Positions 1 through 64,000 of a stretch of DNA of 64,000 nt are shown in pieces. Positions within the stretch are counted from its first letter, which is position 1. Each line of letters begins with the position of its first letter. Location: sequence record PP216084. One strand, 5' to 3'. The DNA comes from Escherichia phage vB_EcoS_HZ_ZJUN2. Made by a program: the position numbers and the translations under genes. Below the pieces are notes generated by a model. That model saw nothing but the letters and a program-made list of their open reading frames with translations. It had not been told where the DNA came from and did no database searches.

Positions 1-692
1 TGCTACGTATTTCTAGTGGAGTAGTTATTGGAACTCCTAATGGCGACGTAGATATTGGTACTGGGATGCAGGGTAAACAAACAGTATTTGTTTATAAGTT
101 AGCAACATCTCTACCCGCTAAACCACTAGAACAAGATTACCCACCTCCTGGTTGGTCTAAAACCCCACCTAACCGCACAGATATGACTCAAAATATTTAT
201 GCGACTACAGGTACACTTGACCCAGTAACTAATAAGCTACTTACGGGTACTAGCTGGTCTGACGTAGTTCAATGGAGTGGTACTGAAGGTACTATAGGTG
301 CAGATGGGCAAAGAGGTCCTGGCATGTATTCTTTAGGTATTCCAGGTCTTGGAGGCTGGGATGATGGACAAGCTAACGCCTTCTTCCAGAATAACTTTGG
401 TAGTCCACCAGTTAGATATGATGTATTGACTGAGTTTAATAGTAATGCTCCGCAATCTGCATTTACTCGTCAATGGAATGGTTCCAGTTGGATTAACCCT
501 GCAATGGTTCTTCATGGCAACATGATTGTTAATGGAACTGTGACTGCTGATAAGATTGTGGCAGGAAATGCCTTCTTATCACAAATCGGTGTTAATATAA
601 TCTATGATAGAAATGCCGCGTTATCAGGGAACCCTGAAGCATACTACAAGATGAAGATAGACCTAAATAGTGGGTATATCCATATAAGGTAA
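1..692 (+). CDS. tail structural protein, C-terminal part (5' end lies outside the window)
   Basis: Reading frame of the ATG at 66 stays open back to nt 3, so the gene starts upstream; Gly/Thr/Asn-rich fibre-like sequence; directly precedes the fibre genes. Confidence 0.5.
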
Positions 693-697
693 TTATA

Positions 698-1120
698 ATG
701 AGTACAGAAAACCGAGTTATTGATATTATTATTGATGAAAAAGTACCTTATGGTCTTATCATGCAATTTATGGATGTTGATGATAGTGTATATCCCCCAA
801 CAGAAGTTCCTGTTAACTTAACCGGATATTCACTCCGAGGAACTATTAAGTCTAGCTTAGACGAGAACGCCGAAGTTCTAGCTAACTTTAAAACTCGTGT
901 TATTGATGCTGCTCAAGGTGCTGCTGCAATTAGTCTTTCCGTTGCAGACGTTACTAATATTGGTGAAAAAGCATCTAAAGAACGTGATAAGTATAACCCA
1001 AGACAACGTTTTGCTGGTTATTATGATATCCTAATGACTCGTGATGTAATTGGCTCTGAAGTCAGTTCTTTCCGTATTATGGAAGGTAAAGTATACATCA
1101 GCGATGGAGTAACTCAATAA
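698..1120 (+). CDS. hypothetical protein; possible tail collar/fibre-associated protein (inferred from size and position only)
   Basis: 140-aa ORF with ATG and upstream AAGG; its stop overlaps the start of the next gene (TAATG). Confidence 0.45.
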
Positions 1121-4100
1121 TGGCACTTAAAACTAAAATTATTGTACAGCAGATCCTGAACATAGATGACACTACAACTACTGCTAGTAAGTATCCTAAA
1201 TATACAGTAGTTTTAGGTAATTCTACTAGTTCTATTACTGCTGGTGAATTAACTGCTGCTGTAGAGGCCGCTGCAGGATCCGCTGCTGCTGCTAAAAATT
1301 CTGAAATAGCAGCTAAAGACTCTGAAAATAAAGCTAAAGATTCAGAAATTCAGGCAGGTATTCATGCTGATGCTTCTGAGGCTTCAGCAACCCAGTCTGC
1401 TGCTTCTGCTGCTGAATCTGAAAAACAAGCTAACTTATCTCAAAGTAGTGCTGAAAACTCTGCTGCTTCTGCCTTAGAATCTAAAAATTTTAGAGACGCT
1501 GCCGCACTTGCTGCTCAAAATGCAGAGCAGAGTAAGATTTTAGCAGATCAAGCTCAAAGAGCGGCAGAAGCTGCCCAGACAGCGGCTGAAACAGCTAGGA
1601 CTGGCGCTGAAACAGCAAAAGCTGGAGCAGATGCTGCTGCTACAACTGCTGGAGAACACGCTGCTGCTGCGAAACAATCAGAATTAAATGCTAAAACTTC
1701 TGAGACTAATGCTGCTAGCTCTGCTACAGAAGCGGGTGACAAAGCTATTGATGCTACTACTGAAGCAGATCGTGCTAAAGCTGAAGCAGATCGTGCAACT
1801 CAGATTGTTGATAGTAAACTTGATAAGGTAGATATTTCTGGCTTCATCAAAGTTTATAAGACTAAAGCAGAAGCCGATGCTGATGTTGGAAGTCGTGTAC
1901 TAGGGGAGAAGATCCTAGTATGGAACCAAACTGATTCAAAGTACGGATGGTATAAAGTAGCTGGAACTGCTGAAGCTCCTGTTTTAGAGCTAGTAGAGAC
2001 AGAGCAAAAGCTAGTTTCTATTAACAACGTTCGTGCAGATGACGCAGGTAACGTACAGATTACTCTTCCTGGTGGTAACCCCTCTCTATGGCTGGGTGAA
2101 GTTACTTGGTTCCCTTATGATAAGGATTCAGGTGTTGGCTACCCTGGTGTTCTTCCTGCTGATGGTCGTGAAGTTCTTCGAGTAGACTATCCAGATACTT
2201 GGGAAGCTATTGAGGCTGGCTTAATCCCTTCTGTTACCGAAGAACAATGGCAAGCAGGTGCAACTCTCTACTTCTCCACTGGTAATGGTACTACTACTTT
2301 CCGTCTACCTGATATGATGCAGGGGCAGGCTTTCCGTGCACCTACTAAGGGGGAAGAAGATGGTGGTGCTATCAAGGAACAAATCCCTTATATCACTACT
2401 GTGAATGGAATTAGTCCTGCTGACGATACTGGAGCTATTAAGCTCCCTTACGTGGCGATGGTTAATGGAACTATTATACCAGATGAGAATGGAAACCTAG
2501 CACTAGGTAACGTTGTTACTAAGAATGTTTGGAATGGCACTAATGGAGAAGTTCTGCTTCGCGGTGCTTTTGGTTTAGGTGGTGTTGGTATTACATTAAA
2601 TGAACCAGATCTAGTATCCTTCTTTAAAGCTATGAGGGCCTTTGGTTCTGGGTATTATCGCAACGATACTGGAGTTGAAGGCTTGCCCGCGTATTCTGCA
2701 GGTTTCTACTCTAGAACAGCAGATACTAACTCATTTATCTGTTCTGGGTATGGTAGTGCCGTAGTATTTGCAGCTGCAATCAATGATGCTATTTTAGATA
2801 GTGAAAACCCTATTGTTCATACTAATATTCTTTATGGTACTGTTAATAAGCCGGATCTAAATGGTGATACTAATGGAGTTCTTAGTGTTGGTAAAGGTGG
2901 TACTGGAGCTACCACAGTTAGTGCTGCTAAGAAAGCTTTAGAAGTTGGTGGAGTTTTCTGTAATGATAGCCCAGCTGATGCTGCTTTCAACTCTCTCCAG
3001 AGCCCTGCTGGTATTCATGAGTTTAGACTAACTAATGAGGGGTTATGGGGTGTATGGAAGAAGGAGGAAGAAACGGTAGCTGCGTTGCCTATAGGCTCTG
3101 GAGGTACGGGAGCTACTGATAAAGTTGCTGCACGTGATAACTTTGGATTGGGGTATCATAATACTCCTAGATTTACTGGGGTAGATCTATCTAACCCCGA
3201 AAGTATACCCTATAGTGGTATCCTTAACCTAAACAGGCTAAAGGAATCTGATCAAAATGTTATTACTCAGGGTAGAATCTATCATGAGATGCAATCAGGC
3301 TTGGCTAAAATTACCCTTCATATTAACAATACTTTAAATAGTGCAAACCGTTATATACAGTTTGTAGAAAATGGTGATTTAACTGGGCTACAGAATGTAC
3401 ATGCAGTTAACTACCTTGCAAGTGGTTATGTTACAGCCCAGGGATGGATCAAAGGCGGGGAAAAAATCTATATACAGCAAACAGGTGGTGGCAACAGGGA
3501 AATTAGTATGGCTGTACCTACTCCTAATAATGACCCTGGTGCTGGTTCTTGGGTTAACTTACTACAGGGTAACTGGTATAACGGTTACTGGCAAGTAGGT
3601 GGTATCCGTGGTAGTGGACAAGATTTAACCTGTCTTCGCATTGGTGTTAATAACGCTGGTACTGATTGGAAGGAATTCAATTTCTACAACACCTATGGTG
3701 GCCATATAACTGCTCCAAAAGGTTTTCGTGGTCAGTGTACTCAAGGATATTGGGGCTTAGAGTGGGATTACATGGGCGCTCCATTTCATGCAGAGTCTGT
3801 AACAAATAATGATGGTGGTTGGTCTCCTATAGTATCGGGAGGTTCTTTATCCGCTGGTGGATATCATTTAAGAATAGGCCTTGGCTGTATCTCTAATGGT
3901 AACACTGCATGGCCTGACGCTGCTCTTAAGTTAAATGGGGATGGCCAGTTCCACCGTTCATTCAACTTTAGAACAAACGGTAGCGTGTATACTTGGGGTA
4001 ATGATCCTTGGGGAGGTAACTATGACTTTGCTATGAACCCTTCTTCAGATAGAGATATCAAAAGAGATATTAATTATGATGATGGGTTAGCCTCCTATGA

Positions 4101-4470
4101 GAATATAAAGCAATTTAAACCTACCACATTTATCTATAAACTAGATAAGTATAATCGTGTACGCCGTGGTGTTATTGCTCAAGATCTTTATAAAATTGAC
4201 CCTGAGTACGTAAAACTGGTTCCTGGTTCCCCTATCATAGAAACTCCAGAACATCATTGCTGTGACGAAAAAACTGAGAACGTAGAAAGTAAGATCATTG
4301 ACTATGAGGATGATACTTTAGCTCTGGATATTAACCCAATTGCTATTGATACAGCTTTAGCAGTTCGTTACTTATCTCTAAAGTTCGAAGAGTCCCAGGA
4401 AGAACTGAAGTCCGTTAAGGCAGAACTGGCAGAGTTAAAAGCTCTAGTAGCCACTCTGGTAAATAAGTAA
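1120..4470 (+). CDS. ltfA: L-shaped tail fibre protein (LtfA-like) with C-terminal intramolecular chaperone domain
   Basis: 1116 aa; Ala/Glu/Ser-rich repetitive N-terminal shaft; beta-rich Gly/Asn-rich body; C-terminal ~100 aa (…DDTLALDINPIAIDTALAVRYLSLKFEESQEELKS…) typical of self-cleaving fibre chaperone domains. Confidence 0.75.
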   Translation: MALKTKIIVQQILNIDDTTTTASKYPKYTVVLGNSTSSITAGELTAAVEAAAGSAAAAKNSEIAAKDSENKAKDSEIQAGIHADASEASATQSAASAAESEKQANLSQSSAENSAASALESKNFRDAAALAAQNAEQSKILADQAQRAAEAAQTAAETARTGAETAKAGADAAATTAGEHAAAAKQSELNAKTSETNAASSATEAGDKAIDATTEADRAKAEADRATQIVDSKLDKVDISGFIKVYKTKAEADADVGSRVLGEKILVWNQTDSKYGWYKVAGTAEAPVLELVETEQKLVSINNVRADDAGNVQITLPGGNPSLWLGEVTWFPYDKDSGVGYPGVLPADGREVLRVDYPDTWEAIEAGLIPSVTEEQWQAGATLYFSTGNGTTTFRLPDMMQGQAFRAPTKGEEDGGAIKEQIPYITTVNGISPADDTGAIKLPYVAMVNGTIIPDENGNLALGNVVTKNVWNGTNGEVLLRGAFGLGGVGITLNEPDLVSFFKAMRAFGSGYYRNDTGVEGLPAYSAGFYSRTADTNSFICSGYGSAVVFAAAINDAILDSENPIVHTNILYGTVNKPDLNGDTNGVLSVGKGGTGATTVSAAKKALEVGGVFCNDSPADAAFNSLQSPAGIHEFRLTNEGLWGVWKKEEETVAALPIGSGGTGATDKVAARDNFGLGYHNTPRFTGVDLSNPESIPYSGILNLNRLKESDQNVITQGRIYHEMQSGLAKITLHINNTLNSANRYIQFVENGDLTGLQNVHAVNYLASGYVTAQGWIKGGEKIYIQQTGGGNREISMAVPTPNNDPGAGSWVNLLQGNWYNGYWQVGGIRGSGQDLTCLRIGVNNAGTDWKEFNFYNTYGGHITAPKGFRGQCTQGYWGLEWDYMGAPFHAESVTNNDGGWSPIVSGGSLSAGGYHLRIGLGCISNGNTAWPDAALKLNGDGQFHRSFNFRTNGSVYTWGNDPWGGNYDFAMNPSSDRDIKRDINYDDGLASYENIKQFKPTTFIYKLDKYNRVRRGVIAQDLYKIDPEYVKLVPGSPIIETPEHHCCDEKTENVESKIIDYEDDTLALDINPIAIDTALAVRYLSLKFEESQEELKSVKAELAELKALVATLVNK

Positions 4471-4474
4471 GAGT

Positions 4475-4500
4475 ATAGGGGAGTAATTCTCCCCTATTTA
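4475..4500 (+). terminator. hairpin between the two fibre genes (weak intrinsic terminator or attenuator)
   Basis: 9-bp stem ATAGGGGAG/CTCCCCTAT with 5-nt loop, followed by a short T-containing tract. Confidence 0.45.
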
Positions 4501-4513
4501 CTAAGGAAATACT

Positions 4514-6757
4514 ATGTCACGTAATTTAATGCCTAAATCTGGCGCAATGGCGCCTTACGTAGTAGTTAACAGAGACGCTGCAGTTGCAGGAGTATTCTCT
4601 GTTGATGGAGAGGCTGGTGCTGTTGTACTAACCTCCAAGTATCTTCAAATATCTAACTATACTATAGATAAAGAAGAATTAAATACTCGTTTAACTGGTA
4701 TTGATAGTTCCATTCAGAACAATGTAGAGGCTATTGGCAATATTAATACTGCAATTGGTAGTATTAATAGTACTCTCAATACTAAAGCTGCTAAAGGTGC
4801 TAATAATGATATTACAGAATTAAATGCGCTTACTAAGGCTATTACTATAGCTCAGGGTGGGACAGGTGCTAGCACTGCGGAAAATGCTAGAGTTAACTTA
4901 GAGCTTAATAGGTTTAAGCAGTTCCCCGGTGAAACTCTAGTATATAGTCCTTCTGCGACAAACTATCTTACTGTTGGTGAAGGTACTACATGGGGAGTTT
5001 ATAGCACAGCTTCTGGTACATTTATACCTTTACCTATTCAATCTGGTGGGACAGGTGCTAGTACTCCTGCGGAGGCCTTAACTAAGCTGCTAGATGGTAA
5101 ACCTCTAGCATTAGCCGCCGATGGTCAAGCACCTTATGATGCTGTTACTGTTCGTCAGCTAGCTAATATCTCAGGAGGAGGTGGTGCTAGCATGAGTGGA
5201 GTTATGAATAATCGTATCGGTGCTGTTGAATGGTTCAATGGTAACCGTACTAAACTGCCAGCCGGCTATATACCAGCAGATGGTCAGTTAGTTAGCCGTA
5301 CTGATGCTAAAACAGCAGATCTATGGTCTGCGGTATCTAGTGGTCTATTTTACTCTGTTTCCGACGCTTTATGGATTAATAGTGGGGATCCTGTTAGACC
5401 CTGCGCTTGGAGAGCTTCCTACTCTACTGGTGATGGTTCTACTACTTTCCGAGTTCCAGATCTTAACGGTACTCAGTTAAATAGTATTAAGCATTTATTT
5501 TTATCTGGTAGTTCAGGTGCTACTAATGAACCTTCGGCTAATCAGGTGTGGAATCAGGTTGCCCCTAATATTACTGGTAATTTCTACACTCATGGTAGTA
5601 ACGCAGATGCTGCAGATGCCATGGGGGCTTTTTATTTAAATGCTCAAGATACAGGTAGTTCATTTAATATAGGAGGTACAGATAAGGGAGACCACTTAGG
5701 ATTTTCGGCCTCTAGAAGTAGCAAGACATACGGTCGTGGTGTGGCTTACCAACCAGACCCTGGTGGTACCAGCCCTATTGGTGATCTATACCCTAACCAT
5801 GCAGCCGGTATTTGGATTATCCGTGCTAACGGTTCTTTTAACGCTGCTAGTACAGACTTTTCTTCTATTAATGCTGATGCCTCGGCTCCTGCAGTTAGTA
5901 CAACTGTATTAGGTGGTAAACTAACCTCTCAATACAGAGTGGGTGCAACAGATGCGTATAGGATGCGTATGTATGCTCAAGGTGCCTATGCGCGAAACTT
6001 AGTGGGTGTTATAGCTGTAGAAAACCAATTAGCAAGTGAGATAGATGTGGCCCACTTTAATTTCGGGTTAGATGGTGCAATTAGGTTGGGAAAAGCTATA
6101 GGAGGTTCTTCAACTTCTTTAGCTTATGGGTACACTCCTTTTAGAGCACAAGATTGGTGGAATACTTCCCCCTATGGAGCTTTTGTCCCTATTGTTGGTG
6201 GAGGTACAGGAGGGCCTGGAGGCGCTTGGAGAAGCTATACGGCTCTAGGTACACTTACTATGGGTAGTGATATTAACACTCACCCAAATGCAATGCTTAC
6301 ACAATGCTGGGATTACAATCTTAGTACTGGGGAATCCCCTAGTGGTAACACTGTTAGAAATACTATCTTTAATGGTACTAGTTATGATATTACTTTTGGT
6401 GATAATGCAGGTACTGTTAACTATATATTTAGTAAGTCTCCAATTTCAGATCGTAATAAGAAAAAGGATATTGAATCCTTAAGCACTTCCATTGCTCTGG
6501 AGAATATTAAGCAGATGGAGTATATCTCATTTAAGTACATATATGATAAAGGGAATCAGGTACGTAGAGGTTTTATCGCGCAACAACTAGAGGAGATTGA
6601 TAGTCAATATGTAAGAAAATACGAATCTTCCGACGGTTCTACTTCTCTGGCCCTAGATGAGAATGTGCTTCTATTAGATGCTTTGGCGGCAATTCAAAAT
6701 CTAAGTAATCAGATAGAGGAGCTAAAACTTCAGATAGCTGAGTTAAAGGCTAAGTAA
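4514..6757 (+). CDS. ltfB: second tail fibre protein (LtfB-like) with C-terminal intramolecular chaperone domain
   Basis: 747 aa; AAGGAAA RBS; Gly/Thr/Ser-rich; C-terminus (…STSLALDENVLLLDALAAIQNLSNQIEELKLQ…) is paralogous to the LtfA C-terminus. Confidence 0.7.
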   Translation: MSRNLMPKSGAMAPYVVVNRDAAVAGVFSVDGEAGAVVLTSKYLQISNYTIDKEELNTRLTGIDSSIQNNVEAIGNINTAIGSINSTLNTKAAKGANNDITELNALTKAITIAQGGTGASTAENARVNLELNRFKQFPGETLVYSPSATNYLTVGEGTTWGVYSTASGTFIPLPIQSGGTGASTPAEALTKLLDGKPLALAADGQAPYDAVTVRQLANISGGGGASMSGVMNNRIGAVEWFNGNRTKLPAGYIPADGQLVSRTDAKTADLWSAVSSGLFYSVSDALWINSGDPVRPCAWRASYSTGDGSTTFRVPDLNGTQLNSIKHLFLSGSSGATNEPSANQVWNQVAPNITGNFYTHGSNADAADAMGAFYLNAQDTGSSFNIGGTDKGDHLGFSASRSSKTYGRGVAYQPDPGGTSPIGDLYPNHAAGIWIIRANGSFNAASTDFSSINADASAPAVSTTVLGGKLTSQYRVGATDAYRMRMYAQGAYARNLVGVIAVENQLASEIDVAHFNFGLDGAIRLGKAIGGSSTSLAYGYTPFRAQDWWNTSPYGAFVPIVGGGTGGPGGAWRSYTALGTLTMGSDINTHPNAMLTQCWDYNLSTGESPSGNTVRNTIFNGTSYDITFGDNAGTVNYIFSKSPISDRNKKKDIESLSTSIALENIKQMEYISFKYIYDKGNQVRRGFIAQQLEEIDSQYVRKYESSDGSTSLALDENVLLLDALAAIQNLSNQIEELKLQIAELKAK

Positions 6758-6794
6758 AAGAAAACCCCAGTGGATTGTCCACTGGGGTTTTTTA
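6758..6794. terminator. bidirectional intrinsic terminator between the late (+) and early (-) blocks
   Basis: 11-bp stem AACCCCAGTGG/CCACTGGGGTT, A-run on the 5' side and T-run on the 3' side. Confidence 0.8.
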
Positions 6795-7067
6795 TTAATC
6801 TTTACTTCCTTTGATAATACCTAAGTTATACACGGCTAACATGGCTTTGAGAGTTGGATCTTGAGACTCATTACATAGGTTCAAGAATCCTTCTTCATCC
6901 CAATGTTCCACATTACCAAACATATCGACTTTAAGTACAATTTTGTTAAGATCAGGCTGAGCAACAGCCACATGATAGAAATTAGTAGGTTCAACTAAGT
7001 CTAAGCCTACCCCATTAGGGTCAACAAAATTATTTACTTCCTGAACTTCCAAATCCACCTTCTCCAC
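6795..7067 (-). CDS. hypothetical protein
   Basis: 90-aa ORF downstream of dUTPase; its 5' end overlaps the dut 3' end, so the true start is uncertain. Confidence 0.35.
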   Translation of the reverse strand: MEKVDLEVQEVNNFVDPNGVGLDLVEPTNFYHVAVAQPDLNKIVLKVDMFGNVEHWDEEGFLNLCNESQDPTLKAMLAVYNLGIIKGSKD

Positions 7068-7476
7068 GATCAGTCTCCTCTAGTTCGTCAACGATTTCAA
7101 AATTATGAGTTGAGTAGTGTGGCACTACTACTAGCTGACAAAGTCTTTCAAAATTCTCCAGAGTTTGAATTTCAGAACCATAGTTATAAAGGTTCATCTT
7201 AATAGTTCCACGATAGTCTGAGTCGATCACTCCTGCGGTATTTGCAATCATCAAATGACGTTTACCTAAAGAACTACGAGGAACTACCAAACCGAACCAA
7301 CCTCGCGGAATTTCCACCGCGACACCGGTGTCAATCATCAAGGATTTGCCTGGTGCAATAGCACGTAAATCTGCAGCAGGATTAGTACCAAAGAATGCTC
7401 GCAGGTCCATACCTGCGGCATCTTTGGAACCAATCTTAGGCATACAATCTGGATGAGTTAATTTAATTTTAATCAT
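7030..7476 (-). CDS. dut: dUTP diphosphatase (dUTPase)
   Basis: 148 aa; trimeric dUTPase motifs AGMDLRA, RSSLG and C-terminal RGEGGFGSSG. Confidence 0.8.
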   Translation of the reverse strand: MIKIKLTHPDCMPKIGSKDAAGMDLRAFFGTNPAADLRAIAPGKSLMIDTGVAVEIPRGWFGLVVPRSSLGKRHLMIANTAGVIDSDYRGTIKMNLYNYGSEIQTLENFERLCQLVVVPHYSTHNFEIVDELEETDRGEGGFGSSGSK

Positions 7477-8348
7477 TGTTCTGCAATCTCCAAAATATCT
7501 TTTGTAAACTTATCTAATACATCTTGACCTACAGCAGCAATAGCATCCACACAGTAGGTAGGTAAATCAACCAGAATTAGGTTTCGATAAAGCAATTCTT
7601 CCGAAGCATTTAAATTCTGTATATATTTCTGTTTTCCAGGCAATGGAAGCTGATCAATAATATCCAGAACGTTACCAAATTCACGAATAATATTATACCC
7701 GCGTTTTGCCCCAATACCTTCAACACCTCGGATATTATCCCCTAAATCACCCATAATTGCTTTCAAAGAGATAAACTGCTCTACATCGTCAACACTATGA
7801 TGCTCATACATATCACGAAGATGATATTCACGGCGTGTTGTGAAAGAGAAGCGAGAAACTTTATCTGTTAATAAAGTATCCCAGTCACCGTCTGTAGAAA
7901 TCAACCAAATGTGGTCATATAGATGCCCGATTAGCTTAACAATATAGGCTGCCATGTCATCTGCCTCTACACCACGAATAGTGAATGTTGGGAATGTAGT
8001 TTCACATAGTTCGAAAGCATCTTTCAAATACTCGAAGAACTGCTCATCTAACGCTTTCTCCTCTTCCGTACGCTGAGAGTATTTCTCATCTCGATTCCCT
8101 TTATACTCGGGGAGATGCTCCAGGCGGAATGCAGACTTCCCTTTATCTCCTAAAACTATTGTAGTTCTAGCAGAATAAGATTTTGCAAGAGACTGAATAG
8201 TGGAAACATAACTTGAGGCAAATGGTTTTTTACTATTGTTATGCTTGAAGCGAAAGCCTAAGTTAGTTCCATCGACAATCATTAGATTACGACGGGAAGC
8301 CATTTCAGCTTCCTCTTCTTCAATAAATTTTCCCCAGGATTTACTCAT
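7473..8348 (-). CDS. flap endonuclease / 5'-3' exonuclease (T5 D15-like)
   Basis: 291 aa; N-terminal MIVDGTNLGFRF motif of the 5' nuclease family; position next to dut as in T5. Confidence 0.85.
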   Translation of the reverse strand: MSKSWGKFIEEEEAEMASRRNLMIVDGTNLGFRFKHNNSKKPFASSYVSTIQSLAKSYSARTTIVLGDKGKSAFRLEHLPEYKGNRDEKYSQRTEEEKALDEQFFEYLKDAFELCETTFPTFTIRGVEADDMAAYIVKLIGHLYDHIWLISTDGDWDTLLTDKVSRFSFTTRREYHLRDMYEHHSVDDVEQFISLKAIMGDLGDNIRGVEGIGAKRGYNIIREFGNVLDIIDQLPLPGKQKYIQNLNASEELLYRNLILVDLPTYCVDAIAAVGQDVLDKFTKDILEIAEQ

Positions 8349-8830
8349 TATTTAATTAAGTCCTCAACAGATGCATGATGTAGCCACGGCTCAAATAAAC
8401 CAATTACGATTTCCATGTCTTTCTTATTTAACACCATATGGGTACGACTCATTAAGTTGTCAACCATCGGGTCTGAGCTATCCAAAGCTATTAACCACTG
8501 TCCTCTGTCTTTTTTGAATATTAATGCAGGTTTGGAGTTCATCTGCTCACCTTCACGTGAGCACTGCTGCCACCATTTCTCTAGGGTGGATTCGCCAACA
8601 TTAAATAAATTACTTGATATATTATCATCTTTATACCACTTAACTTCGAAGCAGTATTTACTAATGTGTCCGCTTTGTGGTGGAAGGTAGATGTCACCTT
8701 TCAGTCCGTGGCTCTGGCCAAAAGCACCAGAGCCAGGAACACGTTCCCACTCAAGACCTGTACGTTCACGTAAAATATCTCTTACCTGATATTCACCACG
8801 TTTACCCTTCTCTCTACTATCTACAGCCAT
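8348..8830 (-). CDS. putative PD-(D/E)xK nuclease (Holliday-junction-resolvase-like; D14-like by position)
   Basis: 160 aa; GKRGE…GDIYL…FEVKW pattern consistent with a D…E-x-K nuclease core. Confidence 0.5.
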   Translation of the reverse strand: MAVDSREKGKRGEYQVRDILRERTGLEWERVPGSGAFGQSHGLKGDIYLPPQSGHISKYCFEVKWYKDDNISSNLFNVGESTLEKWWQQCSREGEQMNSKPALIFKKDRGQWLIALDSSDPMVDNLMSRTHMVLNKKDMEIVIGLFEPWLHHASVEDLIK

Positions 8831-9339
8831 TATTCCTCTGGGAAATTTAATACTGCGAAATCACCGAAGTATTCTTTTGCTTTAATATCATATGCTTTGG
8901 CGGCCTCCTCTAGAGTATTAAAAGATCCTAAGTTCTCTCTAATACCAGTATTAGGGTTCTTAATTCTAGCCCTGGGTTTACCATCTCTACCGTTGGGGAA
9001 ATCTAAACCTTTATACTTAGTAGTCTTAGATCTAGAAGCTCTATTTTGGGCTTGCTGGGACTTAGAAGCATTACGTAAGTTATCTGGAGTATCATTTTGT
9101 CTATTTCTATCTTTATGATCCACTGAGTCTGCCCAGGTACCGTTTGTCATAAAGTAAATTAAATCGTATACTCTATATTCCGTCCCCTTAATACTTGTTC
9201 TATAATATCCATCTTTCGATAGGGATCCAACTCGAGACCCTCTTTTAGCTGATCCTACCGATTTTCTATAGAATAGAGTACCATCCCTAATTTCATACCT
9301 ATCCTGTAGGAACTCTATAGTTATATCTTGCTTTTTCAT
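8830..9339 (-). CDS. HNH homing endonuclease with AP2-like DNA-binding domain
   Basis: VDHKDRNRQNDTPDNLR HNH motif; C-terminal AP2-like segment (…LGSFNTLEEAAKAYD…FAVLNF). Confidence 0.75.
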   Translation of the reverse strand: MKKQDITIEFLQDRYEIRDGTLFYRKSVGSAKRGSRVGSLSKDGYYRTSIKGTEYRVYDLIYFMTNGTWADSVDHKDRNRQNDTPDNLRNASKSQQAQNRASRSKTTKYKGLDFPNGRDGKPRARIKNPNTGIRENLGSFNTLEEAAKAYDIKAKEYFGDFAVLNFPEE

Positions 9340-11174
9340 TCTAAGTAGGAGAATCCTTCTGCATCTTTTTTGACAGTAATCTTATGAGCCAGTGGGTGAG
9401 AATGCCCATGAGAAACAATGATAGAATTTAGACTTTCTTCCTCATTTAATAGTTCAACAAGGGTGTCAAGTCCTTTAGTATCAATAAAGCTAATTACTTC
9501 ATCGAGGAATAGAAGATTAATATTAACTTTACTAATAGATGTTAGTAGCATTCGAATAGCTAACAGTGTTGCTAGGTTGATTCTACTTTGCTGACCAGTA
9601 GAGCAGTTCTCCATACTGGTACGATTTCCATCATTGAAGATTACTACTTGTAATTTTGTTTCATCAAGTTCAAATCCAAGTGCGAACTTACCCCCAGTCA
9701 TAATGGAAAGGTATTTATTAATTAGTTCTTCAAATACTTTCACACTATGCTCTAGCTTATATCCTACCAGATTTTTCAATGCGGCGATTAGAATATCGAG
9801 ATCAGCAACAGCCTCTGATACCTCATCCAGTTTGGAAGTAATCTCAGACATTTCTGCCTCAGCTTTCTCAATCTGTTCTAGTTTCGCCCTATATTTTGCA
9901 TTGGCTAACTCGACATTTGCATTATGCTCTTTGGCAATTGCAACCTTAGAACGGCCATCAGCGATTTCCTGTTCTAATTGTCGGATTTGCACCTGTAGGT
10001 TTTGCACATTGAGTTCTTCAAAAGAAGCATCACTCATTGAATTTTTGAACTCGTCTCTAGCTACCACTGCTTTATCCAAAGCATCCTTTGCTCTAGTATA
10101 CGCAACGTACTCAAGTTGTTCTTTCTTCAACTGTTCTAACTTAGCTTCAAGAGATTGCTTCTCTTTGAACAGAGGATCATATTCTGTTCTAGCCATATTC
10201 ATTGCTTTTTGAGCAGCAGTTGTATCCAGATGAGTACCACAAGTAGGACATTCAGTATTTGCAGCCTCTTGCTTGAACTTCTGATAACGTTTCTTAACTT
10301 CGCTCGCACGTGAGGTCACAATCGTTAGGTCACGCGTAACACTCGAGATCTCTTCATTTTGGTCGGTGGGCGCAGGCAAATTTTTGAAAGGCTCGAAAGA
10401 TTGTTCGGCAACTTGTACAGCTTTGTCCAAATTACGCAATTTAGTAATATTAGCCTCTTGAGACTTGGCTAATGCCGCCTTAATTTTCGATTCAGTAAGT
10501 TCTTGTGCTAATGGCTCTTCATCAAACTCCGGTACTTCTACAGGTTCCTGCAAAGTTCCCAGATTATTCTTTCCATTAAGGATTTTCGTAATTACAGCCA
10601 TTTGGCCCTGCAAATTATTTAAGGTATTTGCTATTTCTTTACGGTCAGCCTTAATAGTTTCTGACATTTCTTTATACTGTTCTTGATTGAACAAGTTAAC
10701 AAGAAAAGCCTTACGTGTTGCATCTGTTGCTTTTAGAAAGTCTAGATTGGAACCCACTGATTGATAAATCAGTTTGGTGAATGTTTGGAAGTCACCACCC
10801 ATAATCTCTTCAATCATCTTGTATGTTTGAGTTGCCGTGTGGCCACTAATATCTTCTCCATTCTTAATAAGAGTTACTTTAGCAGTTGATTTAACTACTT
10901 TATGCAATTCATACTCATCTTCATCTTTTGAGAAGTAAGCGTGCATATCATACTCTTTTTTCGGAGAAGACCAGGAGAACAGAGCGTCCTTCTTAATACC
11001 GCGTGAGTTCTTATTATAAAATAGTTCTTCAATAACAGTGGCGATGGTGGATTTTCCTAATCCATTGCCACCAATTAGCTGAGTAACTGGATTCTTATCG
11101 AAATGAATTACGATGTCCTTACCGTAAGACATAACGTTACTAAATTTTAGTGTCTTAATTGTAATCTTTGACAT
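9336..11174 (-). CDS. SbcC/Rad50-like recombination ATPase (D13-like)
   Basis: Walker A GGNGLGKST, long central coiled coil with CPTCG zinc hook, C-terminal LLFLDEVISFID; start placed at the MSKITIK ATG (11174); the longer track ORF overlaps the upstream gene by about 100 nt. Confidence 0.8.
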   Translation of the reverse strand: MSKITIKTLKFSNVMSYGKDIVIHFDKNPVTQLIGGNGLGKSTIATVIEELFYNKNSRGIKKDALFSWSSPKKEYDMHAYFSKDEDEYELHKVVKSTAKVTLIKNGEDISGHTATQTYKMIEEIMGGDFQTFTKLIYQSVGSNLDFLKATDATRKAFLVNLFNQEQYKEMSETIKADRKEIANTLNNLQGQMAVITKILNGKNNLGTLQEPVEVPEFDEEPLAQELTESKIKAALAKSQEANITKLRNLDKAVQVAEQSFEPFKNLPAPTDQNEEISSVTRDLTIVTSRASEVKKRYQKFKQEAANTECPTCGTHLDTTAAQKAMNMARTEYDPLFKEKQSLEAKLEQLKKEQLEYVAYTRAKDALDKAVVARDEFKNSMSDASFEELNVQNLQVQIRQLEQEIADGRSKVAIAKEHNANVELANAKYRAKLEQIEKAEAEMSEITSKLDEVSEAVADLDILIAALKNLVGYKLEHSVKVFEELINKYLSIMTGGKFALGFELDETKLQVVIFNDGNRTSMENCSTGQQSRINLATLLAIRMLLTSISKVNINLLFLDEVISFIDTKGLDTLVELLNEEESLNSIIVSHGHSHPLAHKITVKKDAEGFSYLE

Positions 11175-12132
11175 ATTTCGCAGCTCTAGCCAAGATTCTA
11201 TCAATGTCGCCTTGAGATAGCTTCTCGACTTCACGGAAGTAAAGTTCAAGTTCACCTAACATATCAAGATCAACAAGATTTAACTTAGCGTCTTTAGTAA
11301 CTCGATGGTTAATCTTCTTATCTAATAAATCAGAGTCTTTGATAGACTTTAGTTGAACAACGTCGCCAGTAACTTCATAGACTACACGATCATAATCACT
11401 AGGTTCCATCTCTTCACCAGCTCCGATTGTTTTACGAATCAGTTGTGGTAAATCCCCTAGTTCAATCCATTCTACTTTTAATGTGTCGGTATCAACGATA
11501 AAGCAACCATTTGTACCTTTTGTGCGTTCTCTATGGAACGTTGTAGTTAATGGAGAACCTGGGTAGAGAAGTCTAGTAGATCCGATAGTCTGGCTATTAG
11601 TATAAGAATGTAAATCGCCAGCAATTACAGTATCATAACAGTTGTACTTAGTTAGATCAATTTCTGGTTTTACATGTGGAGGGATTTCACCACGAACATG
11701 CGTGAAACATAGTTTTGATTCAGCAGGTTTCCATTTGGATTTATGGATCTCATCATACGGAACAATATCAAATTCAGGGGAACGATATGGTTTGGTAATT
11801 ACTTCCCACTTACCACTCGTTACCTTATTAATAACCCCCGCGTAATGATACAGACACGAAATGGTTTTAGTTATTAATTCATGATTACCTGTAAATACCA
11901 TTCCTATATGATCTAGTCTAGACATAAATTTTTCTAGAAGTTCTACTTCTTCCGACGACGGGTCGGAATGATCAAATAAATCACCGCCAATAATATGCAA
12001 ATCACAGTTATGATTATGGAATATATCATTTAACCGTTCTCCTAGCATCAGGAAGCGACGCTTCTGCCATTCTTTGGGTATCTTATCTTGGCCCAGCTTA
12101 ATATGATGATCAGCACTAAATAATATTCTCAT
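11155..12132 (-). CDS. SbcD/Mre11-like nuclease (D12-like)
   Basis: Calcineurin-like phosphoesterase motifs ADHH, GGDLFD, GNHE. Confidence 0.8.
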   Translation of the reverse strand: MRILFSADHHIKLGQDKIPKEWQKRRFLMLGERLNDIFHNHNCDLHIIGGDLFDHSDPSSEEVELLEKFMSRLDHIGMVFTGNHELITKTISCLYHYAGVINKVTSGKWEVITKPYRSPEFDIVPYDEIHKSKWKPAESKLCFTHVRGEIPPHVKPEIDLTKYNCYDTVIAGDLHSYTNSQTIGSTRLLYPGSPLTTTFHRERTKGTNGCFIVDTDTLKVEWIELGDLPQLIRKTIGAGEEMEPSDYDRVVYEVTGDVVQLKSIKDSDLLDKKINHRVTKDAKLNLVDLDMLGELELYFREVEKLSQGDIDRILARAAKYVKDYN

Positions 12133-12135
12133 AAG

Positions 12136-12162
12136 TTAAAAAGAAAGGGGCCGAAGCCCCTC
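12136..12162 (-). terminator. intrinsic terminator
   Basis: Stem AGGGGC/GCCCCT with CGAA loop, T-run on the minus strand. Confidence 0.6.
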
Positions 12163-12168
12163 TATTCA

Positions 12169-12942
12169 TTAGTCATCCAGATCGCTTGCAGCTTCTTGGT
12201 CAATACCTTTCTGGGAACCAGCATTGCTGTTACCAGATTTGGCATCATCATCTTTATTCTCACGACCTTCCATGAAGGCTTGAATTGCTTCTTTCTGCTC
12301 TTCATAGGTAGGAACCGGATAGGTTTGTTCCAGAGAAGGAACTTTCTCGAACTTAATGATGTCGCCATCTTCGTCACACATAGCTTCACCAATCAGATCT
12401 ACATCCGCAGCATATTGCTTAGATTCTGCACTGTTAGGATCTTGCAGCTTAATCTGGAACTGCATAGCAGCAATCTGCTGTACATCATACTCAGTATCGA
12501 AACCTTTGCCTTTTTTCTCGATAGAAATATCAATATCAAACGGAGTTGCCAGGTTCAACTGCTTCATGATAGACTGGATGCCTTTCAGAATAGTAGCCTT
12601 GACTTCCATTACTTTCAGTTTGTTATCAGAACGGTCAATAACAAAGGCGATATAGTTTTTCTTCGGTTTCAGCGGAACACGATTACCATCTTTATCCAGC
12701 TCTTTCTCGAAGAAGCCCATCTCATGAACCGGATCAGCTTTACCACGAACAAAGCTCTCTTTGTCACGGTTAAAACGGAGACATTCGAAAGGAGCTACGT
12801 TACCCTCTTTATTAGTCAGCCAATAGACATAACGTGGAAGAACACCAGAAACGATACGAACACGAGTGATGCCGTTGTTGAACTTCAGGAATTCGATTTT
12901 ATCGTTAGAACCGCCAGTAGTTTCGCCCCAAGACTTAGCCAT
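12169..12942 (-). CDS. hypothetical replication/recombination-region protein (D11-like by position), acidic C-terminal tail
   Basis: 257-aa ORF; acidic tail …EAASDLDD; no decisive motif recognised. Confidence 0.5.
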   Translation of the reverse strand: MAKSWGETTGGSNDKIEFLKFNNGITRVRIVSGVLPRYVYWLTNKEGNVAPFECLRFNRDKESFVRGKADPVHEMGFFEKELDKDGNRVPLKPKKNYIAFVIDRSDNKLKVMEVKATILKGIQSIMKQLNLATPFDIDISIEKKGKGFDTEYDVQQIAAMQFQIKLQDPNSAESKQYAADVDLIGEAMCDEDGDIIKFEKVPSLEQTYPVPTYEEQKEAIQAFMEGRENKDDDAKSGNSNAGSQKGIDQEAASDLDD

Positions 12943-13219
12943 ATTTTATTTCCTCTTTAAAGATTAATTTCGATTTGTTAATTGCGATTAGTGGGTTAGT
13001 GTCGATTACTAAACGTGGTATCCATACTGGAACATATTGCATGTCCAAGCTAGGATCGTTTGTAAACTTGTATTCGGCATAATTTCGTAGACTTAAAATT
13101 CCTAGATATTCTGCCAGTTGTCTATTAGACAATTTATTTGGATTATCAACTATTGTTGATTCATTCAAAATGAATGAGGAACCGACCAATAATTGGTGAG
13201 CATCAGGCTCTGTAAGCAT
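12935..13219 (-). CDS. hypothetical protein
   Basis: 94-aa ORF downstream of two tandem promoters. Confidence 0.45.
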   Translation of the reverse strand: MLTEPDAHQLLVGSSFILNESTIVDNPNKLSNRQLAEYLGILSLRNYAEYKFTNDPSLDMQYVPVWIPRLVIDTNPLIAINKSKLIFKEEIKYG

Positions 13220-13326
13220 TCTTTTGAATAGCTTAATAATTAGGTCGGAATTTCCTCTAGCTAGTAAGTATAGCTTTTCATAATCGAAGAATTTAATTTT
13301 TGTTTTCTCCTCGAATTTATGTATAT

Positions 13327-13356
13327 ATTATACTAGATTTCGAGAGAATTTAGCAA
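13327..13356 (-). promoter_or_regulatory. T5-type sigma70 promoter (minus strand), copy 2 of a tandem pair
   Basis: Reverse complement reads TTGCTA - 18 bp - TATAAT followed by ATATACATAAATT. Confidence 0.6.
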
Positions 13357-13427
13357 CTAAAATTTTTATTTTTCTGCTTCGGACTTTCTTATCAATCCGA
13401 AACTTTCTCTCTCAAATTTATGTATAT

Positions 13428-13456
13428 ATTATACATCATTTATGAGCTGTTGCCAA
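13428..13456 (-). promoter_or_regulatory. T5-type sigma70 promoter (minus strand), copy 1 of a tandem pair
   Basis: Reverse complement reads TTGGCA - 17 bp - TATAAT followed by ATATACATAAATTTGAGAGAG; overlaps the stop region of the helicase gene. Confidence 0.6.
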
Positions 13457-14792
13457 ATGCAATTTTAGCTAATTGAACTGCTTTCTCCGGAGTCATAGTA
13501 ATAGTTTTCCACCCGTTGTTACGATATACTGCCATACGTCCAGAAGCCTGTCTTAGTCCAGTGCCACCTTTCATAATTAGATCTACAACAATAGGGTCTA
13601 GTTTACCCTCGACAATACGTTGAACACGTCCTGCAAGCTGTTCAATGAGAGATTCATTATTAATGAGACTTCCCATTATTAAACAAGATAACTCATTAAG
13701 AGAAATACCTTCAGAGAAGATACTTTGAGCTGCTGCAAGTACACAAGGTCCACCTTTTGCTATATCTTCCTGAATTTTTAATCGGTCATCTAAGTGGGTT
13801 GCCCCTATAATTTCATATGTTGTAACACCACGCTGTGCAAGAGCTTCTAGTACTGTTTGGATTAACTCTGTTCTGTCACTTACAATGAGTACTTTATGCC
13901 CCATATTCACATATAAATGTGCTAGATTTATAATAGTCTCTCGATATTCAGGATGGTTGTACACATCATTAGCACGTAATGCCCAGGGTACGTTTTGGTT
14001 TCCTGATAACTCAACAGGTACGGAGTACCTATGGATTGTAGGTGCAACAGTATTATTAACCGGTGGGCTAAAGATCTTATATCCAAAGAAATCTTTGAAC
14101 ATAACTTGTAGACCATCTTTACGTTTTAATGTTCCAGATAGTCCAATCTTATAGCGAGCACATGATATTTCTAGGAAGTTAGTGAAAGTTGTGGCCACAC
14201 AATGGTGAACTTCATCAACTATAACAGTACCGAATACTTTAGACAGATTATTCGCATGTTTATTCACTGTTTGAATATTACTGACCACAATTGGTGGATC
14301 AATATTGTATTTCCCAGAACCTATGATACCCGGTTCAAACCCAAACCATTTACGAACTTCTGCCGCCCACATTTCACGAATAGATGTGTTGGTACAAATT
14401 ACCAAAGTTTTCTGGCCAAATTTATACGCAAGTGCAAGGGCTAGGATAGTTTTACCAAATCCAGGCTTACCATTAATAATACAGGTATCATCGCATTCTT
14501 CGTATATTGGAAGCTGATCTTCTTCACGCAGCTTGAACTTAGGTTTTGGTATATCTACCGGAGCTAATGTGCGTTTATCAACTAATTCATATTTTACTCC
14601 TTTAACATCTAGTAAATCCAGACGCGTGATAGGAATCCACTTAATCTCTTTAGCAACAACACCACTATTCTTATACATAATAGGGTATTTACTAGTCATT
14701 GTCTCTATGTGATAAGTGGTTTGCTTACTACAATAATCCCAAAGTTCATCATCGGGCTTGAAATATGCTTTATTAGATATAACAACCTTCAT
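13440..14792 (-). CDS. SF2 (DExH-box) DNA helicase (D10-like)
   Basis: Walker A GKPGFGKT, DExH box VIVDEVHH. Confidence 0.8.
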   Translation of the reverse strand: MKVVISNKAYFKPDDELWDYCSKQTTYHIETMTSKYPIMYKNSGVVAKEIKWIPITRLDLLDVKGVKYELVDKRTLAPVDIPKPKFKLREEDQLPIYEECDDTCIINGKPGFGKTILALALAYKFGQKTLVICTNTSIREMWAAEVRKWFGFEPGIIGSGKYNIDPPIVVSNIQTVNKHANNLSKVFGTVIVDEVHHCVATTFTNFLEISCARYKIGLSGTLKRKDGLQVMFKDFFGYKIFSPPVNNTVAPTIHRYSVPVELSGNQNVPWALRANDVYNHPEYRETIINLAHLYVNMGHKVLIVSDRTELIQTVLEALAQRGVTTYEIIGATHLDDRLKIQEDIAKGGPCVLAAAQSIFSEGISLNELSCLIMGSLINNESLIEQLAGRVQRIVEGKLDPIVVDLIMKGGTGLRQASGRMAVYRNNGWKTITMTPEKAVQLAKIAFGNSS

Positions 14793-15286
14793 AATTTTAT
14801 TCTAAGTCTAGGAATTTCAGGCTCCTCTTGATGGACTTGATAAATAACAGGGCTATTATTTACCAGAATATAGCTTATATAAGCTGGAACATAGGATAAT
14901 ACAAATGGATATGGAACTTTAGCTACATAGCATTGGTATTTTCCGTTATAAATTCTAGCTGAATGCAAAACTTTAGAGGTGACAACATCATAGAACGTAG
15001 TTTTCTTCCAGTTAATAAGATTTCCATCAGAATCTATAAATTGGCTACGCTTTGACCCAACTAATTGAGACAACATTGATATTCTACCCCTAATAGGATA
15101 GAGCTTGTATGGTAATTCTTTCCGTTTCTCAAATAGAATAAGTCTACGTTGAGAAAAAGTGCCAGGCAACTTCCTGTTATCTAGCACATATTTATTATAC
15201 CTTGTTGTAATTACGGAATAATCACCTTCTTGCTCAATTGATACAAACGCCCGTAAAGCATATACGGGCAATTTGAAATCAAGCAC
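14789..15286 (-). CDS. hypothetical protein
   Basis: 165-aa ORF, translationally coupled between polymerase and helicase. Confidence 0.5.
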   Translation of the reverse strand: MLDFKLPVYALRAFVSIEQEGDYSVITTRYNKYVLDNRKLPGTFSQRRLILFEKRKELPYKLYPIRGRISMLSQLVGSKRSQFIDSDGNLINWKKTTFYDVVTSKVLHSARIYNGKYQCYVAKVPYPFVLSYVPAYISYILVNNSPVIYQVHQEEPEIPRLRIKL

Positions 15287-17846
15287 CGAGAATCCTTCTC
15301 ACGTTATCCAAATCTTTACATACAGCAATAAACTTATCATCCTTGTATTTGCTATGATCTGGATGCTCTTTATCCATTGCAGCTAGTTTCTTATACTCGA
15401 ACTCTGCATCAAGTAATACACCCTTGACATAACGAGTATATTCATCATCATCAATACAAGCGATTGATGGATGCTGCTTCTTCATCTTACCACAAGAGTA
15501 GTCACGAGAACCTCCAGCTTCAGAATCAGAATCAATACCAATCGGACAACCAGGAATACTGATACCACGATCTTTCTGAATATTACGAATCAGGATTTCA
15601 TTGTATTGATCGATCAAATCCTCACGAACAATAGCAACTACGGAGTCATGAACCAGCATAACAATCTTCATCTCTTGTTCTAGACCAAGAGAAATGATCT
15701 CATTATCTGCATCTACAGCACCTAAAAGGAGACTATCAGAAGAAGCAGACTGAATGATTGCGTTAAATCCAGAACGGATTTCTTCACCCTGAACACCACG
15801 GTCTTCGGAGTGGATATTATGCAGACGACGTTTACGACCAAAGTGACTATAGATAAATCCATGATTCTTGATCTGATCGTGGCACTTATCAATCCAACGC
15901 TTAAGCTGTGGGAACTGACCGAAGTAAGTTTCAATGTACTCTTTAGCATCTGCAACAGTACATTCTACAAACGGTTCGCCTGTCTTAGCAGCTTGTTCCA
16001 AAAGAGCCTCATTAACAGAATGAGCTACTTTAGCCGGGCCAGAACCATACAAAATACCAAAGGTGATTGCTTTAGCTGCTTGACGCAGGGCTGGGAATAA
16101 CTTTTTAACATCACGAGGTTCGCATTGGAGCTTAAATACCATGTGTGCGATGTTAGAGTGGAAGTCAGGGTATTTATCTGGTTCATTTCTCATGTTGATA
16201 AATACTTGTTGCATATTTCTATCACCAGATAGAACAGCAGCATAATAAACTTCCGCAGTTGTTAAGTCCCATGCAATTACACGATACCCAGGAGGAGCTA
16301 CTACACAACCCTTGATAATAGATTCATCACGAGGTAACTGTTGCAGGTTCAGTTTACCAGAAGAACTCAGGCGACCAGAAGTAGTCATATGCTCATGGAA
16401 GCCAGTACGAATGCAACCATCAGCATCAATGCTCAGAAGAATCTTCTCAACGTAAGTAGAGATCAGCTTAGTCAGCTTACGAATCTCTAGTAGGGTCTTA
16501 GCAATTGGATGTTGCGTAGACAATTCGTTCAGAGCTTCTGCATCTGTAGAGTCTGCTCCAGTATCAGTCAATTTACCTGTTGGAGTTAAGCCAACATAAT
16601 CAAACAGAAGAACACGGAGTTGTTTAACAGAGTTTGGGTTAAACGCTTCGTTCTGATCTTTCTCTAGCTGAACGACTTCTGGATAAGTATACAGCTTTTC
16701 ACGAGCTTTATTCAGATTATGAGTTAACTGGTACTGTGCTTCTTTCAAGCGATCAATAGAAATTGGTACACCACGATCCTCAACACGCTGGAGAAATACA
16801 CAACCAGGCATTAGAACATCGTAATATAGACTGCAAAGTTTTTCATTCTTCTCAATTTTTGGTAAGAAGAAATTGTGCAAACGTAGGGTGGCATCAGTAT
16901 CTTTCGCAGCGTAAGGCCACATAATATCAAACGGAATTAAATCATAGGTGAAATCTTCTTTCTTGATTTTATGTGCTTTGCAGTAATCCTCCTTGAACTT
17001 ATCTAGTTCAAAGTCATAGTCACCCATATCGGTATACTTCATTGCTAGAGATTTCAAGCCATGAGTACCACGACGCTCATCTAGAGCATAATGCTGCAAC
17101 ATTGTATCATGGAGCCTGCGTTCTTTATGTGCTTTATCAAAAGCAAGTCCCAGATGGTACTTATAAAAGTGCATATCAAACTTCAAGTTGTGAAAAACAA
17201 TAGTGTGGTTTTCACTATCCAGAATTTTCTGGAGATAATATACTGCAACCTCTGTGAGACAATCAGAATCGATATACACACCCTGATACTCTTGGTGAGA
17301 CATAGAAACACCAAGCAGATAACCATCTCGACAGTATAGTGCTGAGGTTTCGGAGTCGAATGCGACAGGTCCGATAACCATATTATACACCATCTTGATA
17401 TATTCTTCCGCCTCGTCAGGGTCAGTAATAGGACGGTAATCACCAGCTTTTGCAATCTTCTCACGACCATTGATAATATCGTGGATATTTTCTACTGTTG
17501 CATCGAAAACTGGTTTCATTTCAGGCTTAAAGTGTAACTGGGCTGGGCTGATACTCGCAATCCAGTTAGCATATCCATTATACTCTACACGTTTACCAGT
17601 ATAGTCACCAATGCCTTTCTTACCTGCGAAATACAGGAAAGGTTCAGCACCTACTAGTATAACAAAATCGTAATCATTCGGATCAAATGGGTTTTCTGGT
17701 GTTCCAATAGTAATGTGCTTTTTAAGCAAACGACCGGATAACCTCTCGTTACACATATGGAATACATCAACTTCCTCGCCGTATAGCTGGAAATGTTTAT
17801 CGTAACGAGTGTTATTTAGAGCTTTATCAACTACTGCGATTTTCAA
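15279..17846 (-). CDS. family A DNA polymerase with 3'-5' proofreading exonuclease
   Basis: 855 aa; exonuclease motif VAFDSETSALY; polymerase motif B KAITFGILYGSG; motif C LVHDSVV. Confidence 0.9.
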   Translation of the reverse strand: MKIAVVDKALNNTRYDKHFQLYGEEVDVFHMCNERLSGRLLKKHITIGTPENPFDPNDYDFVILVGAEPFLYFAGKKGIGDYTGKRVEYNGYANWIASISPAQLHFKPEMKPVFDATVENIHDIINGREKIAKAGDYRPITDPDEAEEYIKMVYNMVIGPVAFDSETSALYCRDGYLLGVSMSHQEYQGVYIDSDCLTEVAVYYLQKILDSENHTIVFHNLKFDMHFYKYHLGLAFDKAHKERRLHDTMLQHYALDERRGTHGLKSLAMKYTDMGDYDFELDKFKEDYCKAHKIKKEDFTYDLIPFDIMWPYAAKDTDATLRLHNFFLPKIEKNEKLCSLYYDVLMPGCVFLQRVEDRGVPISIDRLKEAQYQLTHNLNKAREKLYTYPEVVQLEKDQNEAFNPNSVKQLRVLLFDYVGLTPTGKLTDTGADSTDAEALNELSTQHPIAKTLLEIRKLTKLISTYVEKILLSIDADGCIRTGFHEHMTTSGRLSSSGKLNLQQLPRDESIIKGCVVAPPGYRVIAWDLTTAEVYYAAVLSGDRNMQQVFINMRNEPDKYPDFHSNIAHMVFKLQCEPRDVKKLFPALRQAAKAITFGILYGSGPAKVAHSVNEALLEQAAKTGEPFVECTVADAKEYIETYFGQFPQLKRWIDKCHDQIKNHGFIYSHFGRKRRLHNIHSEDRGVQGEEIRSGFNAIIQSASSDSLLLGAVDADNEIISLGLEQEMKIVMLVHDSVVAIVREDLIDQYNEILIRNIQKDRGISIPGCPIGIDSDSEAGGSRDYSCGKMKKQHPSIACIDDDEYTRYVKGVLLDAEFEYKKLAAMDKEHPDHSKYKDDKFIAVCKDLDNVRRILGA

Positions 17847-17907
17847 ATTTAATCTCCTCTTGGTAAGTAAGTATAACTTCAGTGTTTCTTCTCTAACTTA
17901 CCAATAT

Positions 17908-17937
17908 ATTATACCAAATCTTTAAGCGATTCAGCAA
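17908..17937 (-). promoter_or_regulatory. sigma70-like promoter upstream of the polymerase gene (minus strand)
   Basis: Reverse complement TTGCTG - 18 bp - TATAAT. Confidence 0.45.
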
Positions 17938-18799
17938 CTAAAATTTCAATACGTTTTGCTAACATATCAATTTCATCTTTGTTTAAATCACCAGGATCTT
18001 TGCCTTCGGGCAGAAGAAAGTTAGCAACTACAGGTGTTAAACGCGTTTTTGTACGAATTAGCTTGGCCAACGCTTGTGCAGCTTTATTACCCGAAGCATC
18101 ATTATCTAGTAAGATAACAACAACTTTTACACCAGCAATAATATAAGGACTGAACTTATCTGCAATGTTATCTGAAGTGAACTGATGTGTACCAAAGCAG
18201 CAAGAAGCATAGTCTATACCGTTATCCTCTAGGTTCAGCATATCAAAGATACCTTCAACTAGAATAAGAACTGGAGTATTATATCGTACAGGGAAAATCG
18301 GTGGTGAAACTTGTTTTGGTTTTACTAAGTATTTAGGAGGGGCAGAACTGTTTATAGAACGACCCAAAAATAGGATATTGCGTCCAACAGCATCTGTGAT
18401 TGGGAATACAATTCTGCCTTCCCAGTCTGCTTGATGTTGGAAAGCAAAATATTTCTTCAAGGTCTTAGAACTTATACCTCGGAAATCACCTTCGAAAAGG
18501 TAAGCAGATTCAGGAATTGCAAGATTCGTTGATCCATTCCTAATCTCTGAAATCTTTTTACGTACCTGTGATAGTCTTGGAGACTGTCGGTACTGAGTCT
18601 CATTAAAATAATGGTAAATGCTCGGTATACCTTTACCGAAGCCACAACTCAAGCAGTGCATAATACCTGTTTCAGGATCAATACGCAAACTTGGGTGTTT
18701 ATCGTCATGATCTGGATTGAGACAACATATAAGAATATCACCACCTGTATCTTTATACTCAATGCCTTTCAGATCAAGTAGTTCTGTTATTCTACTCAT
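17909..18799 (-). CDS. DnaG-like DNA primase (zinc-binding domain + Toprim)
   Basis: CCLNPDHDDKHPS…HCLSCG zinc motif; Toprim LVEGIFDMLNLEDNG and LLDNDASGNKAA. Confidence 0.75.
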   Translation of the reverse strand: MSRITELLDLKGIEYKDTGGDILICCLNPDHDDKHPSLRIDPETGIMHCLSCGFGKGIPSIYHYFNETQYRQSPRLSQVRKKISEIRNGSTNLAIPESAYLFEGDFRGISSKTLKKYFAFQHQADWEGRIVFPITDAVGRNILFLGRSINSSAPPKYLVKPKQVSPPIFPVRYNTPVLILVEGIFDMLNLEDNGIDYASCCFGTHQFTSDNIADKFSPYIIAGVKVVVILLDNDASGNKAAQALAKLIRTKTRLTPVVANFLLPEGKDPGDLNKDEIDMLAKRIEILVAESLKDLV

Positions 18800-19329
18800 G
18801 AGTTTAGCTCCTCTAGTGCAGGATAATTAGATATATCAAAAATCTCTATAACAGCACGTTCTCCATGTAGATTAGTTCTCAGTATATTTGCTGAGTTTAC
18901 AGCTAATTCTAACTCTTCATACTTAAATCTGCCACCATTTTTAAGGTTGCCATTAGAGTCTCTTACCTGTACCCTCCATTTTTGTTTTTCAATATCCCAA
19001 GCAACTCCTAAGTACCCAGATTTACTACATGCTGTTTTATTTCTACTATTTTCCTGGGCTGTAGCATCTCTTAGATTACACCACCTATTATCAAAGGGTA
19101 TTCTGTTTACATGGTCTACTTTTTCAGGCAGTGTATTCTCCATAAATAGAAAAGCCATACGATGAGCTTTGTAATCCTTTCCATCTATGCCAATAATTAT
19201 ATAGTCATTAGAGTCTTTTCTAGTTACTATACTCCCAGCTTTCTGATTGCCTCTAGATACTTTTCTAGTAAACTCCCCAGTTTCTGGGGAGTAATCAAAT
19301 AACTCTTTTAGCCTTTCCTGTGTTATCAT
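18796..19329 (-). CDS. HNH homing endonuclease with AP2-like domain
   Basis: VDHVNRIPFDNRWCNLR HNH motif; GYLGVAW…GRF…ELA AP2-like segment. Confidence 0.7.
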   Translation of the reverse strand: MITQERLKELFDYSPETGEFTRKVSRGNQKAGSIVTRKDSNDYIIIGIDGKDYKAHRMAFLFMENTLPEKVDHVNRIPFDNRWCNLRDATAQENSRNKTACSKSGYLGVAWDIEKQKWRVQVRDSNGNLKNGGRFKYEELELAVNSANILRTNLHGERAVIEIFDISNYPALEELNS

Positions 19330-20849
19330 ATATCGCTGGCCTGTTCACCTGTTGAATTTTCAGCTTTGTCTTTCTTAGCACGTTTAGGTTGAGCCGGCTT
19401 ATCCTTCTCAATAGGGATAACGAACTCAGCTTCCATTTGAGATATATCTTCCATTGCTAGGTTGGTAGTGTTATCCATTCGCAGAGTTTCCCAGTTCATT
19501 TTAGGCATAAACTTCACGCTATCAGAAGAACGAGTCTTAACGAAGTCAAACATAATAGCACCTTGACCATTATCAGCTTTTGCAGCATTAAGATTAGCAG
19601 CCATGTCTGCGGAATCAAGAATCCCCTTTGACATACGTGTTCTACCATCTTGATCGATCTGGTAAGGAGCTACACCAGCCACGTTATGTTTCTGGCAGAT
19701 AGATTTGAAAGACGAGCTAACAACCATCTGTTCTTTCCAGTCATACATATCAATGGTTTTAGAGTCTGGAAGTCGGGTTTGGTTAATATAGTCCAGTAAG
19801 GCTACTGTAACTTTATCTCCATATCTAGCAACTAATTTATTTAGTTCTACGTCAACTGTTGTAATAGACAGCTCAGGGTCATAAACAATAATCATAGGAG
19901 TATGTAGTTCATACCCTTCTATTAGCTTACTCTCCATATCGTAGAAATCACTCATCTTAGCCATTGTGTATTGTTTAACGAAGTTATCAAAAAGCTCTTC
20001 ACCACCATTAAACATTCTAGCTCTAGTTCTGGCTAATCTCAACAGAGCTGCACCTTCTAGAGTATTATTACGCATTGCTAGTGCTGATACACCTGCTAAC
20101 ATGGCTAGATTACGTCTAAATACTTCATGTTCTTTCATCTCAATTGAGAAGTATGGAGCAATATCTCCATTCAAATATTGCTGAACCTGTATGTTTGAAC
20201 AGATAATGGATTTACCAGTACCACGCCAACCACCAAGCAGTAACGTTTCTGTGCGAGCTAAACCAATTTGAGCGTCGAACTCATTACAAATACCAAGAGC
20301 GATTAAGTTCAGTTTGGTATCTTCTTCTCTCTGGAAAATACGCATGTTATCTGCGTTGAATACTTTTCCAGTATTCGTTACTTTCTCTTCTAATTTTAAG
20401 TGAAGGGAGGCAACTCGGTTGAGAATTTCTCCCTGATCCAGCATTGTTAAATCTTGAAGCACGTCTGTTTCTAGAAGCTTCAGGAATAGATCCTGCGTAT
20501 ATTCGGCTTCTAGGACTTCAAGTGCCTGTTCCATGCTCACTTCTGGAATTTGAGTGTTAGCTAAGACGACTAGAGCTTGAGAAAGGCGGGCGTTCCTATT
20601 AGCTTCAAGCATAAGTGCGTCAATGGACGGCATTGTGTTATATTTTTTATAATAATTCTGGACGGCTTGGTAAATTGAGGAGAAAGCGTCATTAAAATGA
20701 TCTTTATGCAGTTTTGAGAATGTTTCCAATGCTATTTGCTTCTGTTCTGAAGCAAGAAGCATCTTCAACACTACAGCTTGCACGTTAAACAAGGTCATTC
20801 TCCTTTGCACGCTTTCGTGCCTTCTAAATGCAAAAAGGGGAAGGAGCAT
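19326..20849 (-). CDS. RecA-fold replicative helicase (DnaB-like)
   Basis: 507 aa; Walker A LLGGWRGTGKS. Confidence 0.65.
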   Translation of the reverse strand: MLLPLFAFRRHESVQRRMTLFNVQAVVLKMLLASEQKQIALETFSKLHKDHFNDAFSSIYQAVQNYYKKYNTMPSIDALMLEANRNARLSQALVVLANTQIPEVSMEQALEVLEAEYTQDLFLKLLETDVLQDLTMLDQGEILNRVASLHLKLEEKVTNTGKVFNADNMRIFQREEDTKLNLIALGICNEFDAQIGLARTETLLLGGWRGTGKSIICSNIQVQQYLNGDIAPYFSIEMKEHEVFRRNLAMLAGVSALAMRNNTLEGAALLRLARTRARMFNGGEELFDNFVKQYTMAKMSDFYDMESKLIEGYELHTPMIIVYDPELSITTVDVELNKLVARYGDKVTVALLDYINQTRLPDSKTIDMYDWKEQMVVSSSFKSICQKHNVAGVAPYQIDQDGRTRMSKGILDSADMAANLNAAKADNGQGAIMFDFVKTRSSDSVKFMPKMNWETLRMDNTTNLAMEDISQMEAEFVIPIEKDKPAQPKRAKKDKAENSTGEQASDI

Positions 20850-20863
20850 AGCCCCCTCCCCTT
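20831..20863 (-). terminator. putative intrinsic terminator
   Basis: 7-bp stem AAGGGGA/TCCCCTT with 15-nt loop and a T-run on the minus strand. Confidence 0.4.
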
Positions 20864-20880
20864 AGGTTTAATTTACCAGA

Positions 20881-21648
20881 TTATTCAGCAGCCGCAGCTT
20901 TTGCATCCAGTTTAGCACGCTTAGCGGCACCATCATAGTCCTTAGCAACCAGACCACGACGAGACAGCATAGATTTAACACCACGCTCAGACTTACCAGT
21001 TTTCTCAGCGATCTCAGCAACAGTCATGTTAACCAGATCCAGACCTTCTAACAGATCTTCACGAGTTTTAGCACTTGAAGTTTCCTGTACCGGCATAGCA
21101 GCGATACGACCTTCACGAAGCAGGCTCAGAGCTTTACCACGGATCTGCTTAATATTGCGACCGAAGTGAGCAGCGATAGCTTCAATAGTAGCACCAGCAA
21201 CAACCTGATTAACAAAATCAGTTTCTTCATCCGGAGTGAAGGAACGAACAGCGGCAGCTTTTTCGGTTGGTTTAACAGAAGCGGTCATTTCCAGACTCAG
21301 GATCTTACCCTGTACCTGTTTAGCACCGAACTGACCACCAGCTACAGCAGCAGCGATTTCAGCATAGGTATACTGACCAGCATGAGCGTTCAGGAAATCA
21401 ACCAGCTCAGCTTCCTGCTCAGGAGTCCACGGGGATTTCTGTACTTCGTTAGCTTTCTGTACTTCAAAACCTTCTTTACGCAGTTTAGAGCCAACAGAGC
21501 GAGCAGTAACATCTTTGCCAGTTTCAGCAGCTAGTTCAGCAGCAATAGCAGCTACTTGTTCTTGAGAGATTACAGCAACACCCAGAGCAGTGGCTTTTGC
21601 TTTCAGAGACTCGGTTACACCTTCTACGTTCCAGTTCAGTTTAGACAT
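20881..21648 (-). CDS. DNA-binding protein with three helix-turn-helix-like repeats (D5-like by position)
   Basis: 255 aa, Ala-rich; three repeats of an …EIA…G…KQ.RGK.LS… module. Confidence 0.5.
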   Translation of the reverse strand: MSKLNWNVEGVTESLKAKATALGVAVISQEQVAAIAAELAAETGKDVTARSVGSKLRKEGFEVQKANEVQKSPWTPEQEAELVDFLNAHAGQYTYAEIAAAVAGGQFGAKQVQGKILSLEMTASVKPTEKAAAVRSFTPDEETDFVNQVVAGATIEAIAAHFGRNIKQIRGKALSLLREGRIAAMPVQETSSAKTREDLLEGLDLVNMTVAEIAEKTGKSERGVKSMLSRRGLVAKDYDGAAKRAKLDAKAAAAE

Positions 21649-22423
21649 TATTATTTTTCTCCAATAGTTCTTTAATCGACAGGATTTCTATCCCATTCGT
21701 TTCGGCTTTCTTATAAGATGAGGAAGAACGTTTTGATTCATCCTCACAGATTAGGTATTTGACGTCTTTGGTAACGGATTTCTTAACCGTATACCCTAGA
21801 CCTTCTAAATAGTTTGTTGCATCCGTTCTATTTGCAAAATCTTGCAAAGATCCGGTAATACATACCGCGATTCCATTTGGCTTGGCAACTAATTCATCCG
21901 TAGTGATAATATTAGCTTTAGTGCCCTTAATACCAGTTGAGAATTTCCACGGTAGTTCGATAACATCCTTGCCTTGTGGGGAATTTAGCCAGGCTTTGTA
22001 ATTTTCTCCAGCCTTGCCGTCAGCCTTCACATCATGGAAGCTAGTGCAATTTTGGGATAATTTCTTTGCTGCAACCTCTCCAATTAGAGGGATTCCTAAA
22101 GAACCGAGAACTGAACCAAAGTCAATGTCTCCGCGAACTTTAGTATTTAATTCGCTAATTAACTTAGCGGCAACCTTGCTACCCACGGCTCTAACCAAAT
22201 CTTCTTCGGTTAGGTAAAATAGTTCTGAAATCTTCGTCAGCTCCAGCTTCTCAATAGTTTTTGGGCCAAAGCCCTTTAACTTCATTTTTGAACAGAAGTT
22301 CTCAATTAACTTGCTTGATTGCGCTGGACAGTTGGACTTATTACGACAGAATAATTGTCCGTTGACAAGATCTAGCTTAGAACCACAAGAGGGACATTGT
22401 GTTGGAATTTCGATTTTCATCAA
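21641..22423 (-). CDS. ligB: NAD-dependent DNA ligase, C-terminal subunit (zinc finger/HhH/BRCT part)
   Basis: N-terminal Cys4 pattern CPSCGSKL…CRNKSNC; follows the adenylation-domain ORF. Confidence 0.7.
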   Translation of the reverse strand: MMKIEIPTQCPSCGSKLDLVNGQLFCRNKSNCPAQSSKLIENFCSKMKLKGFGPKTIEKLELTKISELFYLTEEDLVRAVGSKVAAKLISELNTKVRGDIDFGSVLGSLGIPLIGEVAAKKLSQNCTSFHDVKADGKAGENYKAWLNSPQGKDVIELPWKFSTGIKGTKANIITTDELVAKPNGIAVCITGSLQDFANRTDATNYLEGLGYTVKKSVTKDVKYLICEDESKRSSSSYKKAETNGIEILSIKELLEKNNNV

Positions 22424-22450
22424 ATTTCTTCCTTATCAATTTATATAAAT

Positions 22451-22479
22451 ATTATAGCAAGTATTTAAGCATTTAGCAA
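22451..22479 (-). promoter_or_regulatory. T5-type promoter inside the ligase intergenic region (minus strand)
   Basis: Reverse complement TTGCTA - 17 bp - TATAAT followed by ATTTATATAAATT. Confidence 0.6.
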
Positions 22480-22543
22480 CTACAATTTTAATTAACTTTG
22501 CTTACCCTCGCCATAACTTTCTATCCCTCAACTGAATGATAAT

Positions 22544-22572
22544 AGTATATACCTAAGCGGCGAAAATGTCAA
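22544..22572 (-). promoter_or_regulatory. second sigma70 promoter inside the ligase intergenic region (minus strand)
   Basis: Reverse complement TTGACA - 17 bp - TATACT. Confidence 0.5.
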
Positions 22573-22622
22573 TAACCACTTTATAATTCCGATATGGTAG
22601 ATGGGTAGCAAAGGGTTATGTA

Positions 22623-23597
22623 TTAATCGTATACTCGCTCTACTATGCACGGGATTACACCACCAGCACGAATCACTCGAATCTGGCAACCGATCTCTAG
22701 ATCGAGAGAGTTAATATAATCAACGTTATTAAGAGTTGCTTTAACAATTGTAGCATCATCAATAATTACCGGTTCGAAATAACCAACTGGAGTTACTTTA
22801 CCAGAAGCCCCTACCTGCCATTCAACTTTAGTAAGAGTTGTAATCTCGCCTTCTTCATCCTCTTTAATGGCGAAGGCTCCACGAGGGAATTTATTAGTCC
22901 AGCCTTCACGGAAGAATTTGTTGTTGTCATTAATACGAACAACTTTACCGTCCGTCGGAATCCATTTAAAGAAGGAACGCACATTAACAACTGTTAAGAA
23001 GTTCTCATTCTCTAGCCAAAGCATATCTTTTAAGTATGCTTCTGTAATACCTACAGATTCAGCAGAACATTGGATACCATAAGCAACAAAGATTAAACCG
23101 CCTTCTCCAATGCGTTGTACGAAAGCATCACTATCTTTGAGGTTAATAGCACCAGAGGCAAAGTTACGTTTATTTTCTACTTCTTTTGTAATTAGAACTT
23201 CACCAGTGATTTGAGTAGGTACTTTTTGGGAAATCTTTTTAGGAATATTCAGCAATCTTACGTTGCTTGTGACATCATTCCCCAGAATACCATTACCACG
23301 AGTTAATGCTTGAACAAATTCACCGTTAATATATAATAGAGAAATTGCACAACCATCTAACTTATCAGTTTCTACCTGACCTAAAGGATTAAATGGTGGT
23401 TTATCCCCACGATTATAATAAACTTTCTGTAAAGAATACATACGGTACAGATGTGGAATATCTCCCTTAGGCCCGATCTCTTCTTCTAGTGGGAAGCGTT
23501 TTACCAGGCAATCATACTCCTCATCAGAGATTAAAGACATGCCTTGATAATATGCTTCTTGACAACGCTTAATAAAGCCTCTTACATTATTCATCAT
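22623..23597 (-). CDS. ligA: NAD-dependent DNA ligase, N-terminal adenylation subunit
   Basis: 324 aa; adenylation lysine motif KLDG (…ETDKLDGCAISLLY…). Confidence 0.8.
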   Translation of the reverse strand: MMNNVRGFIKRCQEAYYQGMSLISDEEYDCLVKRFPLEEEIGPKGDIPHLYRMYSLQKVYYNRGDKPPFNPLGQVETDKLDGCAISLLYINGEFVQALTRGNGILGNDVTSNVRLLNIPKKISQKVPTQITGEVLITKEVENKRNFASGAINLKDSDAFVQRIGEGGLIFVAYGIQCSAESVGITEAYLKDMLWLENENFLTVVNVRSFFKWIPTDGKVVRINDNNKFFREGWTNKFPRGAFAIKEDEEGEITTLTKVEWQVGASGKVTPVGYFEPVIIDDATIVKATLNNVDYINSLDLEIGCQIRVIRAGGVIPCIVERVYD

Positions 23598-23787
23598 CGG
23601 CGATTTCCATCTTGAGTTCTTTATTATATTGTGTAACCATGTCCATCAAATCAGCAGATTCTTTCAGAAACGCATCTTTGTACACCTTTTGATTTACTGT
23701 GCCTATGCTATCTTGATAATTAATACGTGCTGTGGAAAGTAGATTAAGTTTTGCTTGAATCTTGGGAAGTGTTACTGTCATTGCCAT
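23587..23787 (-). CDS. hypothetical protein
   Basis: 66-aa ORF. Confidence 0.4.
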   Translation of the reverse strand: MAMTVTLPKIQAKLNLLSTARINYQDSIGTVNQKVYKDAFLKESADLMDMVTQYNKELKMEIADDE

Positions 23788-24060
23788 TCACCGTACCTCA
23801 TATGCTTTAGGCTGTCTAGTGGATCCGTGCCATGTATAATTTTTGCAAAGATGCAAATATGTAGTTTTTACTAGCCTATCCGATAATGGAGAGTATATTT
23901 CAGCTATTAATACTTCTTTTTCGTAATAAAGTGAAATCAGTTTATACCCAGTTCTAGTTTTAGTATACTTTTCCCCATTAATCTTTTCCTCCCACATGAG
24001 TATGAGAGGCTGTCCGATATATGGAAAAGGTTTAAGTGTACTTATATTTATCTTTTTCAC
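23788..24060 (-). CDS. hypothetical protein
   Basis: 90-aa ORF downstream of the promoter at 24091-24119. Confidence 0.45.
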   Translation of the reverse strand: MKKINISTLKPFPYIGQPLILMWEEKINGEKYTKTRTGYKLISLYYEKEVLIAEIYSPLSDRLVKTTYLHLCKNYTWHGSTRQPKAYEVR

Positions 24061-24090
24061 TTTGCAACCCTCTCATTAATTTATATAAAT

Positions 24091-24119
24091 ATTATATAAC
24101 AAAACTGAGTTGAAAGCAA
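24091..24119 (-). promoter_or_regulatory. T5-type promoter (minus strand)
   Basis: Reverse complement TTGCTT - 17 bp - TATAAT followed by ATTTATATAAATTAATGAGAG. Confidence 0.6.
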
Positions 24120-24125
24120 ATACAT

Positions 24126-24437
24126 TTATTCTTTTTCCGCCAGGCGTTTAGCTTCTTTTTCTACTTCTAATAAAACCTCACTATTAGATAATATTTTAGT
24201 AAATGCCTTAAATAAATGAGATGTTGTTTCTAGAGTGTATGGCATACTGAATCCACTTTTTGTTGGAAACCATTCACCTTCTATATCTTGGAGCCAGTAC
24301 CTAATTCCTAAGTATAGATTCCCCCTAAACTCAGATACAGTTAGCCTAACCTGTTGGCCATCTTCTCTCTCCCAGATAACTATGGACTGATCATCTACAT
24401 GTCCAACATAATCCTGATTTACATTATCTCCTGACAT
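24126..24437 (-). CDS. hypothetical protein
   Basis: 103-aa ORF. Confidence 0.45.
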   Translation of the reverse strand: MSGDNVNQDYVGHVDDQSIVIWEREDGQQVRLTVSEFRGNLYLGIRYWLQDIEGEWFPTKSGFSMPYTLETTSHLFKAFTKILSNSEVLLEVEKEAKRLAEKE

Positions 24438-25084
24438 TTTATTGCTCCCTGACTTAGGAGATATTCCTCTGCCTCCTCTGGTTGAATACTGAAAAACTCA
24501 GTAGAACCGTCAAATATTGACTCTGTAAATATCTGCATACTAGAAAAGAATTGATGGGCTTTATTTTCTAGGGTATATGCAGAGCCTTCATAAGAGTATA
24601 CCCCATATATACTCAGATCCACCAAATTAGAATCTTTTTTAATCTCTTGAAGTCTTCTATCTGGGTTTTTAGATGTTCCTATTTTTGTTCCTAGCTGCGG
24701 GCTATAAAATAGATACAAATAGCTTGTAGCCGCACAGATAGGGCAAGATCTTCTAGCATTTTTAATCTTATCCACGCTGCTAACCCATCTATGTCCTTCT
24801 ACACACTCGAACTCTGCTTGACTACGGGAATTAATATAGGGAGATATAAGTTTTATACCCCTACTGGCTAGCTGTTGGTTTATTTGCTCTACAGTAAGCT
24901 TAGCTTTATTACTACAATGTGGGCAACCACTACCCTTTCTTATATTATTTAGGTAAGCTTTCCATTGGTGGCCCTTTAAGCATTTAAACATGGCTGGTGT
25001 TCTTATGTTAACCCATTCACTTACTATACTAAAGCCTCGTGACTCTAATTCTTTATTTATTTGTTTTGCTGTTAACTTTTTCAC
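24419..25084 (-). CDS. homing-endonuclease-like protein: two zinc-ribbon repeats plus GIY-YIG-superfamily (T5orf172-type) domain
   Basis: Repeats C..GH.W…G.GCP.C; YLYLFYSPQLGTKIGTSKNPDRRLQEI nuclease-like motif; paralogue of 35561-36424. Confidence 0.6.
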   Translation of the reverse strand: MKKLTAKQINKELESRGFSIVSEWVNIRTPAMFKCLKGHQWKAYLNNIRKGSGCPHCSNKAKLTVEQINQQLASRGIKLISPYINSRSQAEFECVEGHRWVSSVDKIKNARRSCPICAATSYLYLFYSPQLGTKIGTSKNPDRRLQEIKKDSNLVDLSIYGVYSYEGSAYTLENKAHQFFSSMQIFTESIFDGSTEFFSIQPEEAEEYLLSQGAIKCQEIM

Positions 25085-25102
25085 TATACTTTATATACAA
25101 CA

Positions 25103-25130
25103 AAGGAGAGCCGAAGCTCTCCTTTTCTTT
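25103..25130. terminator. hairpin terminator (usable on either strand)
   Basis: 9-bp stem AAGGAGAGC/GCTCTCCTT with CGAA loop, T-rich both sides. Confidence 0.6.
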
Positions 25131-25131
25131 A

Positions 25132-25422
25132 CTATTTTTTACCTACTGGCGTAGCTCTATCAAGTTCACTAGACAATGAAGTGATACGTTTTACCTTATT
25201 TACCGGGATGAATCGGAAGCTATCATTAGTACGGCTAAATACTAGAATCTCGTCGTCTTTTGGTTGGCGAATACGCTCCTGGGCGAATCGTTTACTGAGA
25301 TACTTATCAGAAAAGTCCATAGTACCTTGAAGATACGTAGTACCTTTTTGACGTAATTTCTCATAATGAAGGTAGAACTCGTTATGAGCTTCACATGCGG
25401 AGATGATTTCTTGTTTATTCAT
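25132..25422 (-). CDS. hypothetical protein
   Basis: 96-aa ORF. Confidence 0.45.
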   Translation of the reverse strand: MNKQEIISACEAHNEFYLHYEKLRQKGTTYLQGTMDFSDKYLSKRFAQERIRQPKDDEILVFSRTNDSFRFIPVNKVKRITSLSSELDRATPVGKK

Positions 25423-25437
25423 GCAAAAATCCCCTTA

Positions 25438-25848
25438 TTACTTAGTGATAGCTCGGATTGCTTCTGCCAGATGAGCAGCCGCTTTACCGGTCAGTTTGTC
25501 GATAATTGCATCATCCAGAAAATCTGGTGCTAGGCCAGCATCAGAGAATGCTGAACGCAGGTCGGCATGAGCTTGGGCTTTGGAAGTACGAGAACCGCCA
25601 GAAGCTTTTTCTCCAGTAGATGCGCTAGATTTAGAAGCAGAGCCAGCAGCTTTCTTGATATACAAACCTGCTTTAGTCAGCTTCATACGAAAACCGTTCG
25701 GAGTTACACCATTTTCCTGGGCAATTTCGCTAACAATTTCCATGCTAACACCCGGACGTTCATCCTCTGGGAATTGCTCCATACGAGCAACGTATTCGGA
25801 AGACATTTTTTCGAACAGTTCATCAGTCCACTGAGTTGGAGTAGTCAT
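25438..25848 (-). CDS. hypothetical protein (Ser/Ala-rich linker)
   Basis: 136-aa ORF with promoter at 25906-25934. Confidence 0.5.
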   Translation of the reverse strand: MTTPTQWTDELFEKMSSEYVARMEQFPEDERPGVSMEIVSEIAQENGVTPNGFRMKLTKAGLYIKKAAGSASKSSASTGEKASGGSRTSKAQAHADLRSAFSDAGLAPDFLDDAIIDKLTGKAAAHLAEAIRAITK

Positions 25849-25905
25849 ATTTTATATTTCCTTAATTAAGAATTAAACAGAATAGTTCTTTCAAACTATG
25901 AGAAT

Positions 25906-25934
25906 ATTATATCAAGAATTATAGGATTAAGCAA
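25906..25934 (-). promoter_or_regulatory. T5-type promoter (minus strand)
   Basis: Reverse complement TTGCTT - 17 bp - TATAAT. Confidence 0.6.
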
Positions 25935-25951
25935 CTGAAATTTTTCTGTAG

Positions 25952-26227
25952 TTACTCCACCAGGCCAACAGCGAGCATATCATCAATGCTGGCAATCTCC
26001 CAATCGTCGGCAATAGCTTCGCATACTGTTAACGTAACAACCTCACTATAGGGATAATTACCAGCTACCCAGGTATGCTGGGTAACTACATCCAAATCAG
26101 TATCCAAAGTTAATAATACTAAACCGTTATTATCGTTATTCCAACTTTTACGATATAAGGTTTTTGTTTCACCATCTTTCAGTAAATCTGTTAGTTTACT
26201 CACGGCGTTTTCCTTTTTCTTTATCAA
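25952..26227 (-). CDS. hypothetical protein
   Basis: 91-aa ORF; its 5' end overlaps the upstream gene. Confidence 0.4.
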   Translation of the reverse strand: MIKKKENAVSKLTDLLKDGETKTLYRKSWNNDNNGLVLLTLDTDLDVVTQHTWVAGNYPYSEVVTLTVCEAIADDWEIASIDDMLAVGLVE

Positions 26228-26900
26228 GTTTCAGGGCAGCCTTAACAGCTTCGTTAATCAACGTAATAATTTCTTCACGAGTCCATTTATATCCCAGAGA
26301 CTTTACGTCAACCCCTAACTTTTCCAGATGTTTAACAGAAGCCAGCTCGTAATTCATATAATGGACGTTCTGTTGTTTGCCCTCTGATAGAAGCCATACA
26401 CGGTAGCAACCAACAGGATTATCCATTGCTTTTTTGATTTCACCGATACACTGGTATCCAGGAACCCAAACAAGCTCACCAACTGCAAATTCTTCTGCTA
26501 CAGCATCATCAGGAATAATTGGAGGATTCAATGGATCTACAATATCGTTCAAACGAAGTAGAGCACCGTATCGTTCCAGAACAGATTTAACCATTGCTAC
26601 AGAGCGATAATTACGATCGGCAATTTCTTCAAAAGAATCACCAGACAAATACTGCTCAATAACGTTAGCTAACTCAATGCCTTCAATGAGAGTGCCGCGT
26701 TTCTTTTTCTTCATTTCGGCAACTTGAATCTGGCGGTCTTGCCATTCTTCAATCATCCTTTCCATAGTTGGGTTGGACGATACGCCGAGCATTTCACATG
26801 CTGCTTTCTTAGTACCACCGTTCTCCAGATGCTCTATAACCTTTTTAAAGACTTCATCTGGGATTTCATGGATATGTTTCTTTCTACGAGAAACAGCCAT
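26196..26900 (-). CDS. hypothetical protein with N-terminal helix-turn-helix-like segment
   Basis: 234 aa; first gene behind the N25-like promoter. Confidence 0.5.
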   Translation of the reverse strand: MAVSRRKKHIHEIPDEVFKKVIEHLENGGTKKAACEMLGVSSNPTMERMIEEWQDRQIQVAEMKKKKRGTLIEGIELANVIEQYLSGDSFEEIADRNYRSVAMVKSVLERYGALLRLNDIVDPLNPPIIPDDAVAEEFAVGELVWVPGYQCIGEIKKAMDNPVGCYRVWLLSEGKQQNVHYMNYELASVKHLEKLGVDVKSLGYKWTREEIITLINEAVKAALKLDKEKGKRRE

Positions 26901-26931
26901 ATTTAAACTCCTCTCTCAAATTTATGAATCT

Positions 26932-26960
26932 ATTATACAGAAATTTTTTGCACTATGCAA
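26932..26960 (-). promoter_or_regulatory. strong early promoter closely resembling the classical T5 N25 promoter
   Basis: Reverse complement AAAAATTTATTTGCAT - 17 bp - TATAAT then AGATTCATAAATTTGAGAGAGGAG, near-identical to the published N25 -10/downstream region as I recall it. Confidence 0.7.
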
Positions 26961-26968
26961 ATAAATTT

Positions 26969-27211
26969 TTACGATTCCTTGAGCAAAGAAGCAAGTTCAG
27001 CATAGACTTTATCTAACTCAAAGCCGATGCGAAGAGACACGTTTGTTTTCCGTTGTTTAAGTAACCACTCGGATATGTTAGGGATGCCAGCTAGTCTAGC
27101 AGGAACCACCCTACATAGCTTTTCCGAAGTATCATAAACAGGAACTTTACGTTCTTTTACTGGAAACTTCCTTGTTTCCCATTTTTTATTATTCACTGTC
27201 ATTTCTAGCAC
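26969..27211 (-). CDS. hypothetical protein
   Basis: 80-aa ORF. Confidence 0.4.
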   Translation of the reverse strand: MLEMTVNNKKWETRKFPVKERKVPVYDTSEKLCRVVPARLAGIPNISEWLLKQRKTNVSLRIGFELDKVYAELASLLKES

Positions 27212-29975
27212 CTAGCTCTGACATTGCTTCTTCTGCCATAGCCTTCTCTTCCTCTGTCATGAATTTGAAAGGAATTGGCATACACTCGATTTTACAATAG
27301 GTTCTGTACCAGTCTACGATATTCTCCGTGTTCATATCTTTACCAATACCCATCATACCAAGATACATTCTAGCATATTTTGGGTTAGCACTCTGGCCTG
27401 TTTTAAGGAAGAAATCCTTTTTCTTACCTTTTAGAGCTTCTATGAATGGTTTAATGGTTACATTTGAACACTTCTTAATGTCTTCCCAGAACATCTCGTG
27501 CATCTTATGAAAGAATGCAGCTCGATCATTTGGTTTATCTTTGATATATTGTTCAACATGCTCAACTGTTACATCTTTAATAGACTCAAGATGATAATAG
27601 CGAACAATAAGTAGTTTAGCTTCATACGCATCAGCATGACGTGGAGCACAATAATCCGGAGTTGAATGTAGAATAGCTTTGATTCGCTCTTCCGTATACT
27701 CTTTTCCTGCACCTTCGATAGTTCCCCAGCTTTCACTGAAAATATCAATAGTTGCACCCTGATCAAGCAAGTAATAGCGTAGAGTACTAGTATAGTTTCT
27801 AGATTCCAGCTCCCTGCGACGTGCATATAGTTGCTGTGCTAACTCCAGCCAACCCTCATCAATGTTATATTGCTCAGAACCTGCGGAGAATCCACTCGTA
27901 GATTTATCAATAAAATAATAAATGTTCTGAGCGCCACGGTCGCGCCTGATTGCTTGGAAACGCATGTTTGGCGCTTGGTTTGAGGTTCTAGTGATAACGA
28001 ATACGTTATCAAAATAGTTGAAGTCAACACCACTAGTTACGGATGGACTACATAATAAGCAATCAATTTGTTGGTCAATTAGCTCATTAGTTGTGTAATC
28101 CAGGATACGTCGAATATCTACATCAGACGTAGAGTTTGAATGGATTTCCTTAACTAACGCACCCGTATTACGACGCAATGCCATGCCCTTCTCATTCAGT
28201 TCATCAGGGCCACAATCAGATACCAGAATAGATTTCTCCCCCATCTCTAGAGAAGTCTGAAGTGCAACCCAAATACTGGATTCGTCAGGGAATTCATAAG
28301 CATGAGCTTTTGATAGCATCTTACGGTGATGATTATAAAATGCTACTGGTTTATCAAAATCAATTAGAGAACCATATGCTTCAATAGTTTCGGCACTAAT
28401 ATCACCATCTGATAGAATCACAGTTTTAGCTGTCATGAGGATGTCACGTAGAACTTGAATACATTCGCGACGTTGTTTAACAACTGGGGCGAATAATAGA
28501 TCATTCATTACAGCGTCACATTCATCAATAAAGATGGTGTCTATTTGACCAATAAAACTTTTGAACTTATGCAAAGAGTGAATAGTTGTGGACATACGAT
28601 CAATAGCCCCACGTTTAAAGTTGAGCATATCTACAGACTTATCATATTGTCCTGCGCTAAATTTCTTAGCGTTTGAAGATACCAGCGCTCTAGTATTTGT
28701 AACTGCTAAAAAGTTGCCAGGAAGAACACCTGCGTCCAGCCATTTAGTTACTGCCGTAGTTTTACCAGTACCAAGACTTGCCTTAACAAAGGTTATGTGG
28801 CCTTTTGGAGGCACAATGTTAATCTTCAGGTATGGAACTTCTGGTGGAGAATCCACTTCTAATTTCTTGAGTGGAACACCCTTCAGATTTAATGGAATCT
28901 CACGTTTAGAATTATTAACAAACGCTTTGAGAGCCTGCTTACGACCGTTATTAAAGTAATCTTGAATATTACGACTGTTATCTTTAGTTGCAATATATTC
29001 AGATAAAGCGGGTTTAATCTCACGTTCTAGCCATGCGAAATCAACACCATCCTCTAATGCTCTATGGTATAGTTTAGGGATAATACGCAAGTACACCCCA
29101 TCCTCAGCTTCTTCCAATTCGCTGATAGTTTCTTCTACTTTATCAGACGCGATCTTTTTGCCTTTAATTTGGTCAAGTAAGGAATAGAATTCCTCTTTGA
29201 ACTCCCCTCTAGTTGTTTCATAGTCAACCAGATTATTAGGCAAATTTACCTTCGAACCTTTAACATACACCAGACGTGGCTTACTCTCCGCTTTAAACGG
29301 ATCAACAATACCATCACTAAATAAAGGATCGGCAAAATAATGGAGCTGGACAGATGAATAATAAGCTAAGTCGGCAATGTCAAAACCGAATTTTTGCTTA
29401 CTACTATCATTGATAGACGTAAATAAGAACTTTAACTGACCTTGAGTTACCTTGACGTTAGATTCTAGCATTAAGTGCATTCGGATACCTGGTTTTAGGC
29501 CAGCCGAAGACGATGCATGAGCAATAAATCCTGCATCAAGAGGAAACATGTCCTCACTAATACTATTCAACATCTTAATAATGTGGCGGGCCATACCTAC
29601 AAGATTAAACTTGTCGTATCCACCGGTATCTAGGATACCATCCACGTCCATAGCAATAATATTGCTATGGTTGGATACATTAAAGTTACCTTTCTTACGC
29701 CGCACGTTATTTTTAGGTGCAAGACATCGACCTCGTACCGCAACGATATGAGGGTCTGACGTTAAACGTCTCATAAGAGGTAACATTTCGGCAAGGCTTT
29801 GCGGGTCATGCTCTTCTATTACATCAAATTTGAATGGCATAGAGGCTGGTTTACCTTCTGGATGCTCTTTCGAGAATCGCTTGGCAAAGGTATAATCTTC
29901 CGCTTTGATTTCTCGCCAAATACCTGTTGCTAAATCGCGAGAAAATCCGGCGTGACCTTGAAGAATAGAAAACAC
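27189..29975 (-). CDS. large P-loop NTPase, putative replication-initiation/origin-binding helicase
   Basis: 928 aa; Walker A SLGTGKTTAV, Walker B TIFIDECDAV. Confidence 0.6.
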   Translation of the reverse strand: MFSILQGHAGFSRDLATGIWREIKAEDYTFAKRFSKEHPEGKPASMPFKFDVIEEHDPQSLAEMLPLMRRLTSDPHIVAVRGRCLAPKNNVRRKKGNFNVSNHSNIIAMDVDGILDTGGYDKFNLVGMARHIIKMLNSISEDMFPLDAGFIAHASSSAGLKPGIRMHLMLESNVKVTQGQLKFLFTSINDSSKQKFGFDIADLAYYSSVQLHYFADPLFSDGIVDPFKAESKPRLVYVKGSKVNLPNNLVDYETTRGEFKEEFYSLLDQIKGKKIASDKVEETISELEEAEDGVYLRIIPKLYHRALEDGVDFAWLEREIKPALSEYIATKDNSRNIQDYFNNGRKQALKAFVNNSKREIPLNLKGVPLKKLEVDSPPEVPYLKINIVPPKGHITFVKASLGTGKTTAVTKWLDAGVLPGNFLAVTNTRALVSSNAKKFSAGQYDKSVDMLNFKRGAIDRMSTTIHSLHKFKSFIGQIDTIFIDECDAVMNDLLFAPVVKQRRECIQVLRDILMTAKTVILSDGDISAETIEAYGSLIDFDKPVAFYNHHRKMLSKAHAYEFPDESSIWVALQTSLEMGEKSILVSDCGPDELNEKGMALRRNTGALVKEIHSNSTSDVDIRRILDYTTNELIDQQIDCLLCSPSVTSGVDFNYFDNVFVITRTSNQAPNMRFQAIRRDRGAQNIYYFIDKSTSGFSAGSEQYNIDEGWLELAQQLYARRRELESRNYTSTLRYYLLDQGATIDIFSESWGTIEGAGKEYTEERIKAILHSTPDYCAPRHADAYEAKLLIVRYYHLESIKDVTVEHVEQYIKDKPNDRAAFFHKMHEMFWEDIKKCSNVTIKPFIEALKGKKKDFFLKTGQSANPKYARMYLGMMGIGKDMNTENIVDWYRTYCKIECMPIPFKFMTEEEKAMAEEAMSELGARNDSE

Positions 29976-30473
29976 AACAATACTCCTGTGTTGGTTAATC
30001 GAAAATCTTTTCTTTAGGACTATTCAGAAAGAATAGAACAACTATTACTACTATTTACGTAAACATCAATTATCATCAAGCAATATGAATAAGTTATCAT
30101 ATCTCAGTGCTGTGCTCTCTTCGCTCATATACAGAATAGAACCTAGGTCATTGGCCGCTAAGCCGATTCTATTTGTCCTCACTATCCTATTGGTAGGTGA
30201 CTACTGTACGTGCCGCCATTCGCTGCTCTTTTCGTTCGCACCCCCATATAAAGCTCTGCCTATATAACGAGCTAAATATGCACGGTTTGGATTTACCTTT
30301 CCGAATTCAGGGTACACAGATCACTTAATTGAAGATTAACTAATGCAATATAAACACTAGTAATAGTTAAAACAACCCTTAATGGGGCAGCCTAACTGTT
30401 CCGTATCGCGGATTGTAAACAAGAAAAATTAGCAAAATCAATTTTTACTAATGTCTCTCAATTCAATATAAAT

Positions 30474-30502
30474 ATTATATCAAGATTTTGGGCATCATGC
30501 AA
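30474..30502 (-). promoter_or_regulatory. T5-type promoter (minus strand), about 490 nt upstream of the NTPase gene
   Basis: Reverse complement TTGCAT - 17 bp - TATAAT followed by ATTTATATTGAATTGAGAG. Confidence 0.55.
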
Positions 30503-30593
30503 GTAAATTTTTCCCAAAGGTGCTATCAGTGTCTTTGAGCATAGAGAAAACCGAGCCAAAATGACTCGGTAATCAGAGTTCAGCTAATAAAAA

Positions 30594-30986
30594 TCATTTG
30601 TCATTTAGGCCTGGAACATAGATCCCAACACGGTTTAATTGTTCTTTAGCTTCTTTGAGAATATCTGGAGTGTATTCCCAAATATCATCTTCCACCTGTA
30701 AAAGATGGGGCGAACAACCGTCATCCGGCACACGACATATGGCCAAACCACGTGGATGGAATATAGAGAAGTTTAGGGCAACAATCAAGCCCATAGCAGA
30801 CAATTCATTCCAATCCAATTCCCATTCCCCGGCGTATCCAGACAGGAAAACACCAACACAGGGATCATCTGTTTGCTGCTCAGGAAAAGTGAAGGAGGCT
30901 TGTCTTACCCCCAACCAACGTTGTAGCAGCTTTTCCGCACGCTTCACCAAACTAGGGTCAATCTGACGCCAAAATACTTGTTCCAT
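30594..30986 (-). CDS. hypothetical protein, paralogue A of a tandem pair
   Basis: 130 aa; shares PC(V/I)G…W.EL..MGL..ALN…PGL pattern with 30996-31424. Confidence 0.5.
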   Translation of the reverse strand: MEQVFWRQIDPSLVKRAEKLLQRWLGVRQASFTFPEQQTDDPCVGVFLSGYAGEWELDWNELSAMGLIVALNFSIFHPRGLAICRVPDDGCSPHLLQVEDDIWEYTPDILKEAKEQLNRVGIYVPGLNDK

Positions 30987-30995
30987 TCTGCCTCC

Positions 30996-31424
30996 TTAAG
31001 CAGTTAAACCTGGGATCATATACCCGAAACGTCGAAGTTTCTGAATCCCCTCATTTACTTCTTCCGGTGAGTAAGACCAACCATAACGTTCATTAACTTG
31101 AAAACCAGGAGATTCACTAGTTTTATAGTTAACAACGAGGCGATGCTTAGCAGGCATAAACAGCTTATAGTTTAACGCAAAAACTAAGCCCATTTCATCT
31201 AACTCTTTCCAGCCGACAATCTCTTCAAGACCATCCTCTACCTGAACAATTAAACCAATACAGGGAGCCTCATCAATATCATCTTTAAAGGCAAAGGAGA
31301 TTTCGTTATTCTCACACCATATTTTCAAAGAGTTAATAGCCTCATTATACAGGCTAGCCGGGAGAGTACGCCAAAAGTTAACCAAAATTGGGTTAGCTTC
31401 TTTAGAGAATACATTATTGAACAT
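30996..31424 (-). CDS. hypothetical protein, paralogue B of a tandem pair
   Basis: 142 aa; see paralogue A. Confidence 0.5.
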   Translation of the reverse strand: MFNNVFSKEANPILVNFWRTLPASLYNEAINSLKIWCENNEISFAFKDDIDEAPCIGLIVQVEDGLEEIVGWKELDEMGLVFALNYKLFMPAKHRLVVNYKTSESPGFQVNERYGWSYSPEEVNEGIQKLRRFGYMIPGLTA

Positions 31425-31426
31425 AT

Positions 31427-31933
31427 TTACACCTTAAATTGCTGTAAGGATTTACACATTTCAAGATCTGGGCTAAATTCTAGCATATAGCTAACAGCTT
31501 TTAAATCTTGAAGATTTATCCCAGTCCTACCGTTGACTATAACCGTTGGATACTGATACATCATAGCACCCGCATCATCAAGCACACACCAATGTTTGAG
31601 CTTATGCTTTTCAACGAAGCGAAGAACAGAATTACCCCTAGATAATCCACCCCCAGTAAAATCCGTTGTACCAAGAAAACGATCGATAAGACCTAATCCG
31701 GTCATAATCCGAACGTTCTCCATCTCATTTCTAACAGAGAACCAAGATGATACTCCAACAATCATTATCGGAGAAAGACGAATAAAGTCCTGAAAAGCCT
31801 TGAGAAGCGGTTTGAAAACCCAGTCACTTCCAAAGAAAATCTTTTCATCATCAGGTGCATGATGGTGGGAGATGCTCGAATTGAGCACTCCATCAATGTC
31901 CAGAAAAATAATTGGAGTATTACTTATTTCCAT
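31427..31933 (-). CDS. HAD-superfamily hydrolase-like protein (possible nucleotidase/phosphatase)
   Basis: N-terminal FLDIDGVLN (HAD motif I, DxDG). Confidence 0.5.
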   Translation of the reverse strand: MEISNTPIIFLDIDGVLNSSISHHHAPDDEKIFFGSDWVFKPLLKAFQDFIRLSPIMIVGVSSWFSVRNEMENVRIMTGLGLIDRFLGTTDFTGGGLSRGNSVLRFVEKHKLKHWCVLDDAGAMMYQYPTVIVNGRTGINLQDLKAVSYMLEFSPDLEMCKSLQQFKV

Positions 31934-32102
31934 TTTTGTTCCTTTCTAAGAACGTATCATACTCAACCGTATCAACATATATAACACCATAGTCATCGGA
32001 TTTATAGTCCATTTCCCACAGCTCACAGCGATAGCACCAACTACCATCCGCCCATACAAATATATCATCGGGATGTGTATAAACAGATTTAACTATGGAC
32101 AT
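31920..32102 (-). CDS. small hypothetical protein (WCYR-motif family, copy 1)
   Basis: 60 aa; DDIFVWADGSWCYRCEL. Confidence 0.4.
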   Translation of the reverse strand: MSIVKSVYTHPDDIFVWADGSWCYRCELWEMDYKSDDYGVIYVDTVEYDTFLERNKNGNK

Positions 32103-32278
32103 ATCTGTTTCTCCTCATCTCCAGAGGATAACCATATATTATCCGTAGTATAGATAATTTTATATGTGTTGCCTAATCTTTCTTTTACATTAGGAAATCT
32201 ATAGGCAAACCTATAACACCAAGTGCCAGACTCAGTTATAAAAATATCCCATTCATTATTTCTTGCTTCTCGACACAT
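32093..32278 (-). CDS. small hypothetical protein (WCYR-motif family, copy 2)
   Basis: 61 aa; WDIFITESGTWCYRFAY. Confidence 0.4.
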   Translation of the reverse strand: MCREARNNEWDIFITESGTWCYRFAYRFPNVKERLGNTYKIIYTTDNIWLSSGDEEKQICP

Positions 32279-33074
32279 AAGGTCTACCCTCTAAATGAGC
32301 TTCTACACGAGCAATAAAATCAGGGTCACTGAAAGCATCCACCGCACCTTTACTCCAGTAAGGGACACCACGTTCTTCTAGCTGGTACATCTCACTACGA
32401 GTCATACCTTGATAGCCCGGTTCCGCCGCTAGGGCACTATCGTAGTAGTTAACAACCATAAGTTTCGCAGCAGTCAAATTAAGAACAGGAAATAATTCCC
32501 AGTAGAAGTTAATTACTTGGTTAGAGCAACCAACCACAATGATCATATCTTGACTGGTAATACCATCAAAAACATTATACATTTCTGTGTATGCAGGAGC
32601 ATGCTCCCCAAAGAATATTACATTAGGTTTAACCCATTTATAATCATCTGGATCAATAGACTTGTACCCTACATCAATAATCCGTTTATTGCTACTATTA
32701 TAGCTATCAGCTACAACAACCTCTTTTAAATATCCATGAATGTGTAGAATATCACTATGTGGAACGCCAGCACGCTCAATAAGGTCATCAACGTTGGTAG
32801 TCAAGTTTACTACTTGACCTGGATATTGTTTATACCATTCACCAATACGCAAATGCGCAAGATTGGGTTCAACAGTTTTTAGCTCTTCACGACGCTTGTT
32901 GTAAAACATATGGGTTTTATGATAAAAATTACCACGAAAGGCGTGAATATTACATACTTCTTCTAGATCATAATCATCCCACAGTGCTTTACCACTAGCA
33001 GTATCAGTACGAAAAGCTCGTACACCACTTTCAACACTCAAACCTGCACCGCTAATAACAATTAATCTACGCAC
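32256..33074 (-). CDS. Sir2-like (sirtuin-fold) NAD-binding protein
   Basis: GAGLSVESGVRAFR, TTNVDDL and HIHG motifs match the sirtuin NAD-binding/catalytic signature; no zinc-ribbon cysteines. Confidence 0.6.
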   Translation of the reverse strand: MRRLIVISGAGLSVESGVRAFRTDTASGKALWDDYDLEEVCNIHAFRGNFYHKTHMFYNKRREELKTVEPNLAHLRIGEWYKQYPGQVVNLTTNVDDLIERAGVPHSDILHIHGYLKEVVVADSYNSSNKRIIDVGYKSIDPDDYKWVKPNVIFFGEHAPAYTEMYNVFDGITSQDMIIVVGCSNQVINFYWELFPVLNLTAAKLMVVNYYDSALAAEPGYQGMTRSEMYQLEERGVPYWSKGAVDAFSDPDFIARVEAHLEGRPYVSRSKK

Positions 33075-33268
33075 TATACGATTCCTCGCTTAAGTCCTTC
33101 GATAATATCTCGGAGTAAAATTGCTTCCTCCTGGCGTACCTTTTCTTGCTTAATAAGCATATCCAATCCAGCAATACAACTAGTTACACCAGCATTATAA
33201 CCAGAGTTCCATTGCTCAATGAGCATGTTTTCTATATTACTTTTTAGATTCGGCTTCGAGAATGCCAT
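33074..33268 (-). CDS. hypothetical protein
   Basis: 64-aa ORF. Confidence 0.4.
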   Translation of the reverse strand: MAFSKPNLKSNIENMLIEQWNSGYNAGVTSCIAGLDMLIKQEKVRQEEAILLRDIIEGLKRGIV

Positions 33269-33440
33269 AAAGTTTCTCCTCTAGTTCCATAACACGATTT
33301 TCATAAGAGGCACGCAACTTTTCAATTGCCAGCGCACGCACTGTAACCTCATTAGAATTAATAGCTAATTGGGCCAGGTCTTCTGTTTCCATACGTCCGT
33401 TGTAAATTAAGCGATATTTAAGATGTTTTACGTTTTTCAT
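33237..33440 (-). CDS. hypothetical protein
   Basis: 67-aa ORF. Confidence 0.4.
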   Translation of the reverse strand: MKNVKHLKYRLIYNGRMETEDLAQLAINSNEVTVRALAIEKLRASYENRVMELEEKLYGILEAESKK

Positions 33441-33649
33441 TCTTGTTCCTCAAACATTTCAATTTCTGCATTAGCAATAGAAAGGGCGGGCTCAGATAAG
33501 CACAATCCCGCCCTAGGATCAATCTTCACTTCGTCCATCCAAGTATTTACTAAACATAATTTAGTTATGTCCTCACGGAGAATGGAACCATATGCCCCAG
33601 AATCCATAATAAAATAGATACGTTCTTTATCTACCTTGTGAACTCTCAT
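33437..33649 (-). CDS. hypothetical protein
   Basis: 70-aa ORF behind the promoter at 33678-33706. Confidence 0.45.
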   Translation of the reverse strand: MRVHKVDKERIYFIMDSGAYGSILREDITKLCLVNTWMDEVKIDPRAGLCLSEPALSIANAEIEMFEEQE

Positions 33650-33677
33650 ATCTTTCTCCCATCAAATTTATAAATCT

Positions 33678-33706
33678 ATTATATATAAATTTTTGGCTGA
33701 AAGCAA
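33678..33706 (-). promoter_or_regulatory. T5-type promoter (minus strand)
   Basis: Reverse complement TTGCTT - 17 bp - TATAAT followed by AGATTTATAAATTTGATGGGAG. Confidence 0.6.
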
Positions 33707-33747
33707 ATAAAATAAAAGCCAGGTCGACTAGCAACCCGGCTTTTATT

Positions 33748-35574
33748 TTATTTAAGATTTAAGTGCTTTACTCTACCAAGTACTTCTTTTTGTTTCCCAG
33801 AATTGAATGGTCTACTGCCAGGAGACCCAAGATACCCACAAACCCTACGTGTAACTTCTATATCTTCAGATCCACAACTAGGGCATACAAAACCACGTTC
33901 AGAGGCAATAGACTCACCCATATATCCACAGTTAAAGCACTCATCAATAGGTATGTTAACACCAATATAGTGGCTGCATTCCAATCCCTTATCTACTACA
34001 TATTCAAGAGCTTTAGGGAATTTTTTCATCTGCGGCAACTCTACAAAAGAAATATTACCACCATTAGCTATTTTAGTAAAATGAGCCTCGTACTCAAATT
34101 TAATATCTGGGGCTACTTTTTCCCTTACGTCTAAATGATGACTATTAGTAAGATACCCTTTATCAGTTAGCCAGGAGTATTCTGGGAATCTATGTTCTAG
34201 TAACTTATTAAAGCGATTACATAGAGACTCACTAGGAGTAGCATACAGACTAAACCCAAGATTAGTCTCATTAGCCTTAATTTCACAACGATTTTTTAAG
34301 TGAGTAAGAACTTCTTCCGTAAATTCAATACAATCCCTATGAGTTTGTGGTAATCCAAACATTATTTGGCACATCTCATATACCCCAATATATCCGAGAG
34401 ATACAGAAGATCTACCCTCAAAAATAGGCCAGACGTATTCCTCCGCACCCAAACGTACACCAAAACCTCCGTGCATATATAGAATAGGGGCTTGTTTAGC
34501 TTTTACTTTCTTCAGCCTACCCAAGAAAAAATCATGTGCTTCAAAAGCCTCATCTACATACTTATCCAGAATATCCCAGAAATCTTCAAAAACTCCATCC
34601 GCTTCTGCAGCAACCATAGGTAGATTAATAGATACTACACCAAGATTATTACGTCCTGCAACTTCGCCAGAAGGGATAGCGGATAAAAAACTACGACAAC
34701 CCATAGGGGCTTTAAAATCGCCAGTAACAGCTACAACCTTCTCATAGCTTAAATAATCTGGATACATACGTGTAGCGGAACATTCAAGTGCTAGCTGTTT
34801 TATATCATAGTTAGGATCCCCTGGATTTTTGTTTAATCCTTCTTTAACTGAGAATACTAATTTGGGGAAGATAGGGGTTGACTCAGCAGCTCCCAAACCT
34901 TTAATACGATTTTGAAGAATGGCTTTTTGAATCATTCTTTCCTCCCACTCTTGTCCCAGACCAAAGCCCAGAGTAACAAAGGGAGTCTGCCCATTAGAGT
35001 TAAATAACGAATTGGTTTCATACTCTAGAGCCTGGAATGCATCATAACATTCTTTTTCAGTAAGTTCAGTAGCATATACAGCAGCTTTTCTTTCATCCTT
35101 AAGCCAACGTAGGCCACGCCCCAGATGTTTATTGTAGGACTTCCTAACATACGGAGCTAGAACTTCATCAATACGATCAATGGAAGTACCACCATACTGA
35201 GCACCTGATACTTGAGCAATAATCTGAGCAGTAATCGCACATGCAGTAGTTATGGATTTAGGAGTTTCAATATTCGCATTACCAATTTTAGTGCCATTTT
35301 TCAACATACCGCCTAGGTCTACTAAACAACAGTTAGTGTACCCCTGCGCCCTATAATCCATATCATGGATATGTATTTTACCTAGATTATGGGCGTCTAA
35401 TAAATGTTTAGGTAATTCTTGTGATACTAAATACTTGTTGATTTCTCCAGCTAGTAAGTCCCTCTGCGTATGAAACATCTCGCTAGGTTTATTAGCATTA
35501 TTATGCTGCAAGTCTTTGTCAGCAGTTAGAGTAAGTAAACCTTTGCAATTTTCAATTAGTTCATTTTCTGTCAT
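33748..35574 (-). CDS. nrdD: anaerobic ribonucleoside-triphosphate reductase (class III)
   Basis: 608 aa; C-terminal zinc ribbon C..C…CPSCG and glycyl-radical motif RVCGYLG. Confidence 0.85.
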   Translation of the reverse strand: MTENELIENCKGLLTLTADKDLQHNNANKPSEMFHTQRDLLAGEINKYLVSQELPKHLLDAHNLGKIHIHDMDYRAQGYTNCCLVDLGGMLKNGTKIGNANIETPKSITTACAITAQIIAQVSGAQYGGTSIDRIDEVLAPYVRKSYNKHLGRGLRWLKDERKAAVYATELTEKECYDAFQALEYETNSLFNSNGQTPFVTLGFGLGQEWEERMIQKAILQNRIKGLGAAESTPIFPKLVFSVKEGLNKNPGDPNYDIKQLALECSATRMYPDYLSYEKVVAVTGDFKAPMGCRSFLSAIPSGEVAGRNNLGVVSINLPMVAAEADGVFEDFWDILDKYVDEAFEAHDFFLGRLKKVKAKQAPILYMHGGFGVRLGAEEYVWPIFEGRSSVSLGYIGVYEMCQIMFGLPQTHRDCIEFTEEVLTHLKNRCEIKANETNLGFSLYATPSESLCNRFNKLLEHRFPEYSWLTDKGYLTNSHHLDVREKVAPDIKFEYEAHFTKIANGGNISFVELPQMKKFPKALEYVVDKGLECSHYIGVNIPIDECFNCGYMGESIASERGFVCPSCGSEDIEVTRRVCGYLGSPGSRPFNSGKQKEVLGRVKHLNLK

Positions 35575-36424
35575 TGATTATTTCCTCGATAAATTTTATA
35601 GCTACTTCTGGCTCAATATTGAAGAATTCCGTAGCACCATCAAAATCTTTGTATTGGCAATTCTGTTCTTTAAAGTAATTATGGGCTAATTTTTCGATTT
35701 GAACTGCATCACTATATTCTCCAATTTCAAATACTTTAATTACTTCCAGATCAGTAAGGTGACTACTAGATTTAATATGTAAAAGTCTACGCTCTGGATT
35801 GTTAGACCTACCTATTTTAACACCATGTGAAGGGCTATGCATAATATATACCTTAGTATTTTCTAAATCCCTATATTTACAGTAAGGACAACCATTTCCT
35901 CCTAACACGGATCCTGGAGTAGCTTCCCACTGGTGCCCTGCACCACAGAGAAAGGTGGTCTTAGTATTTGCATTACTATATTCACCTACTATTCTAATAT
36001 TCCTAGCAGTAAGACGATCGTTTATATTATTAATACTAAGTTTTTGTTTACTAATAGCACAAGATGGGCAGCCACTACCTCTATTGATTATACTATTAAG
36101 TGTAGTAGACCACTCATGACCACAAACACACCTAAATTTAGTATTTATATCGGCACTATTTTTATAGCCCTCCAACAATGTAATACCACGGCCCTGTAAT
36201 ACAGTATTAATTTTATCAATATCTAGTTTACGGCTATTAATAGAACAAGTAGGACAATTGGTCTTTCCATTCCTAATAGCATCAAATTTAGATGTCCATT
36301 GATGACCATATTCACACTGATACGTATGCCTATACCTAGAATTTTGATAAGGCTTATCCACCATAGTAAAACCACGTTCGGCTAGGCATTTATCCACTTC
36401 TTCTTGAGTTAATTTTTTCGGCAT
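35561..36424 (-). CDS. homing-endonuclease-like protein: three zinc-ribbon repeats plus GIY-YIG-superfamily (T5orf172-type) domain
   Basis: Start set at the MPKK ATG (36424) with GGAGAAGAGG RBS; three C..GH.W…G.GCP.C repeats; VYIMHSPSHGVKIGRSNNPERRLLHI. Confidence 0.6.
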   Translation of the reverse strand: MPKKLTQEEVDKCLAERGFTMVDKPYQNSRYRHTYQCEYGHQWTSKFDAIRNGKTNCPTCSINSRKLDIDKINTVLQGRGITLLEGYKNSADINTKFRCVCGHEWSTTLNSIINRGSGCPSCAISKQKLSINNINDRLTARNIRIVGEYSNANTKTTFLCGAGHQWEATPGSVLGGNGCPYCKYRDLENTKVYIMHSPSHGVKIGRSNNPERRLLHIKSSSHLTDLEVIKVFEIGEYSDAVQIEKLAHNYFKEQNCQYKDFDGATEFFNIEPEVAIKFIEEIINDRK

Positions 36425-36452
36425 TCCTCTTCTCCACAGAATTTTTACACCT

Positions 36453-36481
36453 ATTATACTAAACATTATCCACTATGTCAA
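36453..36481 (-). promoter_or_regulatory. consensus sigma70 promoter (minus strand)
   Basis: Reverse complement TTGACA - 17 bp - TATAAT. Confidence 0.65.
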
Positions 36482-36618
36482 TTAAAATTTTCTTTCGTCA
36501 TCTAATACTGTAATATTTCGCGTATAAATAAATGATTATCTAGTATCATACTTCTACCTTTATAAGCAAGCAAATTTTTTATTTAAATGCAATATCATAG
36601 GCTTATTTAAAATTGTAG

Positions 36619-36647
36619 TTGCTTTTTACTGCATATACTGGTATAAT
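36619..36647 (+). promoter_or_regulatory. T5-type promoter for the phoH-nrdA operon
   Basis: TTGCTT - 17 bp - TATAAT followed by ATATTTGTAAGTTGATAAAC. Confidence 0.65.
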
Positions 36648-36714
36648 ATATTTGTAAGTTGATAAACAAGATCTCTTTGTTGATCCTCTGTTAGAAGCGA
36701 AGTACACTATAGGA

Positions 36715-37476
36715 GTGTTATTTATGGGAAAAGCACGTCAAAAAAGAGAGAACCGCAATGGTTCAAGAAAGCGTGGCAACAAATATGAGAATAACGTAAT
36801 TCAGGCTGATTTTTCTAATGATTACGCTAACCCAGTTGCTAAATCCCTAGTAGGTAAAAACCGCGAGCAAAAATCATATATCAATATGATCAAGAACAAC
36901 ACAGTGACTGTGGGTATCGGTGAGCCAGGTACAGGTAAAACCTTTATCCCGTCTGTTCTTGCAGCTCAGGAACTCGTAGACATTCACTCAGATATTGAGC
37001 AAGTGATCCTCGTACGTCCTAATGAACCTCTAGGTAAGTCTCTTGGTATGCTTCCTGGTGATCTAGCAGAAAAGCTAGAGCCTTGGTTGGAGCCAATAGC
37101 TGATGGTATGAAATGGGCCATCGGTGATCATGCCTATAAGGGATACGTCGAACGTCAGAAAATTAAATTTTTGGCTATAGAACATGCTCGTGGCAGAACT
37201 TTCAACAACTCCTATGTAATTGTCGATGAAGCTCAGAATATTTCCGTTGAGGCAATGGTTTGTCTCCTAACTCGTGTAGGACAAGACTGCCGCTTAATTA
37301 TCTGCGGGGATATAGCTCAGAAAGACATTAAAGGTGACTCAGGTCTAGCACTTCTTATGGAAGTTTATGAGAAATATGAAAATGCTCCATTCTCAATGAT
37401 TGAATTGATTGATAACGTTCGTTCTGTTGAGTCTAAAGCATTCTATGATATTTTTAAAGACATGGGGAAGGTGTAA
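36715..37476 (+). CDS. phoH: PhoH-like ATPase
   Basis: Walker A GEPGTGKTF, Walker B VIVDEAQN. Confidence 0.8.
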   Translation: MLFMGKARQKRENRNGSRKRGNKYENNVIQADFSNDYANPVAKSLVGKNREQKSYINMIKNNTVTVGIGEPGTGKTFIPSVLAAQELVDIHSDIEQVILVRPNEPLGKSLGMLPGDLAEKLEPWLEPIADGMKWAIGDHAYKGYVERQKIKFLAIEHARGRTFNNSYVIVDEAQNISVEAMVCLLTRVGQDCRLIICGDIAQKDIKGDSGLALLMEVYEKYENAPFSMIELIDNVRSVESKAFYDIFKDMGKV

Positions 37477-37477
37477 T

Positions 37478-37675
37478 ATGGGAGACGTTGTACATCTACA
37501 CCGAAAAACTAAAATACATCGTACTTCACTGAGTGCTGCTAATATGATTACACGTAAGGAAGGGGAAGAAAGTCCTAAGACTACCCTAGCGTGGAAAATT
37601 GTAACCTCAAATCCAAATCGGCCCTTCAGCTATAATGAACTAAGTACCTCGATAGATATTCTGCTGAGAACTTAA
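37478..37675 (+). CDS. hypothetical small protein
   Basis: ATG at 37478 immediately after the phoH stop, GGGGAAGG RBS. Confidence 0.35.
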   Translation: MGDVVHLHRKTKIHRTSLSAANMITRKEGEESPKTTLAWKIVTSNPNRPFSYNELSTSIDILLRT

Positions 37676-37819
37676 GTGGCCAAAAACTAGACTGACAACA
37701 CAGAAGGCCTGGGTATGAAAATACTCGGGCCTTTTCTATCAGAAAATTTTATTTGCCAAATGACCGAGAATAAAGTAAACTATTTCCTAAATCCTGATAA
37801 CTATAAAAAGGAAAACCAA

Positions 37820-40150
37820 ATGAGCCATCGCATTGAAAAAGTAATTAAACGTGACGGTACTGTAGAAGACTTTGCTCCTGAAAAACTCAATGGTTGGGCA
37901 GAGTATGGTTGTAAAACAGTTGATGTAAGTTGGTCAGCCATTACTATGGCTGCCCAAAAAACTCTGCCTAAAGGGGTTGTAGATTCCGACACTCTGATGG
38001 ATGCTTTAATTAAGGCCGCTGAAAGTCTTATCAAAGATAATCCAGCATACGACGTGCCAGCAAAGGAATTACGTCTTGCACAGATGCGTAAACGCCTTTA
38101 TGATTCCTTTGAACCACCTTCTCTACGCTTCTTCCATGATCATATGGTTAGTGTAGGTGCATGGGAAGACATGAGTGCATGGATTACCGATGAGCAGTTT
38201 GAGGCTTTGAATCAGGTTATTGACCATGATCGTGACCGTCTTTTCACTAGTGGAGGACTGAAACAATTCTTTGATAAGTATTCTCGCCGTAATATAGCAA
38301 CTGGCGAAATTTACGAAACCCCGCAGTTTGCCTACATGGGTATGGCAATGGCGATGTTATCTCAACCTAACTGGACAATTCTAGATGCAATCGACCTCTA
38401 CAATGCAATGTCACTCCACAAAATCAACGTTCCTACGCCGCCATTGGTTGGCTTGCGCTCTAGTGATCGTGGATTTGCTAGTTGTTGCCTCGTTGATTCC
38501 ACTGACACATTGGATTCAATCGACACAGCCGAGCACATCGTTTTTAAAATGGTCGCAGCCAGAGCGGGAATCGGGTATCATCTTGAAAGCCGATCAATTG
38601 CTGATCCGGTGCGAAATGGGGCATTCCCGCATTCCGGAAAACTGCCATATTATCGACACATTGACCGCTCAGTAAAGGCCAACACTCAGCAAACTCGTGG
38701 TGGTTCTGCTACAGTGTCTTATCCATACTTTGATCCTGAAATCATCCAGTTGATGCAGGTTAAGCAACAACGTGCTACAGACGAGAATAAAATCGATAAG
38801 ATGGATTATTCTCTGAGCTTTAACAATCTTTTGTTAAAACGTTATCTTAAAAATGAAGATATTACGCTAATGTCATATTTCTATGCTCCAGAAGTTCATG
38901 AAGCGTTTTATAGTGATGACGAGGCTAAATTTGAAGAAATCTATGTGGCAGCGGAGAAACGTGTGGCATCTCTTACAAAGATCGACCACGAAGGAAAAAC
39001 AGTTCCAGCAGCTCCTAAAGTCTCTGCAAAAGAAATCCTAGATACTTGGCTGCGTATCCGAATGGAAACAGGACGTATGTATGCCCACCACATTGGGGAA
39101 TCTAATCGTCACGGTAACTTCCTTGATCCGATCCGTATGACAAACCTTTGTGTTGAAATTACCCAGCCTACACACCCGTTCCATCACATTACAGAGCTGT
39201 ATAAGACAAAAGAGCAGCTTGACCAAATGAAGCCGGAGGATATTGGGGAAGTATCTCTATGTAACTTAGGTGGTGTTGTACTAGGACGCATGGAATCTCT
39301 GGCTGAGTGGGAAAAGACTTGCTATATTCTTCTGAAATTCGTTGATACCATCATTGAAATTCAGGATTATCCGTTCCCAACTATGGAATATACGGCTAAG
39401 AAACGTCGTAATGTTGGTATTGGCCTGATGAACGCAGCAGGTGCAATGGCGGCAGAAGGTCTGGCTTATGAAGGTATTGAAGCCCGTAACTGGATTCACC
39501 GTGAGGCTGAAAAACTGTCTTACTTCCTGCATAAAGCCTCTGTACGCCTAGCTAAAGAACAGGGTGCATGTGAGTGGTTTGATCGTACTAAACCATCTAA
39601 AGGAATTCTGGTAATCGACACGTACAAGAAAACTGTTGATGAACTGGTATCCGTAGGTCTAGAAATGGATTGGGAGTCTCTGCGCGCAGATATTCTGAAA
39701 TATGGTATGCGTAACTCTGTTCTGACTGCTCAGATGCCAGGAGAAAGTTCTTCTGTTCTGTTAGGTGTTACTAACTCTATTGAACCGCCTCGTAAGATTG
39801 TATCTATCAAGGGTAGTGCAGTAAATAAAGTAATTGCAATTGCTCCGGGTGCAACCGATTGGGAAACGTTAATGAGCTATAAACTAGCTTATGATGTAGA
39901 TCGTATCGAGTGGATCAAGTGGGTAGCAACTATGCAGAAATTCTTCAGTCAGTCTATCAGTACGAATATGTACTATGACTACACCAAGTTTGAGAATGAA
40001 ATCATTCCTGGCCCAGTAGTAGTTCGTGATTTCATGACTGCTGTTAAGTATGGGTGGAAAACTTGGTATTATGCTAACTTCAATACCGCAAATGGTGGAG
40101 GTGCTGGAGAAGAAGCAGCCGGTTGTGCATCCGGTGGTTGTACTATTTAA
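37820..40150 (+). CDS. nrdA: ribonucleoside-diphosphate reductase large subunit (class Ia)
   Basis: ATP-cone N-terminus; active-site TNLCVEI; C-terminal CASGGC; start placed at the MSHRIEK ATG (37820) behind AAAAGGAAAA. Confidence 0.85.
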   Translation: MSHRIEKVIKRDGTVEDFAPEKLNGWAEYGCKTVDVSWSAITMAAQKTLPKGVVDSDTLMDALIKAAESLIKDNPAYDVPAKELRLAQMRKRLYDSFEPPSLRFFHDHMVSVGAWEDMSAWITDEQFEALNQVIDHDRDRLFTSGGLKQFFDKYSRRNIATGEIYETPQFAYMGMAMAMLSQPNWTILDAIDLYNAMSLHKINVPTPPLVGLRSSDRGFASCCLVDSTDTLDSIDTAEHIVFKMVAARAGIGYHLESRSIADPVRNGAFPHSGKLPYYRHIDRSVKANTQQTRGGSATVSYPYFDPEIIQLMQVKQQRATDENKIDKMDYSLSFNNLLLKRYLKNEDITLMSYFYAPEVHEAFYSDDEAKFEEIYVAAEKRVASLTKIDHEGKTVPAAPKVSAKEILDTWLRIRMETGRMYAHHIGESNRHGNFLDPIRMTNLCVEITQPTHPFHHITELYKTKEQLDQMKPEDIGEVSLCNLGGVVLGRMESLAEWEKTCYILLKFVDTIIEIQDYPFPTMEYTAKKRRNVGIGLMNAAGAMAAEGLAYEGIEARNWIHREAEKLSYFLHKASVRLAKEQGACEWFDRTKPSKGILVIDTYKKTVDELVSVGLEMDWESLRADILKYGMRNSVLTAQMPGESSSVLLGVTNSIEPPRKIVSIKGSAVNKVIAIAPGATDWETLMSYKLAYDVDRIEWIKWVATMQKFFSQSISTNMYYDYTKFENEIIPGPVVVRDFMTAVKYGWKTWYYANFNTANGGGAGEEAAGCASGGCTI

Positions 40151-40158
40151 TAAAAACA

Positions 40159-40185
40159 AGGAGATCTTCGGGTCTCCTTTTTCTT
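40159..40185 (+). terminator. intrinsic terminator after nrdA
   Basis: Stem AGGAGA/TCTCCT, 8-nt loop, T5 run. Confidence 0.7.
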
Positions 40186-40196
40186 TGAAATTTTAC

Positions 40197-40225
40197 TTGC
40201 TAATCGCTACCAGATTTGCTATAAT
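40197..40225 (+). promoter_or_regulatory. T5-type promoter for the HNH gene inserted between nrdA and nrdB
   Basis: TTGCTA - 17 bp - TATAAT. Confidence 0.65.
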
Positions 40226-40249
40226 ATCTCTATATTAAGGAGATATACT

Positions 40250-40768
40250 GTGAAACCTAAACTAACAAAAGAATTTCTAGAGAAATATCTAGAACTTAGA
40301 GAAGATACTCTCTATTGGAAGCCAAGAGAGACTAATAAAGGTGGATTTAACACTAGATTTGCGGGAAAACCTGTAGGGGCCGTCAATGGAAATGGCTACC
40401 TATGCTTCCGACTTAATGTGGAAGGTTATAGATGGGAATTAAGAAATCATGTAGTAATCTACTGTCTCTATTATGGGTATTACCCAACTAAGACAGTAGA
40501 CCACAAAGATACAAATAAACTTAATAACCATCCTTTAAATCTACGAGAATCAACCGATGCTGGTAATGCTCAAAATAGGGGAGCCGGTAAGAATAATACC
40601 CATGGACATAAAAACCTAGAGCCTCTTAGTTCAGGAAACTGGAGGGTTAGGATAACACACAACGGTACTGTTTACAGATCTTCCGCAATGCCTCTAGAAA
40701 AAGCTCTAGAACATAGAGATATTAAACTTAAAGAATTTCATGGCGAATATGCTAACAATGGAGAATAA
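40250..40768 (+). CDS. HNH homing endonuclease with AP2-like domain
   Basis: GTG start; VDHKDTNKLNNHPLNLR HNH motif; C-terminal AP2-like WRVRI…ALEHRD segment. Confidence 0.7.
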   Translation: MKPKLTKEFLEKYLELREDTLYWKPRETNKGGFNTRFAGKPVGAVNGNGYLCFRLNVEGYRWELRNHVVIYCLYYGYYPTKTVDHKDTNKLNNHPLNLRESTDAGNAQNRGAGKNNTHGHKNLEPLSSGNWRVRITHNGTVYRSSAMPLEKALEHRDIKLKEFHGEYANNGE

Positions 40769-40771
40769 TTA

Positions 40772-41917
40772 ATGACTACTTTACTAAACCTGAACTGGGA
40801 TCCTGCTACTAAAGATTTATTTTTAGGTGATTCTCTAGGAATCGCGGACTATGTTCGTGTAGCTCATCCAGAACTAGAACGACTAGCTCTATTAGCTCGT
40901 TCTCAGTTTTGGACTGAGACTGAGATCAGTCTAGAAAGTGACAAAAAGCAATGGCCTAATCTTCCAAGAGAAATACAAGAAATTACTCTGCTGAACTTAG
41001 CTTGGCAGACTCAGTGTGATTCCTTTATCAGTCGTGCTCCTGAAGCAGCTATTATGCCGCTTGTAAGTCGTCCAGAATTGGAAGGTATGCTCAAACAGTG
41101 GAGCTACTTCGAAGATCTGCATAGTCGTGCTTATAGCAATATTATTCGTAATGTGCTAACTGATCCAGCAGAATTTATTGATTCTGTAACCAAAAACCAA
41201 GAAGCATTCGCACGCATCGCTGATTCTGTTGAACTATTCGATGAACTGTACCAGTTAGGTCAGTATTTCATCGCAGTACGCGATCATCGTGGCGACAATA
41301 CATATCCAGAAACTGAGTTCCCTGAAGTTAAACGTGAAACTCAGGCTAAACTATTAGACGCTTACTTTGCGATCTATGGTCTGGAAGCAATGCAGTTTTA
41401 CGCATCCTTTGCATGTACCTTTGCATTAGCAGAGAACGATATTCTGCAAGGTATTGCTAAAAACCTACAATTAATCGCTAAAGATGAAGCTCTACACACT
41501 CAGATGTCTAAAGCAATCATCCAGATTATGTTCCAGCAGTTTGACAAAGACCTGGTAGATGAAGCATTGGCTAAAGCACCAGCACAGCTTCTGAAAACTC
41601 TGAAAACTGAAATTGAATGGGGTCACTTCATTTTCAAAGGTCGTAGTCTGATTGGCTTGAATGCAGAACTTCTAGAAGAATATCTGTACTTTGTGGGGCG
41701 TAATGCATTTATGCACATCGGTGTAGAATGGCCTAGTCATTTACCAGTAATCACTAAGAACCCCATTCCGTGGATCATGAACTGGTTGGATACTACTTCT
41801 CTACAGCCTGCTCCGCAAGAAATCCAGATTGGTGCAGCCTACCGTGTAGGTCAGGTCACAGAAACGTCTACTGATACTCTGAAAGATCTGGGCAATGAAT
41901 TTGGAGATTTCCTATGA
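40772..41917 (+). CDS. nrdB: ribonucleoside-diphosphate reductase small subunit (class Ia)
   Basis: 381 aa; ferritin-like di-iron fold with EALH motif; adjacent to nrdA. Confidence 0.85.
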   Translation: MTTLLNLNWDPATKDLFLGDSLGIADYVRVAHPELERLALLARSQFWTETEISLESDKKQWPNLPREIQEITLLNLAWQTQCDSFISRAPEAAIMPLVSRPELEGMLKQWSYFEDLHSRAYSNIIRNVLTDPAEFIDSVTKNQEAFARIADSVELFDELYQLGQYFIAVRDHRGDNTYPETEFPEVKRETQAKLLDAYFAIYGLEAMQFYASFACTFALAENDILQGIAKNLQLIAKDEALHTQMSKAIIQIMFQQFDKDLVDEALAKAPAQLLKTLKTEIEWGHFIFKGRSLIGLNAELLEEYLYFVGRNAFMHIGVEWPSHLPVITKNPIPWIMNWLDTTSLQPAPQEIQIGAAYRVGQVTETSTDTLKDLGNEFGDFL

Positions 41918-42444
41918 TTACAGCAATGTATGCAGTTGGGCCGAATGGAGAGTTCGGCCTCCGAGGTAAACTTCCCTGGGGTTCCTTCAAAGAAGAGTTA
42001 GATGCTTTCTATTCTCAACTGGACGTGTTGAATCCAGATAACATCATCATTGGTGCGGGTACTTATTTAGCACTTCCAGAAGTTGTTAGGCAACGTATGA
42101 TTGGAGAGGCTGATCTATTTATTCGTGCTGACCGACCTCTGGCTGATAGCATCAAAGAAACTTACACTGCCATATCAAGGATAGGTGATACACTACCTAC
42201 TTTCCTAAAAGATCAGCAAACAGTAGTTCTAGGCGGAGCTAATCTTCTCCTAGAAATGTATCAGCATGGGCATATAGAAAGTGCTTTTGTATCTACAATC
42301 TTTAGTGAGCAGAAGCTAGAGGCAGATACATACCTAGATAGTATGATACTGGATTATAACTATGAATCCACTCGATTAGTCTATGCAGTTGGCGCAAACA
42401 GTGATAACAGCCTGCGATTTGTACAGGAATTGGTTACTTATTAA
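41914..42444 (+). CDS. frd: dihydrofolate reductase
   Basis: N-terminal MITAMYAVGPNGEFGLRGKLPW DHFR signature; immediately precedes thymidylate synthase. Confidence 0.8.
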   Translation: MITAMYAVGPNGEFGLRGKLPWGSFKEELDAFYSQLDVLNPDNIIIGAGTYLALPEVVRQRMIGEADLFIRADRPLADSIKETYTAISRIGDTLPTFLKDQQTVVLGGANLLLEMYQHGHIESAFVSTIFSEQKLEADTYLDSMILDYNYESTRLVYAVGANSDNSLRFVQELVTY

Positions 42445-43283
42445 TGCAACAATATTTAAAAATTTTGACAGATGTAATTTTACTAGGTGAACCCCGTAAT
42501 GACCGTACAGGAACAGGCACAGTTTCAATTTTTAATTCCTATGCTAAGTTCGATCTACGTGAGGGATTCCCTGCCGTAACCACTAAACGTCTAGCTTGGA
42601 AATCGGTAGTTGGAGAACTCTTATGGTTCTTGTCTGGTTCCACAAATCTCCATGATCTACGTGTATTCACATTTGGGCGTGACGAAGGACAGTGGACTAT
42701 CTGGACCCCAAATTATGAAGACCAAGCTATAAGCATGGGTTATGACAATGGTAATCTAGGACCAGTATATGGTAAACAGTGGCGCAACTTTGGCGGACGA
42801 GATCAGATTCTAGAGCTTATTGAAGGACTCAAGAATAATCCTCATGGCCGCAGACATCTAGTTTCTGCATGGAACGTAGCTGAACTTGATAAAATGGCAT
42901 TACCACCCTGTCACTACGGCTTCCAGTGTTATGTAAGTAACGATGGATACCTAGATCTTAAATGGACACAACGCTCTGTGGATTGTTTCCTCGGTTTACC
43001 TTTCAATATTGCTAGTTATGCTTTATTAACGCATATATTAGCAAAACTGACAGGATTAAAACCTCGTTATCTTATCTTTAGTGGCGGTGATACTCATATC
43101 TATAATGACCACATGGAGCAGGTAGAAGAACAGGTAAAACGCAAGCCACGCCCTCTGCCAACTCTAGTAATGCCAGAGTTTGTAGATCTTTACGATTTAT
43201 TAGAAAATAATACGGCAGCTTGGTCCTTCCAGCTTGAAGGATATGATCCGCATCCGGCTCTTAAAGCTAAAATGTCCTCTTAA
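42444..43283 (+). CDS. thyA: thymidylate synthase
   Basis: 279 aa; active-site PPCHYGFQCYV; uninterrupted (no intron). Confidence 0.85.
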   Translation: MQQYLKILTDVILLGEPRNDRTGTGTVSIFNSYAKFDLREGFPAVTTKRLAWKSVVGELLWFLSGSTNLHDLRVFTFGRDEGQWTIWTPNYEDQAISMGYDNGNLGPVYGKQWRNFGGRDQILELIEGLKNNPHGRRHLVSAWNVAELDKMALPPCHYGFQCYVSNDGYLDLKWTQRSVDCFLGLPFNIASYALLTHILAKLTGLKPRYLIFSGGDTHIYNDHMEQVEEQVKRKPRPLPTLVMPEFVDLYDLLENNTAAWSFQLEGYDPHPALKAKMSS

Positions 43284-43287
43284 CTTA

Positions 43288-43315
43288 AATAGCCCTTCGG
43301 GGCTATTATATTTAA
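43288..43315 (+). terminator. intrinsic terminator after thyA
   Basis: Stem AATAGCCC/GGGCTATT with TTCG loop, T-rich tail. Confidence 0.65.
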
Positions 43316-43322
43316 ATTTCAT

Positions 43323-43351
43323 TTGCTTACTGAGTGAAATTTAGATATAAT
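43323..43351 (+). promoter_or_regulatory. T5-type promoter
   Basis: TTGCTT - 17 bp - TATAAT followed by ATATTTTATAAATCGGAGA. Confidence 0.65.
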
Positions 43352-43375
43352 ATATTTTATAAATCGGAGACAACT

Positions 43376-43630
43376 ATGGGACTCTTTAAAAAGAAAGTTT
43401 ATTTAACACAAAGTCAAGAACGTAGGTTCTTAGCTCTGTCTCAGTATTATCACTTACCTTTCGATCATTTCGTAGAACGGGCGTTAGAACAATTCCTAGA
43501 AAAGGAATTAAAGGCAATTAGACCTGAACCGCCAAGAGTACCAAATGATGCACAGAGAGGTCATCCATGTATTCCTCCTATGCCGCCAATTCCTCCAGCG
43601 ACTAGGGTAATTATAGAAGGCGAAAACTAA
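43376..43630 (+). CDS. hypothetical protein (Pro-rich C-terminus)
   Basis: ATG at 43376 with GGAGA RBS. Confidence 0.45.
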   Translation: MGLFKKKVYLTQSQERRFLALSQYYHLPFDHFVERALEQFLEKELKAIRPEPPRVPNDAQRGHPCIPPMPPIPPATRVIIEGEN

Positions 43631-43899
43631 TGTCTATTCTTTTATCTGCTTTAGAAGCAAAACAAAATACTATTGCTGTTATTAGACAGGAAGTAATTAA
43701 TCTAGAGTCACTTATTGCCGCAGAGATTGATAAAGCAATCAAAGAAAAAGAATTTAACTGCCATATTCAGGGATTAACTGAATATTCAGAAAACGCCAGA
43801 AACAGCGTTATGCAACGACTCACTAAACTAGGCTATGTCGTAGAAGCTAAGTATGAGCAGCGTGAAGGCTATTGGGTAACTATTGATTGGAGCAAATAA
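43630..43899 (+). CDS. hypothetical protein
   Basis: 89-aa ORF, stop overlaps the rnh start. Confidence 0.45.
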   Translation: MSILLSALEAKQNTIAVIRQEVINLESLIAAEIDKAIKEKEFNCHIQGLTEYSENARNSVMQRLTKLGYVVEAKYEQREGYWVTIDWSK

Positions 43900-44375
43900 T
43901 GTCGGTTTTCCACATTTACACAGATGGTGCTTGTAAGTCTAATCCAGGTCCCGGTGCTTGGGGTTTTATTGTCTATGATGATAACGACGATCGTTTAGGT
44001 TCTAAATCTGGTTATAATCCTAAAACTACAAATAATGAGATGGAACTCACGGCTATTGTAGAGGCTCTACGTTGGTCAGTTAAAAAAGATAATAGACCAA
44101 TTGTTATCTATACTGATTCTGCTTATTGCAAAAATGGTATGGAAAGCTGGATGTTCTCTTGGCAAAGGAAAGGCTGGAAGAAAGCAGATGGTGAAGTTCC
44201 TCTTAATTTAGAACTTTGGCAGGAAGCATTTAAATTAACACAGCAGTATATCAACTTCCACAATACTAATCCTACCTTTATTAAGGTAAAAGGGCACTCA
44301 GGAATTAGTGGTAATGAAGCTGTAGATGCATTATGTAACACAGTTATTACTGAGCAAGAACTTGCCGAGATGTGA
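43899..44375 (+). CDS. rnh: ribonuclease H (RNase HI-like)
   Basis: YTDGACKSNPGPGAWG, NNEMELTAI, IYTDSAY, KGHSGISGNEAVDALC; start placed at the ATG overlapping the upstream stop. Confidence 0.8.
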   Translation: MSVFHIYTDGACKSNPGPGAWGFIVYDDNDDRLGSKSGYNPKTTNNEMELTAIVEALRWSVKKDNRPIVIYTDSAYCKNGMESWMFSWQRKGWKKADGEVPLNLELWQEAFKLTQQYINFHNTNPTFIKVKGHSGISGNEAVDALCNTVITEQELAEM

Positions 44376-44396
44376 TAAATAAATTAAAAAATTTTC

Positions 44397-44425
44397 TTGC
44401 TTAAAGCCCTCTAATTTAGTATAAT
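44397..44425 (+). promoter_or_regulatory. T5-type promoter bracketed by a 9-bp inverted repeat
   Basis: TTGCTT - 17 bp - TATAAT; AAAGCCCTC (44403-44411) and GAGGGCTTT (44444-44452) flank the -10 and RBS. Confidence 0.6.
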
Positions 44426-44452
44426 ATTCGTATTGAAAGTGAGGAGGGCTTT

Positions 44453-44731
44453 ATGCGGATTTATAACTCAAATTCACTAGGATTTAAACCATTGAGAAAA
44501 CGTGCACAATCACCTCGTCAAATAAGAAAGGCTAATATTGGTGAACCAGAAACACGTCTTCCACCCCCTCCAGAACAACGTTTAGTTTATCTGGATGAAG
44601 AATTAGCTGAACGCGAAAGAAAAGCTCAAGAAGAGATTGAGCGTAAGAAAATGTGTACTGCTCCAGCGTATAATAAAGGAGCGTATCAATATGTTTCCGA
44701 TGCAGAACAAGCCAAGATGGTTGGTAGATAA
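44453..44731 (+). CDS. hypothetical protein
   Basis: 92-aa ORF with GAGGAGGG RBS. Confidence 0.5.
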   Translation: MRIYNSNSLGFKPLRKRAQSPRQIRKANIGEPETRLPPPPEQRLVYLDEELAERERKAQEEIERKKMCTAPAYNKGAYQYVSDAEQAKMVGR

Positions 44732-44747
44732 TTTTTAAAAAATTCAG

Positions 44748-44776
44748 TTGCTAAACGCTTCAAATTCTCGTATAAT
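44748..44776 (+). promoter_or_regulatory. T5-type promoter
   Basis: TTGCTA - 17 bp - TATAAT followed by ATACTTCATAAATTGATAAAC. Confidence 0.65.
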
Positions 44777-44814
44777 ATACTTCATAAATTGATAAACAAA
44801 AAGGAAAACAAATA

Positions 44815-45330
44815 ATGGCTAAGCAAAAAAACGCAAAAACTCAAGCAGCTACTACAGTTAAAACTTTCCCGCAGACTGAGGCTAACCGCAAAGCTCGTCT
44901 GGAACGCCACCTGCGCAAGCATCCTACTGATGCTCAAGCTGCACAGGCACTGAATCGTCCGGCTCCGATTCGTCAAAAGCCGAAGGCTAAGAATGCTACT
45001 CGTTCTGTAACCCGCCTTGTGACCTATGTACAGGGTTATGGCCACAAATCTGTTCCAGTAACACTGAGTTTCAATGCTGGAGCTGAATTGTTCTCTCGTA
45101 ATGGCATGGCCATGAAAGATTATGAGAAAGCAGTTAACCAGAAACGCAAGCCAACGGCAGATCTGCTTCGTGACACTCGTGGACAGTTTGGCTCTGTTAA
45201 GCCAAATATCTTTGGCGTAGAGTATAGTAAAGATAGTGTTCGTGCTCTGTGTTACGGTGTAGGCATTAAGTTCACTGGTGATTCTGCTCGTAAATCTGCT
45301 AAACCAGCTCGTAAACGTAAAGCGAAGTAA
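44815..45330 (+). CDS. highly basic hypothetical protein (possible nucleic-acid-binding protein)
   Basis: 171 aa, Lys/Arg-rich termini. Confidence 0.5.
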   Translation: MAKQKNAKTQAATTVKTFPQTEANRKARLERHLRKHPTDAQAAQALNRPAPIRQKPKAKNATRSVTRLVTYVQGYGHKSVPVTLSFNAGAELFSRNGMAMKDYEKAVNQKRKPTADLLRDTRGQFGSVKPNIFGVEYSKDSVRALCYGVGIKFTGDSARKSAKPARKRKAK

Positions 45331-45371
45331 TAGATAGGAGGGGCTTTCGCCCCTCATAGTTTGGAGAAACT

Positions 45372-45608
45372 ATGCGTAATTTTGTAGTAAAGAATGATTT
45401 TAACCGTGCTAGCACCCATAAGTCCGCTAGAGATTATACAAGACTTTCTAGTCATGAGGTAATGGACACCTGTTATGAAGAGCTGGAAGGTAGCTGGAAT
45501 GAATGGCCCAACTTCTCTATGGAAGAAAACTGGGATGTCAGTGAGGATATGCTTCCTGGTTTTAAAGACCCCAAGAAGTGGGAGTCTATTAAAGAGACAG
45601 CTCTTTAA
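45372..45608 (+). CDS. hypothetical acidic protein
   Basis: 78-aa ORF. Confidence 0.45.
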   Translation: MRNFVVKNDFNRASTHKSARDYTRLSSHEVMDTCYEELEGSWNEWPNFSMEENWDVSEDMLPGFKDPKKWESIKETAL

Positions 45609-45636
45609 TAGTTTTCTACACAATAAAGGATAAGTT

Positions 45637-46338
45637 ATGAAAGTAAAACCATTTGGTATGCTAGATATTGAATCTCTAGGAACTCCAGGAGATTGTGGTA
45701 CTACTCATATCGTAATGCCTTCTTTCGCTTTTGTGGCTATGCATGGGATTGATAAAGACCCTGACTTAGTATTTGCTACTTTGGATGTGCAGGATCAGCT
45801 TAATTCTGGTGCCAAAGTTACAGCATCTACTCTAGCATTCTGGATGGATCAAGCTAAAAATAGCCCGTCTGCTATTCACATTATGGAAGCTATGAAGGAA
45901 CGTAATCCAAAACTGATTGCCTTCCAAAATGGTAAACATCATTGCACTAATAAATTAGGCTCAAACTATGCTGCCTTCTCTATGGCTCAAAATATTATGG
46001 AGTTGGCTCTAGGCGAAAATGCTTTGTATTATGGCAATGGCCCAGAGTTTGATATGACTATCTACTCTGCAAACACGTTCCATGCTGGAACCAATGAAGA
46101 GGTAGTTCCGTGGAAATTCTGGAATTTAGGCAATGTTCGATCTCTTCGTAATCTCTGGATGCAAGCTGGTTATAGTTACAAAGATCTAGAGGCTGAAGGT
46201 ATTAGCTGGGCAAAAGCTAAAATGGAGAAGATGGACACCATTCGTTATGGGATCTATCCGGTTAAGCACGACCCAGCATTCGATGCCCTAGTTGAGGGCT
46301 ATTGTGTTGCAGCTATGATCGAAAAAATGAAAATTTGA
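45637..46338 (+). CDS. putative DEDDh-family 3'-5' exonuclease (DexA-like)
   Basis: 233 aa; N-terminal LDIESLG (Exo I D-x-E) and C-terminal HDPAFDA (Exo III H…D) patterns. Confidence 0.5.
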   Translation: MKVKPFGMLDIESLGTPGDCGTTHIVMPSFAFVAMHGIDKDPDLVFATLDVQDQLNSGAKVTASTLAFWMDQAKNSPSAIHIMEAMKERNPKLIAFQNGKHHCTNKLGSNYAAFSMAQNIMELALGENALYYGNGPEFDMTIYSANTFHAGTNEEVVPWKFWNLGNVRSLRNLWMQAGYSYKDLEAEGISWAKAKMEKMDTIRYGIYPVKHDPAFDALVEGYCVAAMIEKMKI

Positions 46339-46339
46339 T

Positions 46340-46368
46340 TTGCTTCCGGCTCCAAAATTCTGTATAAT
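46340..46368 (+). promoter_or_regulatory. T5-type promoter
   Basis: TTGCTT - 17 bp - TATAAT followed by ATATTCATAAATTTGAGAAAAC. Confidence 0.65.
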
Positions 46369-46409
46369 ATATTCATAAATTTGAGAAAACAATAAAAGGA
46401 AAAACAAAT

Positions 46410-46592
46410 ATGCCAGTATCTAAAAATGTTCGTAAAAATGGTAAGAAAGCTACTCGTAATCTGGGTATCCGTCGTATGGCTGAACGTCAATCAGGTGTCC
46501 AGAAAATCTTTGATCTGCTAAATCGTGCTAACCCTAAAATTGATAACAATAACGATACTGTTCTGCGCACTCTGCTGGCAATTGGTCTGTAA
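46410..46592 (+). CDS. small basic hypothetical protein
   Basis: 60-aa ORF with AAAGGAAAAAC RBS. Confidence 0.5.
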   Translation: MPVSKNVRKNGKKATRNLGIRRMAERQSGVQKIFDLLNRANPKIDNNNDTVLRTLLAIGL

Positions 46593-46645
46593 TAGACCAA
46601 CTTTAAACAAATTCAAATCTCAAACTTCATATAAGGAAGCAAATA

Positions 46646-47284
46646 ATGACTACTCGTATCTCTAAAACTCGCGCTCTGGCAACTATCAAATCTCTGGAAG
46701 CTAAAATCCGTAAAGCTACTGAACAGCAGCTTCTGATCGCTGTTGGCGAAGGTAAGGATAAAAACCAGGTTGTAGTTGGCGCTGCAATCGAAGTAGCTGA
46801 TCTGTCTACTCGTATTAAGGCAGATTTCCAATCTCTCCTGGATATGATGTCCCAGCGTGATCGTATCAAAGCCGCTCTGATTAAGAGCAATGCGGAAACA
46901 GTAGTTGAGATTGGTTCTCGTAAGATGACTGTTGCGGAAGCAATTGAAGCTAAGCGTTCTATGGAACTTAAAGCCCAACTGCTGGCTAATATGCGTAAGC
47001 AGTTCCATGCCGCTACGGTTAAGTTTAATACGCAGAAAGCACAGTTTGATGCTAAATATGAGCGTTTGCAGGATAGCATGGCTACCCGCGATAAGAAAAC
47101 TTCCGAAGATGAAGTTAAAATGCAGCTCAACCTGCTGGAACTCAAGAATACTCCATTCTTGATTGATCCGCTGGAACTGGAAAAGCTGATTAAGCAGCAT
47201 GACGAGGAATATCAGGACTTTGCAACAAATGTTGACTTTGTTCTGTCCGAGTCTAACGCCTCTACCTTCATTGAAGTAGAGTAA
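46646..47284 (+). CDS. hypothetical coiled-coil protein
   Basis: 212 aa; AGGAAGCAAAT RBS; the longer antisense ORFs over the same region were rejected. Confidence 0.55.
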   Translation: MTTRISKTRALATIKSLEAKIRKATEQQLLIAVGEGKDKNQVVVGAAIEVADLSTRIKADFQSLLDMMSQRDRIKAALIKSNAETVVEIGSRKMTVAEAIEAKRSMELKAQLLANMRKQFHAATVKFNTQKAQFDAKYERLQDSMATRDKKTSEDEVKMQLNLLELKNTPFLIDPLELEKLIKQHDEEYQDFATNVDFVLSESNASTFIEVE

Positions 47285-47667
47285 TAATTTAAAAGCTAGT
47301 AAATCGGTAGACGAAAGCCCAAGCATCTTACCTCGCAGCAGCGGTTGAAATACGAGGTTAAATAGGACCGCTGACCATACTATAAAGTATAATCTATTGG
47401 AGATTATGTTTATTACACCAGCCTTTTAAGCTGACACGTAAGAACAAAGCGTCGTTGATATTACCGACACAACTTCAAAGATCAACATTTAAGTATGAAA
47501 GCTGAAAAGTTTAAAGAACTCAAACTTCTAAACTTCTAAATCTAAAAGATGCAAAGTATTCGTTGATGATTCAAACCCTAGATCAAAGGTACATGGCTCA
47601 TAAGATATGGCCTGTGGCGCCTCTAGGCTGTTTATCGGTTTACTAGTTTCACAATTTAAAAATGTAT

Positions 47668-47696
47668 TTGCTAATCTACTAAATTATATGTATAAT
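47668..47696 (+). promoter_or_regulatory. T5-type promoter
   Basis: TTGCTA - 17 bp - TATAAT followed by ATATTTTTAAATTGATGAAAC. Confidence 0.65.
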
Positions 47697-47726
47697 ATAT
47701 TTTTAAATTGATGAAACGAGGCTATT

Positions 47727-48550
47727 ATGGGTAAATTACAAAAACAAATACTACCATATATAGATTATATTCGAGAAATTATAGAGTATAATCCTTATAC
47801 CGGTAAATTATTTTATAAGCCTAATAAATACAAGAATAAAACTTGGCACACCCTATATGCTGGGAGAGAGAGATATGTAGTAAGAACTCTGATGGGTATA
47901 TCAGAGTTAGTTTGCTCTTAGATAACAAACCCACAATTATTTATGGACACCGAATAGCGTGGTTGCTACATTATGGTGAAGAGCCGCCTCATATGATCGA
48001 CCATATAAATACCATACCGTGGGATAACAGAATTATTAATTTAAGAGAGACAAATTTTAAGTTAAATAGAATTAATACTAATAAAACCATAGGTGTAGAA
48101 CTCCTCCCAGAGGGTTTTGTATATAGCATTACATTAGATGGAAAGTTCTTCGTATCTCCTGGCTTCACCACTTTCGAACAAGCTAAAGGGGAAAGAGAAA
48201 AACTAGTAAATGGCTTATGTAACGCAGAAATTGGGAAGCAGACCAATATCCTAATAGACGATGTTAGAAATCTACCTGAAATGTCTATTATTTGTCGTAC
48301 AGTTGTATGTGCGCTAGAATTATCAGACGCGTTTAGTTTCACAGGCTCATACCTATTTATGGACTCAGATCTAGGAGATCCAGAGGTACAAGGAAAAGAT
48401 TTATTAGATCATATACTATTTTTAGGTCAAAGACCTTTAAAAGTGGTTTTAGTAACATCTAACCCCGTTGACGCAGAGTACATGAGAGGTACTCTTACAT
48501 CTTATGGATACAGAGAAAATCCCAATAGATTAGAATATGATCTATTTTAA
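47727..48550 (+). pseudogene. HNH homing endonuclease gene split by a -1 frameshift at a (GA)n tract
   Basis: N-terminal part in frame 0 (47727-47921) and HNH-containing part (…DGYIRVSLLL…YGHRIAWLLHYGEEPPHMIDHINTIPWDNRIINLRE) in the -1 frame (47843-48550); overlap contains GGGAGAGAGAGA (47862-47873). Confidence 0.55.
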
Positions 48551-48562
48551 GGAGTAAAAAGA

Positions 48563-49012
48563 ATGAAGGCAGCTTTGCTTTTAGTAGCTGCCCTTACCGT
48601 CAGCTTTAGTAGTCAGGCATCGCACGATGCAAAAGAAATAGATTGCATTGCTAAAAATATCTATTTCGAAAGTCGTGGTGAGGGCATAAAGGGAATGACG
48701 GCGATTGCACATGTTACTAAAAACCGTGTAAACTCCGGTAAATTCCCAGATTCCTACTGTAAAGTAGTATATCAGTCTAACCAGTTCTCTTGGGTATCCA
48801 AGAGACCAAAAGTTGATAAAACCGATGAGGCTTGGAAAACCGCCAAGAATTTAGCTAGAGTGATATACTACGTTGATTTACCACAAGATCCTACACATGG
48901 GGCTTTATACTTCCATAGCGGTAAAGATAAACCTTACTGGACAAAGAAATTTAAGAAAACAACTAAGATTAAGGGGCATACATTCTATAAACCTGTTGTC
49001 ACTAAAACTTAA
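48563..49012 (+). CDS. secreted SleB-like cell-wall hydrolase (Hydrolase_2-type)
   Basis: Signal peptide MKAALLLVAALTVSFSSQA; NIYFESRGEGIKGMTAIAHVTKNR…YQSNQFSW. Confidence 0.6.
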   Translation: MKAALLLVAALTVSFSSQASHDAKEIDCIAKNIYFESRGEGIKGMTAIAHVTKNRVNSGKFPDSYCKVVYQSNQFSWVSKRPKVDKTDEAWKTAKNLARVIYYVDLPQDPTHGALYFHSGKDKPYWTKKFKKTTKIKGHTFYKPVVTKT

Positions 49013-49020
49013 AAATTTAC

Positions 49021-49049
49021 TTGCTTAAATACTTAAATTTCCGTATAAT
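49021..49049 (+). promoter_or_regulatory. T5-type promoter
   Basis: TTGCTT - 17 bp - TATAAT followed by ACTTCCATAAATTAATGAGAGG. Confidence 0.65.
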
Positions 49050-49080
49050 ACTTCCATAAATTAATGAGAGGAAGCGAAAT

Positions 49081-49251
49081 ATGAAATCAGTTGTAATTAT
49101 TGGTGTTAACACTCGCGGTATTCGTACTACGAAAACTGTTAAAACTTCTAACGTTGCTGAAATCACTATGAACCCTAAAAAGTTTGATTTCGCCAAAGTC
49201 TCAGCAGTTATGACAGAACAATCTTTTAACCAAGCATTAGGAATGAAGTAA
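49081..49251 (+). CDS. small hypothetical protein
   Basis: 56-aa ORF (below the 60-aa track cut-off) with GAGAGGAAG RBS; stop overlaps the next start. Confidence 0.45.
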   Translation: MKSVVIIGVNTRGIRTTKTVKTSNVAEITMNPKKFDFAKVSAVMTEQSFNQALGMK

Positions 49252-49694
49252 TGGAAGAGAATATTTTAGATGTTTTGCGTAGAGCTTTGCAGGATTCTAA
49301 GTTTAATGGTTCTGATAAAGAAGTCGCTAAAAGCTATCAGACCATAATCGGGGATCTTCAGCGTATTGATAAAGATTTCATCACTTCTGAACAATTTGTG
49401 TCTTATCTCAAAGCTCAACTAAAAAGCATTAACCAGATGAAAGCTAAACTTCATGGTCAAGATCTCGATAGTTATAGCTTACAGTCTGCTCAGTATGAGT
49501 ATATTCTAAATAAATGGTTGCAGGAGTATCTGCCTCCTCAGTTATCTGATACTGAGATTCGTAAATACTTTGCAGAATTAGTTAAGCTAAACCCTGGAAT
49601 TACAAAGGGTATGCTGATGAAAGCGATTAAGGAAGAATTTCCTGGGCGTTATGATGGTGGTACTGCTGCTCAGATTGCTGGCGAATTTAATTAA
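49251..49694 (+). CDS. hypothetical protein, GatB/YqeY-domain-like
   Basis: 147 aa; C-terminal …FPGRYDGGTAAQIAGEF resembles YqeY-type domain ends (weak). Confidence 0.45.
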   Translation: MEENILDVLRRALQDSKFNGSDKEVAKSYQTIIGDLQRIDKDFITSEQFVSYLKAQLKSINQMKAKLHGQDLDSYSLQSAQYEYILNKWLQEYLPPQLSDTEIRKYFAELVKLNPGITKGMLMKAIKEEFPGRYDGGTAAQIAGEFN

Positions 49695-49702
49695 AAATTT
49701 AT

Positions 49703-49731
49703 TTGCTAAATGCCTTTAAATTCTGTATAAT
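49703..49731 (+). promoter_or_regulatory. T5-type promoter driving an ORF-free ~0.8-kb region
   Basis: TTGCTA - 17 bp - TATAAT followed by ATATTCATAAATTAGGGAAC. Confidence 0.65.
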
Positions 49732-49954
49732 ATATTCATAAATTAGGGAACAGCGAGCCGATTACGCTGAATGCAGAATCCCAACCGGAGCGCATTGAAT
49801 AGAGTCGGTGGGTTAGTTGTAAAACTAGTACACAGGGGGCGGCAATCCCGGTTAGTGGCTAGAACGTGTAAAATGAGGCGTCTGAAACCTCTCCCCTAAA
49901 CTCTTCTCTAATTTATAAATAGTGGGGTGTGGAAATCACTTATGTAGTAACACT

Positions 49955-50026
49955 GCCGATCTAGTATAAACGGTATTATCAAGCCGTAACTGGTGGAAGA
50001 TGTAGGTTCGAATCCTACGATCGGTA
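49955..50026 (+). other. tRNA-like element with aberrant anticodon arm (possible pseudo-tRNA)
   Basis: 7-bp acceptor pairing GCCGATC/GATCGGT and perfect T-arm GTAGG-TTCGAAT-CCTAC, but no 5-bp anticodon stem with U33 and no encoded CCA. Confidence 0.3.
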
Positions 50027-50527
50027 AGAACTGGATAACTGGTGCTTTTAACGTAAAAGCTTCCGAGGTTAGTTGCGCACTGCCTAAACCACGCGGTAGT
50101 TGGTTCCAGACTAACCAACCAGTCTGCTGAATAGTTTTATTACGATTTAACTATGTCCAGGCTAAAGAAGAACTTTAGAAGGTATTCTAGGTAGTGAAGT
50201 TTTTCCTCCATATCGGAGTAGTTTTTCAAGCTACCAACAAAGTGGGAAATGCTGACATGAGAGATGTCACTAATGGTGCACAATAGCACAGGTAATTCGC
50301 GATAACTCCTGTTGAGTAGCAGCAAAAGGCGGGAAGTCATGACCCCAAGCCTAACCGAGTCCTCAATATACCGCAGGACATAACCACTAAGTCACCCTGA
50401 CTTAAACTGGAAAATAATAGACGTTACTGTATTTTGTCTTGAAATACTTAATGAGTGAGACTTATGACTCTCCCGGTATCGTCTGTATTTTTAAGAGTTT
50501 TTACGAGAGTTCTTAAAAATACTTAAA

Positions 50528-50602
50528 CGGGGTGTAGTCTAAGGGAGAGGCAGGAGTCTTCTAAATTCCTTTATGCAGGTTCGAATCCTGTCACCTCGGC
50601 CA
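50528..50602 (+). tRNA. tRNA-Arg (anticodon TCT)
   Basis: Hand-folded cloverleaf: acceptor CGGGGTG/CACCTCG, anticodon loop CTTCTAA, T-loop TTCGAAT, encoded CCA. Confidence 0.65.
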
Positions 50603-50636
50603 ATTTTATTAACTGTAACTAAAACAAAGGAAATAT

Positions 50637-51584
50637 ATGTTTGCTACTAAAAACACTAAAGAACTGACTTATGAGCAAAAATTGATGCGTAATATCAAAC
50701 GTTGGGGTATTGGTGTTGCAGTTGGTTTGGTAGGTTTAGTTCTGGCCCTTAACTCCTATACTGTGGTTCAAGACGGTACTGTTAAAACCCAGACTTTCCT
50801 GGGTAAAGTTGACCCTAGCCCAGTATTACCAGGCTTTCATATTGTAAATCCTTTTGCTTCTTTCGATACTTTTAGTACTAAAGATATTGCTGTAAAATTA
50901 GATAAACTTCAGGTTCCTAGCCAGGATAAGTTTAAATCCACTGTTGACCTGACTGTTATGTTGCAGTTTGATGGTTCTAAGGCACCGATCAACCGTATTA
51001 ATGCAGGTACTCAGGATCAGGCGTTAGACAAATATGTAACTGAAAAATTACTGTCTACCATCCGTGAGTTTGGTAAGTCTGTACCTAAAGCACAAGATTT
51101 GTTTGATGCTAAAATTCAAGCACAATTACAAACTGCAATTCAACAGGAAGTTGAAGAGTATGCACGCCCTTATGGTTACACAGTTAAGCAAGTGTTCCTT
51201 CAGGATATCACATTACCACCGGTAATTATGGAACAGGTACAGAATACCAAAGTTCGTGAAGAACAAGTTAATGCTGCGAAAGCTGAATTGGCTCGTGTTG
51301 AACAAGAAGCACAGCAGAAGGTTAAACAAGCAGAAGCAGATCGTGAAGCTCGTAACAACCAAGCTATTGCAAACGAACGTGATGCAGATGCTAAACTGTA
51401 TGCAGCTAAGAAAGAAGCCGAAGCTAACGCCGCTCTGCAACGTACTATTACTCCTGAGATGATTCGCTGGAAACAACTAGAAGTTGAAATGACTCGTGCT
51501 CAGAAGTATCAAGGTGGTGTGCCGCAAACAGTAGTTGGCACTGGGTACGATGGCCGGATGATTATGGATATGCGTAACAAGTAA
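50637..51584 (+). CDS. SPFH/band-7 (prohibitin-like) membrane protein
   Basis: 315 aa; N-terminal TM helix WGIGVAVGLVGLVLAL; Ala/Glu/Gln-rich coiled coil. Confidence 0.6.
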   Translation: MFATKNTKELTYEQKLMRNIKRWGIGVAVGLVGLVLALNSYTVVQDGTVKTQTFLGKVDPSPVLPGFHIVNPFASFDTFSTKDIAVKLDKLQVPSQDKFKSTVDLTVMLQFDGSKAPINRINAGTQDQALDKYVTEKLLSTIREFGKSVPKAQDLFDAKIQAQLQTAIQQEVEEYARPYGYTVKQVFLQDITLPPVIMEQVQNTKVREEQVNAAKAELARVEQEAQQKVKQAEADREARNNQAIANERDADAKLYAAKKEAEANAALQRTITPEMIRWKQLEVEMTRAQKYQGGVPQTVVGTGYDGRMIMDMRNK

Positions 51585-51608
51585 TTCCCACACGTAATAT
51601 TCGAAGTA

Positions 51609-51648
51609 AGCCCTGTGTTCCCTGGAGAGCGCAGGGCTTTTCTGTTTT
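51609..51648 (+). terminator. intrinsic terminator
   Basis: Stem AAGCCCTG/CAGGGCTT followed by TTTTCTGTTTT. Confidence 0.7.
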
Positions 51649-51810
51649 AAGGTAGAGGATAAGTGTGTCTCTTTGGTCACTCAGCTATGACAAATACTTT
51701 ACACTATATCACATTGAAAATCAAGTGGGGATAACAATTTTGGGGTCTATCCACTTACCTGCTACCATTAAGCATCCTGTTATTTTCCTCTAAAAAGTTA
51801 AAAAATTCAA

Positions 51811-51839
51811 TTGCTTGAATGCTAAATTCTCTGTATAAT
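51811..51839 (+). promoter_or_regulatory. T5-type promoter
   Basis: TTGCTT - 17 bp - TATAAT followed by ATATTTATAAATTTGAGAGAGG. Confidence 0.65.
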
Positions 51840-51869
51840 ATATTTATAAATTTGAGAGAGGAATCTAGT

Positions 51870-52388
51870 ATGACTGTTGATGAACTAACAGAACATCTCT
51901 TATCTAGAGGGTTTGATACAGATAAGTATCATTGCTGGTTAAGCCAGGAAGGATGGCTAACAGTCCCGTTGTATGACTTCTCTGGGATGTTGAGAGGCTA
52001 TCAAACTTATAATCCTTCTGCTCCAAAAGGTCATGGTAAGTGTCCCTTTGAAGCTAAATATTTTACTTATTCTACTACCCAGTGTGTATGGGGATTAGAA
52101 ACTCTCAATGGAGATGAAAAAGTAGTATTGATTGCTGAATCTGTATTTAAGGCAGTTGCGTTACATAACGCTGGTTATCCAGCCCTGGCAATGTTGGGTT
52201 CTTCCCCCGGAAAAGCATTATTAAAGCAATTGAAATTATTACCTTTTAAATTGGTAGCTGTAGGAGATAATGATCCTGCGGGTGAAAAATTTGCTAGAAA
52301 ATTAAACGGCTTTGTTTCTCCTGTAGATGTAGATGAGATGTCTACCGAAAACTTGAAAAATTTTCTTGCTATGAAGCTAAATTTCTAA
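51870..52388 (+). CDS. small Toprim-domain protein
   Basis: Start at the ATG behind GAGAGAGGAATC; VVLIAESVFKAVAL…VAVGDNDPAGEK Toprim acidic motifs. Confidence 0.55.
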   Translation: MTVDELTEHLLSRGFDTDKYHCWLSQEGWLTVPLYDFSGMLRGYQTYNPSAPKGHGKCPFEAKYFTYSTTQCVWGLETLNGDEKVVLIAESVFKAVALHNAGYPALAMLGSSPGKALLKQLKLLPFKLVAVGDNDPAGEKFARKLNGFVSPVDVDEMSTENLKNFLAMKLNF

Positions 52389-52394
52389 TATAAT
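52366..52394 (+). promoter_or_regulatory. T5-type promoter overlapping the 3' end of the Toprim gene
   Basis: TTGCTA - 17 bp - TATAAT followed by ATATTTATAAATTCGGAAG. Confidence 0.6.
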
Positions 52395-52408
52395 ATATTT
52401 ATAAATTC

Positions 52409-52497
52409 GGAAGAATAGCATAACGGTATTGCAGCAGATTGCTAATCTGTCGGTTTGAAATATAGCCTTGTGGGTTCGATTCCCACTTCTTCCGCCA
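52409..52497 (+). tRNA. tRNA-Ser (anticodon GCT), long variable arm
   Basis: Acceptor GGAAGAA/TTCTTCC, anticodon loop TTGCTAA, 19-nt variable arm, T-loop TTCGATT, discriminator G, CCA. Confidence 0.7.
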
Positions 52498-52503
52498 AAT
52501 TCT

Positions 52504-52581
52504 GGTTCTCAAGCTCATATGGTATGAGCACCCAGCTCATAACTGGAAGGTACGTAGGTTCGAATCCTCGGGGAGCCACCA
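52504..52581 (+). tRNA. tRNA-Met-like (anticodon CAT)
   Basis: Acceptor GGTTCTC/GGGAGCC, D-stem GCTC/GAGC, anticodon loop CTCATAA, CCA; T-stem has only 3 clean pairs. Confidence 0.55.
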
Positions 52582-52604
52582 ACTTAATTAGAAAGTAGTA
52601 AACT

Positions 52605-53288
52605 ATGAGAACTGATATACTCGATAGAAAGGAAGAAATAACTCAGTGGATAGCTCAGGGAAAATCTAAAGCAGAGATAGCAAGAATGCTATCTTGTGCC
52701 TCGAATACTCTAGAAGCATATTTAGGAAAACTAGGGATAATAATTACTCCTACTAATAGGCAGCAGGATAATAAATATAAGTCTGCAACAGAGTATTTAT
52801 ATAATGGCAGTCCTATCTCTTCCTATAGACTAAAGAATAAAATTCTTAACGAGGGACTAAAACCACATAAATGTGAGGGTTGCGGACTAGAAAGCTGGTT
52901 AAATAAACCAATTCCCTTAGAACTCGAGCATAAAGATGGAGACCACTATAATAATGAGTGGGACAACTTAGCCCTCCTATGCCCAAATTGTCATGCACTA
53001 ACACCTACTCATGCAGGCAAAAATATTGGCAGGTATACAGAAAGGGTGGTAAATACATGTGCTATTTGTCATTGCGAAATTAGCCCAAAGGCAACGCACT
53101 GTAAATCATGTACCCCGAAAGAACTAACTATAAATCCAGATATTACTGCGGAGCAAATAGAGTATTGGGTATCTAAGTATTCCTGGGTTCGTGCCTCCAA
53201 AGAATTAGGATTATCTGACACGGGGTTAAGAAAAAGATATACGTCCTTAACAGGAAAAGATCCTAAAAGTATTAAGAAAAGTAGGTAG
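52605..53288 (+). CDS. HNH homing endonuclease with N-terminal HTH and shared C-terminal module
   Basis: CEGCG…ELEHKDGDHYNNEWDNLALLCPNCHA; C-terminal ELGLSDTGLRKRYTSL also present in 55476-56057. Confidence 0.7.
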   Translation: MRTDILDRKEEITQWIAQGKSKAEIARMLSCASNTLEAYLGKLGIIITPTNRQQDNKYKSATEYLYNGSPISSYRLKNKILNEGLKPHKCEGCGLESWLNKPIPLELEHKDGDHYNNEWDNLALLCPNCHALTPTHAGKNIGRYTERVVNTCAICHCEISPKATHCKSCTPKELTINPDITAEQIEYWVSKYSWVRASKELGLSDTGLRKRYTSLTGKDPKSIKKSR

Positions 53289-53317
53289 TATAATTAACAC
53301 CAAATTAAGGAAATAAG

Positions 53318-53488
53318 ATGTATAGACATCCACCTCCGCCAACACGTCGTTCTAGAGAAGTTATTCTCATGGAATTGACTAAAAACTTCAAGGCAACTCT
53401 TGAAGATAGAGATCTAGGCACGGATGAAGATATTGATTTTATTTGTAGACTATTAAAGATGAAACTGGAGAAACAACATGGCTAATCC
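53318..53488 (+). CDS. small hypothetical protein
   Basis: 56-aa ORF with AAGGAAATAAG RBS. Confidence 0.35.
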
Positions 53489-53684
53489 TGAAATTACCGC
53501 ACAACGTTTCATGCTTAAAGGCATGATTGCTGAGGCAGGTATAACTCAAGAGGTTGCAGATTTTCATAAGCAATTTCTTGACATTATAACTCTAGCTAAA
53601 GAGACTGGAGAAAAAGAACACGGTGCAGCAATTATGGCTATAACTCTTATTAGTCTAGACTTGGCAGAAGAATCTGGAGTTTAG
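53478..53684 (+). CDS. hypothetical protein
   Basis: 68-aa ORF. Confidence 0.45.
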   Translation: MANPEITAQRFMLKGMIAEAGITQEVADFHKQFLDIITLAKETGEKEHGAAIMAITLISLDLAEESGV

Positions 53685-53714
53685 CTCCTCCGAACAGAAT
53701 TTTTAAAAATGTAC

Positions 53715-53744
53715 TTGCCTTTTGCTTTAAATTTCTGGTATAAT
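53715..53744 (+). promoter_or_regulatory. T5-type promoter
   Basis: TTGCCT - 18 bp - TATAAT followed by AGTTATATAAATTGATGAAGG. Confidence 0.6.
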
Positions 53745-53774
53745 AGTTATATAAATTGATGAAGGAGTTAACGA

Positions 53775-54050
53775 ATGCAAAATCGTGTTATAGCAACTGG
53801 TATTGAAAGTGCAATCTGTAAATCCTGGGAAGGCTGGGAAGGTGAGATTGAATGGCTTTATTTCTACGATGTAGAACTTCTGCCGGAAATTAAAGCTAAA
53901 TGTGTTGAAGCTGGCATGGCTCCAGATGCAAAAGCTGATATTGATATTTCAATGTCTGAACTTAAAGGTCGTGTAATTACTGTTAGTGATGGGGGCGAAG
54001 AAGTTTTCGAACTTCCATTCTCCTTAACTGTCGCTCCTAAGTTCGACTAA
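53775..54050 (+). CDS. hypothetical protein
   Basis: 91-aa ORF with GAAGGAG RBS. Confidence 0.5.
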   Translation: MQNRVIATGIESAICKSWEGWEGEIEWLYFYDVELLPEIKAKCVEAGMAPDAKADIDISMSELKGRVITVSDGGEEVFELPFSLTVAPKFD

Positions 54051-54086
54051 CTAATACAGCACTGAGCAAGTTCTTTAAAATTTGAC

Positions 54087-54115
54087 TTGCTCAGTGCCTT
54101 AAAACTTGGTATAAT
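54087..54115 (+). promoter_or_regulatory. T5-type promoter whose -35 lies in the 3' arm of a 12-bp hairpin (54059-54097)
   Basis: TTGCTC - 17 bp - TATAAT; inverted repeat AGCACTGAGCAAG…CTTGCTCAGTGC. Confidence 0.55.
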
Positions 54116-54249
54116 AGTTATCTAATTTGGAAAGTTCTTTTTAAGGTAGTTCTTACTTTAGCAGAGTAAACTTTCGGCAGATGGCGGCAGCCACTTTACC
54201 GATATTCCATAGTCAGTGCCGCAAACACTGGCTACCTTAAAGAGAATTT

Positions 54250-54337
54250 GGGCGTTTATTCCGTAAGTGGTAGCGGAGGGGAATGTAAATCCCTGGTCAT
54301 TGCGACTCGAGTGGTTCGACTCCATTAACGCCCACCA
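54250..54337 (+). tRNA. tRNA-Tyr (anticodon GTA), long variable arm
   Basis: Acceptor GGGCGTT/AACGCCC, anticodon stem GGGGA/TCCCT, loop ATGTAAA, CCA. Confidence 0.65.
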
Positions 54338-54345
54338 AATTTAAT

Positions 54346-54420
54346 GCACCTATCGTCTAATGGTTAGGACATCAGGATTTCAATCTGAGAATCGGAGTTC
54401 AATTCTCCGTGGGTGTACCA
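54346..54420 (+). tRNA. tRNA-Glu (anticodon TTC)
   Basis: Acceptor GCACCTA/TGGGTGT, anticodon loop ATTTCAA, T-arm CGGAG-TTCAATT-CTCCG, CCA. Confidence 0.65.
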
Positions 54421-54428
54421 ATTTCTGC

Positions 54429-54505
54429 ATTCCTAGAGTGTTACTGGACAGCATGTCGGTCTCCAAAACCGTACGGTCTAGGTTCGAGTCCTAGTAGGTT
54501 TGCCA
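54429..54505 (+). tRNA. tRNA-Trp (anticodon CCA), two U-U mismatches in the acceptor stem
   Basis: Anticodon loop CTCCAAA, T-arm CTAGG-TTCGAGT-CCTAG, CCA; acceptor ATTCCTA/TAGGTTT pairs at 5 of 7 positions. Confidence 0.5.
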
Positions 54506-54511
54506 AAATTT

Positions 54512-54586
54512 GCACCTTTAGCTGAGATGGATTAGCGCTTGCCTGAAGAGCTTGAAAGGTTGGATCGTTACCAACGGGGTGCACCA
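54512..54586 (+). tRNA. tRNA-Phe (anticodon GAA)
   Basis: Acceptor GCACCTT/GGGGTGC, D-stem GCTG/TAGC, anticodon loop CTGAAGA, CCA; anticodon stem has two U-U pairs, T-loop ATCGTTA is atypical. Confidence 0.55.
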
Positions 54587-54603
54587 AATTGAAGGAGCTG
54601 CTG

Positions 54604-54876
54604 ATGCATCCTGAAAACTTCTTTATTTACTGCGCGGATAAGTCGCTGAAACGTAGAATTAACAAAGTCTATCATTATCGTGCTAGTCAACAGCCTTATG
54701 TATACGCTTTTGACGGTGATCACATTCCACTAGAACAATTATCTTGTGATTACATGATATTGAAGAACTTTGACGAGACGAAGATCTCAAGCGTTTATAA
54801 TCGACAGAATCCATTAACGTGGAAATATAAGAAGAAAAAGAAAGGCATCAAATTCTTAAAAAATATAGTTGCTTAG
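54604..54876 (+). CDS. hypothetical protein
   Basis: ATG at 54604 behind GAAGGAG, directly after tRNA-Phe. Confidence 0.45.
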   Translation: MHPENFFIYCADKSLKRRINKVYHYRASQQPYVYAFDGDHIPLEQLSCDYMILKNFDETKISSVYNRQNPLTWKYKKKKKGIKFLKNIVA

Positions 54877-54897
54877 TTTCCAAAAGTTCTGTATAAT
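54869..54897 (+). promoter_or_regulatory. T5-type promoter
   Basis: TTGCTT - 17 bp - TATAAT followed by AATTACATAAATTGAACTGGAG. Confidence 0.6.
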
Positions 54898-54945
54898 AAT
54901 TACATAAATTGAACTGGAGAAGCAACATGATAGAACAAGATAAAT

Positions 54946-55021
54946 CGACCGTTGGCTGAATGGCTTAGGCGAAGGATTGCAAATCCTTTTTATGTGAGTT
55001 CAAATCTCATGCGGTCGTCCA
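54946..55021 (+). tRNA. tRNA-Cys (anticodon GCA)
   Basis: Acceptor CGACCGT/GCGGTCG, anticodon stem AAGGA/TCCTT, loop TTGCAAA, T-arm GTGAG-TTCAAAT-CTCAT, CCA. Confidence 0.65.
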
Positions 55022-55023
55022 AT

Positions 55024-55170
55024 TTGCTGAAAGAATTGTTAAATCAATTCAGGCACGCGTAGGAACACTGTCTCCGTAATTGAAAGATGAGGCACGGTTT
55101 GGAGAGGTATGCCGCTACACGCTACGGTGCTAACTCCGTCTAGGTGAAAATCCTAGTCAGCAATGTAAAT
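55024..55170 (+). other. ~147-nt tRNA-like/structured RNA candidate closed by an acceptor-like helix
   Basis: 5' TTGCTGA pairs perfectly with 3' TCAGCAA; internal hairpins GAATTG…CAATTC and CTAGG-TGAAAAT-CCTAG; no ORF. Confidence 0.3.
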
Positions 55171-55173
55171 TTA

Positions 55174-55259
55174 GGGTCGTTGGCTGAACGGTTTAAGCGC
55201 CGGACTGTTAATCCGTATCCGCAAGGATAAAGTAGGTTCAACTCCTACACGGCCCGCCA
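55174..55259 (+). tRNA. tRNA-Asn (anticodon GTT) with an unusually long variable arm
   Basis: Acceptor GGGTCGT/ACGGCCC, anticodon arm CGGA-CTGTTAA-TCCG, 15-nt variable stem-loop ATCC-GCAA-GGAT, T-arm GTAGG-TTCAACT-CCTAC, discriminator G, CCA. Confidence 0.6.
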
Positions 55260-55286
55260 AATTCACTAACAACTGAGGAAATAGAT

Positions 55287-55472
55287 ATGACAACTCGTGC
55301 AATTGCTCGACTAGAAGCTGATCGTGATAATATGATTAATAATATTAAGGTTCGTGGTAATATTATTAAGGCTCTGAAAGCTGAACTTCTTGAGGAACTT
55401 CAAGGTCAAGTAGAGCGTCGTGAAGCTCTAAAAGAGGTTGAGGAAGCTATCGAAAAACTCAAGGCTGAATAA
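55287..55472 (+). CDS. hypothetical coiled-coil protein
   Basis: 61-aa ORF with GAGGAAATAG RBS. Confidence 0.5.
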   Translation: MTTRAIARLEADRDNMINNIKVRGNIIKALKAELLEELQGQVERREALKEVEEAIEKLKAE

Positions 55473-55475
55473 ATT

Positions 55476-56057
55476 ATGCACGGAATATCCTTACCCATTC
55501 CAGGGTTTGAGGAGTACTTAGTAAGTTTGGATGGGTTAGTATTTAGTATCAAATCAAACAAAATACTAACCCCAATAACCAGTAATTACGGATACTTATC
55601 TATACGTCTCCATAAAAATGGTCAACAGAGAAATACCGGTGTACATAGGATTTTAGCATGTGCATTTAAGAAATTACCAAGTCTAGACTCTGAACTAGAA
55701 GTTGACCATATTAACACAGACATTACTTATTGGGGTCTTAATAACTTACAAGTGCTCACAAAAGAGCAGCATCTAGAAAAGACTTTAAAAGATAAAGGAT
55801 TTAGTAAACTAAACCATGATAATTGTTGTAAGGATTGTGGTAAAGCTATTTCTTTAAAAGCTGAAAAATGTCAGGAGTGCTCTTCACATAAACCAAAAGA
55901 TATCTCTATAACTAAAGAAATAATCGAGGTTACAGTAAGAGAGCTAGGCTGGTCAGGTGCAGGGAGAAAGTTAAGTTATTCAGATAATGGGTTGCGTAAA
56001 AGATACACTTCTTTAGGAGGCAATCCTAAAGAACTTAAAAAGTTAAAGGTACTATAG
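55476..56057 (+). CDS. HNH homing endonuclease
   Basis: …YGYLSIRL…HRILACAF…EVDHINTDITYWGLNNLQVLTKEQH; C-terminal ELGWSGAGRKLSYSDNGLRKRYTSL module. Confidence 0.7.
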   Translation: MHGISLPIPGFEEYLVSLDGLVFSIKSNKILTPITSNYGYLSIRLHKNGQQRNTGVHRILACAFKKLPSLDSELEVDHINTDITYWGLNNLQVLTKEQHLEKTLKDKGFSKLNHDNCCKDCGKAISLKAEKCQECSSHKPKDISITKEIIEVTVRELGWSGAGRKLSYSDNGLRKRYTSLGGNPKELKKLKVL

Positions 56058-56122
56058 TCTAACGGTTAGGATACTCCCCTGTCACGGGAGAGGTAGGGTT
56101 TCGATTACCCTTAGTACCGCCA
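56048..56122 (+). tRNA. tRNA-Asp (anticodon GTC)
   Basis: Acceptor GGTACTA/TAGTACC, anticodon stem CTCCC/GGGAG, loop CTGTCAC, T-arm AGGGT-TTCGATT-ACCCT, CCA; 5' end overlaps the last codons of the HNH gene. Confidence 0.7.
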
Positions 56123-56139
56123 AATAAGGTAGGTTAGCT

Positions 56140-56298
56140 ATGGAACGTAGGGAGTTTACTCCAGAAGAGATAGAGCAGATAAAAGAATCTGCTATGAAAA
56201 ATGCTAGAATATCTCTGTCACTGGAAGGTATCATTATTAGTGATGTAAACTTTGAAAAAATCAAAGCCATAGCTGATGAACTGGAAAAAGTAATTTAA
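56140..56298 (+). CDS. small hypothetical protein
   Basis: 52-aa ORF with AAGGTAGG RBS, between tRNA-Asp and tRNA-Lys. Confidence 0.4.
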   Translation: MERREFTPEEIEQIKESAMKNARISLSLEGIIISDVNFEKIKAIADELEKVI

Positions 56299-56299
56299 T

Positions 56300-56375
56300 A
56301 CATCCATAGCTCAATGGTTAGAGCTACCGCCTCTTAAGCGGAGGGTTCTAGGTTCAAGTCCTAGTGGGTGTACCA
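56300..56375 (+). tRNA. tRNA-Lys (anticodon CTT)
   Basis: Acceptor ACATCCA/TGGGTGT, D-stem GCTC/GAGC, anticodon loop CTCTTAA, T-arm CTAGG-TTCAAGT-CCTAG, CCA. Confidence 0.6.
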
Positions 56376-56401
56376 AATTAAACTAGCACGAGAAATATGC
56401 T

Positions 56402-56749
56402 ATGATTAATGCTAAAGAAGAATTGTTACTTGCCCTAAAGAATACTAATTCTGAAGTTAAGTGTATTAAGATAGAATTCGGTTATTATGGGGATAAAGAA
56501 GTTTGGGTATTACCCGTAGGTTATACAGAAAAAGATATTGAAGATTTTCTAAATAATCTAGACTTTAAATATGATTCTGGTTATGGTGGGCAATTGCTTT
56601 ATGGTAACGTGTGGTTTACTGATGGAACTTGGTTAGAACGCGGTGAATACGACGGTTCTGAATGGTGGGAATATAAGGCTACGCCAGCAATCCCAGAAGA
56701 ATGCCGAACAATTAATGGTGAAGTAGATCATACATTACTACTAAATTAA
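56402..56749 (+). CDS. hypothetical protein
   Basis: 115-aa ORF between tRNA-Lys and tRNA-Pro. Confidence 0.5.
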   Translation: MINAKEELLLALKNTNSEVKCIKIEFGYYGDKEVWVLPVGYTEKDIEDFLNNLDFKYDSGYGGQLLYGNVWFTDGTWLERGEYDGSEWWEYKATPAIPEECRTINGEVDHTLLLN

Positions 56750-56759
56750 TAAAAATTAA

Positions 56760-56836
56760 CAGTGCGTAGCTCAGCTTGGTAGAGCGTCTGCTTTGGGAGC
56801 AGAATGTCGCAGGTTCGAGTCCTGCCGCACTGACCA
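56760..56836 (+). tRNA. tRNA-Pro (anticodon TGG)
   Basis: Acceptor CAGTGCG/CGCACTG, D-stem GCTC/GAGC, anticodon stem TCTGC/GCAGA, loop TTTGGGA, CCA. Confidence 0.7.
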
Positions 56837-56936
56837 AACAATTGCGGGTGGGAGGCATAGAGTTCTTCTTAGTCTCATAAGCTAAGTAAGTCCAGGGCAG
56901 TACTGGAACCCGCTACCAATTTCAAGAAAAACTCAT

Positions 56937-56965
56937 TTGCTTAATGCTTAATTTCTTGTTATAAT
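56937..56965 (+). promoter_or_regulatory. T5-type promoter driving an ORF-free ~0.3-kb leader and the Ala/Leu tRNAs
   Basis: TTGCTT - 17 bp - TATAAT followed by ATTTATATAAATTGATGCG. Confidence 0.65.
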
Positions 56966-56971
56966 ATTTAT

Positions 56972-57297
56972 ATAAATTGATGCGAAAATAGCTGCCTAGA
57001 TACCAGGTGTATGACGTCTACACTAGCAGAGCTACCGAAAAAGAGATCCTCAGGATAAACGTCGTAGCAAAATTAGTCTGGTATCCATCAATTTAGTTCA
57101 CTAAGGTATTAGCTCGACCTAGGACTGGCTGCCAAAAAGCACGATCCCTACGACTTGGGAGAAGTTCTAGATTAGTCCACTAGATTCAGCGGCAACTGAA
57201 TAGTGTATTGGGTTTGCGAGATGACGCGGTTCCTTCCGCTCGAAGCGAAGGTGCTGTAGTTACGCCGAGCTAATAGCCTTAGTAAACTAAAGAATTT
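56972..57297 (+). ncRNA. candidate non-coding RNA / structured precursor leader
   Basis: ~325 nt between promoter and tRNA-Ala with no plus-strand ORF longer than 15 codons; local hairpins such as CCTTCCGC-TCGAA-GCGAAGG. Confidence 0.3.
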
Positions 57298-57371
57298 GGG
57301 GATATAGTTTAATGGTAGAACATCTGCTTTGCACGCAGAAGACGAGGGTTCAACTCCCTCTTTCTCCACCA
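57298..57371 (+). tRNA. tRNA-Ala (anticodon TGC) with G3-U70
   Basis: Acceptor GGGGATA/TTTCTCC with the G3-U70 wobble typical of alanine tRNAs; anticodon stem TCTGC/GCAGA, loop TTTGCAC, CCA. Confidence 0.65.
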
Positions 57372-57376
57372 AATTC

Positions 57377-57461
57377 GGGGCTATGCTGGAACTGGTAGAC
57401 AATACGGCCTTAGATTCCGTAGCTTAAATGCGTGGGAGTTCGAGTCTCCCTAGCCCCACCA
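57377..57461 (+). tRNA. tRNA-Leu (anticodon TAG), long variable arm
   Basis: Acceptor GGGGCTA/TAGCCCC, D-loop AACTGGTAGA, anticodon loop CTTAGAT, 13-nt variable arm, discriminator A, CCA. Confidence 0.65.
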
Positions 57462-57585
57462 AATTTGATGGTCAGAGTAAATTAAACCTACTATCTCGGT
57501 TGAGCTGTTTTAATGGGTTCGAATCCCAGCGAGGCGTAACTGCCTGGTGTGATAGAGGCATCATTCCACTAATATTGGAAAACTA

Positions 57586-57816
57586 ATGAAACGAGAATTA
57601 AAAAAATCTTATATAATTAAGATAAATAAGCTAAGAAGTAGGGCAAAAGGATGGCCACTTCGGATATTAATTGCGGATAACCATATTAGATACCATGCGG
57701 AACAACGTCATTATAAACAGTGGGAGTCATACTGCCGCTCAAAAGCAGGTCGTTTAGATGGATCTTATGAGTTTCTATTTGGTAAGAAGCCTACTAGAGT
57801 AGCTTTAGGTAATTAA
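57586..57816 (+). CDS. hypothetical basic protein
   Basis: 76-aa ORF. Confidence 0.45.
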   Translation: MKRELKKSYIIKINKLRSRAKGWPLRILIADNHIRYHAEQRHYKQWESYCRSKAGRLDGSYEFLFGKKPTRVALGN

Positions 57817-57821
57817 TACTT

Positions 57822-57912
57822 GGAAGAGCAAATCGAATTGGCGACGAAAACCGCTTGGAAAGTGGCTGACTGGTAAAACGGCTTGAGAGTTCAAATCTCT
57901 CCTCTTCCGCCA
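57822..57912 (+). tRNA. tRNA-Ser (anticodon GGA, tentative), long variable arm
   Basis: Perfect acceptor GGAAGAG/CTCTTCC, T-arm GAGAG-TTCAAAT-CTCTC, discriminator G, CCA; anticodon loop TTGGAAA closed by 4 pairs. Confidence 0.55.
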
Positions 57913-57919
57913 AACAAAT

Positions 57920-58009
57920 AGAAGGTAGGGCGTAGTGGTACGCAACTAGTCTTGAAAACTAGCCCGCTGTAGTGATACGGTGATGGTTCGACTCCATTAC
58001 CTTCTGCCA
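57920..58009 (+). tRNA. tRNA-Ser (anticodon TGA), long variable arm
   Basis: Acceptor AGAAGGT/ACCTTCT, anticodon stem CTAGT/ACTAG, loop CTTGAAA, discriminator G, CCA. Confidence 0.65.
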
Positions 58010-58025
58010 ACTTATAAGGTAATAT

Positions 58026-58208
58026 ATGTCTTTAACGAAAACTGTGAAGGTTACACTAACTGATGGCACAGAGTTTAGTGCACAAGTAACCTTACTAGAA
58101 GACGGTTATTGGGAAGTATATCTTCCACACGTTAATTCTACTGGTAGAGGATGGACTCAACAACAGGCTATTGTTGATGCTTTAAATGAGGCTTCTGCTG
58201 GTTTATAA
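58026..58208 (+). CDS. hypothetical protein
   Basis: 60-aa ORF. Confidence 0.45.
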   Translation: MSLTKTVKVTLTDGTEFSAQVTLLEDGYWEVYLPHVNSTGRGWTQQQAIVDALNEASAGL

Positions 58209-58215
58209 AAATTCT

Positions 58216-58346
58216 TGGAATATGCCGGAATTGGTAGACGGGACTGCCGAATAGGTTTACTAGGAACATCCACTCCTAGAAATATACCTTAAAAGCGGTT
58301 GAGTTAAATGGTCTAACTCATGAAGGTTCAAGTCCTTCTATTCCTT
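58216..58346 (+). other. ~130-nt tRNA-like element (class-II-like with large insertion, no encoded CCA)
   Basis: 5' TGGAATA pairs at 6 of 7 positions with 3' TATTCCT; D-loop-like ATTGGTAGAC; variable-arm-like hairpin TGAGTT…AACTCA; canonical T-arm GAAGG-TTCAAGT-CCTTC. Confidence 0.3.
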
Positions 58347-58575
58347 GATACATCAATGGCTCAAAGTGTAACGGTGCTATTTGATGCTCTTGGCAAGACT
58401 TCCCCGACATGCGTTCGGGAGTAAGCTGCTAAGACTAGAATAGAAGAGTTTCTGAGAGCCGCCACAATTGAAAATTCGTACTCGTCTTGAGCTGCGTGCA
58501 ATAGGAGATAACTTGATTAGTATTCTAGAACATGCTAATTGAGGAAGGTTTCGCTAACCCTGCGAGTTTTCAATT

Positions 58576-58652
58576 GTGGCTATATCATAATTGGTTAATG
58601 ATCCTGATTGTGAATCAGGCCTATGTGGATTCGAATTCCACTAGCCACCCCA
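58576..58652 (+). tRNA. tRNA-His (anticodon GTG)
   Basis: Acceptor GTGGCTA/TAGCCAC, D-stem TCAT/ATGA, anticodon stem CCTGA/TCAGG, loop TTGTGAA, discriminator C, CCA. Confidence 0.65.
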
Positions 58653-58677
58653 AATTAACTTAAATAGGAAATAAAAT

Positions 58678-58872
58678 ATGGCTGATTTCTGCAAACAATG
58701 CTCCATTGATATGTGGGGTAAAGATACTGGTGACTTAGCTGGTCTGATTACAGAAGCCGAAGTCAAAGAAGGTTATGGTGCAGTTGTGGTTTGCGAAGGA
58801 TGCGGAGTCATTCGAGTAGATCATGAAGGCAAACGTTTGGAAGAATCTGAGCCAACAACAATTTTTCCGTAG
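58678..58872 (+). CDS. hypothetical protein
   Basis: 64-aa ORF with AGGAAATAAA RBS. Confidence 0.5.
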   Translation: MADFCKQCSIDMWGKDTGDLAGLITEAEVKEGYGAVVVCEGCGVIRVDHEGKRLEESEPTTIFP

Positions 58873-58885
58873 AGTAAAGAATTAT

Positions 58886-58961
58886 TGGGATGTAGATCAA
58901 TTGGCAGATCGTCGGCCTCTGACTCCGAAGGTTCCACGTTCGATCCGTGGCATCCCAGCCA
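58886..58961 (+). tRNA. tRNA-Gln (anticodon CTG)
   Basis: Acceptor TGGGATG/CATCCCA with U1-A72, D-stem GATC/GATC, anticodon loop CTCTGAC, CCA. Confidence 0.6.
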
Positions 58962-58967
58962 AATTAT

Positions 58968-59043
58968 TGGAGAGTAGTGTAACGGTTAGCACAACGGCCT
59001 TTGACTCCGTTAATGGTAGGTTCGATTCCTCCTTCTCCAGCCA
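58968..59043 (+). tRNA. tRNA-Gln (anticodon TTG)
   Basis: Acceptor TGGAGAG/TTCTCCA with U1-A72, anticodon loop CTTTGAC, CCA. Confidence 0.6.
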
Positions 59044-59050
59044 AATTAAT

Positions 59051-59125
59051 GCGTGATTAGTTCAGTGGCTAGAATAACTGGCTTCCAACCAGTAGACACG
59101 AGTTCGACTCTCGTATCCCGCACCA
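59051..59125 (+). tRNA. tRNA-Gly (anticodon TCC)
   Basis: Anticodon stem ACTGG/CCAGT, loop CTTCCAA, T-arm ACGAG-TTCGACT-CTCGT, CCA; one U-C mismatch in the acceptor stem. Confidence 0.6.
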
Positions 59126-59139
59126 AATAAGGAATCTCT

Positions 59140-59361
59140 ATGCACGTTTTTGAGTTTCGTAATAAAAGTACCAATAAACGAGTTATTGTTATTGGGGAAA
59201 CATATCGAGCATATGAACAAACTGACGGCTCTGTTATCTTGAATGATGAGAAAGGGGGTTTTAGCTTTTATCCAGAAGAAACATATGAAGAGTTTCGTAC
59301 CAAGTTTCTTTTACCAGACTGGCTAGCAGTAGCCGAGCAACGAGAATCCGAAGATGGCTGA
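59140..59361 (+). CDS. hypothetical protein
   Basis: 73-aa ORF with AAGGAATC RBS. Confidence 0.5.
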   Translation: MHVFEFRNKSTNKRVIVIGETYRAYEQTDGSVILNDEKGGFSFYPEETYEEFRTKFLLPDWLAVAEQRESEDG

Positions 59362-59419
59362 TAACCTAAAATTAAGGGTTGACAAACAAAAGAAATCCCA
59401 TTGAAATAATGGGATTATC

Positions 59420-59494
59420 GCTCCTAAAGCATTGTTGGCGATGCAGTTGCCTTGTAAGCATCTGAGCTGGGTTCGATTCCTAGTGGGAGCACCA
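59420..59494 (+). tRNA. tRNA-Thr (anticodon TGT)
   Basis: Acceptor GCTCCTA/TGGGAGC, D-stem GCAT/ATGC, anticodon loop CTTGTAA, T-arm CTGGG-TTCGATT-CCTAG, CCA. Confidence 0.6.
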
Positions 59495-59509
59495 AATTTA
59501 AAAATTCAT

Positions 59510-59538
59510 TTGCTTTCTCTCTTATTTATTGTTATAAT
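59510..59538 (+). promoter_or_regulatory. T5-type promoter
   Basis: TTGCTT - 17 bp - TATAAT followed by ATTTACATAAATTAATGAGAGGG. Confidence 0.65.
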
Positions 59539-59568
59539 ATTTACATAAATTAATGAGAGGGAAACCAA

Positions 59569-59859
59569 ATGAAACGTTATCTTTCTGTTATGTTCCAAAC
59601 CGGCGGCCAAAGATACACCTATGAATTTCCACCTTCCTGGAAAATCAGGGAAGGTGATCAAGTAGTTGTGTTAACACCGCGTGAAGAATATAAAGTAGTG
59701 ACGGTTAAACAAGTATTTCCAAAAGATCATGAACCAGCTATAGGCATCCGATATAAGATGATTCATGGCGTGGTTCGTCAAGTACCACGAACTGAGGTAG
59801 AAGTAGATAATACTGGAGAAACTAAATTCCATTATACTTCTCACTTAGACAGTGTGTGA
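59569..59859 (+). CDS. hypothetical protein
   Basis: 96-aa ORF with GAGGGAAACC RBS. Confidence 0.5.
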   Translation: MKRYLSVMFQTGGQRYTYEFPPSWKIREGDQVVVLTPREEYKVVTVKQVFPKDHEPAIGIRYKMIHGVVRQVPRTEVEVDNTGETKFHYTSHLDSV

Positions 59860-59874
59860 TGTAAATATTTTAAT

Positions 59875-59951
59875 GCTTCGGTAGCTTAGCGATCTAAAGC
59901 ACTCGGCTGATAACCGAGAGATCGGGGGTTTAAATCCCTCCCGAAGTACCA
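59875..59951 (+). tRNA. tRNA-Ile (anticodon GAT)
   Basis: Acceptor GCTTCGG/CCGAAGT, D-stem GCTT/AAGC, anticodon stem CTCGG/CCGAG, loop CTGATAA, CCA. Confidence 0.65.
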
Positions 59952-60047
59952 AATCTAGGAATTAAGACTATGCGTCCAGGAAAGTTTAAAAAAGCTAGTT
60001 GGTCCAAAGAGTACAAAGAATACTTACTTAGCCTAGTAAAACGTAAT

Positions 60048-60123
60048 AGTTAGTTGGCAGAGTGGTTATGCACCTCCTTCATACGGAGCGACTACAGTGG
60101 TTCAAATCCACTACTAACTACCA
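60048..60123 (+). tRNA. tRNA-Met-like (anticodon CAT), second copy
   Basis: Perfect acceptor AGTTAGT/ACTAACT, anticodon loop TTCATAC, T-arm AGTGG-TTCAAAT-CCACT, CCA. Confidence 0.6.
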
Positions 60124-60136
60124 AACAGGAGATCTA

Positions 60137-60505
60137 ATGAAAGCGTATCAAAATCTTAAATCTGGCGTAATTAATATTGTTCATAATAACCAGATTATTC
60201 AACTGTACTCTAAAGATGGTGAACTTAAACAAAAAGTTCTAGTTGAAGATCTAGAGAGTATCACACCTCATTTTGACCCCGAATCCTTTCGTGAAGTCAA
60301 AGTGGAAGTCGCCCCTCAAATTGAAGGTGGTCAACACCTAAATGTCAATGTGTTAAGTCGTGATCAGCTTTTGGATGCGCAGAAACATCCTGAAAAATAC
60401 CCTCAATTAACTATCCGTGTTTCAGGGTATGCTGTGCGTTTTAACGCACTGACGCGTGAACAGCAGAACGACGTTATTAGTCGTACATTTACTCAGGTGA
60501 TGTAA
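60137..60505 (+). CDS. GrcA/YfiD-like autonomous glycyl-radical cofactor protein
   Basis: ATG at 60137 behind CAGGAG; C-terminus …[10 protein letters not shown]…[40 protein letters not shown] carries the glycyl-radical signature [10 protein letters not shown] found at the C-terminus of pyruvate formate-lyase and GrcA. Confidence 0.7.
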
Positions 60506-60586
60506 TGGGGCTTGGATACGGCTTCTACGAACTACGTAGGGTAGTCGAGCAAACTCCATTTATCTCCCAAGTTTTAGGAGAAATGT

Positions 60587-60901
60587 GTGGATCGAGCATT
60601 AAGACGTCACCATCGGCAACGTGTGAAAAACAATCGCAAGAAATATTGGACAGTCTTCCCACATGAAGAAAGCCCTAAACGGTTAGGTATTATCACTACT
60701 ACTCCTTGCATCTGTTCTTGTTGGATGTGCGGGAATCCTCGCAAACACTTTAAGAATAGTAAAGCAGGGATGAAAACCTCGGAGATTAGGAAAATGGAAG
60801 CAATGATTACGGATATTTCAAATGATGAATTTGATGGCTTTGTAGGATTCGGAGAAGGAATTAGCTCAGACTGTTTCGAAGATGAACGCCCCGATCTGTG
60901 A
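60587..60901 (+). CDS. hypothetical protein (Cys-containing)
   Basis: 104-aa ORF, GTG start, followed by a terminator. Confidence 0.4.
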   Translation: MDRALRRHHRQRVKNNRKKYWTVFPHEESPKRLGIITTTPCICSCWMCGNPRKHFKNSKAGMKTSEIRKMEAMITDISNDEFDGFVGFGEGISSDCFEDERPDL

Positions 60902-60910
60902 TTAATAACA

Positions 60911-60946
60911 AACCCCAGCTATTGAATAAGTAGTCTGGGGTTTTTC
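60911..60946 (+). terminator. intrinsic terminator
   Basis: Stem AACCCCAG/CTGGGGTT followed by TTTTT. Confidence 0.75.
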
Positions 60947-60975
60947 TGTATATAGGTAAATAATTTATGTATAAT
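60947..60975 (+). promoter_or_regulatory. extended -10 (TGn) promoter candidate
   Basis: TGTATAAT with weak -35. Confidence 0.4.
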
Positions 60976-61022
60976 AAAATTCACCCACATTAGGTTAATT
61001 TAAAAGACTTAATGGAGGTAAT

Positions 61023-61370
61023 ATGAGCCGTACTTATCGTAAACAATCTGGTGATCAGTGGTGGAAGTCTAAAGCTAATTACACCCAGGGATATGCTTTC
61101 CTCAAAGCAAGTGGCTACTACATTCGTGTTACTTATGCTAAATCCTGGGATGAGGTAGAACAGGAAATGGAAGAAGCAACCATTCGTAATGAGAAAAAGG
61201 ATGGTTATAGCTGGAATTCTGTTAGTAAGAATGTTAAGTGGCATTCTAATAAAATGGTTCGTCAAGGAAATCGTCAGGAACTCCACCGCGTGATGAAAGA
61301 CCCAGAAAATTACGACTATAATCGCGATCATGACATGCGTAAGCGTGGATTATGGTGGTGCTACGACTAA
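61023..61370 (+). CDS. hypothetical protein
   Basis: 115-aa ORF with GGAGGTAA RBS. Confidence 0.5.
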   Translation: MSRTYRKQSGDQWWKSKANYTQGYAFLKASGYYIRVTYAKSWDEVEQEMEEATIRNEKKDGYSWNSVSKNVKWHSNKMVRQGNRQELHRVMKDPENYDYNRDHDMRKRGLWWCYD

Positions 61371-61387
61371 TTTCTGAAATAATTCAT

Positions 61388-61416
61388 TTGCTAAACCTCT
61401 CTTTTCTTGTTATAAT
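61388..61416 (+). promoter_or_regulatory. T5-type promoter
   Basis: TTGCTA - 17 bp - TATAAT followed by ATATTTATAAATTGATGAGAGAGG. Confidence 0.65.
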
Positions 61417-61446
61417 ATATTTATAAATTGATGAGAGAGGTTTGAA

Positions 61447-61728
61447 ATGAAAACTCGTCTAGACTGTGCTATTCACGTTGTCGAGCATAGTGTTGTTGGA
61501 ACCTATATGTCTTATCATGAGGCAGGTCGCTTAATTAAAGAACGTGTGGCAGATGTGTGTGGATTGAAGATTACTGCTGAGGAAGCTGATGATCTTTTAG
61601 GCCAAGCACTTGAGAAAACCGAAATATTCCTCTGTGATTCTTGTTCTTGGTGGTGTGAAGCTCACGAACATTCCTTCAATGATTATGATGTATGTCGTGA
61701 TTGTAGTGGGGAGGATGAAGATGAATAA
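61447..61728 (+). CDS. hypothetical Cys-rich protein with acidic tail
   Basis: 93 aa; CDSCSWWCEAHEH…CRDC; ends EDEDE. Confidence 0.5.
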   Translation: MKTRLDCAIHVVEHSVVGTYMSYHEAGRLIKERVADVCGLKITAEEADDLLGQALEKTEIFLCDSCSWWCEAHEHSFNDYDVCRDCSGEDEDE

Positions 61729-62020
61729 GTTTATTATTGCACTGATGATCTCCGCAGTTAGTTTCGGTTCTCTAGCATCTACCAAAGTTTTTATGAAAAA
61801 TGGCAATGTTAAAGTCCAACAGAACGGTATTATTACCGAGTATGGTAAAGTTCGTGATGTTAAGGAACGTAACGGCAGAGTAGAAATATATACTAATAAA
61901 AACTTCTCTACTCCGGCTGTTACTGTTAGCAAACGTGGTGAGATAACTACTCAACGTACTAATAGCTCTAGTTCTTTTACTTGTCGTTATGATTGCGACT
62001 TTGAAGGTGAAGATGAATAA
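61721..62020 (+). CDS. hypothetical secreted protein (signal peptide)
   Basis: Start at the MNKFIIALMISAVSFGSLA ATG; ends GEDE. Confidence 0.5.
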   Translation: MNKFIIALMISAVSFGSLASTKVFMKNGNVKVQQNGIITEYGKVRDVKERNGRVEIYTNKNFSTPAVTVSKRGEITTQRTNSSSSFTCRYDCDFEGEDE

Positions 62021-62408
62021 TTTAGATCCTAGAATTAAATTTGCAATTACAGAAATCCAAGATCAAATTGATGAGGATTTCACTGTTTGGTCAAGGTCTG
62101 GTAATGGAGAATATTGCCAGCTTTATAGTATGAAAATGGGTATCTCAATTGAGCTTAATATCAACTCTGAAGGTAGAGTAGAAGCCCAACCCATGTTCAG
62201 TGTTCCAGGCTTCTCTGGATTTGTTGCAGGTATAAAATTGTGTCTACCAAATAACCATCTTCATCGAGTTATTTGTCAGTTAGAGACTATTAAGCATTTC
62301 TTGCCAGAAGGTAACATTAATGACTACTACCATGAAGTTGTAGCAGCTCATATGATGAAAGAAAGTAAACGTCGGAGAGAAGAACGTGAAAAGACTAAAC
62401 ATCAATAG
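62013..62408 (+). CDS. hypothetical protein
   Basis: 131-aa ORF, start overlaps the upstream stop. Confidence 0.45.
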   Translation: MNNLDPRIKFAITEIQDQIDEDFTVWSRSGNGEYCQLYSMKMGISIELNINSEGRVEAQPMFSVPGFSGFVAGIKLCLPNNHLHRVICQLETIKHFLPEGNINDYYHEVVAAHMMKESKRRREEREKTKHQ

Positions 62409-62682
62409 CACAGTGCAGATTCCAGCAACTAAGGATGTTTTAACATTCCTACGGAGTGAAAACGCCCAGTTTTGGCATGATCATGTTGTAAAGAACGGTA
62501 GTACTCCAGATGTAGTTGCCTTTGCTAAAAAACGTATCGAAGAATATAAAGATCCAGAGATTAAAGATGGGATGATCACTATGCAATTGTGGGTAGCCAT
62601 GAATACGTTTGGACCTACTATGAGTCTAGGAGTTACTCCACTGTTTACTAATATTCTAATTAATGAAAAGGATCTGAAATGA
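62386..62682 (+). CDS. hypothetical protein
   Basis: 98-aa ORF, GTG start. Confidence 0.4.
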   Translation: MKRLNINSTVQIPATKDVLTFLRSENAQFWHDHVVKNGSTPDVVAFAKKRIEEYKDPEIKDGMITMQLWVAMNTFGPTMSLGVTPLFTNILINEKDLK

Positions 62683-62963
62683 TTATCTCTCCTTTTGCTC
62701 TTTGGTTCGTCATCGGGTCTGTGGTTGCTATTTACAGCTTGATTGATGATCTATATATTTCTAAGAATAAAGATGTAATATTATACGTTATACATAAAAC
62801 CCGACCATTAGACCTACCACCTCTTGATGATAAAACATTACTCAGGTGTGCTAGATCTGTGATACTTATTATGGATATTCTGCTAGGCCCAGCATCTGTA
62901 TTCTTCTTTTATAGAAAAACTCGTAATATGAAAAAATTTAAAGCTGAAATGCAGAATATCTAA
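62679..62963 (+). CDS. hypothetical membrane protein
   Basis: 94 aa; two predicted TM segments. Confidence 0.45.
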   Translation: MIISPFALWFVIGSVVAIYSLIDDLYISKNKDVILYVIHKTRPLDLPPLDDKTLLRCARSVILIMDILLGPASVFFFYRKTRNMKKFKAEMQNI

Positions 62964-63073
62964 AGAACTCGCGTAGGACCGAGTTGCGTCACCTGCAACT
63001 GTTACGGATAAGGGAGTCGTGCCCCTTAGTGTGGTAAGTGGTGAGGTGGCTGCTAGCCCTAACTGGAGATAAT

Positions 63074-63418
63074 ATGACTATATTACTAATTCTTGTTACA
63101 ACTTGGTTTTTAATCGGTGCTGTATATGCGATAGCTATTATTAGACATTTGGATGAACATTCTGCTGAATGGTTTGTTAAGTATCTACGTATTGATGATC
63201 AAGAACAGAAGTTTAAAGATGAAAAGCATAAAAAAGCAGTAAATAATATGACAGCCAAAGAATGCTTGTTCTACATGCGTATTGTAGGGTTCTTTGGACT
63301 ATTAGTTGCTGGCCCAATTGGTTCTACCATTGCTCCATATAAAGAAACAGTTGCTGACATCAAATTGTGGAGAAATGCAGGGGTACTACGCAAAGCTAGA
63401 GAAACTAATATTACATAA
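63074..63418 (+). CDS. hypothetical membrane protein
   Basis: Start at the MTILLILVTTWFLIGAVYAIAII ATG behind GGAGATAAT; second TM near the C-terminus. Confidence 0.5.
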   Translation: MTILLILVTTWFLIGAVYAIAIIRHLDEHSAEWFVKYLRIDDQEQKFKDEKHKKAVNNMTAKECLFYMRIVGFFGLLVAGPIGSTIAPYKETVADIKLWRNAGVLRKARETNIT

Positions 63419-63462
63419 GATTGATACTAAATCAACTTACTAGCAAAAGCAAATAATGACAA

Positions 63463-63497
63463 AGCCCAGCCTGCACTTTTGCGACTGGGCTATTTTT
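63463..63497 (+). terminator. intrinsic terminator
   Basis: Stem AGCCCAG/CTGGGCT followed by ATTTTTAT. Confidence 0.65.
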
Positions 63498-63512
63498 ATA
63501 ATAAAATTTTAG

Positions 63513-63541
63513 TTGCTTAGATGCCCAAACTTTTGTATAAT
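63513..63541 (+). promoter_or_regulatory. T5-type promoter
   Basis: TTGCTT - 17 bp - TATAAT followed by ATGTTTATAGATTGAGGCAAGAGG. Confidence 0.65.
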
Positions 63542-63572
63542 ATGTTTATAGATTGAGGCAAGAGGATTAAAT

Positions 63573-64000
63573 ATGAGGATTATTTCTAAGTTCGCCGATG
63601 TGTATGATTTGCAGAACAGTTTGTTCGACCCAGATCGCGTTTGGGAGCGTAAAACTGAAGAGTTGCTGGTTAAAGTAACCGATGATGCAGAAAAGAACAT
63701 TGTGCATACTCGCCAGGTATTTCGTGATGGCTCGCTATCTTTTCGTGGTGATTTCGAATATTTTGTAAACCCACTATTTGTTGCAGGTGAAGTTTACTGG
63801 TTGCACGAGCTGTACTGCTGGCATCCAGCATTTAGCTTCAAAACGTTTAATCTCGACACTATGTTCGATAAAATGGAAGAGATGGGATTGCATGCTCGCT
63901 CTTACTTAATGGATAAGAGTCGCGGAGATGTTCGTGAAACAATGCGTGATTTGCTCGCTGAAGCAAAACCTAAAGCAGAACGTATCTTATCCGAACTGCG
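63573..64000 (+). CDS. hypothetical protein (3' end lies outside the window)
   Basis: ATG at 63573 behind AGAGGATTAAAT; frame stays open to the window end. Confidence 0.5.
   Translation, partial: MRIISKFADVYDLQNSLFDPDRVWERKTEELLVKVTDDAEKNIVHTRQVFRDGSLSFRGDFEYFVNPLFVAGEVYWLHELYCWHPAFSFKTFNLDTMFDKMEEMGLHARSYLMDKSRGDVRETMRDLLAEAKPKAERILSEL

What the first reader, a model, noticed from the sequence alone, without database searches (positions are those of the whole stretch)
45637..46338. DEDDh-type 3'-5' exonuclease candidate in the early operon
Exo I-like DIES and Exo III-like HDPAFDA motifs at the expected ends of a 233-aa protein suggest a DnaQ/RNase T-fold exonuclease, possibly a DexA-like nucleotide-salvage enzyme or a signalling-nucleotide-degrading enzyme. 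It lies among small basic proteins (44815-45330, 46410-46592) of unknown function.
Basis: inference. Interest (0 to 1): 0.45.

Follow-up and report, generated by a model that had tools for sequence, protein, structure and literature searches.

The report
T5.087-type DexA-like 3'-5' exonuclease gene
The ORF is a real, conserved early gene of a T5-like phage that encodes a DnaQ/RNase T-fold (DEDDh) 3'-5' exonuclease distantly related to phage T4 DexA; public databases already call it "exonuclease" (or, wrongly, "metallopeptidase"), so the finding is correct but ordinary.

Summary
Observation confirmed. Window 45637-46338 (+) is a 233-aa ORF with a Shine-Dalgarno site.

The window is a T5-like phage (Tequintavirus). 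The ORF is the ortholog of T5.087 (95% aa identity), labelled "exonuclease" in RefSeq and "putative metallopeptidase" in GenBank.

Evidence for the exonuclease reading:
- Pfam PF16473 (Rv2179c-like) scores above its cutoff; PHROG 255 "exonuclease" scores 1.8e-51.
- The five DEDDh residues are invariant down to 20% identity.
- A profile built without DexA finds DexA at E 4.5e-15, with all catalytic residues aligned.

The metallopeptidase label traces to an 11-residue, non-conserved pattern.

Published CRISPRi-ART data score T5.087 as dispensable in the laboratory.

New detail: the upstream 78-aa gene (T5.088) is fused to the exonuclease in Sugarlandvirus and in metagenomic relatives, so the two probably act together.

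Substrate and role are untested. An ssDNA/oligonucleotide exonuclease is the most likely reading. Degradation of cyclic signalling nucleotides is mechanistically disfavoured.

Novelty: already known. Interest: low.

The parts
45637..46338 (+). CDS for a 233-aa DEDDh 3'-5' exonuclease, ortholog of T5.087 (YP_006915 / AAS77133); 26 kDa, pI 5.8
45626..45630 (+). Shine-Dalgarno-like AAGGA, 6 nt upstream of the ATG
   Evidence: Read directly from the sequence.
45664..45672 (+). Exo I motif codons, D10-I-E12 (two metal-binding carboxylates)
   Evidence: Invariant in A1, A2 and A3. Aligned to DexA D7/E9.
46033..46053 (+). Exo II motif codons, G133-N-G-P-E-F-D139 (third carboxylate, D139)
   Evidence: G135 and D139 are invariant and F138 nearly so. 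Aligned to DexA D119.
46267..46284 (+). Exo III motif codons, H211-D-P-A-F-D216 (general-base His and fourth carboxylate; the 'h' subtype)
   Evidence: H211 and D216 are invariant. Aligned to DexA H186/D191.
46081..46113 (+). HAGTNEEVVPW (residues 149-159): matches the carboxypeptidase zinc signature pattern and is the probable source of the 'metallopeptidase' label; not a functional motif
   Evidence: Regex match to the PS00133 pattern, recalled from memory. The T5 record says 'identified by match to InterPro family IPR000834'. H149 and the neighbouring residues are not conserved. No peptidase Pfam hit at E<=1.
45372..45608 (+). T5.088 ortholog: 78 aa, acidic (pI 4.8), with the conserved N-terminal motif MRNFV(A/V)KNDFNRASTHKS (weak DUF7230 match); probable partner of the exonuclease
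   Evidence: Fused to the N-terminus of the exonuclease in P0015/17/21/22/24 and in Klebsiella phage Sugarland gp137, 334 aa. Matches the N-terminal part of the PHROG 255 profile at 1e-7. Found in 594 phage records, against 625 for the exonuclease. In the model of the fused protein this part is mostly low-confidence, with one helix.
44815..45330 (+). T5.089 ortholog: 171 aa, very basic (pI 10.9), DUF7022; first gene of the presumed transcription unit
   Evidence: Pfam PF22887 at 254.5 bits. pI. Scored 'Fit' (p about 0.05) in CRISPRi-ART, whereas T5.088 and T5.087 are 'Not Fit'.
44748..44776 (+). Sigma-70-type promoter-like site TTGCTA-17-TATAAT, at the position of T5 early promoter P-H207
   Evidence: Scan result, 10 of 12 matches. 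T5 annotates promoter P-H 207 directly upstream of T5.089.
45338..45355 (.). G+C-rich hairpin GAGGGGCTTTCGCCCCTC between T5.089 and T5.088; no clear T-run on the + strand (possible attenuator or RNA-stability element)
46340..46368 (+). TTGCTT-17-TATAAT immediately after the stop codon; corresponds to the promoter annotated in T5 between T5.087 and T5.086, so it marks the end of the unit
   Evidence: Read from the sequence. T5 promoter feature overlaps the 3' end of T5.087.

Best explanation
The gene encodes a metal-dependent 3'-to-5' exonuclease of the DEDDh (DnaQ/RNase T) superfamily, Pfam family PF16473. It is a distant homologue of phage T4 exonuclease A (DexA).

Shown:
- The ORF is real and under strong purifying selection.
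- It has the DEDDh fold, and all five catalytic residues (D10, E12, D139, H211, D216) are invariant and align with the DexA active site.
- It is the T5.087 ortholog, lying in the early region next to nrd, frd, thy and rnh.

Inferred:
- The four carboxylates hold two Mg2+ ions, and H211 activates water. Nucleoside 5'-monophosphates are removed one at a time from a free 3'-OH end.
- The most likely substrates are single-stranded DNA, 3' tails and oligonucleotides, as for DexA.
- The most likely uses are 3'-end resection and clearing of ssDNA fragments during T5 replication and recombination, and during repair of homing-endonuclease cuts.
- It probably acts together with the upstream 78-aa protein T5.088, which is the N-terminal extension of the same protein in related phages.
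- It is an accessory function, not an essential one.

My confidence in the enzyme class is about 0.9. My confidence in the DNA-directed, DexA-like role is about 0.5. The single figure given (0.6) is for the whole statement.
For: - Family scores: Pfam PF16473 above its cutoff; PHROG 255 'exonuclease' at 1.8e-51.
- Conservation: D10/E12/D139/H211/D216 invariant, together with W69, G135 and R168, in 33-34 sequences.
- Profile test: the DexA-free profile A3 finds DexA at E 4.5e-15 over its full length and finds no other PDB protein significantly. The protein is therefore closer to DexA than to Rv2179c.
- DexA itself is in PF16473 at 79.9 bits. Its catalytic residues and 3'-5' DNA exonuclease activity are published (PMC12153337).
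- Context: the neighbourhood is DNA and nucleotide metabolism. An HNH homing endonuclease lies 1.5 kb downstream.
- Partner: fusion of T5.088 with the exonuclease.
- Dispensability: T5.087 and T5.088 are 'Not Fit' in CRISPRi-ART, in the same way that DexA is non-essential in T4.
- Selection: dN/dS 0.06-0.11.
Against: - I found no biochemical study of T5.087.
- Sugar specificity cannot be read from a DEDDh sequence. The family's namesake Rv2179c is an exoribonuclease, and Foldseek ranks RNase T first.
- Identity to DexA is only about 14%. Pairwise BLAST is not significant, and hhalign against the single DexA sequence gives only 51% probability.
- The host-DNA scavenging role of DexA does not fit T5, where host DNA is degraded pre-early and the bases are excreted.
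- The oligomeric state and the interaction with T5.088 are untested.
- The N-terminal T5.088-like part is modelled with low confidence.
Confidence: 0.6

Rival explanations
1. It is an RNase T / Rv2179c-like exoribonuclease. It would trim 3' trailers from the phage's own roughly 21 tRNA precursors, or clear short RNA fragments (nanoRNA, primers) during infection.
For: - The Pfam family is named after the exoribonuclease Rv2179c, which has been described as a divergent RNase T ortholog (PMC8628891).
- 21 tRNA genes lie 3.6-14 kb downstream. Twenty of them encode CCA followed by A/T-rich trailers that need exonucleolytic trimming.
- RNase H is encoded 1.3 kb upstream.
Against: - The host RNase T and RNase PH proteins should remain available.
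- Knock-down has no fitness cost.
- There is no Pfam RNase_T match.
Confidence: 0.2
2. It is a counter-defence nuclease. It would destroy nucleic-acid products or linear nucleotide signals made by host immune systems, such as retron or DRT single-stranded cDNA, or linear oligonucleotides.
For: - The gene is dispensable in a defence-poor laboratory host, as expected for an accessory or anti-defence gene.
- In a distant T5-like contig, the fused gene lies directly after NADAR, cREC and Sequestin genes. Sequestin is an experimentally shown anti-Thoeris sponge (10.1101/2025.07.12.664507).
Against: - The evidence is purely circumstantial.
- A DEDDh exonuclease needs a free 3'-OH, so cyclic di- and tri-nucleotides and cADPR isomers are not expected substrates (established two-metal 3'-exonuclease mechanism).
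- There is no PADLOC hit.
- The gene is conserved across T5-like phages and sits in a core nucleotide-metabolism block rather than a variable island.
- The similarity to Cap18 is no greater than to any other DEDDh enzyme.
Confidence: 0.08
3. It is a zinc metallopeptidase, as hundreds of GenBank records label it.
For: The label in T5 AY543070 comes from a match to InterPro IPR000834, the peptidase M14 family. Residues 149-159, HAGTNEEVVPW, fit the carboxypeptidase zinc signature 2 pattern (pattern recalled from memory).
Against: - No peptidase family appears in Pfam even at E<=1.
- There is no HExxH, and the first M14 signature is absent.
- H149 and the rest of the pattern are not conserved among homologues.
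- The fold is RNase H-like DEDDh.
- RefSeq and PHROGs have already relabelled it 'exonuclease'.
Confidence: 0.01
4. It is a catalytically inactive DEDDh-fold protein with a structural or binding role, like Maelstrom or Exuperantia.
Against: All five catalytic residues are present and invariant across the family. That is the opposite of what is seen in degenerate members.
Confidence: 0.02

Closest known systems
Phage T4 exonuclease A (DexA; PDB 8kel/8ken; PMC12153337)
   Same: - Same Pfam family, PF16473.
- The only significant PDB hit of a DexA-free family profile: E 4.5e-15, full length.
- Similar size, 227 versus 233 aa.
- The DEDDh residues and the PxKFW...R segment align.
- Both are non-essential early phage genes.
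   Different: - Only about 14% identity; pairwise BLAST is not significant.
- The T5 type has its own insertions: a helix plus beta-hairpin at about residues 77-106 and a helical segment at about 177-205.
- T5 DNA is unmodified, so DexA's discrimination of 5hmC DNA has no counterpart.
- T5 degrades host DNA before this gene is expressed and excretes the bases, so a scavenging role is doubtful.
- The T5 type has a T5.088 partner or N-terminal extension. The small gene upstream of T4 dexA (dexA.1) is unrelated.
Mycobacterium tuberculosis Rv2179c (PDB 4hec), founding member of Pfam PF16473 (Abendroth et al. 2014, cited in PMC8628891)
   Different: - Rv2179c is a minimal 155-168-aa domain without the insertions.
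- It is not found by the T5.087-family profile at E<=1.
- It is a cellular exoribonuclease, not a phage protein.
E. coli RNase T and Pol III epsilon (DnaQ)
   Different: - No significant sequence-profile match: RNase T E 0.7-0.9, and no Pfam RNase_T hit.
- TM-scores are only about 0.5-0.6.
Klebsiella phage Sugarland gp137 and metagenomic relatives (324-334 aa)
   Same: Orthologous position between rnh and the endolysin-like gene. The exonuclease domain is 36-41% identical.
   Different: There, one polypeptide carries the T5.088-like N-terminal region and the exonuclease. In the window, and in T5 and Epseptimavirus, these are two genes in different frames, 28 nt apart, each with its own ribosome-binding site.

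Membership tests
DEDDh (DnaQ-like / RNase T-like) 3'-5' exonuclease superfamily | RNase H-like alpha/beta fold shared by DEDD exonucleases | tested here: met
DEDDh (DnaQ-like / RNase T-like) 3'-5' exonuclease superfamily | Exo I D-x-E, Exo II D, and Exo III H-x4-D (the 'h' subtype), in that order | tested here: met
   D10, E12, D139, H211 and D216 are invariant in A1, A2 and A3. They align to DexA D7/E9/D119/H186/D191, which correspond to epsilon D12/E14/D103/H162/D167.
DEDDh (DnaQ-like / RNase T-like) 3'-5' exonuclease superfamily | Divalent-metal-dependent 3'-to-5' exonuclease activity | not testable with these tools
   Needs purified protein and labelled substrates.
Pfam PF16473 (3'-5' exoribonuclease Rv2179c-like domain) | Score at or above the curated gathering threshold (27 bits) | tested here: met
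   32.9 bits, E 6.5e-08, residues 8-180 on profile positions 4-148 of 177. Homologues carry a precomputed PF16473 assignment.
T4 DexA-type exodeoxyribonuclease | Detectable homology over the full length, with the active site aligned | tested here: met
T4 DexA-type exodeoxyribonuclease | Acts on DNA (ssDNA/dsDNA 3' ends) and forms dimers/tetramers | not testable with these tools
   These properties are published for DexA. There is no assay or multimer prediction for T5.087 here.
T4 DexA-type exodeoxyribonuclease | 5hmC-recognition residues (DexA W152 and D169) | tested here: inconclusive
   W162 aligns with DexA W152 in the PWKFW segment, but this Trp is common throughout the family. The region around D169 is not reliably alignable. 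T5 DNA has no modified bases, so the feature is not expected to matter.
Peptidase M14 / zinc metallopeptidase (the GenBank label) | Match to a peptidase family model and conserved zinc ligands | tested here: not met
   No peptidase family at E<=1 in Pfam. There is only an 11-residue pattern match at residues 149-159, and its His is not conserved. The fold is DEDDh.
Known defence-associated or anti-defence nucleases (Cap18 and other PADLOC models) | Sequence match to a curated defence-system model | tested here: not met
RNase T (Pfam PF00929 RNase_T) | Match to the RNase_T family model | tested here: not met
   Not reported at E<=1. Profile against RNase T chains gives E 0.7-0.9. The similarity is structural only.

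The most novel reading that the evidence does not exclude
T5.088 and T5.087 are the two halves of a split DexA-like nuclease. In this reading, the strongly conserved N-terminal motif of T5.088 (MRNFVAKNDFNRASTHKS), which is predicted to be disordered, docks the nuclease onto a host or phage partner. The pair would then act as a counter-defence or recombination factor, for example by destroying single-stranded cDNA made by retron or DRT systems, or by resecting ends made by homing endonucleases, rather than as a salvage enzyme.
Probability: 0.12. Interest if true: 0.55.

Novelty: already known. Interest (0 to 1): 0.2.

Why it matters
It matters little for discovery. The gene is the T5.087 ortholog, and RefSeq, PHROGs and the CRISPRi-ART re-annotation already call it an exonuclease.

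The practical value is in curation:
- The "metallopeptidase" label carried by hundreds of T5-like genomes is wrong and can be traced to a chance pattern match. The label even spread to the unrelated small upstream gene.
- T5.087 can now be tied to the solved T4 DexA structure.
- The split/fused relationship with T5.088 gives a concrete, testable partner for an otherwise anonymous conserved phage protein.

T5 lacks a described stand-alone 3'-5' exonuclease. A biochemical test would therefore fill a small gap in the picture of T5 DNA metabolism.

Tried and rejected
- **Sequence search of the PDB.** With the single protein it gave only chance hits to designed armadillo repeats. With the narrow profile A1 it gave only chance PCNA hits at E>1. 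Both were rejected. The broader profile A3 was needed.
- **Circular profile.** Profile A2 contained DexA itself, so its hit is circular and was not used as evidence.
- **NCBIfam:** no family.
- **PADLOC:** no family for the exonuclease or its neighbours.
- **Literature.** Searches for T5.087, and for T5 with exonuclease/metallopeptidase or DexA, found no functional study. The Rv2179c paper (PMC3900960) is not held. The phage Tn-seq preprint does not cover T5.
- **T4 DexA.1.** I asked whether this small gene upstream of dexA is a T5.088 counterpart. There is no similarity.
- **Other copies of the T5.088 motif.** A search for the N-terminal motif elsewhere in the window found none.
- **Structure of the fused protein.** The model of P0022 was meant to show how the T5.088-like part packs on the nuclease. 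That part came out at low confidence (pLDDT <50 for residues 1-18, 48-54 and 64-80), so no docking mode can be claimed.
- **Alignment A4.** It misplaced the C-terminal tails of the short T5.088 homologues onto the Exo III region. I treated this as an alignment artefact and replaced it with A5.

Full report
**1. What is there**

Window 45637-46338 (+) is an uninterrupted 233-codon ORF with an ATG start and a TGA stop. AAGGA lies 6 nt upstream of the ATG.

The protein is 26 kDa with pI 5.8. It also contains a clear Exo II motif, GNGPEFD, at 133-139.

**2. Where the window comes from**

A 3-kb stretch around the ORF is 96-98% identical to many T5-like phages (Demerecviridae, Tequintavirus), and 445 phage records match it.

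The ORF is the ortholog of T5.087, with 95.3% aa identity. It lies in the T5 early region, in this gene order: nrdB, frd, thy, rnh, T5.090, T5.089, T5.088, T5.087, T5.086, T5.085.

T5 annotates the named early promoter P-H207 upstream of T5.089, and another promoter just after T5.087. The window has TTGCTA-17-TATAAT at 44748-44776 and TTGCTT-17-TATAAT at 46340-46368. T5.089, T5.088 and T5.087 therefore plausibly form one early transcription unit. This is an inference from the annotation and from consensus matches.

A G+C-rich hairpin at 45338-45355 lies between T5.089 and T5.088.

The gene is under strong purifying selection, with dN/dS of 0.06-0.11 against orthologues.

**3. Family and fold**

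Family searches:
- Pfam gives one family, PF16473 (Rv2179c-like 3'-5' exoribonuclease domain), at 32.9 bits against a cutoff of 27.
- PHROGs gives phrog_255 'exonuclease' at 1.8e-51.
- NCBIfam and PADLOC give nothing.

How large the family is:
- A search of 5.8 billion proteins returned 29 relatives, nearly all carrying PF16473.
- An exhaustive profile search of 1.84 billion cluster representatives found only 12 clusters at E<=1e-30 and 38 at E<=1e-10, but 976 at E<=1e-3.
- So this is a narrow subfamily inside a large family.

In alignments reaching 20% identity, the invariant columns are M1, D10, E12, W69, G135, D139, R168, H211 and D216. These include exactly the DEDDh pentad.

The AlphaFold2 model is confident, with pLDDT 91.6 and pTM 0.90.

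Structural matches to the model:

| Search | Hit | Score |
|---|---|---|
| Foldseek, PDB | RNase T (best hits) | E 4e-5 |
| Foldseek, viral models | phage proteins named metallopeptidase, exonuclease, DexA or Rv2179c-like | E down to 1.5e-36 (43 hits at E<=0.001) |

**4.

The test was that profile alignment fails to place the acidic residues in the active site. It does not fail.

A profile of 33 family members that excludes DexA (A3) matches the solved T4 DexA sequence at E 4.5e-15 over its full length. In that alignment, D-I-E-T lies on D7-F-E9-T, F-D139 on F-D119, and H211...D216 on H186...D191. The same columns appear in the MAFFT alignment that includes DexA.

The DexA paper identifies these residues as the catalytic set, equivalent to epsilon D12/E14/D103/H162/D167 (PMC12153337). 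T4 DexA is itself a PF16473 member at 79.9 bits.

The profile does not find Rv2179c or RNase T significantly. Within the family, the T5 protein is therefore nearer to DexA. Pairwise BLAST with DexA is not significant, so the relationship is distant, at about 14% identity.

**5. The 'metallopeptidase' label**

GenBank T5 (AY543070) calls T5.087 'putative metallopeptidase, identified by match to InterPro family IPR000834'. The label has spread to hundreds of records. It has even spread to the separate upstream gene in some genomes.

Residues 149-159, HAGTNEEVVPW, fit the carboxypeptidase zinc-binding signature 2 pattern as I recall it. The arguments against the label are:
- The His and its neighbours are not conserved.
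- There is no peptidase Pfam hit even at E<=1.
- The fold is DEDDh.

The label is an artefact. RefSeq (YP_006915) and the CRISPRi-ART re-annotation already say 'exonuclease'.

**6. The partner gene**

The acidic 78-aa ORF directly upstream (45372-45608, T5.088) begins with MRNFVVKNDFNRASTHKS.

In five metagenomic relatives (P0015, P0017, P0021, P0022, P0024), this sequence is the N-terminus of a 324-334-aa protein whose C-terminal part is the exonuclease. The same is true of Klebsiella phage Sugarland gp137, at 334 aa. The PHROG 255 profile spans both parts: T5.088 matches profile positions 75-147 at 1e-7.

T5.088 homologues occur in 594 phage records, against 625 for the exonuclease. They are otherwise stand-alone proteins of 60-92 aa, many carrying DUF7230.

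In the window the two genes are in different frames, 28 nt apart, each with its own ribosome-binding site. This is a split/fused gene pair, which argues that the two proteins act together (inference).

A model of the fused protein gives a confident nuclease domain. The N-terminal part is low-confidence, with pLDDT <50 for residues 1-18, 48-54 and 64-80 and one helix at 27-43. The conserved motif may be a docking peptide rather than a folded domain. That is speculation.

**7. What it most likely does**

Mechanism, inferred from the family: two Mg2+ ions are held by D10, E12, D139 and D216. H211 activates water. 5'-mononucleotides are released one at a time from a free 3'-OH.

Substrate is the open question. 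In favour of DNA:
- The nearest characterised relative, by both sequence profile and structure, is the DNase DexA.
- The neighbourhood is DNA and nucleotide metabolism.
- T5-like genomes are full of HNH homing endonucleases, one of which lies at 47843-48550. DexA is known to help intron homing.

Against a simple transfer of DexA's salvage role: T5 degrades host DNA in the first minutes, in the pre-early, A1-dependent phase. It excretes the bases, and it has unmodified DNA (10.1101/866236).

In the published genome-wide CRISPRi-ART screen of T5, T5.087 and T5.088 are 'Not Fit', meaning knock-down had no effect. T5.089 is marginally 'Fit' (PMC11879866, supplementary file 16). The nuclease is therefore an accessory function in the laboratory, as DexA is in T4.

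**8. Rival explanations**

- **RNA-directed role.** This has real but weaker support. The family is named after an RNase. RNase T is the top Foldseek hit. There are 21 tRNA genes nearby, 20 of which encode CCA followed by A/T-rich trailers.
- **Counter-defence role.** This rests only on dispensability and on a distant T5-like contig in which NADAR, cREC and a Sequestin sponge precede the fused gene. Cyclic signalling nucleotides lack a 3'-OH end and are not expected substrates.
- **Metallopeptidase and inactive-fold readings.** Both are excluded by the fold and by the invariant catalytic residues.

**9. Verdict**

The observation and the fold-level interpretation are correct. The gene is a known, publicly annotated but uncharacterised phage exonuclease. 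Novelty: already known. Interest: 0.2.

The modest new points are:
- the explicit link to the T4 DexA structure;
- the explanation of the erroneous metallopeptidase label;
- the T5.088-T5.087 split/fusion relationship.

Noticed in passing
window 45372-45608 (+): The T5.088 ortholog (78 aa, pI 4.8) is a separate gene here. It is the N-terminal extension of the exonuclease in Klebsiella phage Sugarland gp137 and in several metagenomic proteins. Its first 18 residues are almost invariant across T5-like phages, yet they are predicted to be disordered in the fused protein.
   Followed up: yes
window 47727-47921 and 47843-48550 (+): An HNH homing-endonuclease-like sequence (phrog_99) runs in frame into a T5.084-like C-terminal part (phrog_1479). 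A 64-aa ORF in another frame looks like the endonuclease's N-terminus. T5 and phage Tennessee appear to lack this stretch, which I estimate at about 650 nt from the annotated gene spacing. It is probably a homing-endonuclease insertion, possibly frameshifted or decaying.
   Followed up: partly
window 44815-45330 (+): The T5.089 ortholog (DUF7022, 171 aa, pI 10.9, 38 Lys+Arg) is the only gene of this small unit scored 'Fit' in the T5 CRISPRi-ART screen (p about 0.05). It has no known function and is labelled 'virion structural protein' in one RefSeq record, despite lying in the early region.
   Followed up: partly
window 45338-45355: A perfect 7-bp G+C-rich hairpin (GAGGGGC-TTTC-GCCCCTC) lies between T5.089 and T5.088, with no clear T-run on the + strand. 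It may be an attenuator or an RNA-stability element inside the transcription unit.
   Followed up: no
window 49954-60123 (+): There are 21 tRNA genes. Twenty of them encode the 3' CCA, and it is almost always followed directly by A/T-rich trailers, commonly AAT(T). This uniform trailer could be a processing signal.
   Followed up: partly
window 46646-47284 (+), 44453-44731 (+); locus L001: Several early-region genes carry structural labels in public records that their position makes doubtful. T5.085 is labelled 'tail fiber protein' (phrog_1491). In phiLLS RefSeq, T5.090 is 'tail fibers protein' and T5.088 is 'baseplate wedge subunit'.
   Followed up: no
locus L004 3619-6975: A distant T5-like metagenomic contig carries NADAR, cREC_REC, DUF7022 and a Sequestin gene (PF21825, an anti-Thoeris 3'cADPR sponge family) immediately upstream of the fused T5.088-exonuclease gene. 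This suggests that the interval between rnh and the exonuclease accumulates counter-defence genes in some relatives.
   Followed up: partly

Follow-up and report, generated by a model that had tools for sequence, protein, structure and literature searches.

A one-unit GA expansion splits an HNH-cREC fusion gene in the genome record of the T5-like Escherichia phage vB_EcoS_HZ_ZJUN2, probably as a very recent slippage mutation

The sequence studied here, referred to below as the window, is a stretch of 64,000 nucleotides of AT-rich, T5-like phage DNA from Escherichia phage vB_EcoS_HZ_ZJUN2, whose GenBank record is 110,208 bp long. On the + strand, an ORF in frame 0 runs from the ATG at 47727 to the TAG at 47919-47921 and encodes 64 aa (MGKLQ...TLYAGRE plus 16 out-of-frame residues); its codons 1-48 are the genuine N-terminus of an HNH protein, and codons 49-64 are out of frame and end in the TAG. 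The -1 frame is open over 47843-48550 with its stop at 48548-48550, and reads ...EREICSKNSDGYIRVS...HRIAWLL...IDHINTIPWDNRIINLR..., so that 47843-47921 is the exact overlap of the two ORFs. Both frames meet at GGGAGAGAGAGA (47862-47873, + strand), the site of the frame change, in which the (GA)5 run occupies 47864-47873 and which, by alignment and by a table of tract forms, is one GA longer than in any orthologue. The remainder of the gene (47873-48550, + strand), comprising corrected codons 49-273 and the stop, continues in the -1 frame and contains no other stop or indel; its sequence is colinear with that of the 273-aa orthologues, from which it differs at 37-74 of 822 nt. In a tblastn comparison of the frame-corrected protein with the window, residues 1-48 match in one frame with 100% identity and residues 41-172 in the other with 96% (E 2e-97), and deleting one GA unit yields a 273-aa ORF colinear with 17 intact orthologues. 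Because the match is split in this way and the long ORF returns when one GA is removed, the ORF at 47727-47921 and the open frame at 47843-48550 are confirmed to be one gene in two halves, not a chance juxtaposition. This bears out the earlier note on this DNA, which had put the N-terminal and catalytic parts of an HNH gene in different frames overlapping at the tract. Its description of the lesion as a -1 frameshift in a (GA)n tract is exact in the frame relation and the coordinates, and is refined here in one respect: compared with the orthologues, the lesion is a +2 insertion of one added GA unit, which puts the 3' part into the -1 frame. No dinucleotide repeat in the 64-kb window is longer than the (GA)5 run, and no other has at least five units; such a run is present in 16 of 100 shuffled windows, so the repeat by itself is statistically unremarkable.

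The gene is driven by a sigma-70 / T5-early-type promoter (TTGCTA-17-TATAAT, 47668-47696, + strand), which scores 10/12 in a promoter scan and is identical in sequence to the annotated T5-consensus promoter in AKFV33. A Shine-Dalgarno GAGG (47718-47721, + strand) lies 5 nt 5' of the ATG at 47727, at the place where a ribosome-binding site is annotated in Shivani, and from the promoter region to the ATG the window is 98.5% identical to HNH-less phages. Judging from these intact signals, the window gene should be transcribed and translated into the 64-aa fragment. Inside the coding region, 11 nt 3' of the tract, a 10-bp hairpin with a T-rich tail (47885-47908, + strand, z = -1.9) resembles a terminator and carries the label 'terminator' in Shivani. 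All intact orthologues have this hairpin too, and its conservation is explained by coding because it encodes KNSDGYIRVS. After the frameshift, the only plausible route to the cREC part would be a start at the internal in-frame ATG of Met89 (47993-47995, + strand), where GenBank starts the 185-aa ORF WVX92510.1. Use of this start is conceivable, with GGTGAAGAG upstream of it as a weak and poorly spaced Shine-Dalgarno, and its product would be devoid of conserved core residues and of the N-terminal domain.

The surroundings hold some further features. The 440-bp intergenic region 5' of the gene (47285-47726) is 98.5% identical to AKFV33 and carries a short tandem motif, AAACTTCTAAACTTCTAAATCTAAAAG; small ORFs are annotated there in some relatives, and the region has no Rfam match. 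Over 44000-52000, Rfam returns two tRNAs only and nothing at the locus. A tRNA cluster of 21 genes is located downstream, and a tRNA-Ser with the unusual anticodon ACT is found by ARAGORN at 49954-50027 (+ strand; Rfam tRNA model 39 bits). The corresponding place in the related phage HildyBeyeler carries no tRNA annotation, and this tRNA-Ser(ACT) may be degenerate or atypical.

Profile matches and a structural model together predict three parts in the product of the intact gene: an HNH endonuclease module resembling I-HmuI, a small module of beta-sheet and helix, and a cREC_REC domain. In PHROGs, phrog_99 'HNH endonuclease' (E 4.9e-35) covers residues 11-163 and phrog_1479 covers residues 170-263. 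The HNH_3 catalytic motif, HRIAWLL...IDHINTIPWDNRIINLR, lies at corrected residues 73-107 (47945-48049, + strand; PF13392 at 43.3 bits against a cut-off of 24.8), and the near-invariant HNH residues are H74, R75, W78, D91, H92, N100, N104, N113 and N116, the last six of which reach at least 90% conservation across a 50-sequence alignment and are encoded in the downstream frame of the window. The middle module (residues 121-165, 48089-48223, + strand) is a three-stranded sheet plus a helix in the AlphaFold model, with the homologue consensus SGxxGV...WxAxI...G...LGxFxTxExA; it is presumed to be DNA-binding and AP2-like, and Pfam AP2 is not detected in the frame-corrected protein. The cREC_REC domain, a T5.084 homologue, spans residues 173-257 (48245-48499, + strand; PF20274 at 49 bits against a cut-off of 27, and phrog_1479). 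It contains the acidic receiver-like active-site motifs ILIDDV and MDSDLG, and receiver-domain folds match it with probability 0.9-0.97. For the cREC family, processing of cyclic phosphates or ADP-ribose derivatives has been predicted (PMC9503650).

The AlphaFold model was made for a 96% identical orthologue (P0001) with the 50-sequence alignment, and has a mean pLDDT of 82.8. Its modules are a nuclease to about residue 117, the sheet and helix at 121-165 and an alpha/beta domain at 173-271, joined by low-confidence linkers; the pLDDT dips at about 111-120 and falls below 50 at 167-169, the junction with cREC. The sole significant PDB match of the model is I-HmuI (1u3e; E 1.5e-4, probability 1.00, 170 columns). 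The window copy does not encode such an endonuclease in a single ORF, as its frame leaves after codon 48 and stops at codon 65, and the catalytic core, the presumed DNA-binding module and the cREC domain are all located 3' of the frame change, in the other frame. The frameshift therefore severs the cREC_REC domain too, in a fusion of which the earlier note made no mention.

On the whole, the region 46600-49100 matches 442 T5-like phage records (Demerecviridae: Tequintavirus, Epseptimavirus) with 80-98% identity, and 26 of them, spread across both genera, have the HNH cassette. Homology of the window with AKFV33, at 98.5%, reaches as far as the G in the ATG (47729) and starts again at 48501, 16 codons before the stop; between these blastn breakpoints (47730-48500, + strand) are 771 bp here in place of 263 bp in AKFV33. 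The HNH-less phages have at the same position a 105-aa cREC-only gene (orf082 in AKFV33) with the same promoter, Shine-Dalgarno and ATG. The cassette thus places an HNH module at the start codon of the T5.084 homologue and fuses it in frame with a divergent cREC allele. Every T5-like phage sampled carries the cREC domain in some form, and a protein covering both halves is found in this T5-like lineage only, among 1.84 billion cluster representatives searched. The SleB-like cell-wall hydrolase at 48563-49012 is identical to a protein on two read-archive contigs (L031 and L032) that have the HNH-less cREC allele, which shows that the HNH-containing cassette sits in a backbone common to HNH-less phages. 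The sporadic distribution is consistent with a mobile element of homing type, with putative cleavage and homing activities. The locus, whether with the fusion or with a cREC-only allele, is at 47727-48550 in the window, 1626-2447 in HildyBeyeler (L001) and 1628-1945 in L003. Two contigs labelled as from Listeria phages, OR847212.1 (L014, 'Listeria phage LM 4-11-1') and OR848534.1 ('LM 4-14-1'), both marked UNVERIFIED_ORG, are 96% identical to this region and are probably mislabelled or contaminant. The window has two further intact HNH_3 genes, at 40250-40768 (+ strand, 172 aa) and 18796-19329 (- strand, 177 aa), which are 26-32% identical to the nuclease part of the frameshifted gene. The former is directly upstream of 40772-41917, the counterpart of HildyBeyeler nrdB (ribonucleotide reductase beta subunit), and the latter adjoins a 507-aa gene (19326-20849) that we take to be the replicative helicase.

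We then present the state of the gene in the relatives. HildyBeyeler (intact protein QXV80087.1) and Kenya-K38 have a single 822-bp ORF at the equivalent place, and the window has exactly one GA more. A comparison with intact homologues, which the earlier note had proposed, gives the same result throughout: all of the 17 distinct orthologous loci read base by base encode a single, uninterrupted 273-aa protein, without the extra GA. The tract is GGGAGAGAAATATG at 14 loci, GGGAGAGAGATATG in Kenya-K38 and Kenya-K44 and GGTAGAGAAATATG in RN29, and only the window has the form GGGAGAGAGAGATATG. In two more distant orthologues, taken from read-archive assemblies, the tract reads GGGAAAGAAATATG and GGGAAAGAGATATG. 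Expressed as tract forms, the relatives have GGGAAAGAAATA, GGGAAAGAGATA, GGGAGAGAAATA or GGGAGAGAGATA, and the more distant orthologues GGGAAAGAAATA or GGGAAAGAGATA. Uninterrupted runs outside the window have four, three or fewer units, always in frame, and differ by point substitutions only; in most relatives the tract is broken, as (GA)3 followed by AA or as GGGAAAGAA. The repeat encodes a conserved G-K/R-E-I, and the changes among relatives are synonymous or conservative (AAA to AGA, GAA to GAG). The forms GGGAAAGAAATA or GGGAAAGAGATA in the more distant orthologues show that the repeat has been built stepwise by point substitutions, and the gain of a unit is seen only after the tract had reached (GA)4, in one genome. 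All 26 phage records that match 47800-47940 are 2 nt shorter than the window there, and across more than 50 other contigs the number of units is constant and the gene intact, the change being in the window record alone.

The protein collections give a similar view. The 64-aa product is identical to WVX92509.1 of vB_EcoS_HZ_ZJUN2, a singleton cluster on one contig among about 15 billion proteins, and the intact 273-aa protein belongs to a cluster of 39 sequences, a single member of which is present on 40 contigs (53 index blocks). This family was recovered by exhaustive search; a word-index search returned two clusters only. Exact look-ups of the 64-aa and 185-aa products found no independent copies, and an exact-sequence look-up of the corrected 273-aa protein in the 15-billion collection found none. 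A search for the exact (GA)5 allele gave no match in IMG/VR, JGI metagenomes or GTDB genomes; the null is weak for the metagenome collection, which contains only one in-frame copy. We found no closely related sister genome sharing the private substitutions of the window, and with the corrected protein also absent from the 15-billion collection, the age of the indel is not directly bracketed. A literature search for phage ZJUN2 found no paper.

Pairwise dN/dS among the orthologues is 0.04-0.12 in the HNH half and 0.04-0.13 in the cREC half, with dS reaching saturation against the most distant copy, which shows that the intact fusion is the functional state. The window differs privately from its relatives by about 1.2%, and of its 10 private substitutions six are synonymous and four non-synonymous, with 79% of the sites being non-synonymous (binomial p = 0.009 against neutrality). 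Given the lack of further stops or indels and the mostly synonymous private changes, the frameshift is either very young relative to this private divergence of about 1.2%, or not real, and a long-standing pseudogene is rejected on the same grounds. The proposal of a decaying homing endonuclease, made in the earlier note, hence describes one copy with a fresh inactivating indel, and does not extend to the family, which is intact elsewhere with dN/dS of 0.04-0.13.

That the frameshift may not be real deserves weight. In this case the true sequence of the phage would be (GA)4, its 273-aa gene would be intact, and the additional GA would be an error of the consensus or of polishing. The allele does occur in exactly one database record, the indel does fall in the longest dinucleotide repeat of the window, and the gene is otherwise fully open and looks selected, as expected for an artefact in a functional gene. 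We therefore used an assembly proxy, in which 200 stop-free HildyBeyeler stretches, i.e. all those of at least 70 aa in the homologous 70 kb, were compared with the window by tblastn. The 143 stretches with matches, amounting to about 22,000 aligned residues, show one frame split, and it is at the GA tract. A generally indel-rich assembly is thus not supported, with no other frame split in 64 kb. Since an indel-prone consensus is expected to show other splits, a real mutation is favoured over an artefact; moreover, short-read consensus sequences do not typically err by two bases within a 10-nt repeat, which also counts against an artefact. We regard a sequencing indel, which the earlier note had listed among its explanations, as having become less likely by this result, and an artefact as on balance unlikely.

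If the insertion is real, a full-length protein could still be made by a +2 slip of the ribosome on AGA-GAG-AGA or by slippage of RNA polymerase, with the hairpin acting as stimulator. A 2-nt shift on a GA repeat would permit perfect re-pairing of tRNA-Arg(UCU) or tRNA-Glu, the phage encodes both tRNA-Arg(UCU) and tRNA-Glu(UUC), and the 10-bp hairpin is situated 11 nt 3' of the tract. However, a shift is required in none of the 17 orthologues and in none of the 26 records, so there has been no selection for recoding, and the heptamer X XXY YYZ is missing from GCU GGG AGA GAG AGA UAU. The in-frame orthologues have the hairpin just as well, and there it is explained by coding; its z is only -1.9, and it lies 11 nt downstream as opposed to the canonical 5-9 nt. 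A phage-encoded tRNA-Arg(UCU) would lessen pausing at AGA, not promote it. We know of no precedent for efficient +2 shifts or for transcriptional slippage on (GA)5. A programmed frameshift, whether -1 or +2, is rejected on the lack of an orthologue that needs one, the lack of a slippery heptamer and the unremarkable hairpin, and recoding in general appears very improbable.

The tract might alternatively be a contingency (phase-variable) locus, that is, an evolved on/off switch of the nuclease-cREC fusion. Dinucleotide repeats are prone to slippage, one unit gained or lost toggles the frame, and a return to (GA)4 would make the gene whole again. Against this, the repeat has only five units, most relatives have an interrupted tract, the unit number is invariant among the more than 50 other contigs, and the relatives differ by point substitutions in conserved residues. 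A phase-variable repeat is rejected on this lack of unit-number variation elsewhere and on the interrupted tracts. The slippage-dependent switch of the earlier note accordingly loses its ground, the tract being neither conserved nor length-polymorphic elsewhere, and we consider an evolved switch highly doubtful. The wider proposition that the frameshift is real and that some ribosomes or polymerases shift by 2 nt (AGA to AGA, GAG to GAG), or that the population toggles one GA, is likewise given very little credence. If it were true, most of the product would be the 64-aa fragment, accompanied by the full HNH-cREC fusion at a low and tunable level. Such +2 recoding or contingency would be a rare occurrence in a virulent phage, affecting an uncharacterised fusion of a nuclease with an RNA-repair domain.

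The explanation that we prefer, with a probability of roughly 0.7, is that a very recent insertion of one GA by replication slippage has inactivated the HNH-cREC fusion gene. The ancestral early gene at 47727-48550 would have encoded one 273-aa protein with an HNH module, a DNA-binding-type module and a cREC_REC domain. Two point changes would have turned ...GGG AAA GAA ATA... into ...GGG AGA GAG ATA..., making (GA)4, and strand slippage in DNA replication would have extended (GA)4 to (GA)5. Translation starting from the intact promoter, Shine-Dalgarno and ATG would now leave the frame after codon 48 and end at 47919-47921 with the 64-aa fragment. The HNH core, the DNA-binding module and cREC would not be made, or there would be at best a crippled 185-aa product from Met89. 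The copy in vB_EcoS_HZ_ZJUN2 would be a pseudogene of very recent origin, in which a mobile nuclease-fusion gene has lost its function. Three points of this account are inferences: a biological origin of the insertion, its production by slippage during replication, and the absence of a full-length protein. Were the cREC domain essential, its loss would be unexpected and would then count against a knock-out.

The frameshift as such is ordinary: a mobile nuclease gene of sporadic occurrence has lost its function in one genome, or its record contains an error. More interesting is that an HNH endonuclease has long been kept in frame with a T5.084 cREC domain, under strong purifying selection, in two phage genera. 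If the frameshift is real, vB_EcoS_HZ_ZJUN2 would be a natural knock-out in which to ask whether the HNH-cREC fusion, or cREC generally, is dispensable. The annotation can meanwhile be corrected, as WVX92509.1 and WVX92510.1 are fragments of one gene.

Related records carry a different label for the nuclease segment. GenBank annotates residues 3-171 of the fusion as 'intein' in two BASEL phage records, HildyBeyeler (L001 1632-2138) and SelmaRatti (L021 834-1340), and a literature search linking HildyBeyeler with intein found no paper. Like inteins, the segment is an in-frame, nuclease-containing insertion in a host ORF with Thr at +1. Unlike inteins, it sits after codon 2, with essentially no N-extein, and lacks a Hint or splicing domain. 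Pfam gives neither a Hint nor an intein family at E <= 0.1, and phrog_99 (residues 11-163) together with the I-HmuI fold leaves no space for a Hint domain of about 130 aa. The segment starts at Lys3 and ends at Lys170-Gln171, not at His-Asn, only Thr172 at +1 being suitable. The annotation of residues 3-171 as an intein looks wrong.

The gene also resembles degenerating homing endonuclease genes. Such genes, as Goddard and Burt reportedly proposed, cycle through invasion, fixation, decay and loss, and the present gene is likewise a mobile nuclease gene with one inactivating indel in one genome and intact copies in others. Unlike them, however, its family is under strong purifying selection, with no other decayed copies among those examined, and the lesion here also removes a conserved non-nuclease domain.

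With I-HmuI, the HNH homing and nicking endonuclease of phage SPO1, the window protein shares the HNH_3 motif and the fold, over 170 columns of the 174-residue I-HmuI, although the two are only 19% identical and the present gene is not intron-encoded. As in I-HmuI and the free-standing HNH_3 endonucleases, including the two intact paralogues in the window, the nuclease part is about 170 aa long, and, as for free-standing phage HNH_3 genes, its occurrence is sporadic (26 of the 442 related phage records). Unlike the free-standing genes, it is fused to cREC_REC, borrows the promoter, Shine-Dalgarno and ATG of that gene, and is frameshifted. As for the T5.084 family, the C-terminal 100 aa of the window protein match PF20274 and phrog_1479, and the gene has its genomic position, promoter, start codon and last 16 codons in common with T5.084 homologues such as AKFV33 orf082; in contrast to these HNH-less alleles, the fusion has 171 extra N-terminal residues and a cREC domain that is 49-54% identical to theirs.

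Follow-up and report, generated by a model that had tools for sequence, protein, structure and literature searches.

A SleB-like cell wall hydrolase gene and an SPFH/Band-7 membrane protein gene at the tRNA island of a T5-like Escherichia phage

Results

Genomic setting of the two genes

The analyzed window is a stretch of 64,000 nt from a Tequintavirus (T5-like phage), Escherichia phage vB_EcoS_HZ_ZJUN2 (PP216084). The region considered here contains two genes, encoding a SleB-like hydrolase and an SPFH/Band-7 membrane protein, together with the surrounding regulatory and RNA elements (Table 1). At the DNA level the region matches 463 phage records, with 95.5% identity to HildyBeyeler, and both genes are kept in hundreds of the matching T5-like records. 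Because of this number of matching records and the dN/dS values of 0.10-0.16 obtained for both genes in comparisons with T5, HildyBeyeler, and Kenya-K38, the two ORFs are real genes under purifying selection and not chance ORFs.

The first-pass annotation of this DNA had placed both genes among the early and tRNA genes, away from the usual lysis cassette, and this placement was confirmed with one refinement. The SPFH gene lies inside the tRNA island, directly downstream of tRNA-Arg, whereas the hydrolase gene strictly forms the upstream edge of the island, ~0.9 kb ahead of the first tRNA-like element (positions 49955-50026; 39 bits with the Rfam tRNA model). The tRNA-Ser gene beyond the SPFH gene is followed by 18 further tRNAs. 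The T5 holin, endolysin, T5.039, and spanins have no tblastn match within the window, and no holin- or spanin-like membrane gene adjoins the hydrolase gene there. In the T5 record, the holin-endolysin-spanin genes occupy 19.9-23.2 kb and T5.083, the hydrolase orthologue, lies at 42.3 kb, that is, ~22 kb apart.

Table 1. Features of the hydrolase and SPFH loci (coordinates within the 64,000-nt window).
Feature	Coordinates	Strand	Evidence and remarks
Promoter-like site TTGCTA-17-TATAAT	47668..47696	+	Consensus scan, 10/12 matches; upstream of the hydrolase-containing unit
HNH endonuclease module fused ahead of cREC_REC domain (T5.084 homologue)	47727..48550	+	Same predicted unit as the hydrolase, upstream; 2-bp frameshift splits the gene
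Ribosome-binding site AAGGAG	48549..48554	+	Sequence read; 8 nt ahead of the hydrolase ATG
Predicted exported SleB/CwlJ-fold cell wall hydrolase, T5.083 orthologue, 149 aa	48563..49012	+	Pfam, identity, AF2, Foldseek
Predicted cleavable Sec signal peptide, aa 1-19, cleavage after SQA	48563..48619	+	Hydropathy and -3/-1 rule only
Glu36 codon, predicted catalytic residue (E preceding SRGE in YFESRGE)	48668..48670	+	Alignment with SleB structures
Promoter-like site TTGCTT-17-TATAAT	49021..49049	+	Sequence read and T5 annotation; directly past the hydrolase stop codon; position of T5 promoter P-D/E 33
Promoter-like site TTGCTA-17-TATAAT	49703..49731	+	Consensus scan and T5 record; position of T5 promoter P16-17; predicted start of the unit ending with the SPFH gene
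Conserved non-coding stretch homologous to T5 stable RNA 'rnaX'	49740..50527	+	Annotated as rnaX in the T5 record; holds the tRNA-like element
tRNA-Arg (TCT)	50528-50602	+	ARAGORN; Rfam 49.3 bits; directly upstream of the SPFH gene
Single-pass SPFH/Band-7 membrane protein, T5.080 orthologue, 315 aa	50637..51584	+	Pfam, phrog_200, identity, AF2/Foldseek
Predicted transmembrane helix, aa 23-43	50703..50765	+	Hydropathy 1.9 over 19 residues; sole hydrophobic segment; AF2 helix 12-39
Strong intrinsic-terminator-like hairpin, 13-bp stem then T run	51608..51639	+	24 nt past the SPFH stop codon
tRNA-Ser	52409-52497		

The neighbors of T5.083 are the same in this phage, with a cREC_REC gene upstream and DUF7616 and YqeY-like genes downstream. 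The hydrolase gene differs from T5.083 by point differences only, whereas the upstream gene has an inserted HNH endonuclease module and a frameshift. It matches Pfam HNH_3 (1.8e-11) and cREC_REC (7.6e-13), while T5.084 by itself matches cREC_REC at 3.4e-15, and in the DNA alignment it carries an extra GA relative to HildyBeyeler.

The promoter-like sites upstream of both genes are consensus- and annotation-based, and the region has no more such sites in total than shuffled sequence does, although they fall where the T5 record annotates promoters. The DNA flanking the first site is near-identical to T5 upstream of T5.084, where a promoter is annotated. The site directly past the hydrolase gene was missed by the consensus scan because its -35 hexamer matches only 3/6 bases. 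The segment preceding the SPFH gene (49695-50636) is 98.8% identical to HildyBeyeler and 93-99% identical to T5 over the aligned parts. At the place equivalent to the hairpin past the SPFH gene, the T5 record annotates an 'efficient bidirectional rho-independent terminator'. The hydrolase and SPFH genes are thus predicted to belong to separate promoter/terminator units.

SleB-like hydrolase

Orthologues of the hydrolase include T5.083/T5p081 ('cell wall hydrolase homolog', or 'endolysin' in RefSeq), with 96% amino acid identity and equal length, and AKFV33 ORF81. The protein contains a full Pfam Hydrolase_2 domain (PF07486; E=2.5e-25, 89.5 bits against a cutoff of 27, profile positions 1-100 of 100). 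Its N-terminus, MKAALLLVAALTVSFSSQA followed by SH after the predicted cleavage site, contains a single Lys and a hydrophobic core of 11 residues, with small residues at positions -3 and -1, and an N-terminal hydrophobic stretch is present in 38 of the 38 complete relatives aligned. The mature protein would be ~15 kDa and very basic (pI 9.74), and 10 of its last 30 residues are Lys or Arg.

The AF2 model (pLDDT 91.5) has the catalytic-domain fold of Bacillus SleB/CwlJ. The best Foldseek matches are 4FET and 4F55, with target-normalised TM scores of 0.71-0.80, rmsd of 2.4-2.9 A (2.4 A on 4FET), and ~30% identity. The domain, the hydrophobic N-terminus, and the fold all agree with the first-pass annotation, which had described a signal-peptide-bearing SleB-like hydrolase. 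The annotation had also suggested an alignment check of catalytic residues, which puts the Glu of the Y-x-E-S-R-G-E motif (YGESRGE in 4F55 and 4FET) at E36, invariant in 39 relatives. E36, C28, C66, and H139 are kept in all complete relatives.

Several characteristics distinguish the phage hydrolase from the Bacillus enzymes. It is without the N-terminal peptidoglycan-binding domain of SleB and falls short of the SleB equivalog cutoff (51 against 236.5 bits); its Cys28/Cys66 pair has no counterpart in Bacillus; and the phage host makes no spores. Its clade also includes chromosomal genes of non-sporulating Proteobacteria (35-45% identity), located beside housekeeping genes, and therefore this clade is not tied to spores. 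Bacillus SleB reportedly requires muramic-delta-lactam, and to our knowledge E. coli murein is without it, so that activity of the hydrolase on the host wall is not guaranteed.

SPFH/Band-7 protein

The SPFH protein is 94% identical to T5.080 and matches Pfam Band_7 (PF01145; E=4.8e-17, 63 bits against a cutoff of 23.6) and phrog_200 (4.6e-85). The AF2 model, a monomer of moderate quality (pLDDT 75.7, pTM 0.44), contains the transmembrane helix, an alpha/beta SPFH domain, a 76-residue helix, and then one more helix. In Foldseek it matches erlin1/2, PHB1/2, HflK/C, stomatin, and QmcA with E from 1e-15 to 1e-10 over ~260-310 aligned columns, and two of the matched entries are, by their titles, HflK/C-FtsH protease complexes. 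Together with the Band_7 match and the one hydrophobic segment, these matches bear out the earlier description of a prohibitin-like membrane protein.

The cellular SPFH proteins (E. coli HflK/HflC and QmcA, prohibitin 1/2, erlin 1/2, stomatin) have the same transmembrane helix, SPFH domain, long coiled-coil helix, and C-terminal cap, whereas sequence identity to the phage protein is 15-20%. No NCBIfam HflK or HflC model matches it, and HflK/C were not among the matches in a sequence search of solved structures with E up to 1. The phage has a single gene instead of a K/C or 1/2 pair, and neither a conserved neighbor nor an NfeD partner was found in the window or at the KP15 and 44RR2.8t loci. 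A cage is proposed for the phage protein by analogy. PADLOC gave no match.

The N-terminal tail is basic, with six K/R in 22 residues against two K/R past the transmembrane helix, and from this charge distribution the bulk of the protein is predicted to face the periplasm. HflK/C, prohibitins, and erlins have the same N-in/C-out orientation as that predicted for the phage protein. QmcA, the closest solved relative by sequence, faces the cytoplasm, which is the opposite of the topology predicted here.

Distribution among phages

The phrog_200 proteins T5.080, RB43 ORF139c, 44RR2.8t ORF098c, Aeh1 ORF064c, and KP15_111 fall in the same clade and have identical architecture, although the lineages differ in the N-terminal tail and transmembrane segment. 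This phage SPFH/Band 7 family was noted in T4-like genomes in 2006 (PMC1524935). Identity to the protein analyzed here is 83% in T4-like Klebsiella phages, 63% in Aeromonas phage 44RR2.8t, and 76% in phage 7-11, in which the gene is split into two CDSs; across the 120 cluster representatives listed it ranges from 56 to 96%. Mean column identity among homologues from several phage families is 61%, C-terminal tail included.

The gene is found in the tRNA island of T5-like phages and in the tk-rI region of the T4-like phages examined, namely T4-like Klebsiella phages and Aeromonas 44RR2.8t; in Klebsiella phage KP15 it lies two genes downstream of the rI antiholin gene. Both locations, the tk-rI region as well as the tRNA island, are variable and gather unrelated accessory genes.

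The hydrolase has a different distribution. The listed Hydrolase_2 matches include rV5-, phi92-, and PAK_P-like phages, none of which is among the SPFH matches listed. In more distant relatives the hydrolase gene is again found among early nucleotide-metabolism genes, and thus its placement is conserved. Because the SPFH gene is present in T4-like phages and Hydrolase_2 genes in phages outside the listed SPFH matches, the two genes appear to have spread independently. They are also separable in T5 itself: T5.080 is absent across the deletion junction of the record of T5st0, a viable heat-stable deletion mutant grown as a routine strain, and T5.083 is retained.

Discussion

Both features are already annotated in T5 records and do not constitute a new system. 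AKFV33 ORF81 was named "cell wall hydrolase SleB" in 2012 (PMC3326045), and a 2024 paper remarked on a second "endolysin" far from the holin (PMC11180984). In the literature searched, we found no experimental work on T5.083 or T5.080; the papers found are limited to annotation of the genes. We favor, with moderate confidence, the interpretation that the two are accessory early genes of T5-like phages, conserved and independent of each other, which do not form a two-part system and which encode a periplasmic auxiliary murein hydrolase and an inner-membrane SPFH cage.

One alternative, which we consider less likely, is that the SleB-like protein, exported through its signal peptide, works as a true endolysin without a holin and sets or backs up lysis in T5-like phages, instead of being a minor auxiliary. 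Its homologues are annotated as endolysins in phi92, PM1, 7-11, and RefSeq T5-like records, it matches the phrog_938 'endolysin' family at 4e-30, and its placement among early nucleotide-metabolism genes persists in the more distant relatives. A precedent is provided by the SleB-like lysins of Vequintavirinae and related phages (CB7_83, CR3_087), likewise small Hydrolase_2 proteins of phages with Gram-negative hosts: CB7_83 of Pectobacterium phage CB7 carries a signal peptide at its N-terminus, its expression in E. coli was toxic, and its homologue CR3_087 in Cronobacter phage CR3 is implicated in lysis (PMC7344957). However, identity to these lysins is only ~40% over the core, and the Vequintavirinae protein was proposed as the lysis enzyme, with an overlapping candidate holin gene for CB7_83, whereas T5 has a separate, complete holin, endolysin, and spanin cassette ~22 kb away and the hydrolase gene has no holin- or spanin-like membrane gene beside it. 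Moreover, unregulated early export should give premature lysis.

For the SPFH protein, we think it unlikely that it acts as a regulator as opposed to a passive scaffold. In this reading, its periplasmic cage would resemble that of HflK/C and capture FtsH of the host or a different client in the inner membrane (a holin, an antiholin, or respiratory proteins). Proteolysis, energisation of the membrane, or the timing of lysis would thereby be tuned, or abortive-infection systems that target the membrane would be blunted. The fold matches to erlin, prohibitin, and HflK/C, including the two complexes with FtsH, the predicted orientation shared with HflK/C, and the very high conservation across unrelated phage lineages are consistent with such a role, as is the location near the rI antiholin gene in KP15 and in the tk-rI region of 44RR2.8t. 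On the other hand, this region and the tRNA island collect unrelated accessory genes, and the gene has no conserved neighbor or NfeD partner. Neither the NCBIfam models nor the sequence search of solved structures (E up to 1) gave a match to HflK or HflC, PADLOC gave none, and the gene is dispensable in T5st0.

The first-pass annotation implied a pairing of the two proteins in envelope remodelling for DNA injection or in superinfection exclusion. Both products are predicted at the inner membrane or in the periplasm and both genes are conserved throughout T5-like phages, but we judge a joint envelope role improbable. The T5 early region enters the cell only in the second step of DNA transfer; since both genes lie in this region, their products cannot serve the phage's own DNA entry. 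A role in superinfection exclusion is unsupported as well, as T5 excludes superinfecting phages through the lipoprotein Llp, a blocker of its receptor FhuA, and a wall-degrading enzyme would be expected to help, not hinder, incoming phages. Superinfection exclusion by T5 is the subject of an earlier study (PMC9586334). The separate predicted transcription units, the independent phylogenetic distributions, and the absence of the SPFH gene from the record of the viable T5st0 speak against the pairing itself. Finally, it is hardly credible that either gene, or both, is a functionless passenger (a decaying moron) whose annotation reflects ancestry only: T5st0 grows without T5.080, the SPFH gene of phage 7-11 is split, and the hydrolase match in Klebsiella phage vB_Kpn_3 consists of two pieces covering residues 14-120 only, but dN/dS is low for both genes, the catalytic Glu, Cys pair, and signal peptide are intact in all complete relatives, the SPFH protein is conserved across the listed cluster representatives, and hundreds of T5-like records retain both genes.

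Under the favored interpretation of two independent accessory genes, the T5.083 orthologue would be synthesized in the cytoplasm, probably early in infection, and exported by Sec to the periplasm with cleavage of its short signal peptide. There the single SleB/CwlJ-fold domain, probably stabilised by a Cys28-Cys66 disulfide, would most likely cleave glycan strands of host murein via Glu36, as a SleB-like lytic transglycosylase. Because the hydrolase has no need of a holin, it would assist the canonical cassette of holin, L-Ala-D-Glu peptidase, and spanin as an auxiliary enzyme, thinning or nicking the sacculus ahead of lysis and while lysis proceeds. An exported muralytic enzyme made early, however, ought to harm the cell over a latent period of tens of minutes, and hence it must be weak, regulated, or substrate-restricted.

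The T5.080 orthologue would be an inner-membrane protein in N-in/C-out orientation. By analogy with other full-length SPFH proteins, it would be expected to oligomerise via the long helix and the conserved C-terminal tail to form a periplasmic ring or cage, which would organise or shield a membrane patch or a client membrane protein during infection. Such a protein would raise phage fitness in nature while being dispensable on laboratory E. coli.

Genomic setting and transcription units

The SleB-like hydrolase and the SPFH protein, which the first-pass annotation had linked as candidate envelope functions, are best read as two unrelated accessory functions of a T5-like phage. Both ORFs lie where they had been placed, and their Hydrolase_2 and Band_7 domains score well above the gathering thresholds. 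Region 48000-52500 is matched by 463 phage records, the top one being Escherichia phage HildyBeyeler (Bas33, Tequintavirus), which is 95.5% identical across the full query, and the gene order of the window is common to HildyBeyeler, Salmonella phage Kenya-K38, and T5. ARAGORN identified 21 tRNA genes in the window, spanning 49954-60123. Taken together, the matches, the gene order, and the tRNAs indicate that the window spans the early/tRNA region of a virulent siphovirus related to T5.

The location of the two genes agrees only in part with their initial description as embedded in the tRNA island. The SPFH gene is indeed located between tRNA-Arg and tRNA-Ser, whereas the first tRNA-like element lies ~0.9 kb downstream of the hydrolase gene, whose neighbors are cREC_REC, DUF7616, and YqeY-like genes. 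The description of the hydrolase as distant from the usual lysis cassette is borne out: the T5 holin, endolysin (lys), T5.039, and two spanins have no homolog within the 64-kb window, and in the T5 genome the lysis genes occupy 19.9-23.2 kb, ~22 kb from the hydrolase ortholog T5.083 at 42.3 kb.

Three promoter-like sites in the region match the positions of promoters annotated in T5, and a terminator-like hairpin with a 13-bp stem follows the SPFH stop codon, where the T5 record has an efficient terminator. A promoter consensus scan of the region showed no enrichment relative to shuffled sequence, and thus the transcription units are predictions from position and T5 annotation. On these grounds the hydrolase and SPFH genes are predicted to belong to different early transcription units. 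Since their distributions among phages also differ, we rejected the possibility that they form one operon or system. An Rfam scan of the region yielded tRNAs only, and the PADLOC-DB defense-system models matched neither protein.

Coordinates of the hydrolase and SPFH genes and of neighboring features in the window
Feature	Coordinates	Strand	Remarks
Rv2179c-like 3'-5' exoribonuclease	45637-46338		RNA-related domain near tRNA-island start
Promoter-like site	47668-47696		T5 type (TTGCTA/T-17-TATAAT); ahead of HNH/cREC gene and hydrolase
HNH_3/cREC_REC gene	47727-48550	+	Upstream of hydrolase
cREC_REC	47843-48550		RNA-related domain near tRNA-island start
Hydrolase ORF	48563-49012	+	149 aa; preceded by AAGGAG ribosome-binding site
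Promoter-like site	49021-49049		T5 type (TTGCTA/T-17-TATAAT); directly 3' of hydrolase
YqeY/GatB-like	49251-49694		RNA-related domain near tRNA-island start
Promoter-like site	49703-49731		T5 type (TTGCTA/T-17-TATAAT); ahead of rnaX-like RNA, tRNA-Arg, SPFH gene
rnaX-like stretch	49740-50527	+	Non-coding; between YqeY-like gene and tRNA-Arg
tRNA-like element	49955-50026		Within rnaX-like stretch; Rfam tRNA, 39 bits; unusual ACT anticodon (ARAGORN)
tRNA-Arg	50528-50602		Upstream flank of SPFH gene
SPFH ORF	50637-51584	+	315 aa
Gap	51585-51818		234 nt between SPFH and Toprim genes
Small Toprim-only protein	51819-52388		RNA-related domain near tRNA-island start
tRNA-Ser	52409-52497		Downstream flank of SPFH gene
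tRNA	52504-52578	+	Rfam, 38.2 bits; no ARAGORN call; position of T5 tRNA-Ile2(CAU) and HildyBeyeler tRNA-Met
HNH homing endonuclease	52605-53288	+	N-terminal LuxR/GerE-type HTH; between tRNA genes; position of T5 hegA (T5.075)

Neighboring genes and RNAs

In the gene upstream of the hydrolase, an HNH_3 endonuclease module is fused in frame, after codon 2, to cREC_REC ("cyclic-phosphate processing receiver"), which in T5 is the stand-alone 105-aa protein T5.084; the HNH insertion is called an "intein" in the HildyBeyeler annotation. In the window, a 2-bp GA insertion in the (GA)n run near 47890-47900 splits this ORF into 47727-47921 and 47843-48550, and could be a sequencing error, a pseudogene mutation, or a slippery site. 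The non-coding stretch homologous to the T5 stable RNA "rnaX" is 98.8% identical to HildyBeyeler, exceeding the conservation of the flanking protein genes.

Two or three opposite-strand genes (T5.077-T5.079) separate the SPFH terminator from the Toprim gene in T5 (L004 in our collection, 7065-8672) and in Kenya-K38 (L002, 6456-7880). Only the short gap is present in the window and in HildyBeyeler, pointing to a variable insertion site. The homing endonuclease at the hegA position is absent from the corresponding HildyBeyeler site.

The four RNA-related genes near the start of the island bear public labels such as "metallopeptidase/exonuclease," "tRNA amidotransferase," and "DNA primase." Their domains suggest a theme of tRNA/RNA processing or repair, which may merit more attention than the two envelope genes.

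Sequence and fold of the hydrolase

The hydrolase is 96% identical to T5.083, and the Pfam domain Hydrolase_2 (PF07486) is matched over the complete profile (positions 1-100 of 100, E=2.5e-25, 89.5 bits against a gathering cutoff of 27). The signal peptide noted in the first pass is supported by the composition of the N-terminus, MKAALLLVAALTVSFSSQA with SHD following the cleavage point: it has one Lys in the n-region, a hydrophobic core of 11 residues, and small residues at -3/-1, and a heuristic, rule-based reading places the signal-peptidase I site at SQA/S. By these rules a typical cleavable Sec signal is predicted. A hydrophobic N-terminus, together with C28, occurs in all 38 complete relatives. 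A SAR-type membrane anchor is unlikely, as the core comprises only ~11 residues and the SQA/S site follows it. The mature protein would have a mass of 15.0 kDa and a pI of 9.74, with 10 Lys/Arg among the C-terminal 30 residues.

A sequence search of the structure database with the hydrolase returned only SleB catalytic domains, from Bacillus cereus (4F55, E=2.6e-8) and B. anthracis (4FET). The catalytic residue, the absence of which would have spoken against a hydrolase, is in place. In the Hydrolase_2/SleB-CwlJ family the catalytic Glu lies in the motif Y-x-E-[SA]-R-G-E, and the segment Y-F-E-S-R-G-E of the phage protein, whose Glu is E36, aligns with Y-G-E-S-R-G-E in both SleB structures. 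By chain position E36 corresponds to Glu151 of B. anthracis SleB, the catalytic residue. In an alignment of 39 relatives, extending down to 30% identity, E36, C66, H139, Y34, R55, and Q74 are invariant. Bacillus SleB enzymes have Leu and Gly where the hydrolase has its two Cys. From the co-conservation of Cys28 and Cys66 we infer a periplasmic disulfide specific to the exported clade.

The AlphaFold (AF2) model of the hydrolase is of high confidence (pLDDT 91.5, pTM 0.83). Foldseek against the PDB retrieved SleB catalytic domains only (target-normalized TM 0.71-0.80, rmsd 2.4-2.9 A) and no other fold at E < 1; the values for 4FET_B were E 2.5e-5, target-normalized TM 0.80, and rmsd 2.4 A.

Relatives of the hydrolase

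Despite this similarity, the phage protein differs from SleB proper. Against the NCBIfam equivalog model TIGR02869 it scores 51.3 bits with a cutoff of 236.5, matching the C-terminal model positions 77-201 only, and it has no counterpart of the N-terminal peptidoglycan-binding domain of SleB. The far sub-threshold score and the absence of this domain rule out SleB orthology. Moreover, SleB proper is a spore germination enzyme, whereas the hosts of the hydrolase are enterobacteria, which do not form spores. Bacillus SleB is reported to require muramic-delta-lactam.

The contigs that carry the nearest relatives outside T5-like phages (40-48% identity) are phage-like, and there too the gene is surrounded by early genes of nucleotide metabolism (Thy1, UvdE, RNase H, metallophosphatase), with no lysis cassette visible. 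No conserved partner gene was found, the upstream cREC_REC gene not being kept in more distant relatives. Relatives at 35-45% identity are chromosomal in non-sporulating Proteobacteria (Oceanibacterium, Skermanella, Ca. Thiodiazotropha, Burkholderiales) and carry the same motif, C-[LIM]-A-x-N-[IV]-Y-[FH]-E; in the two chromosomal contexts examined they adjoin housekeeping genes, e.g., cobT and a carbonic anhydrase gene. Since the clade is common to non-sporulating Proteobacteria, the "spore cortex" label is historical and the "spore" name misleading.

A rival reading is that the hydrolase is a true signal-peptide endolysin. Hydrolase_2 proteins occur widely in phages that infect Gram-negative bacteria, with 1278 phage records matching the hydrolase query. 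The SleB-like protein of Pectobacterium phage CB7 has a signal peptide and is toxic in E. coli on expression, and the homologous protein of Cronobacter phage CR3 has been linked to lysis (PMC7344957). On the other hand, the T5-like hydrolase gene lies outside a holin/spanin cassette, where the gene of a canonical holin-dependent endolysin is found. The "endolysin" ORF annotated in Salmonella phage 7-11 with a holin nearby, considered as a case of Hydrolase_2 acting as sole endolysin, has no signal peptide, and no TM neighbors were seen; it speaks neither for nor against such a role. The labels "endolysin" and "spore cortex-lytic enzyme" attached to T5.083 overstate current knowledge.

Sequence, topology, and fold of the SPFH protein

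The SPFH protein is 94% identical to T5.080 and contains a Band_7 domain (PF01145) at residues 52-225 (E=4.8e-17, 63 bits against a gathering cutoff of 23.6). It has a single hydrophobic segment at ~23-43, with 6 Lys/Arg in the 22-residue tail before it and only 2 after it. By the positive-inside rule, this bias predicts a cytoplasmic N-terminus and a periplasmic bulk. The protein contains no cysteine among its 315 residues and hence no lipobox Cys, so the "lipoprotein" label given to T5.080 by phrog_200 and RefSeq is unfounded.

In the monomer model (AF2, pLDDT 75.7), a TM helix precedes an alpha/beta SPFH domain (41-192), which is followed by a 76-residue helix (195-270), then by a shorter helix, and finally by a tail that is poorly modeled. 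All elements of the SPFH superfamily architecture are thus present, from the membrane anchor through the SPFH domain and the long coiled-coil helix to the C-terminal segment. The C-terminal tail, K-Y-x-G-G-V-P-x-T-V-V-G..., is of low confidence in the model and ranks with the most conserved stretches of the family. Foldseek matches include erlin1/2, prohibitin 1/2, HflK/C, stomatin, QmcA, and flotillin (E 1e-15 to 1e-7), span ~260-310 aligned columns, and, for HflK/C, contain entries titled as FtsH complexes. Erlin, prohibitin, and HflK/C, the top group, have a non-cytoplasmic orientation, as predicted for the phage protein.

That the SPFH protein regulates FtsH or lysis timing is another rival reading, and the FtsH-complex entries are in line with it. 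However, HflK/HflC are encoded by paired K and C genes, whereas the phage has one SPFH gene and no further SPFH ORF in its vicinity, and HflK/HflC are absent among its solved-structure sequence matches at E up to 1. In sequence, the protein of known structure closest to it is QmcA (E=3e-6), and no NCBIfam model matched at E <= 0.01. In SPFH-NfeD operons such as QmcA-YbbJ the partner is an NfeD protein; the phage gene is instead flanked by tRNA-Arg and a terminator, and neither an NfeD-type nor any other conserved adjacent partner was found in the T5-, T4-, and 7-11-like phages examined.

Spread and maintenance of the SPFH protein

HMMER, run exhaustively against 1.84 billion representatives, returned only 940 proteins at E <= 0.001 and 168 at <= 1e-10. 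Among ten representatives looked up, those with at least 32% identity were on contigs of at most ~110 kb, and one with 28% was on a 6.5-Mb bacterial contig. From these ten look-ups, made by contig and without gene context, the clade looks mainly phage-borne. Among phages the protein shows striking conservation and mobility, having been exchanged between unrelated virulent lineages. Amino acid identity to the window protein is 80-83% in T4-like Klebsiella, Enterobacter, and Cronobacter phages (KP15 and others), 76% in Salmonella phage 7-11, 63% in Aeromonas phage 44RR2.8t, and 35-44% in Vibrio phages. A table published in 2006 already records the Band 7 match for 44RR2.8t, Aeh1, and RB43 (PMC1524935). 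The 7-11 homolog (L007, 7865-8783) is annotated as two CDSs and recovered as two tblastn pieces, indicating a frameshifted or mis-sequenced gene.

In KP15 and 44RR2.8t the SPFH gene lies within the variable tk-rI region. In KP15 (L005, 2649-4331) it is the second gene after the rI antiholin, the intervening one encoding a DUF5856 protein, and in 44RR2.8t it adjoins the genes for a DUF1190 protein and for a small protein whose N-methylation (N_methyl) motif resembles that of type IV pilins. These neighbors possibly hint at an envelope or lysis-timing context.

The two genes might also be decaying passengers. The T5 st(0) record is 113,238 bp long compared with 121,750 bp for the wild type, and its deletion junction, joining a truncated YqeY-like gene to T5.068, removes T5.080 and retains T5.083. 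T5 st(0), a heat-stable deletion mutant, is propagated as a standard phage in the laboratory; thus, the SPFH protein is dispensable for lytic growth on laboratory E. coli. For the hydrolase, no evidence of this kind was found. Nevertheless, dN/dS values of 0.10-0.16 for the hydrolase and SPFH genes, relative to T5, HildyBeyeler, and Kenya-K38, indicate that both are maintained by selection.

Functional interpretation

The weakest reading is the role in injection or superinfection exclusion proposed at first. The T5 early region enters the cell only with second-step DNA transfer, and both genes belong to it; T5 excludes superinfecting phages by means of the Llp lipoprotein. The SPFH gene is dispensable, and the two genes are neither co-transcribed in the predicted units nor co-distributed. 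T5 superinfection exclusion is also treated in a published structural study (PMC9586334).

Under the preferred reading of two unrelated functions, the hydrolase would be exported via Sec, folded with a disulfide, and act on murein as a lytic-transglycosylase-type enzyme independently of a holin, complementing the canonical endolysin cassette. This reading rests on the fold, the catalytic residue, and the export signal, from which we infer activity, substrate, and timing. An exported wall-degrading enzyme made early would have to be tolerated by the cell until lysis.

The SPFH protein would probably assemble on the inner membrane into a ring or cage that faces the periplasm. Candidate clients are host FtsH, a holin or antiholin, or a membrane-targeting abortive-infection effector, and their capture might control lysis timing or membrane integrity in infection. 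We regard it as improbable that the protein is a specific client-caging regulator. The combined proposal, in which phrog_200 proteins, exchanged among T5-, T4-, and 7-11-like phages and under strong purifying selection, build a homo-oligomeric HflK/C- or prohibitin-type periplasmic cage for a specific inner-membrane client and, separately, the hydrolase serves as a holin-independent pre-lysis thinner of the sacculus, likewise seems rather unlikely.

Both genes were already known, being annotated with these domains in T5 records. As to the hydrolase, ORF81 of AKFV33 was named "cell wall hydrolase SleB" in 2012 (PMC3326045), and a 2024 paper on T5-like Salmonella phages described a second "endolysin" that has a SleB domain and lies far from the holin, and urged experiments (PMC11180984). 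Searches for SleB in phage, SPFH in phage, and PF07486 endolysins returned annotation-level mentions only, and the literature searched contained no functional study of T5.083/T5p081 or T5.080/T5p078.

In summary, the phage SPFH protein, conserved and horizontally exchanged, is the one thread that could become interesting, and its phenotype would be cheap to seek because T5 st(0) already lacks the gene. Should it prove to cage FtsH or lysis proteins, it would represent a novel phage strategy for manipulating the host membrane.
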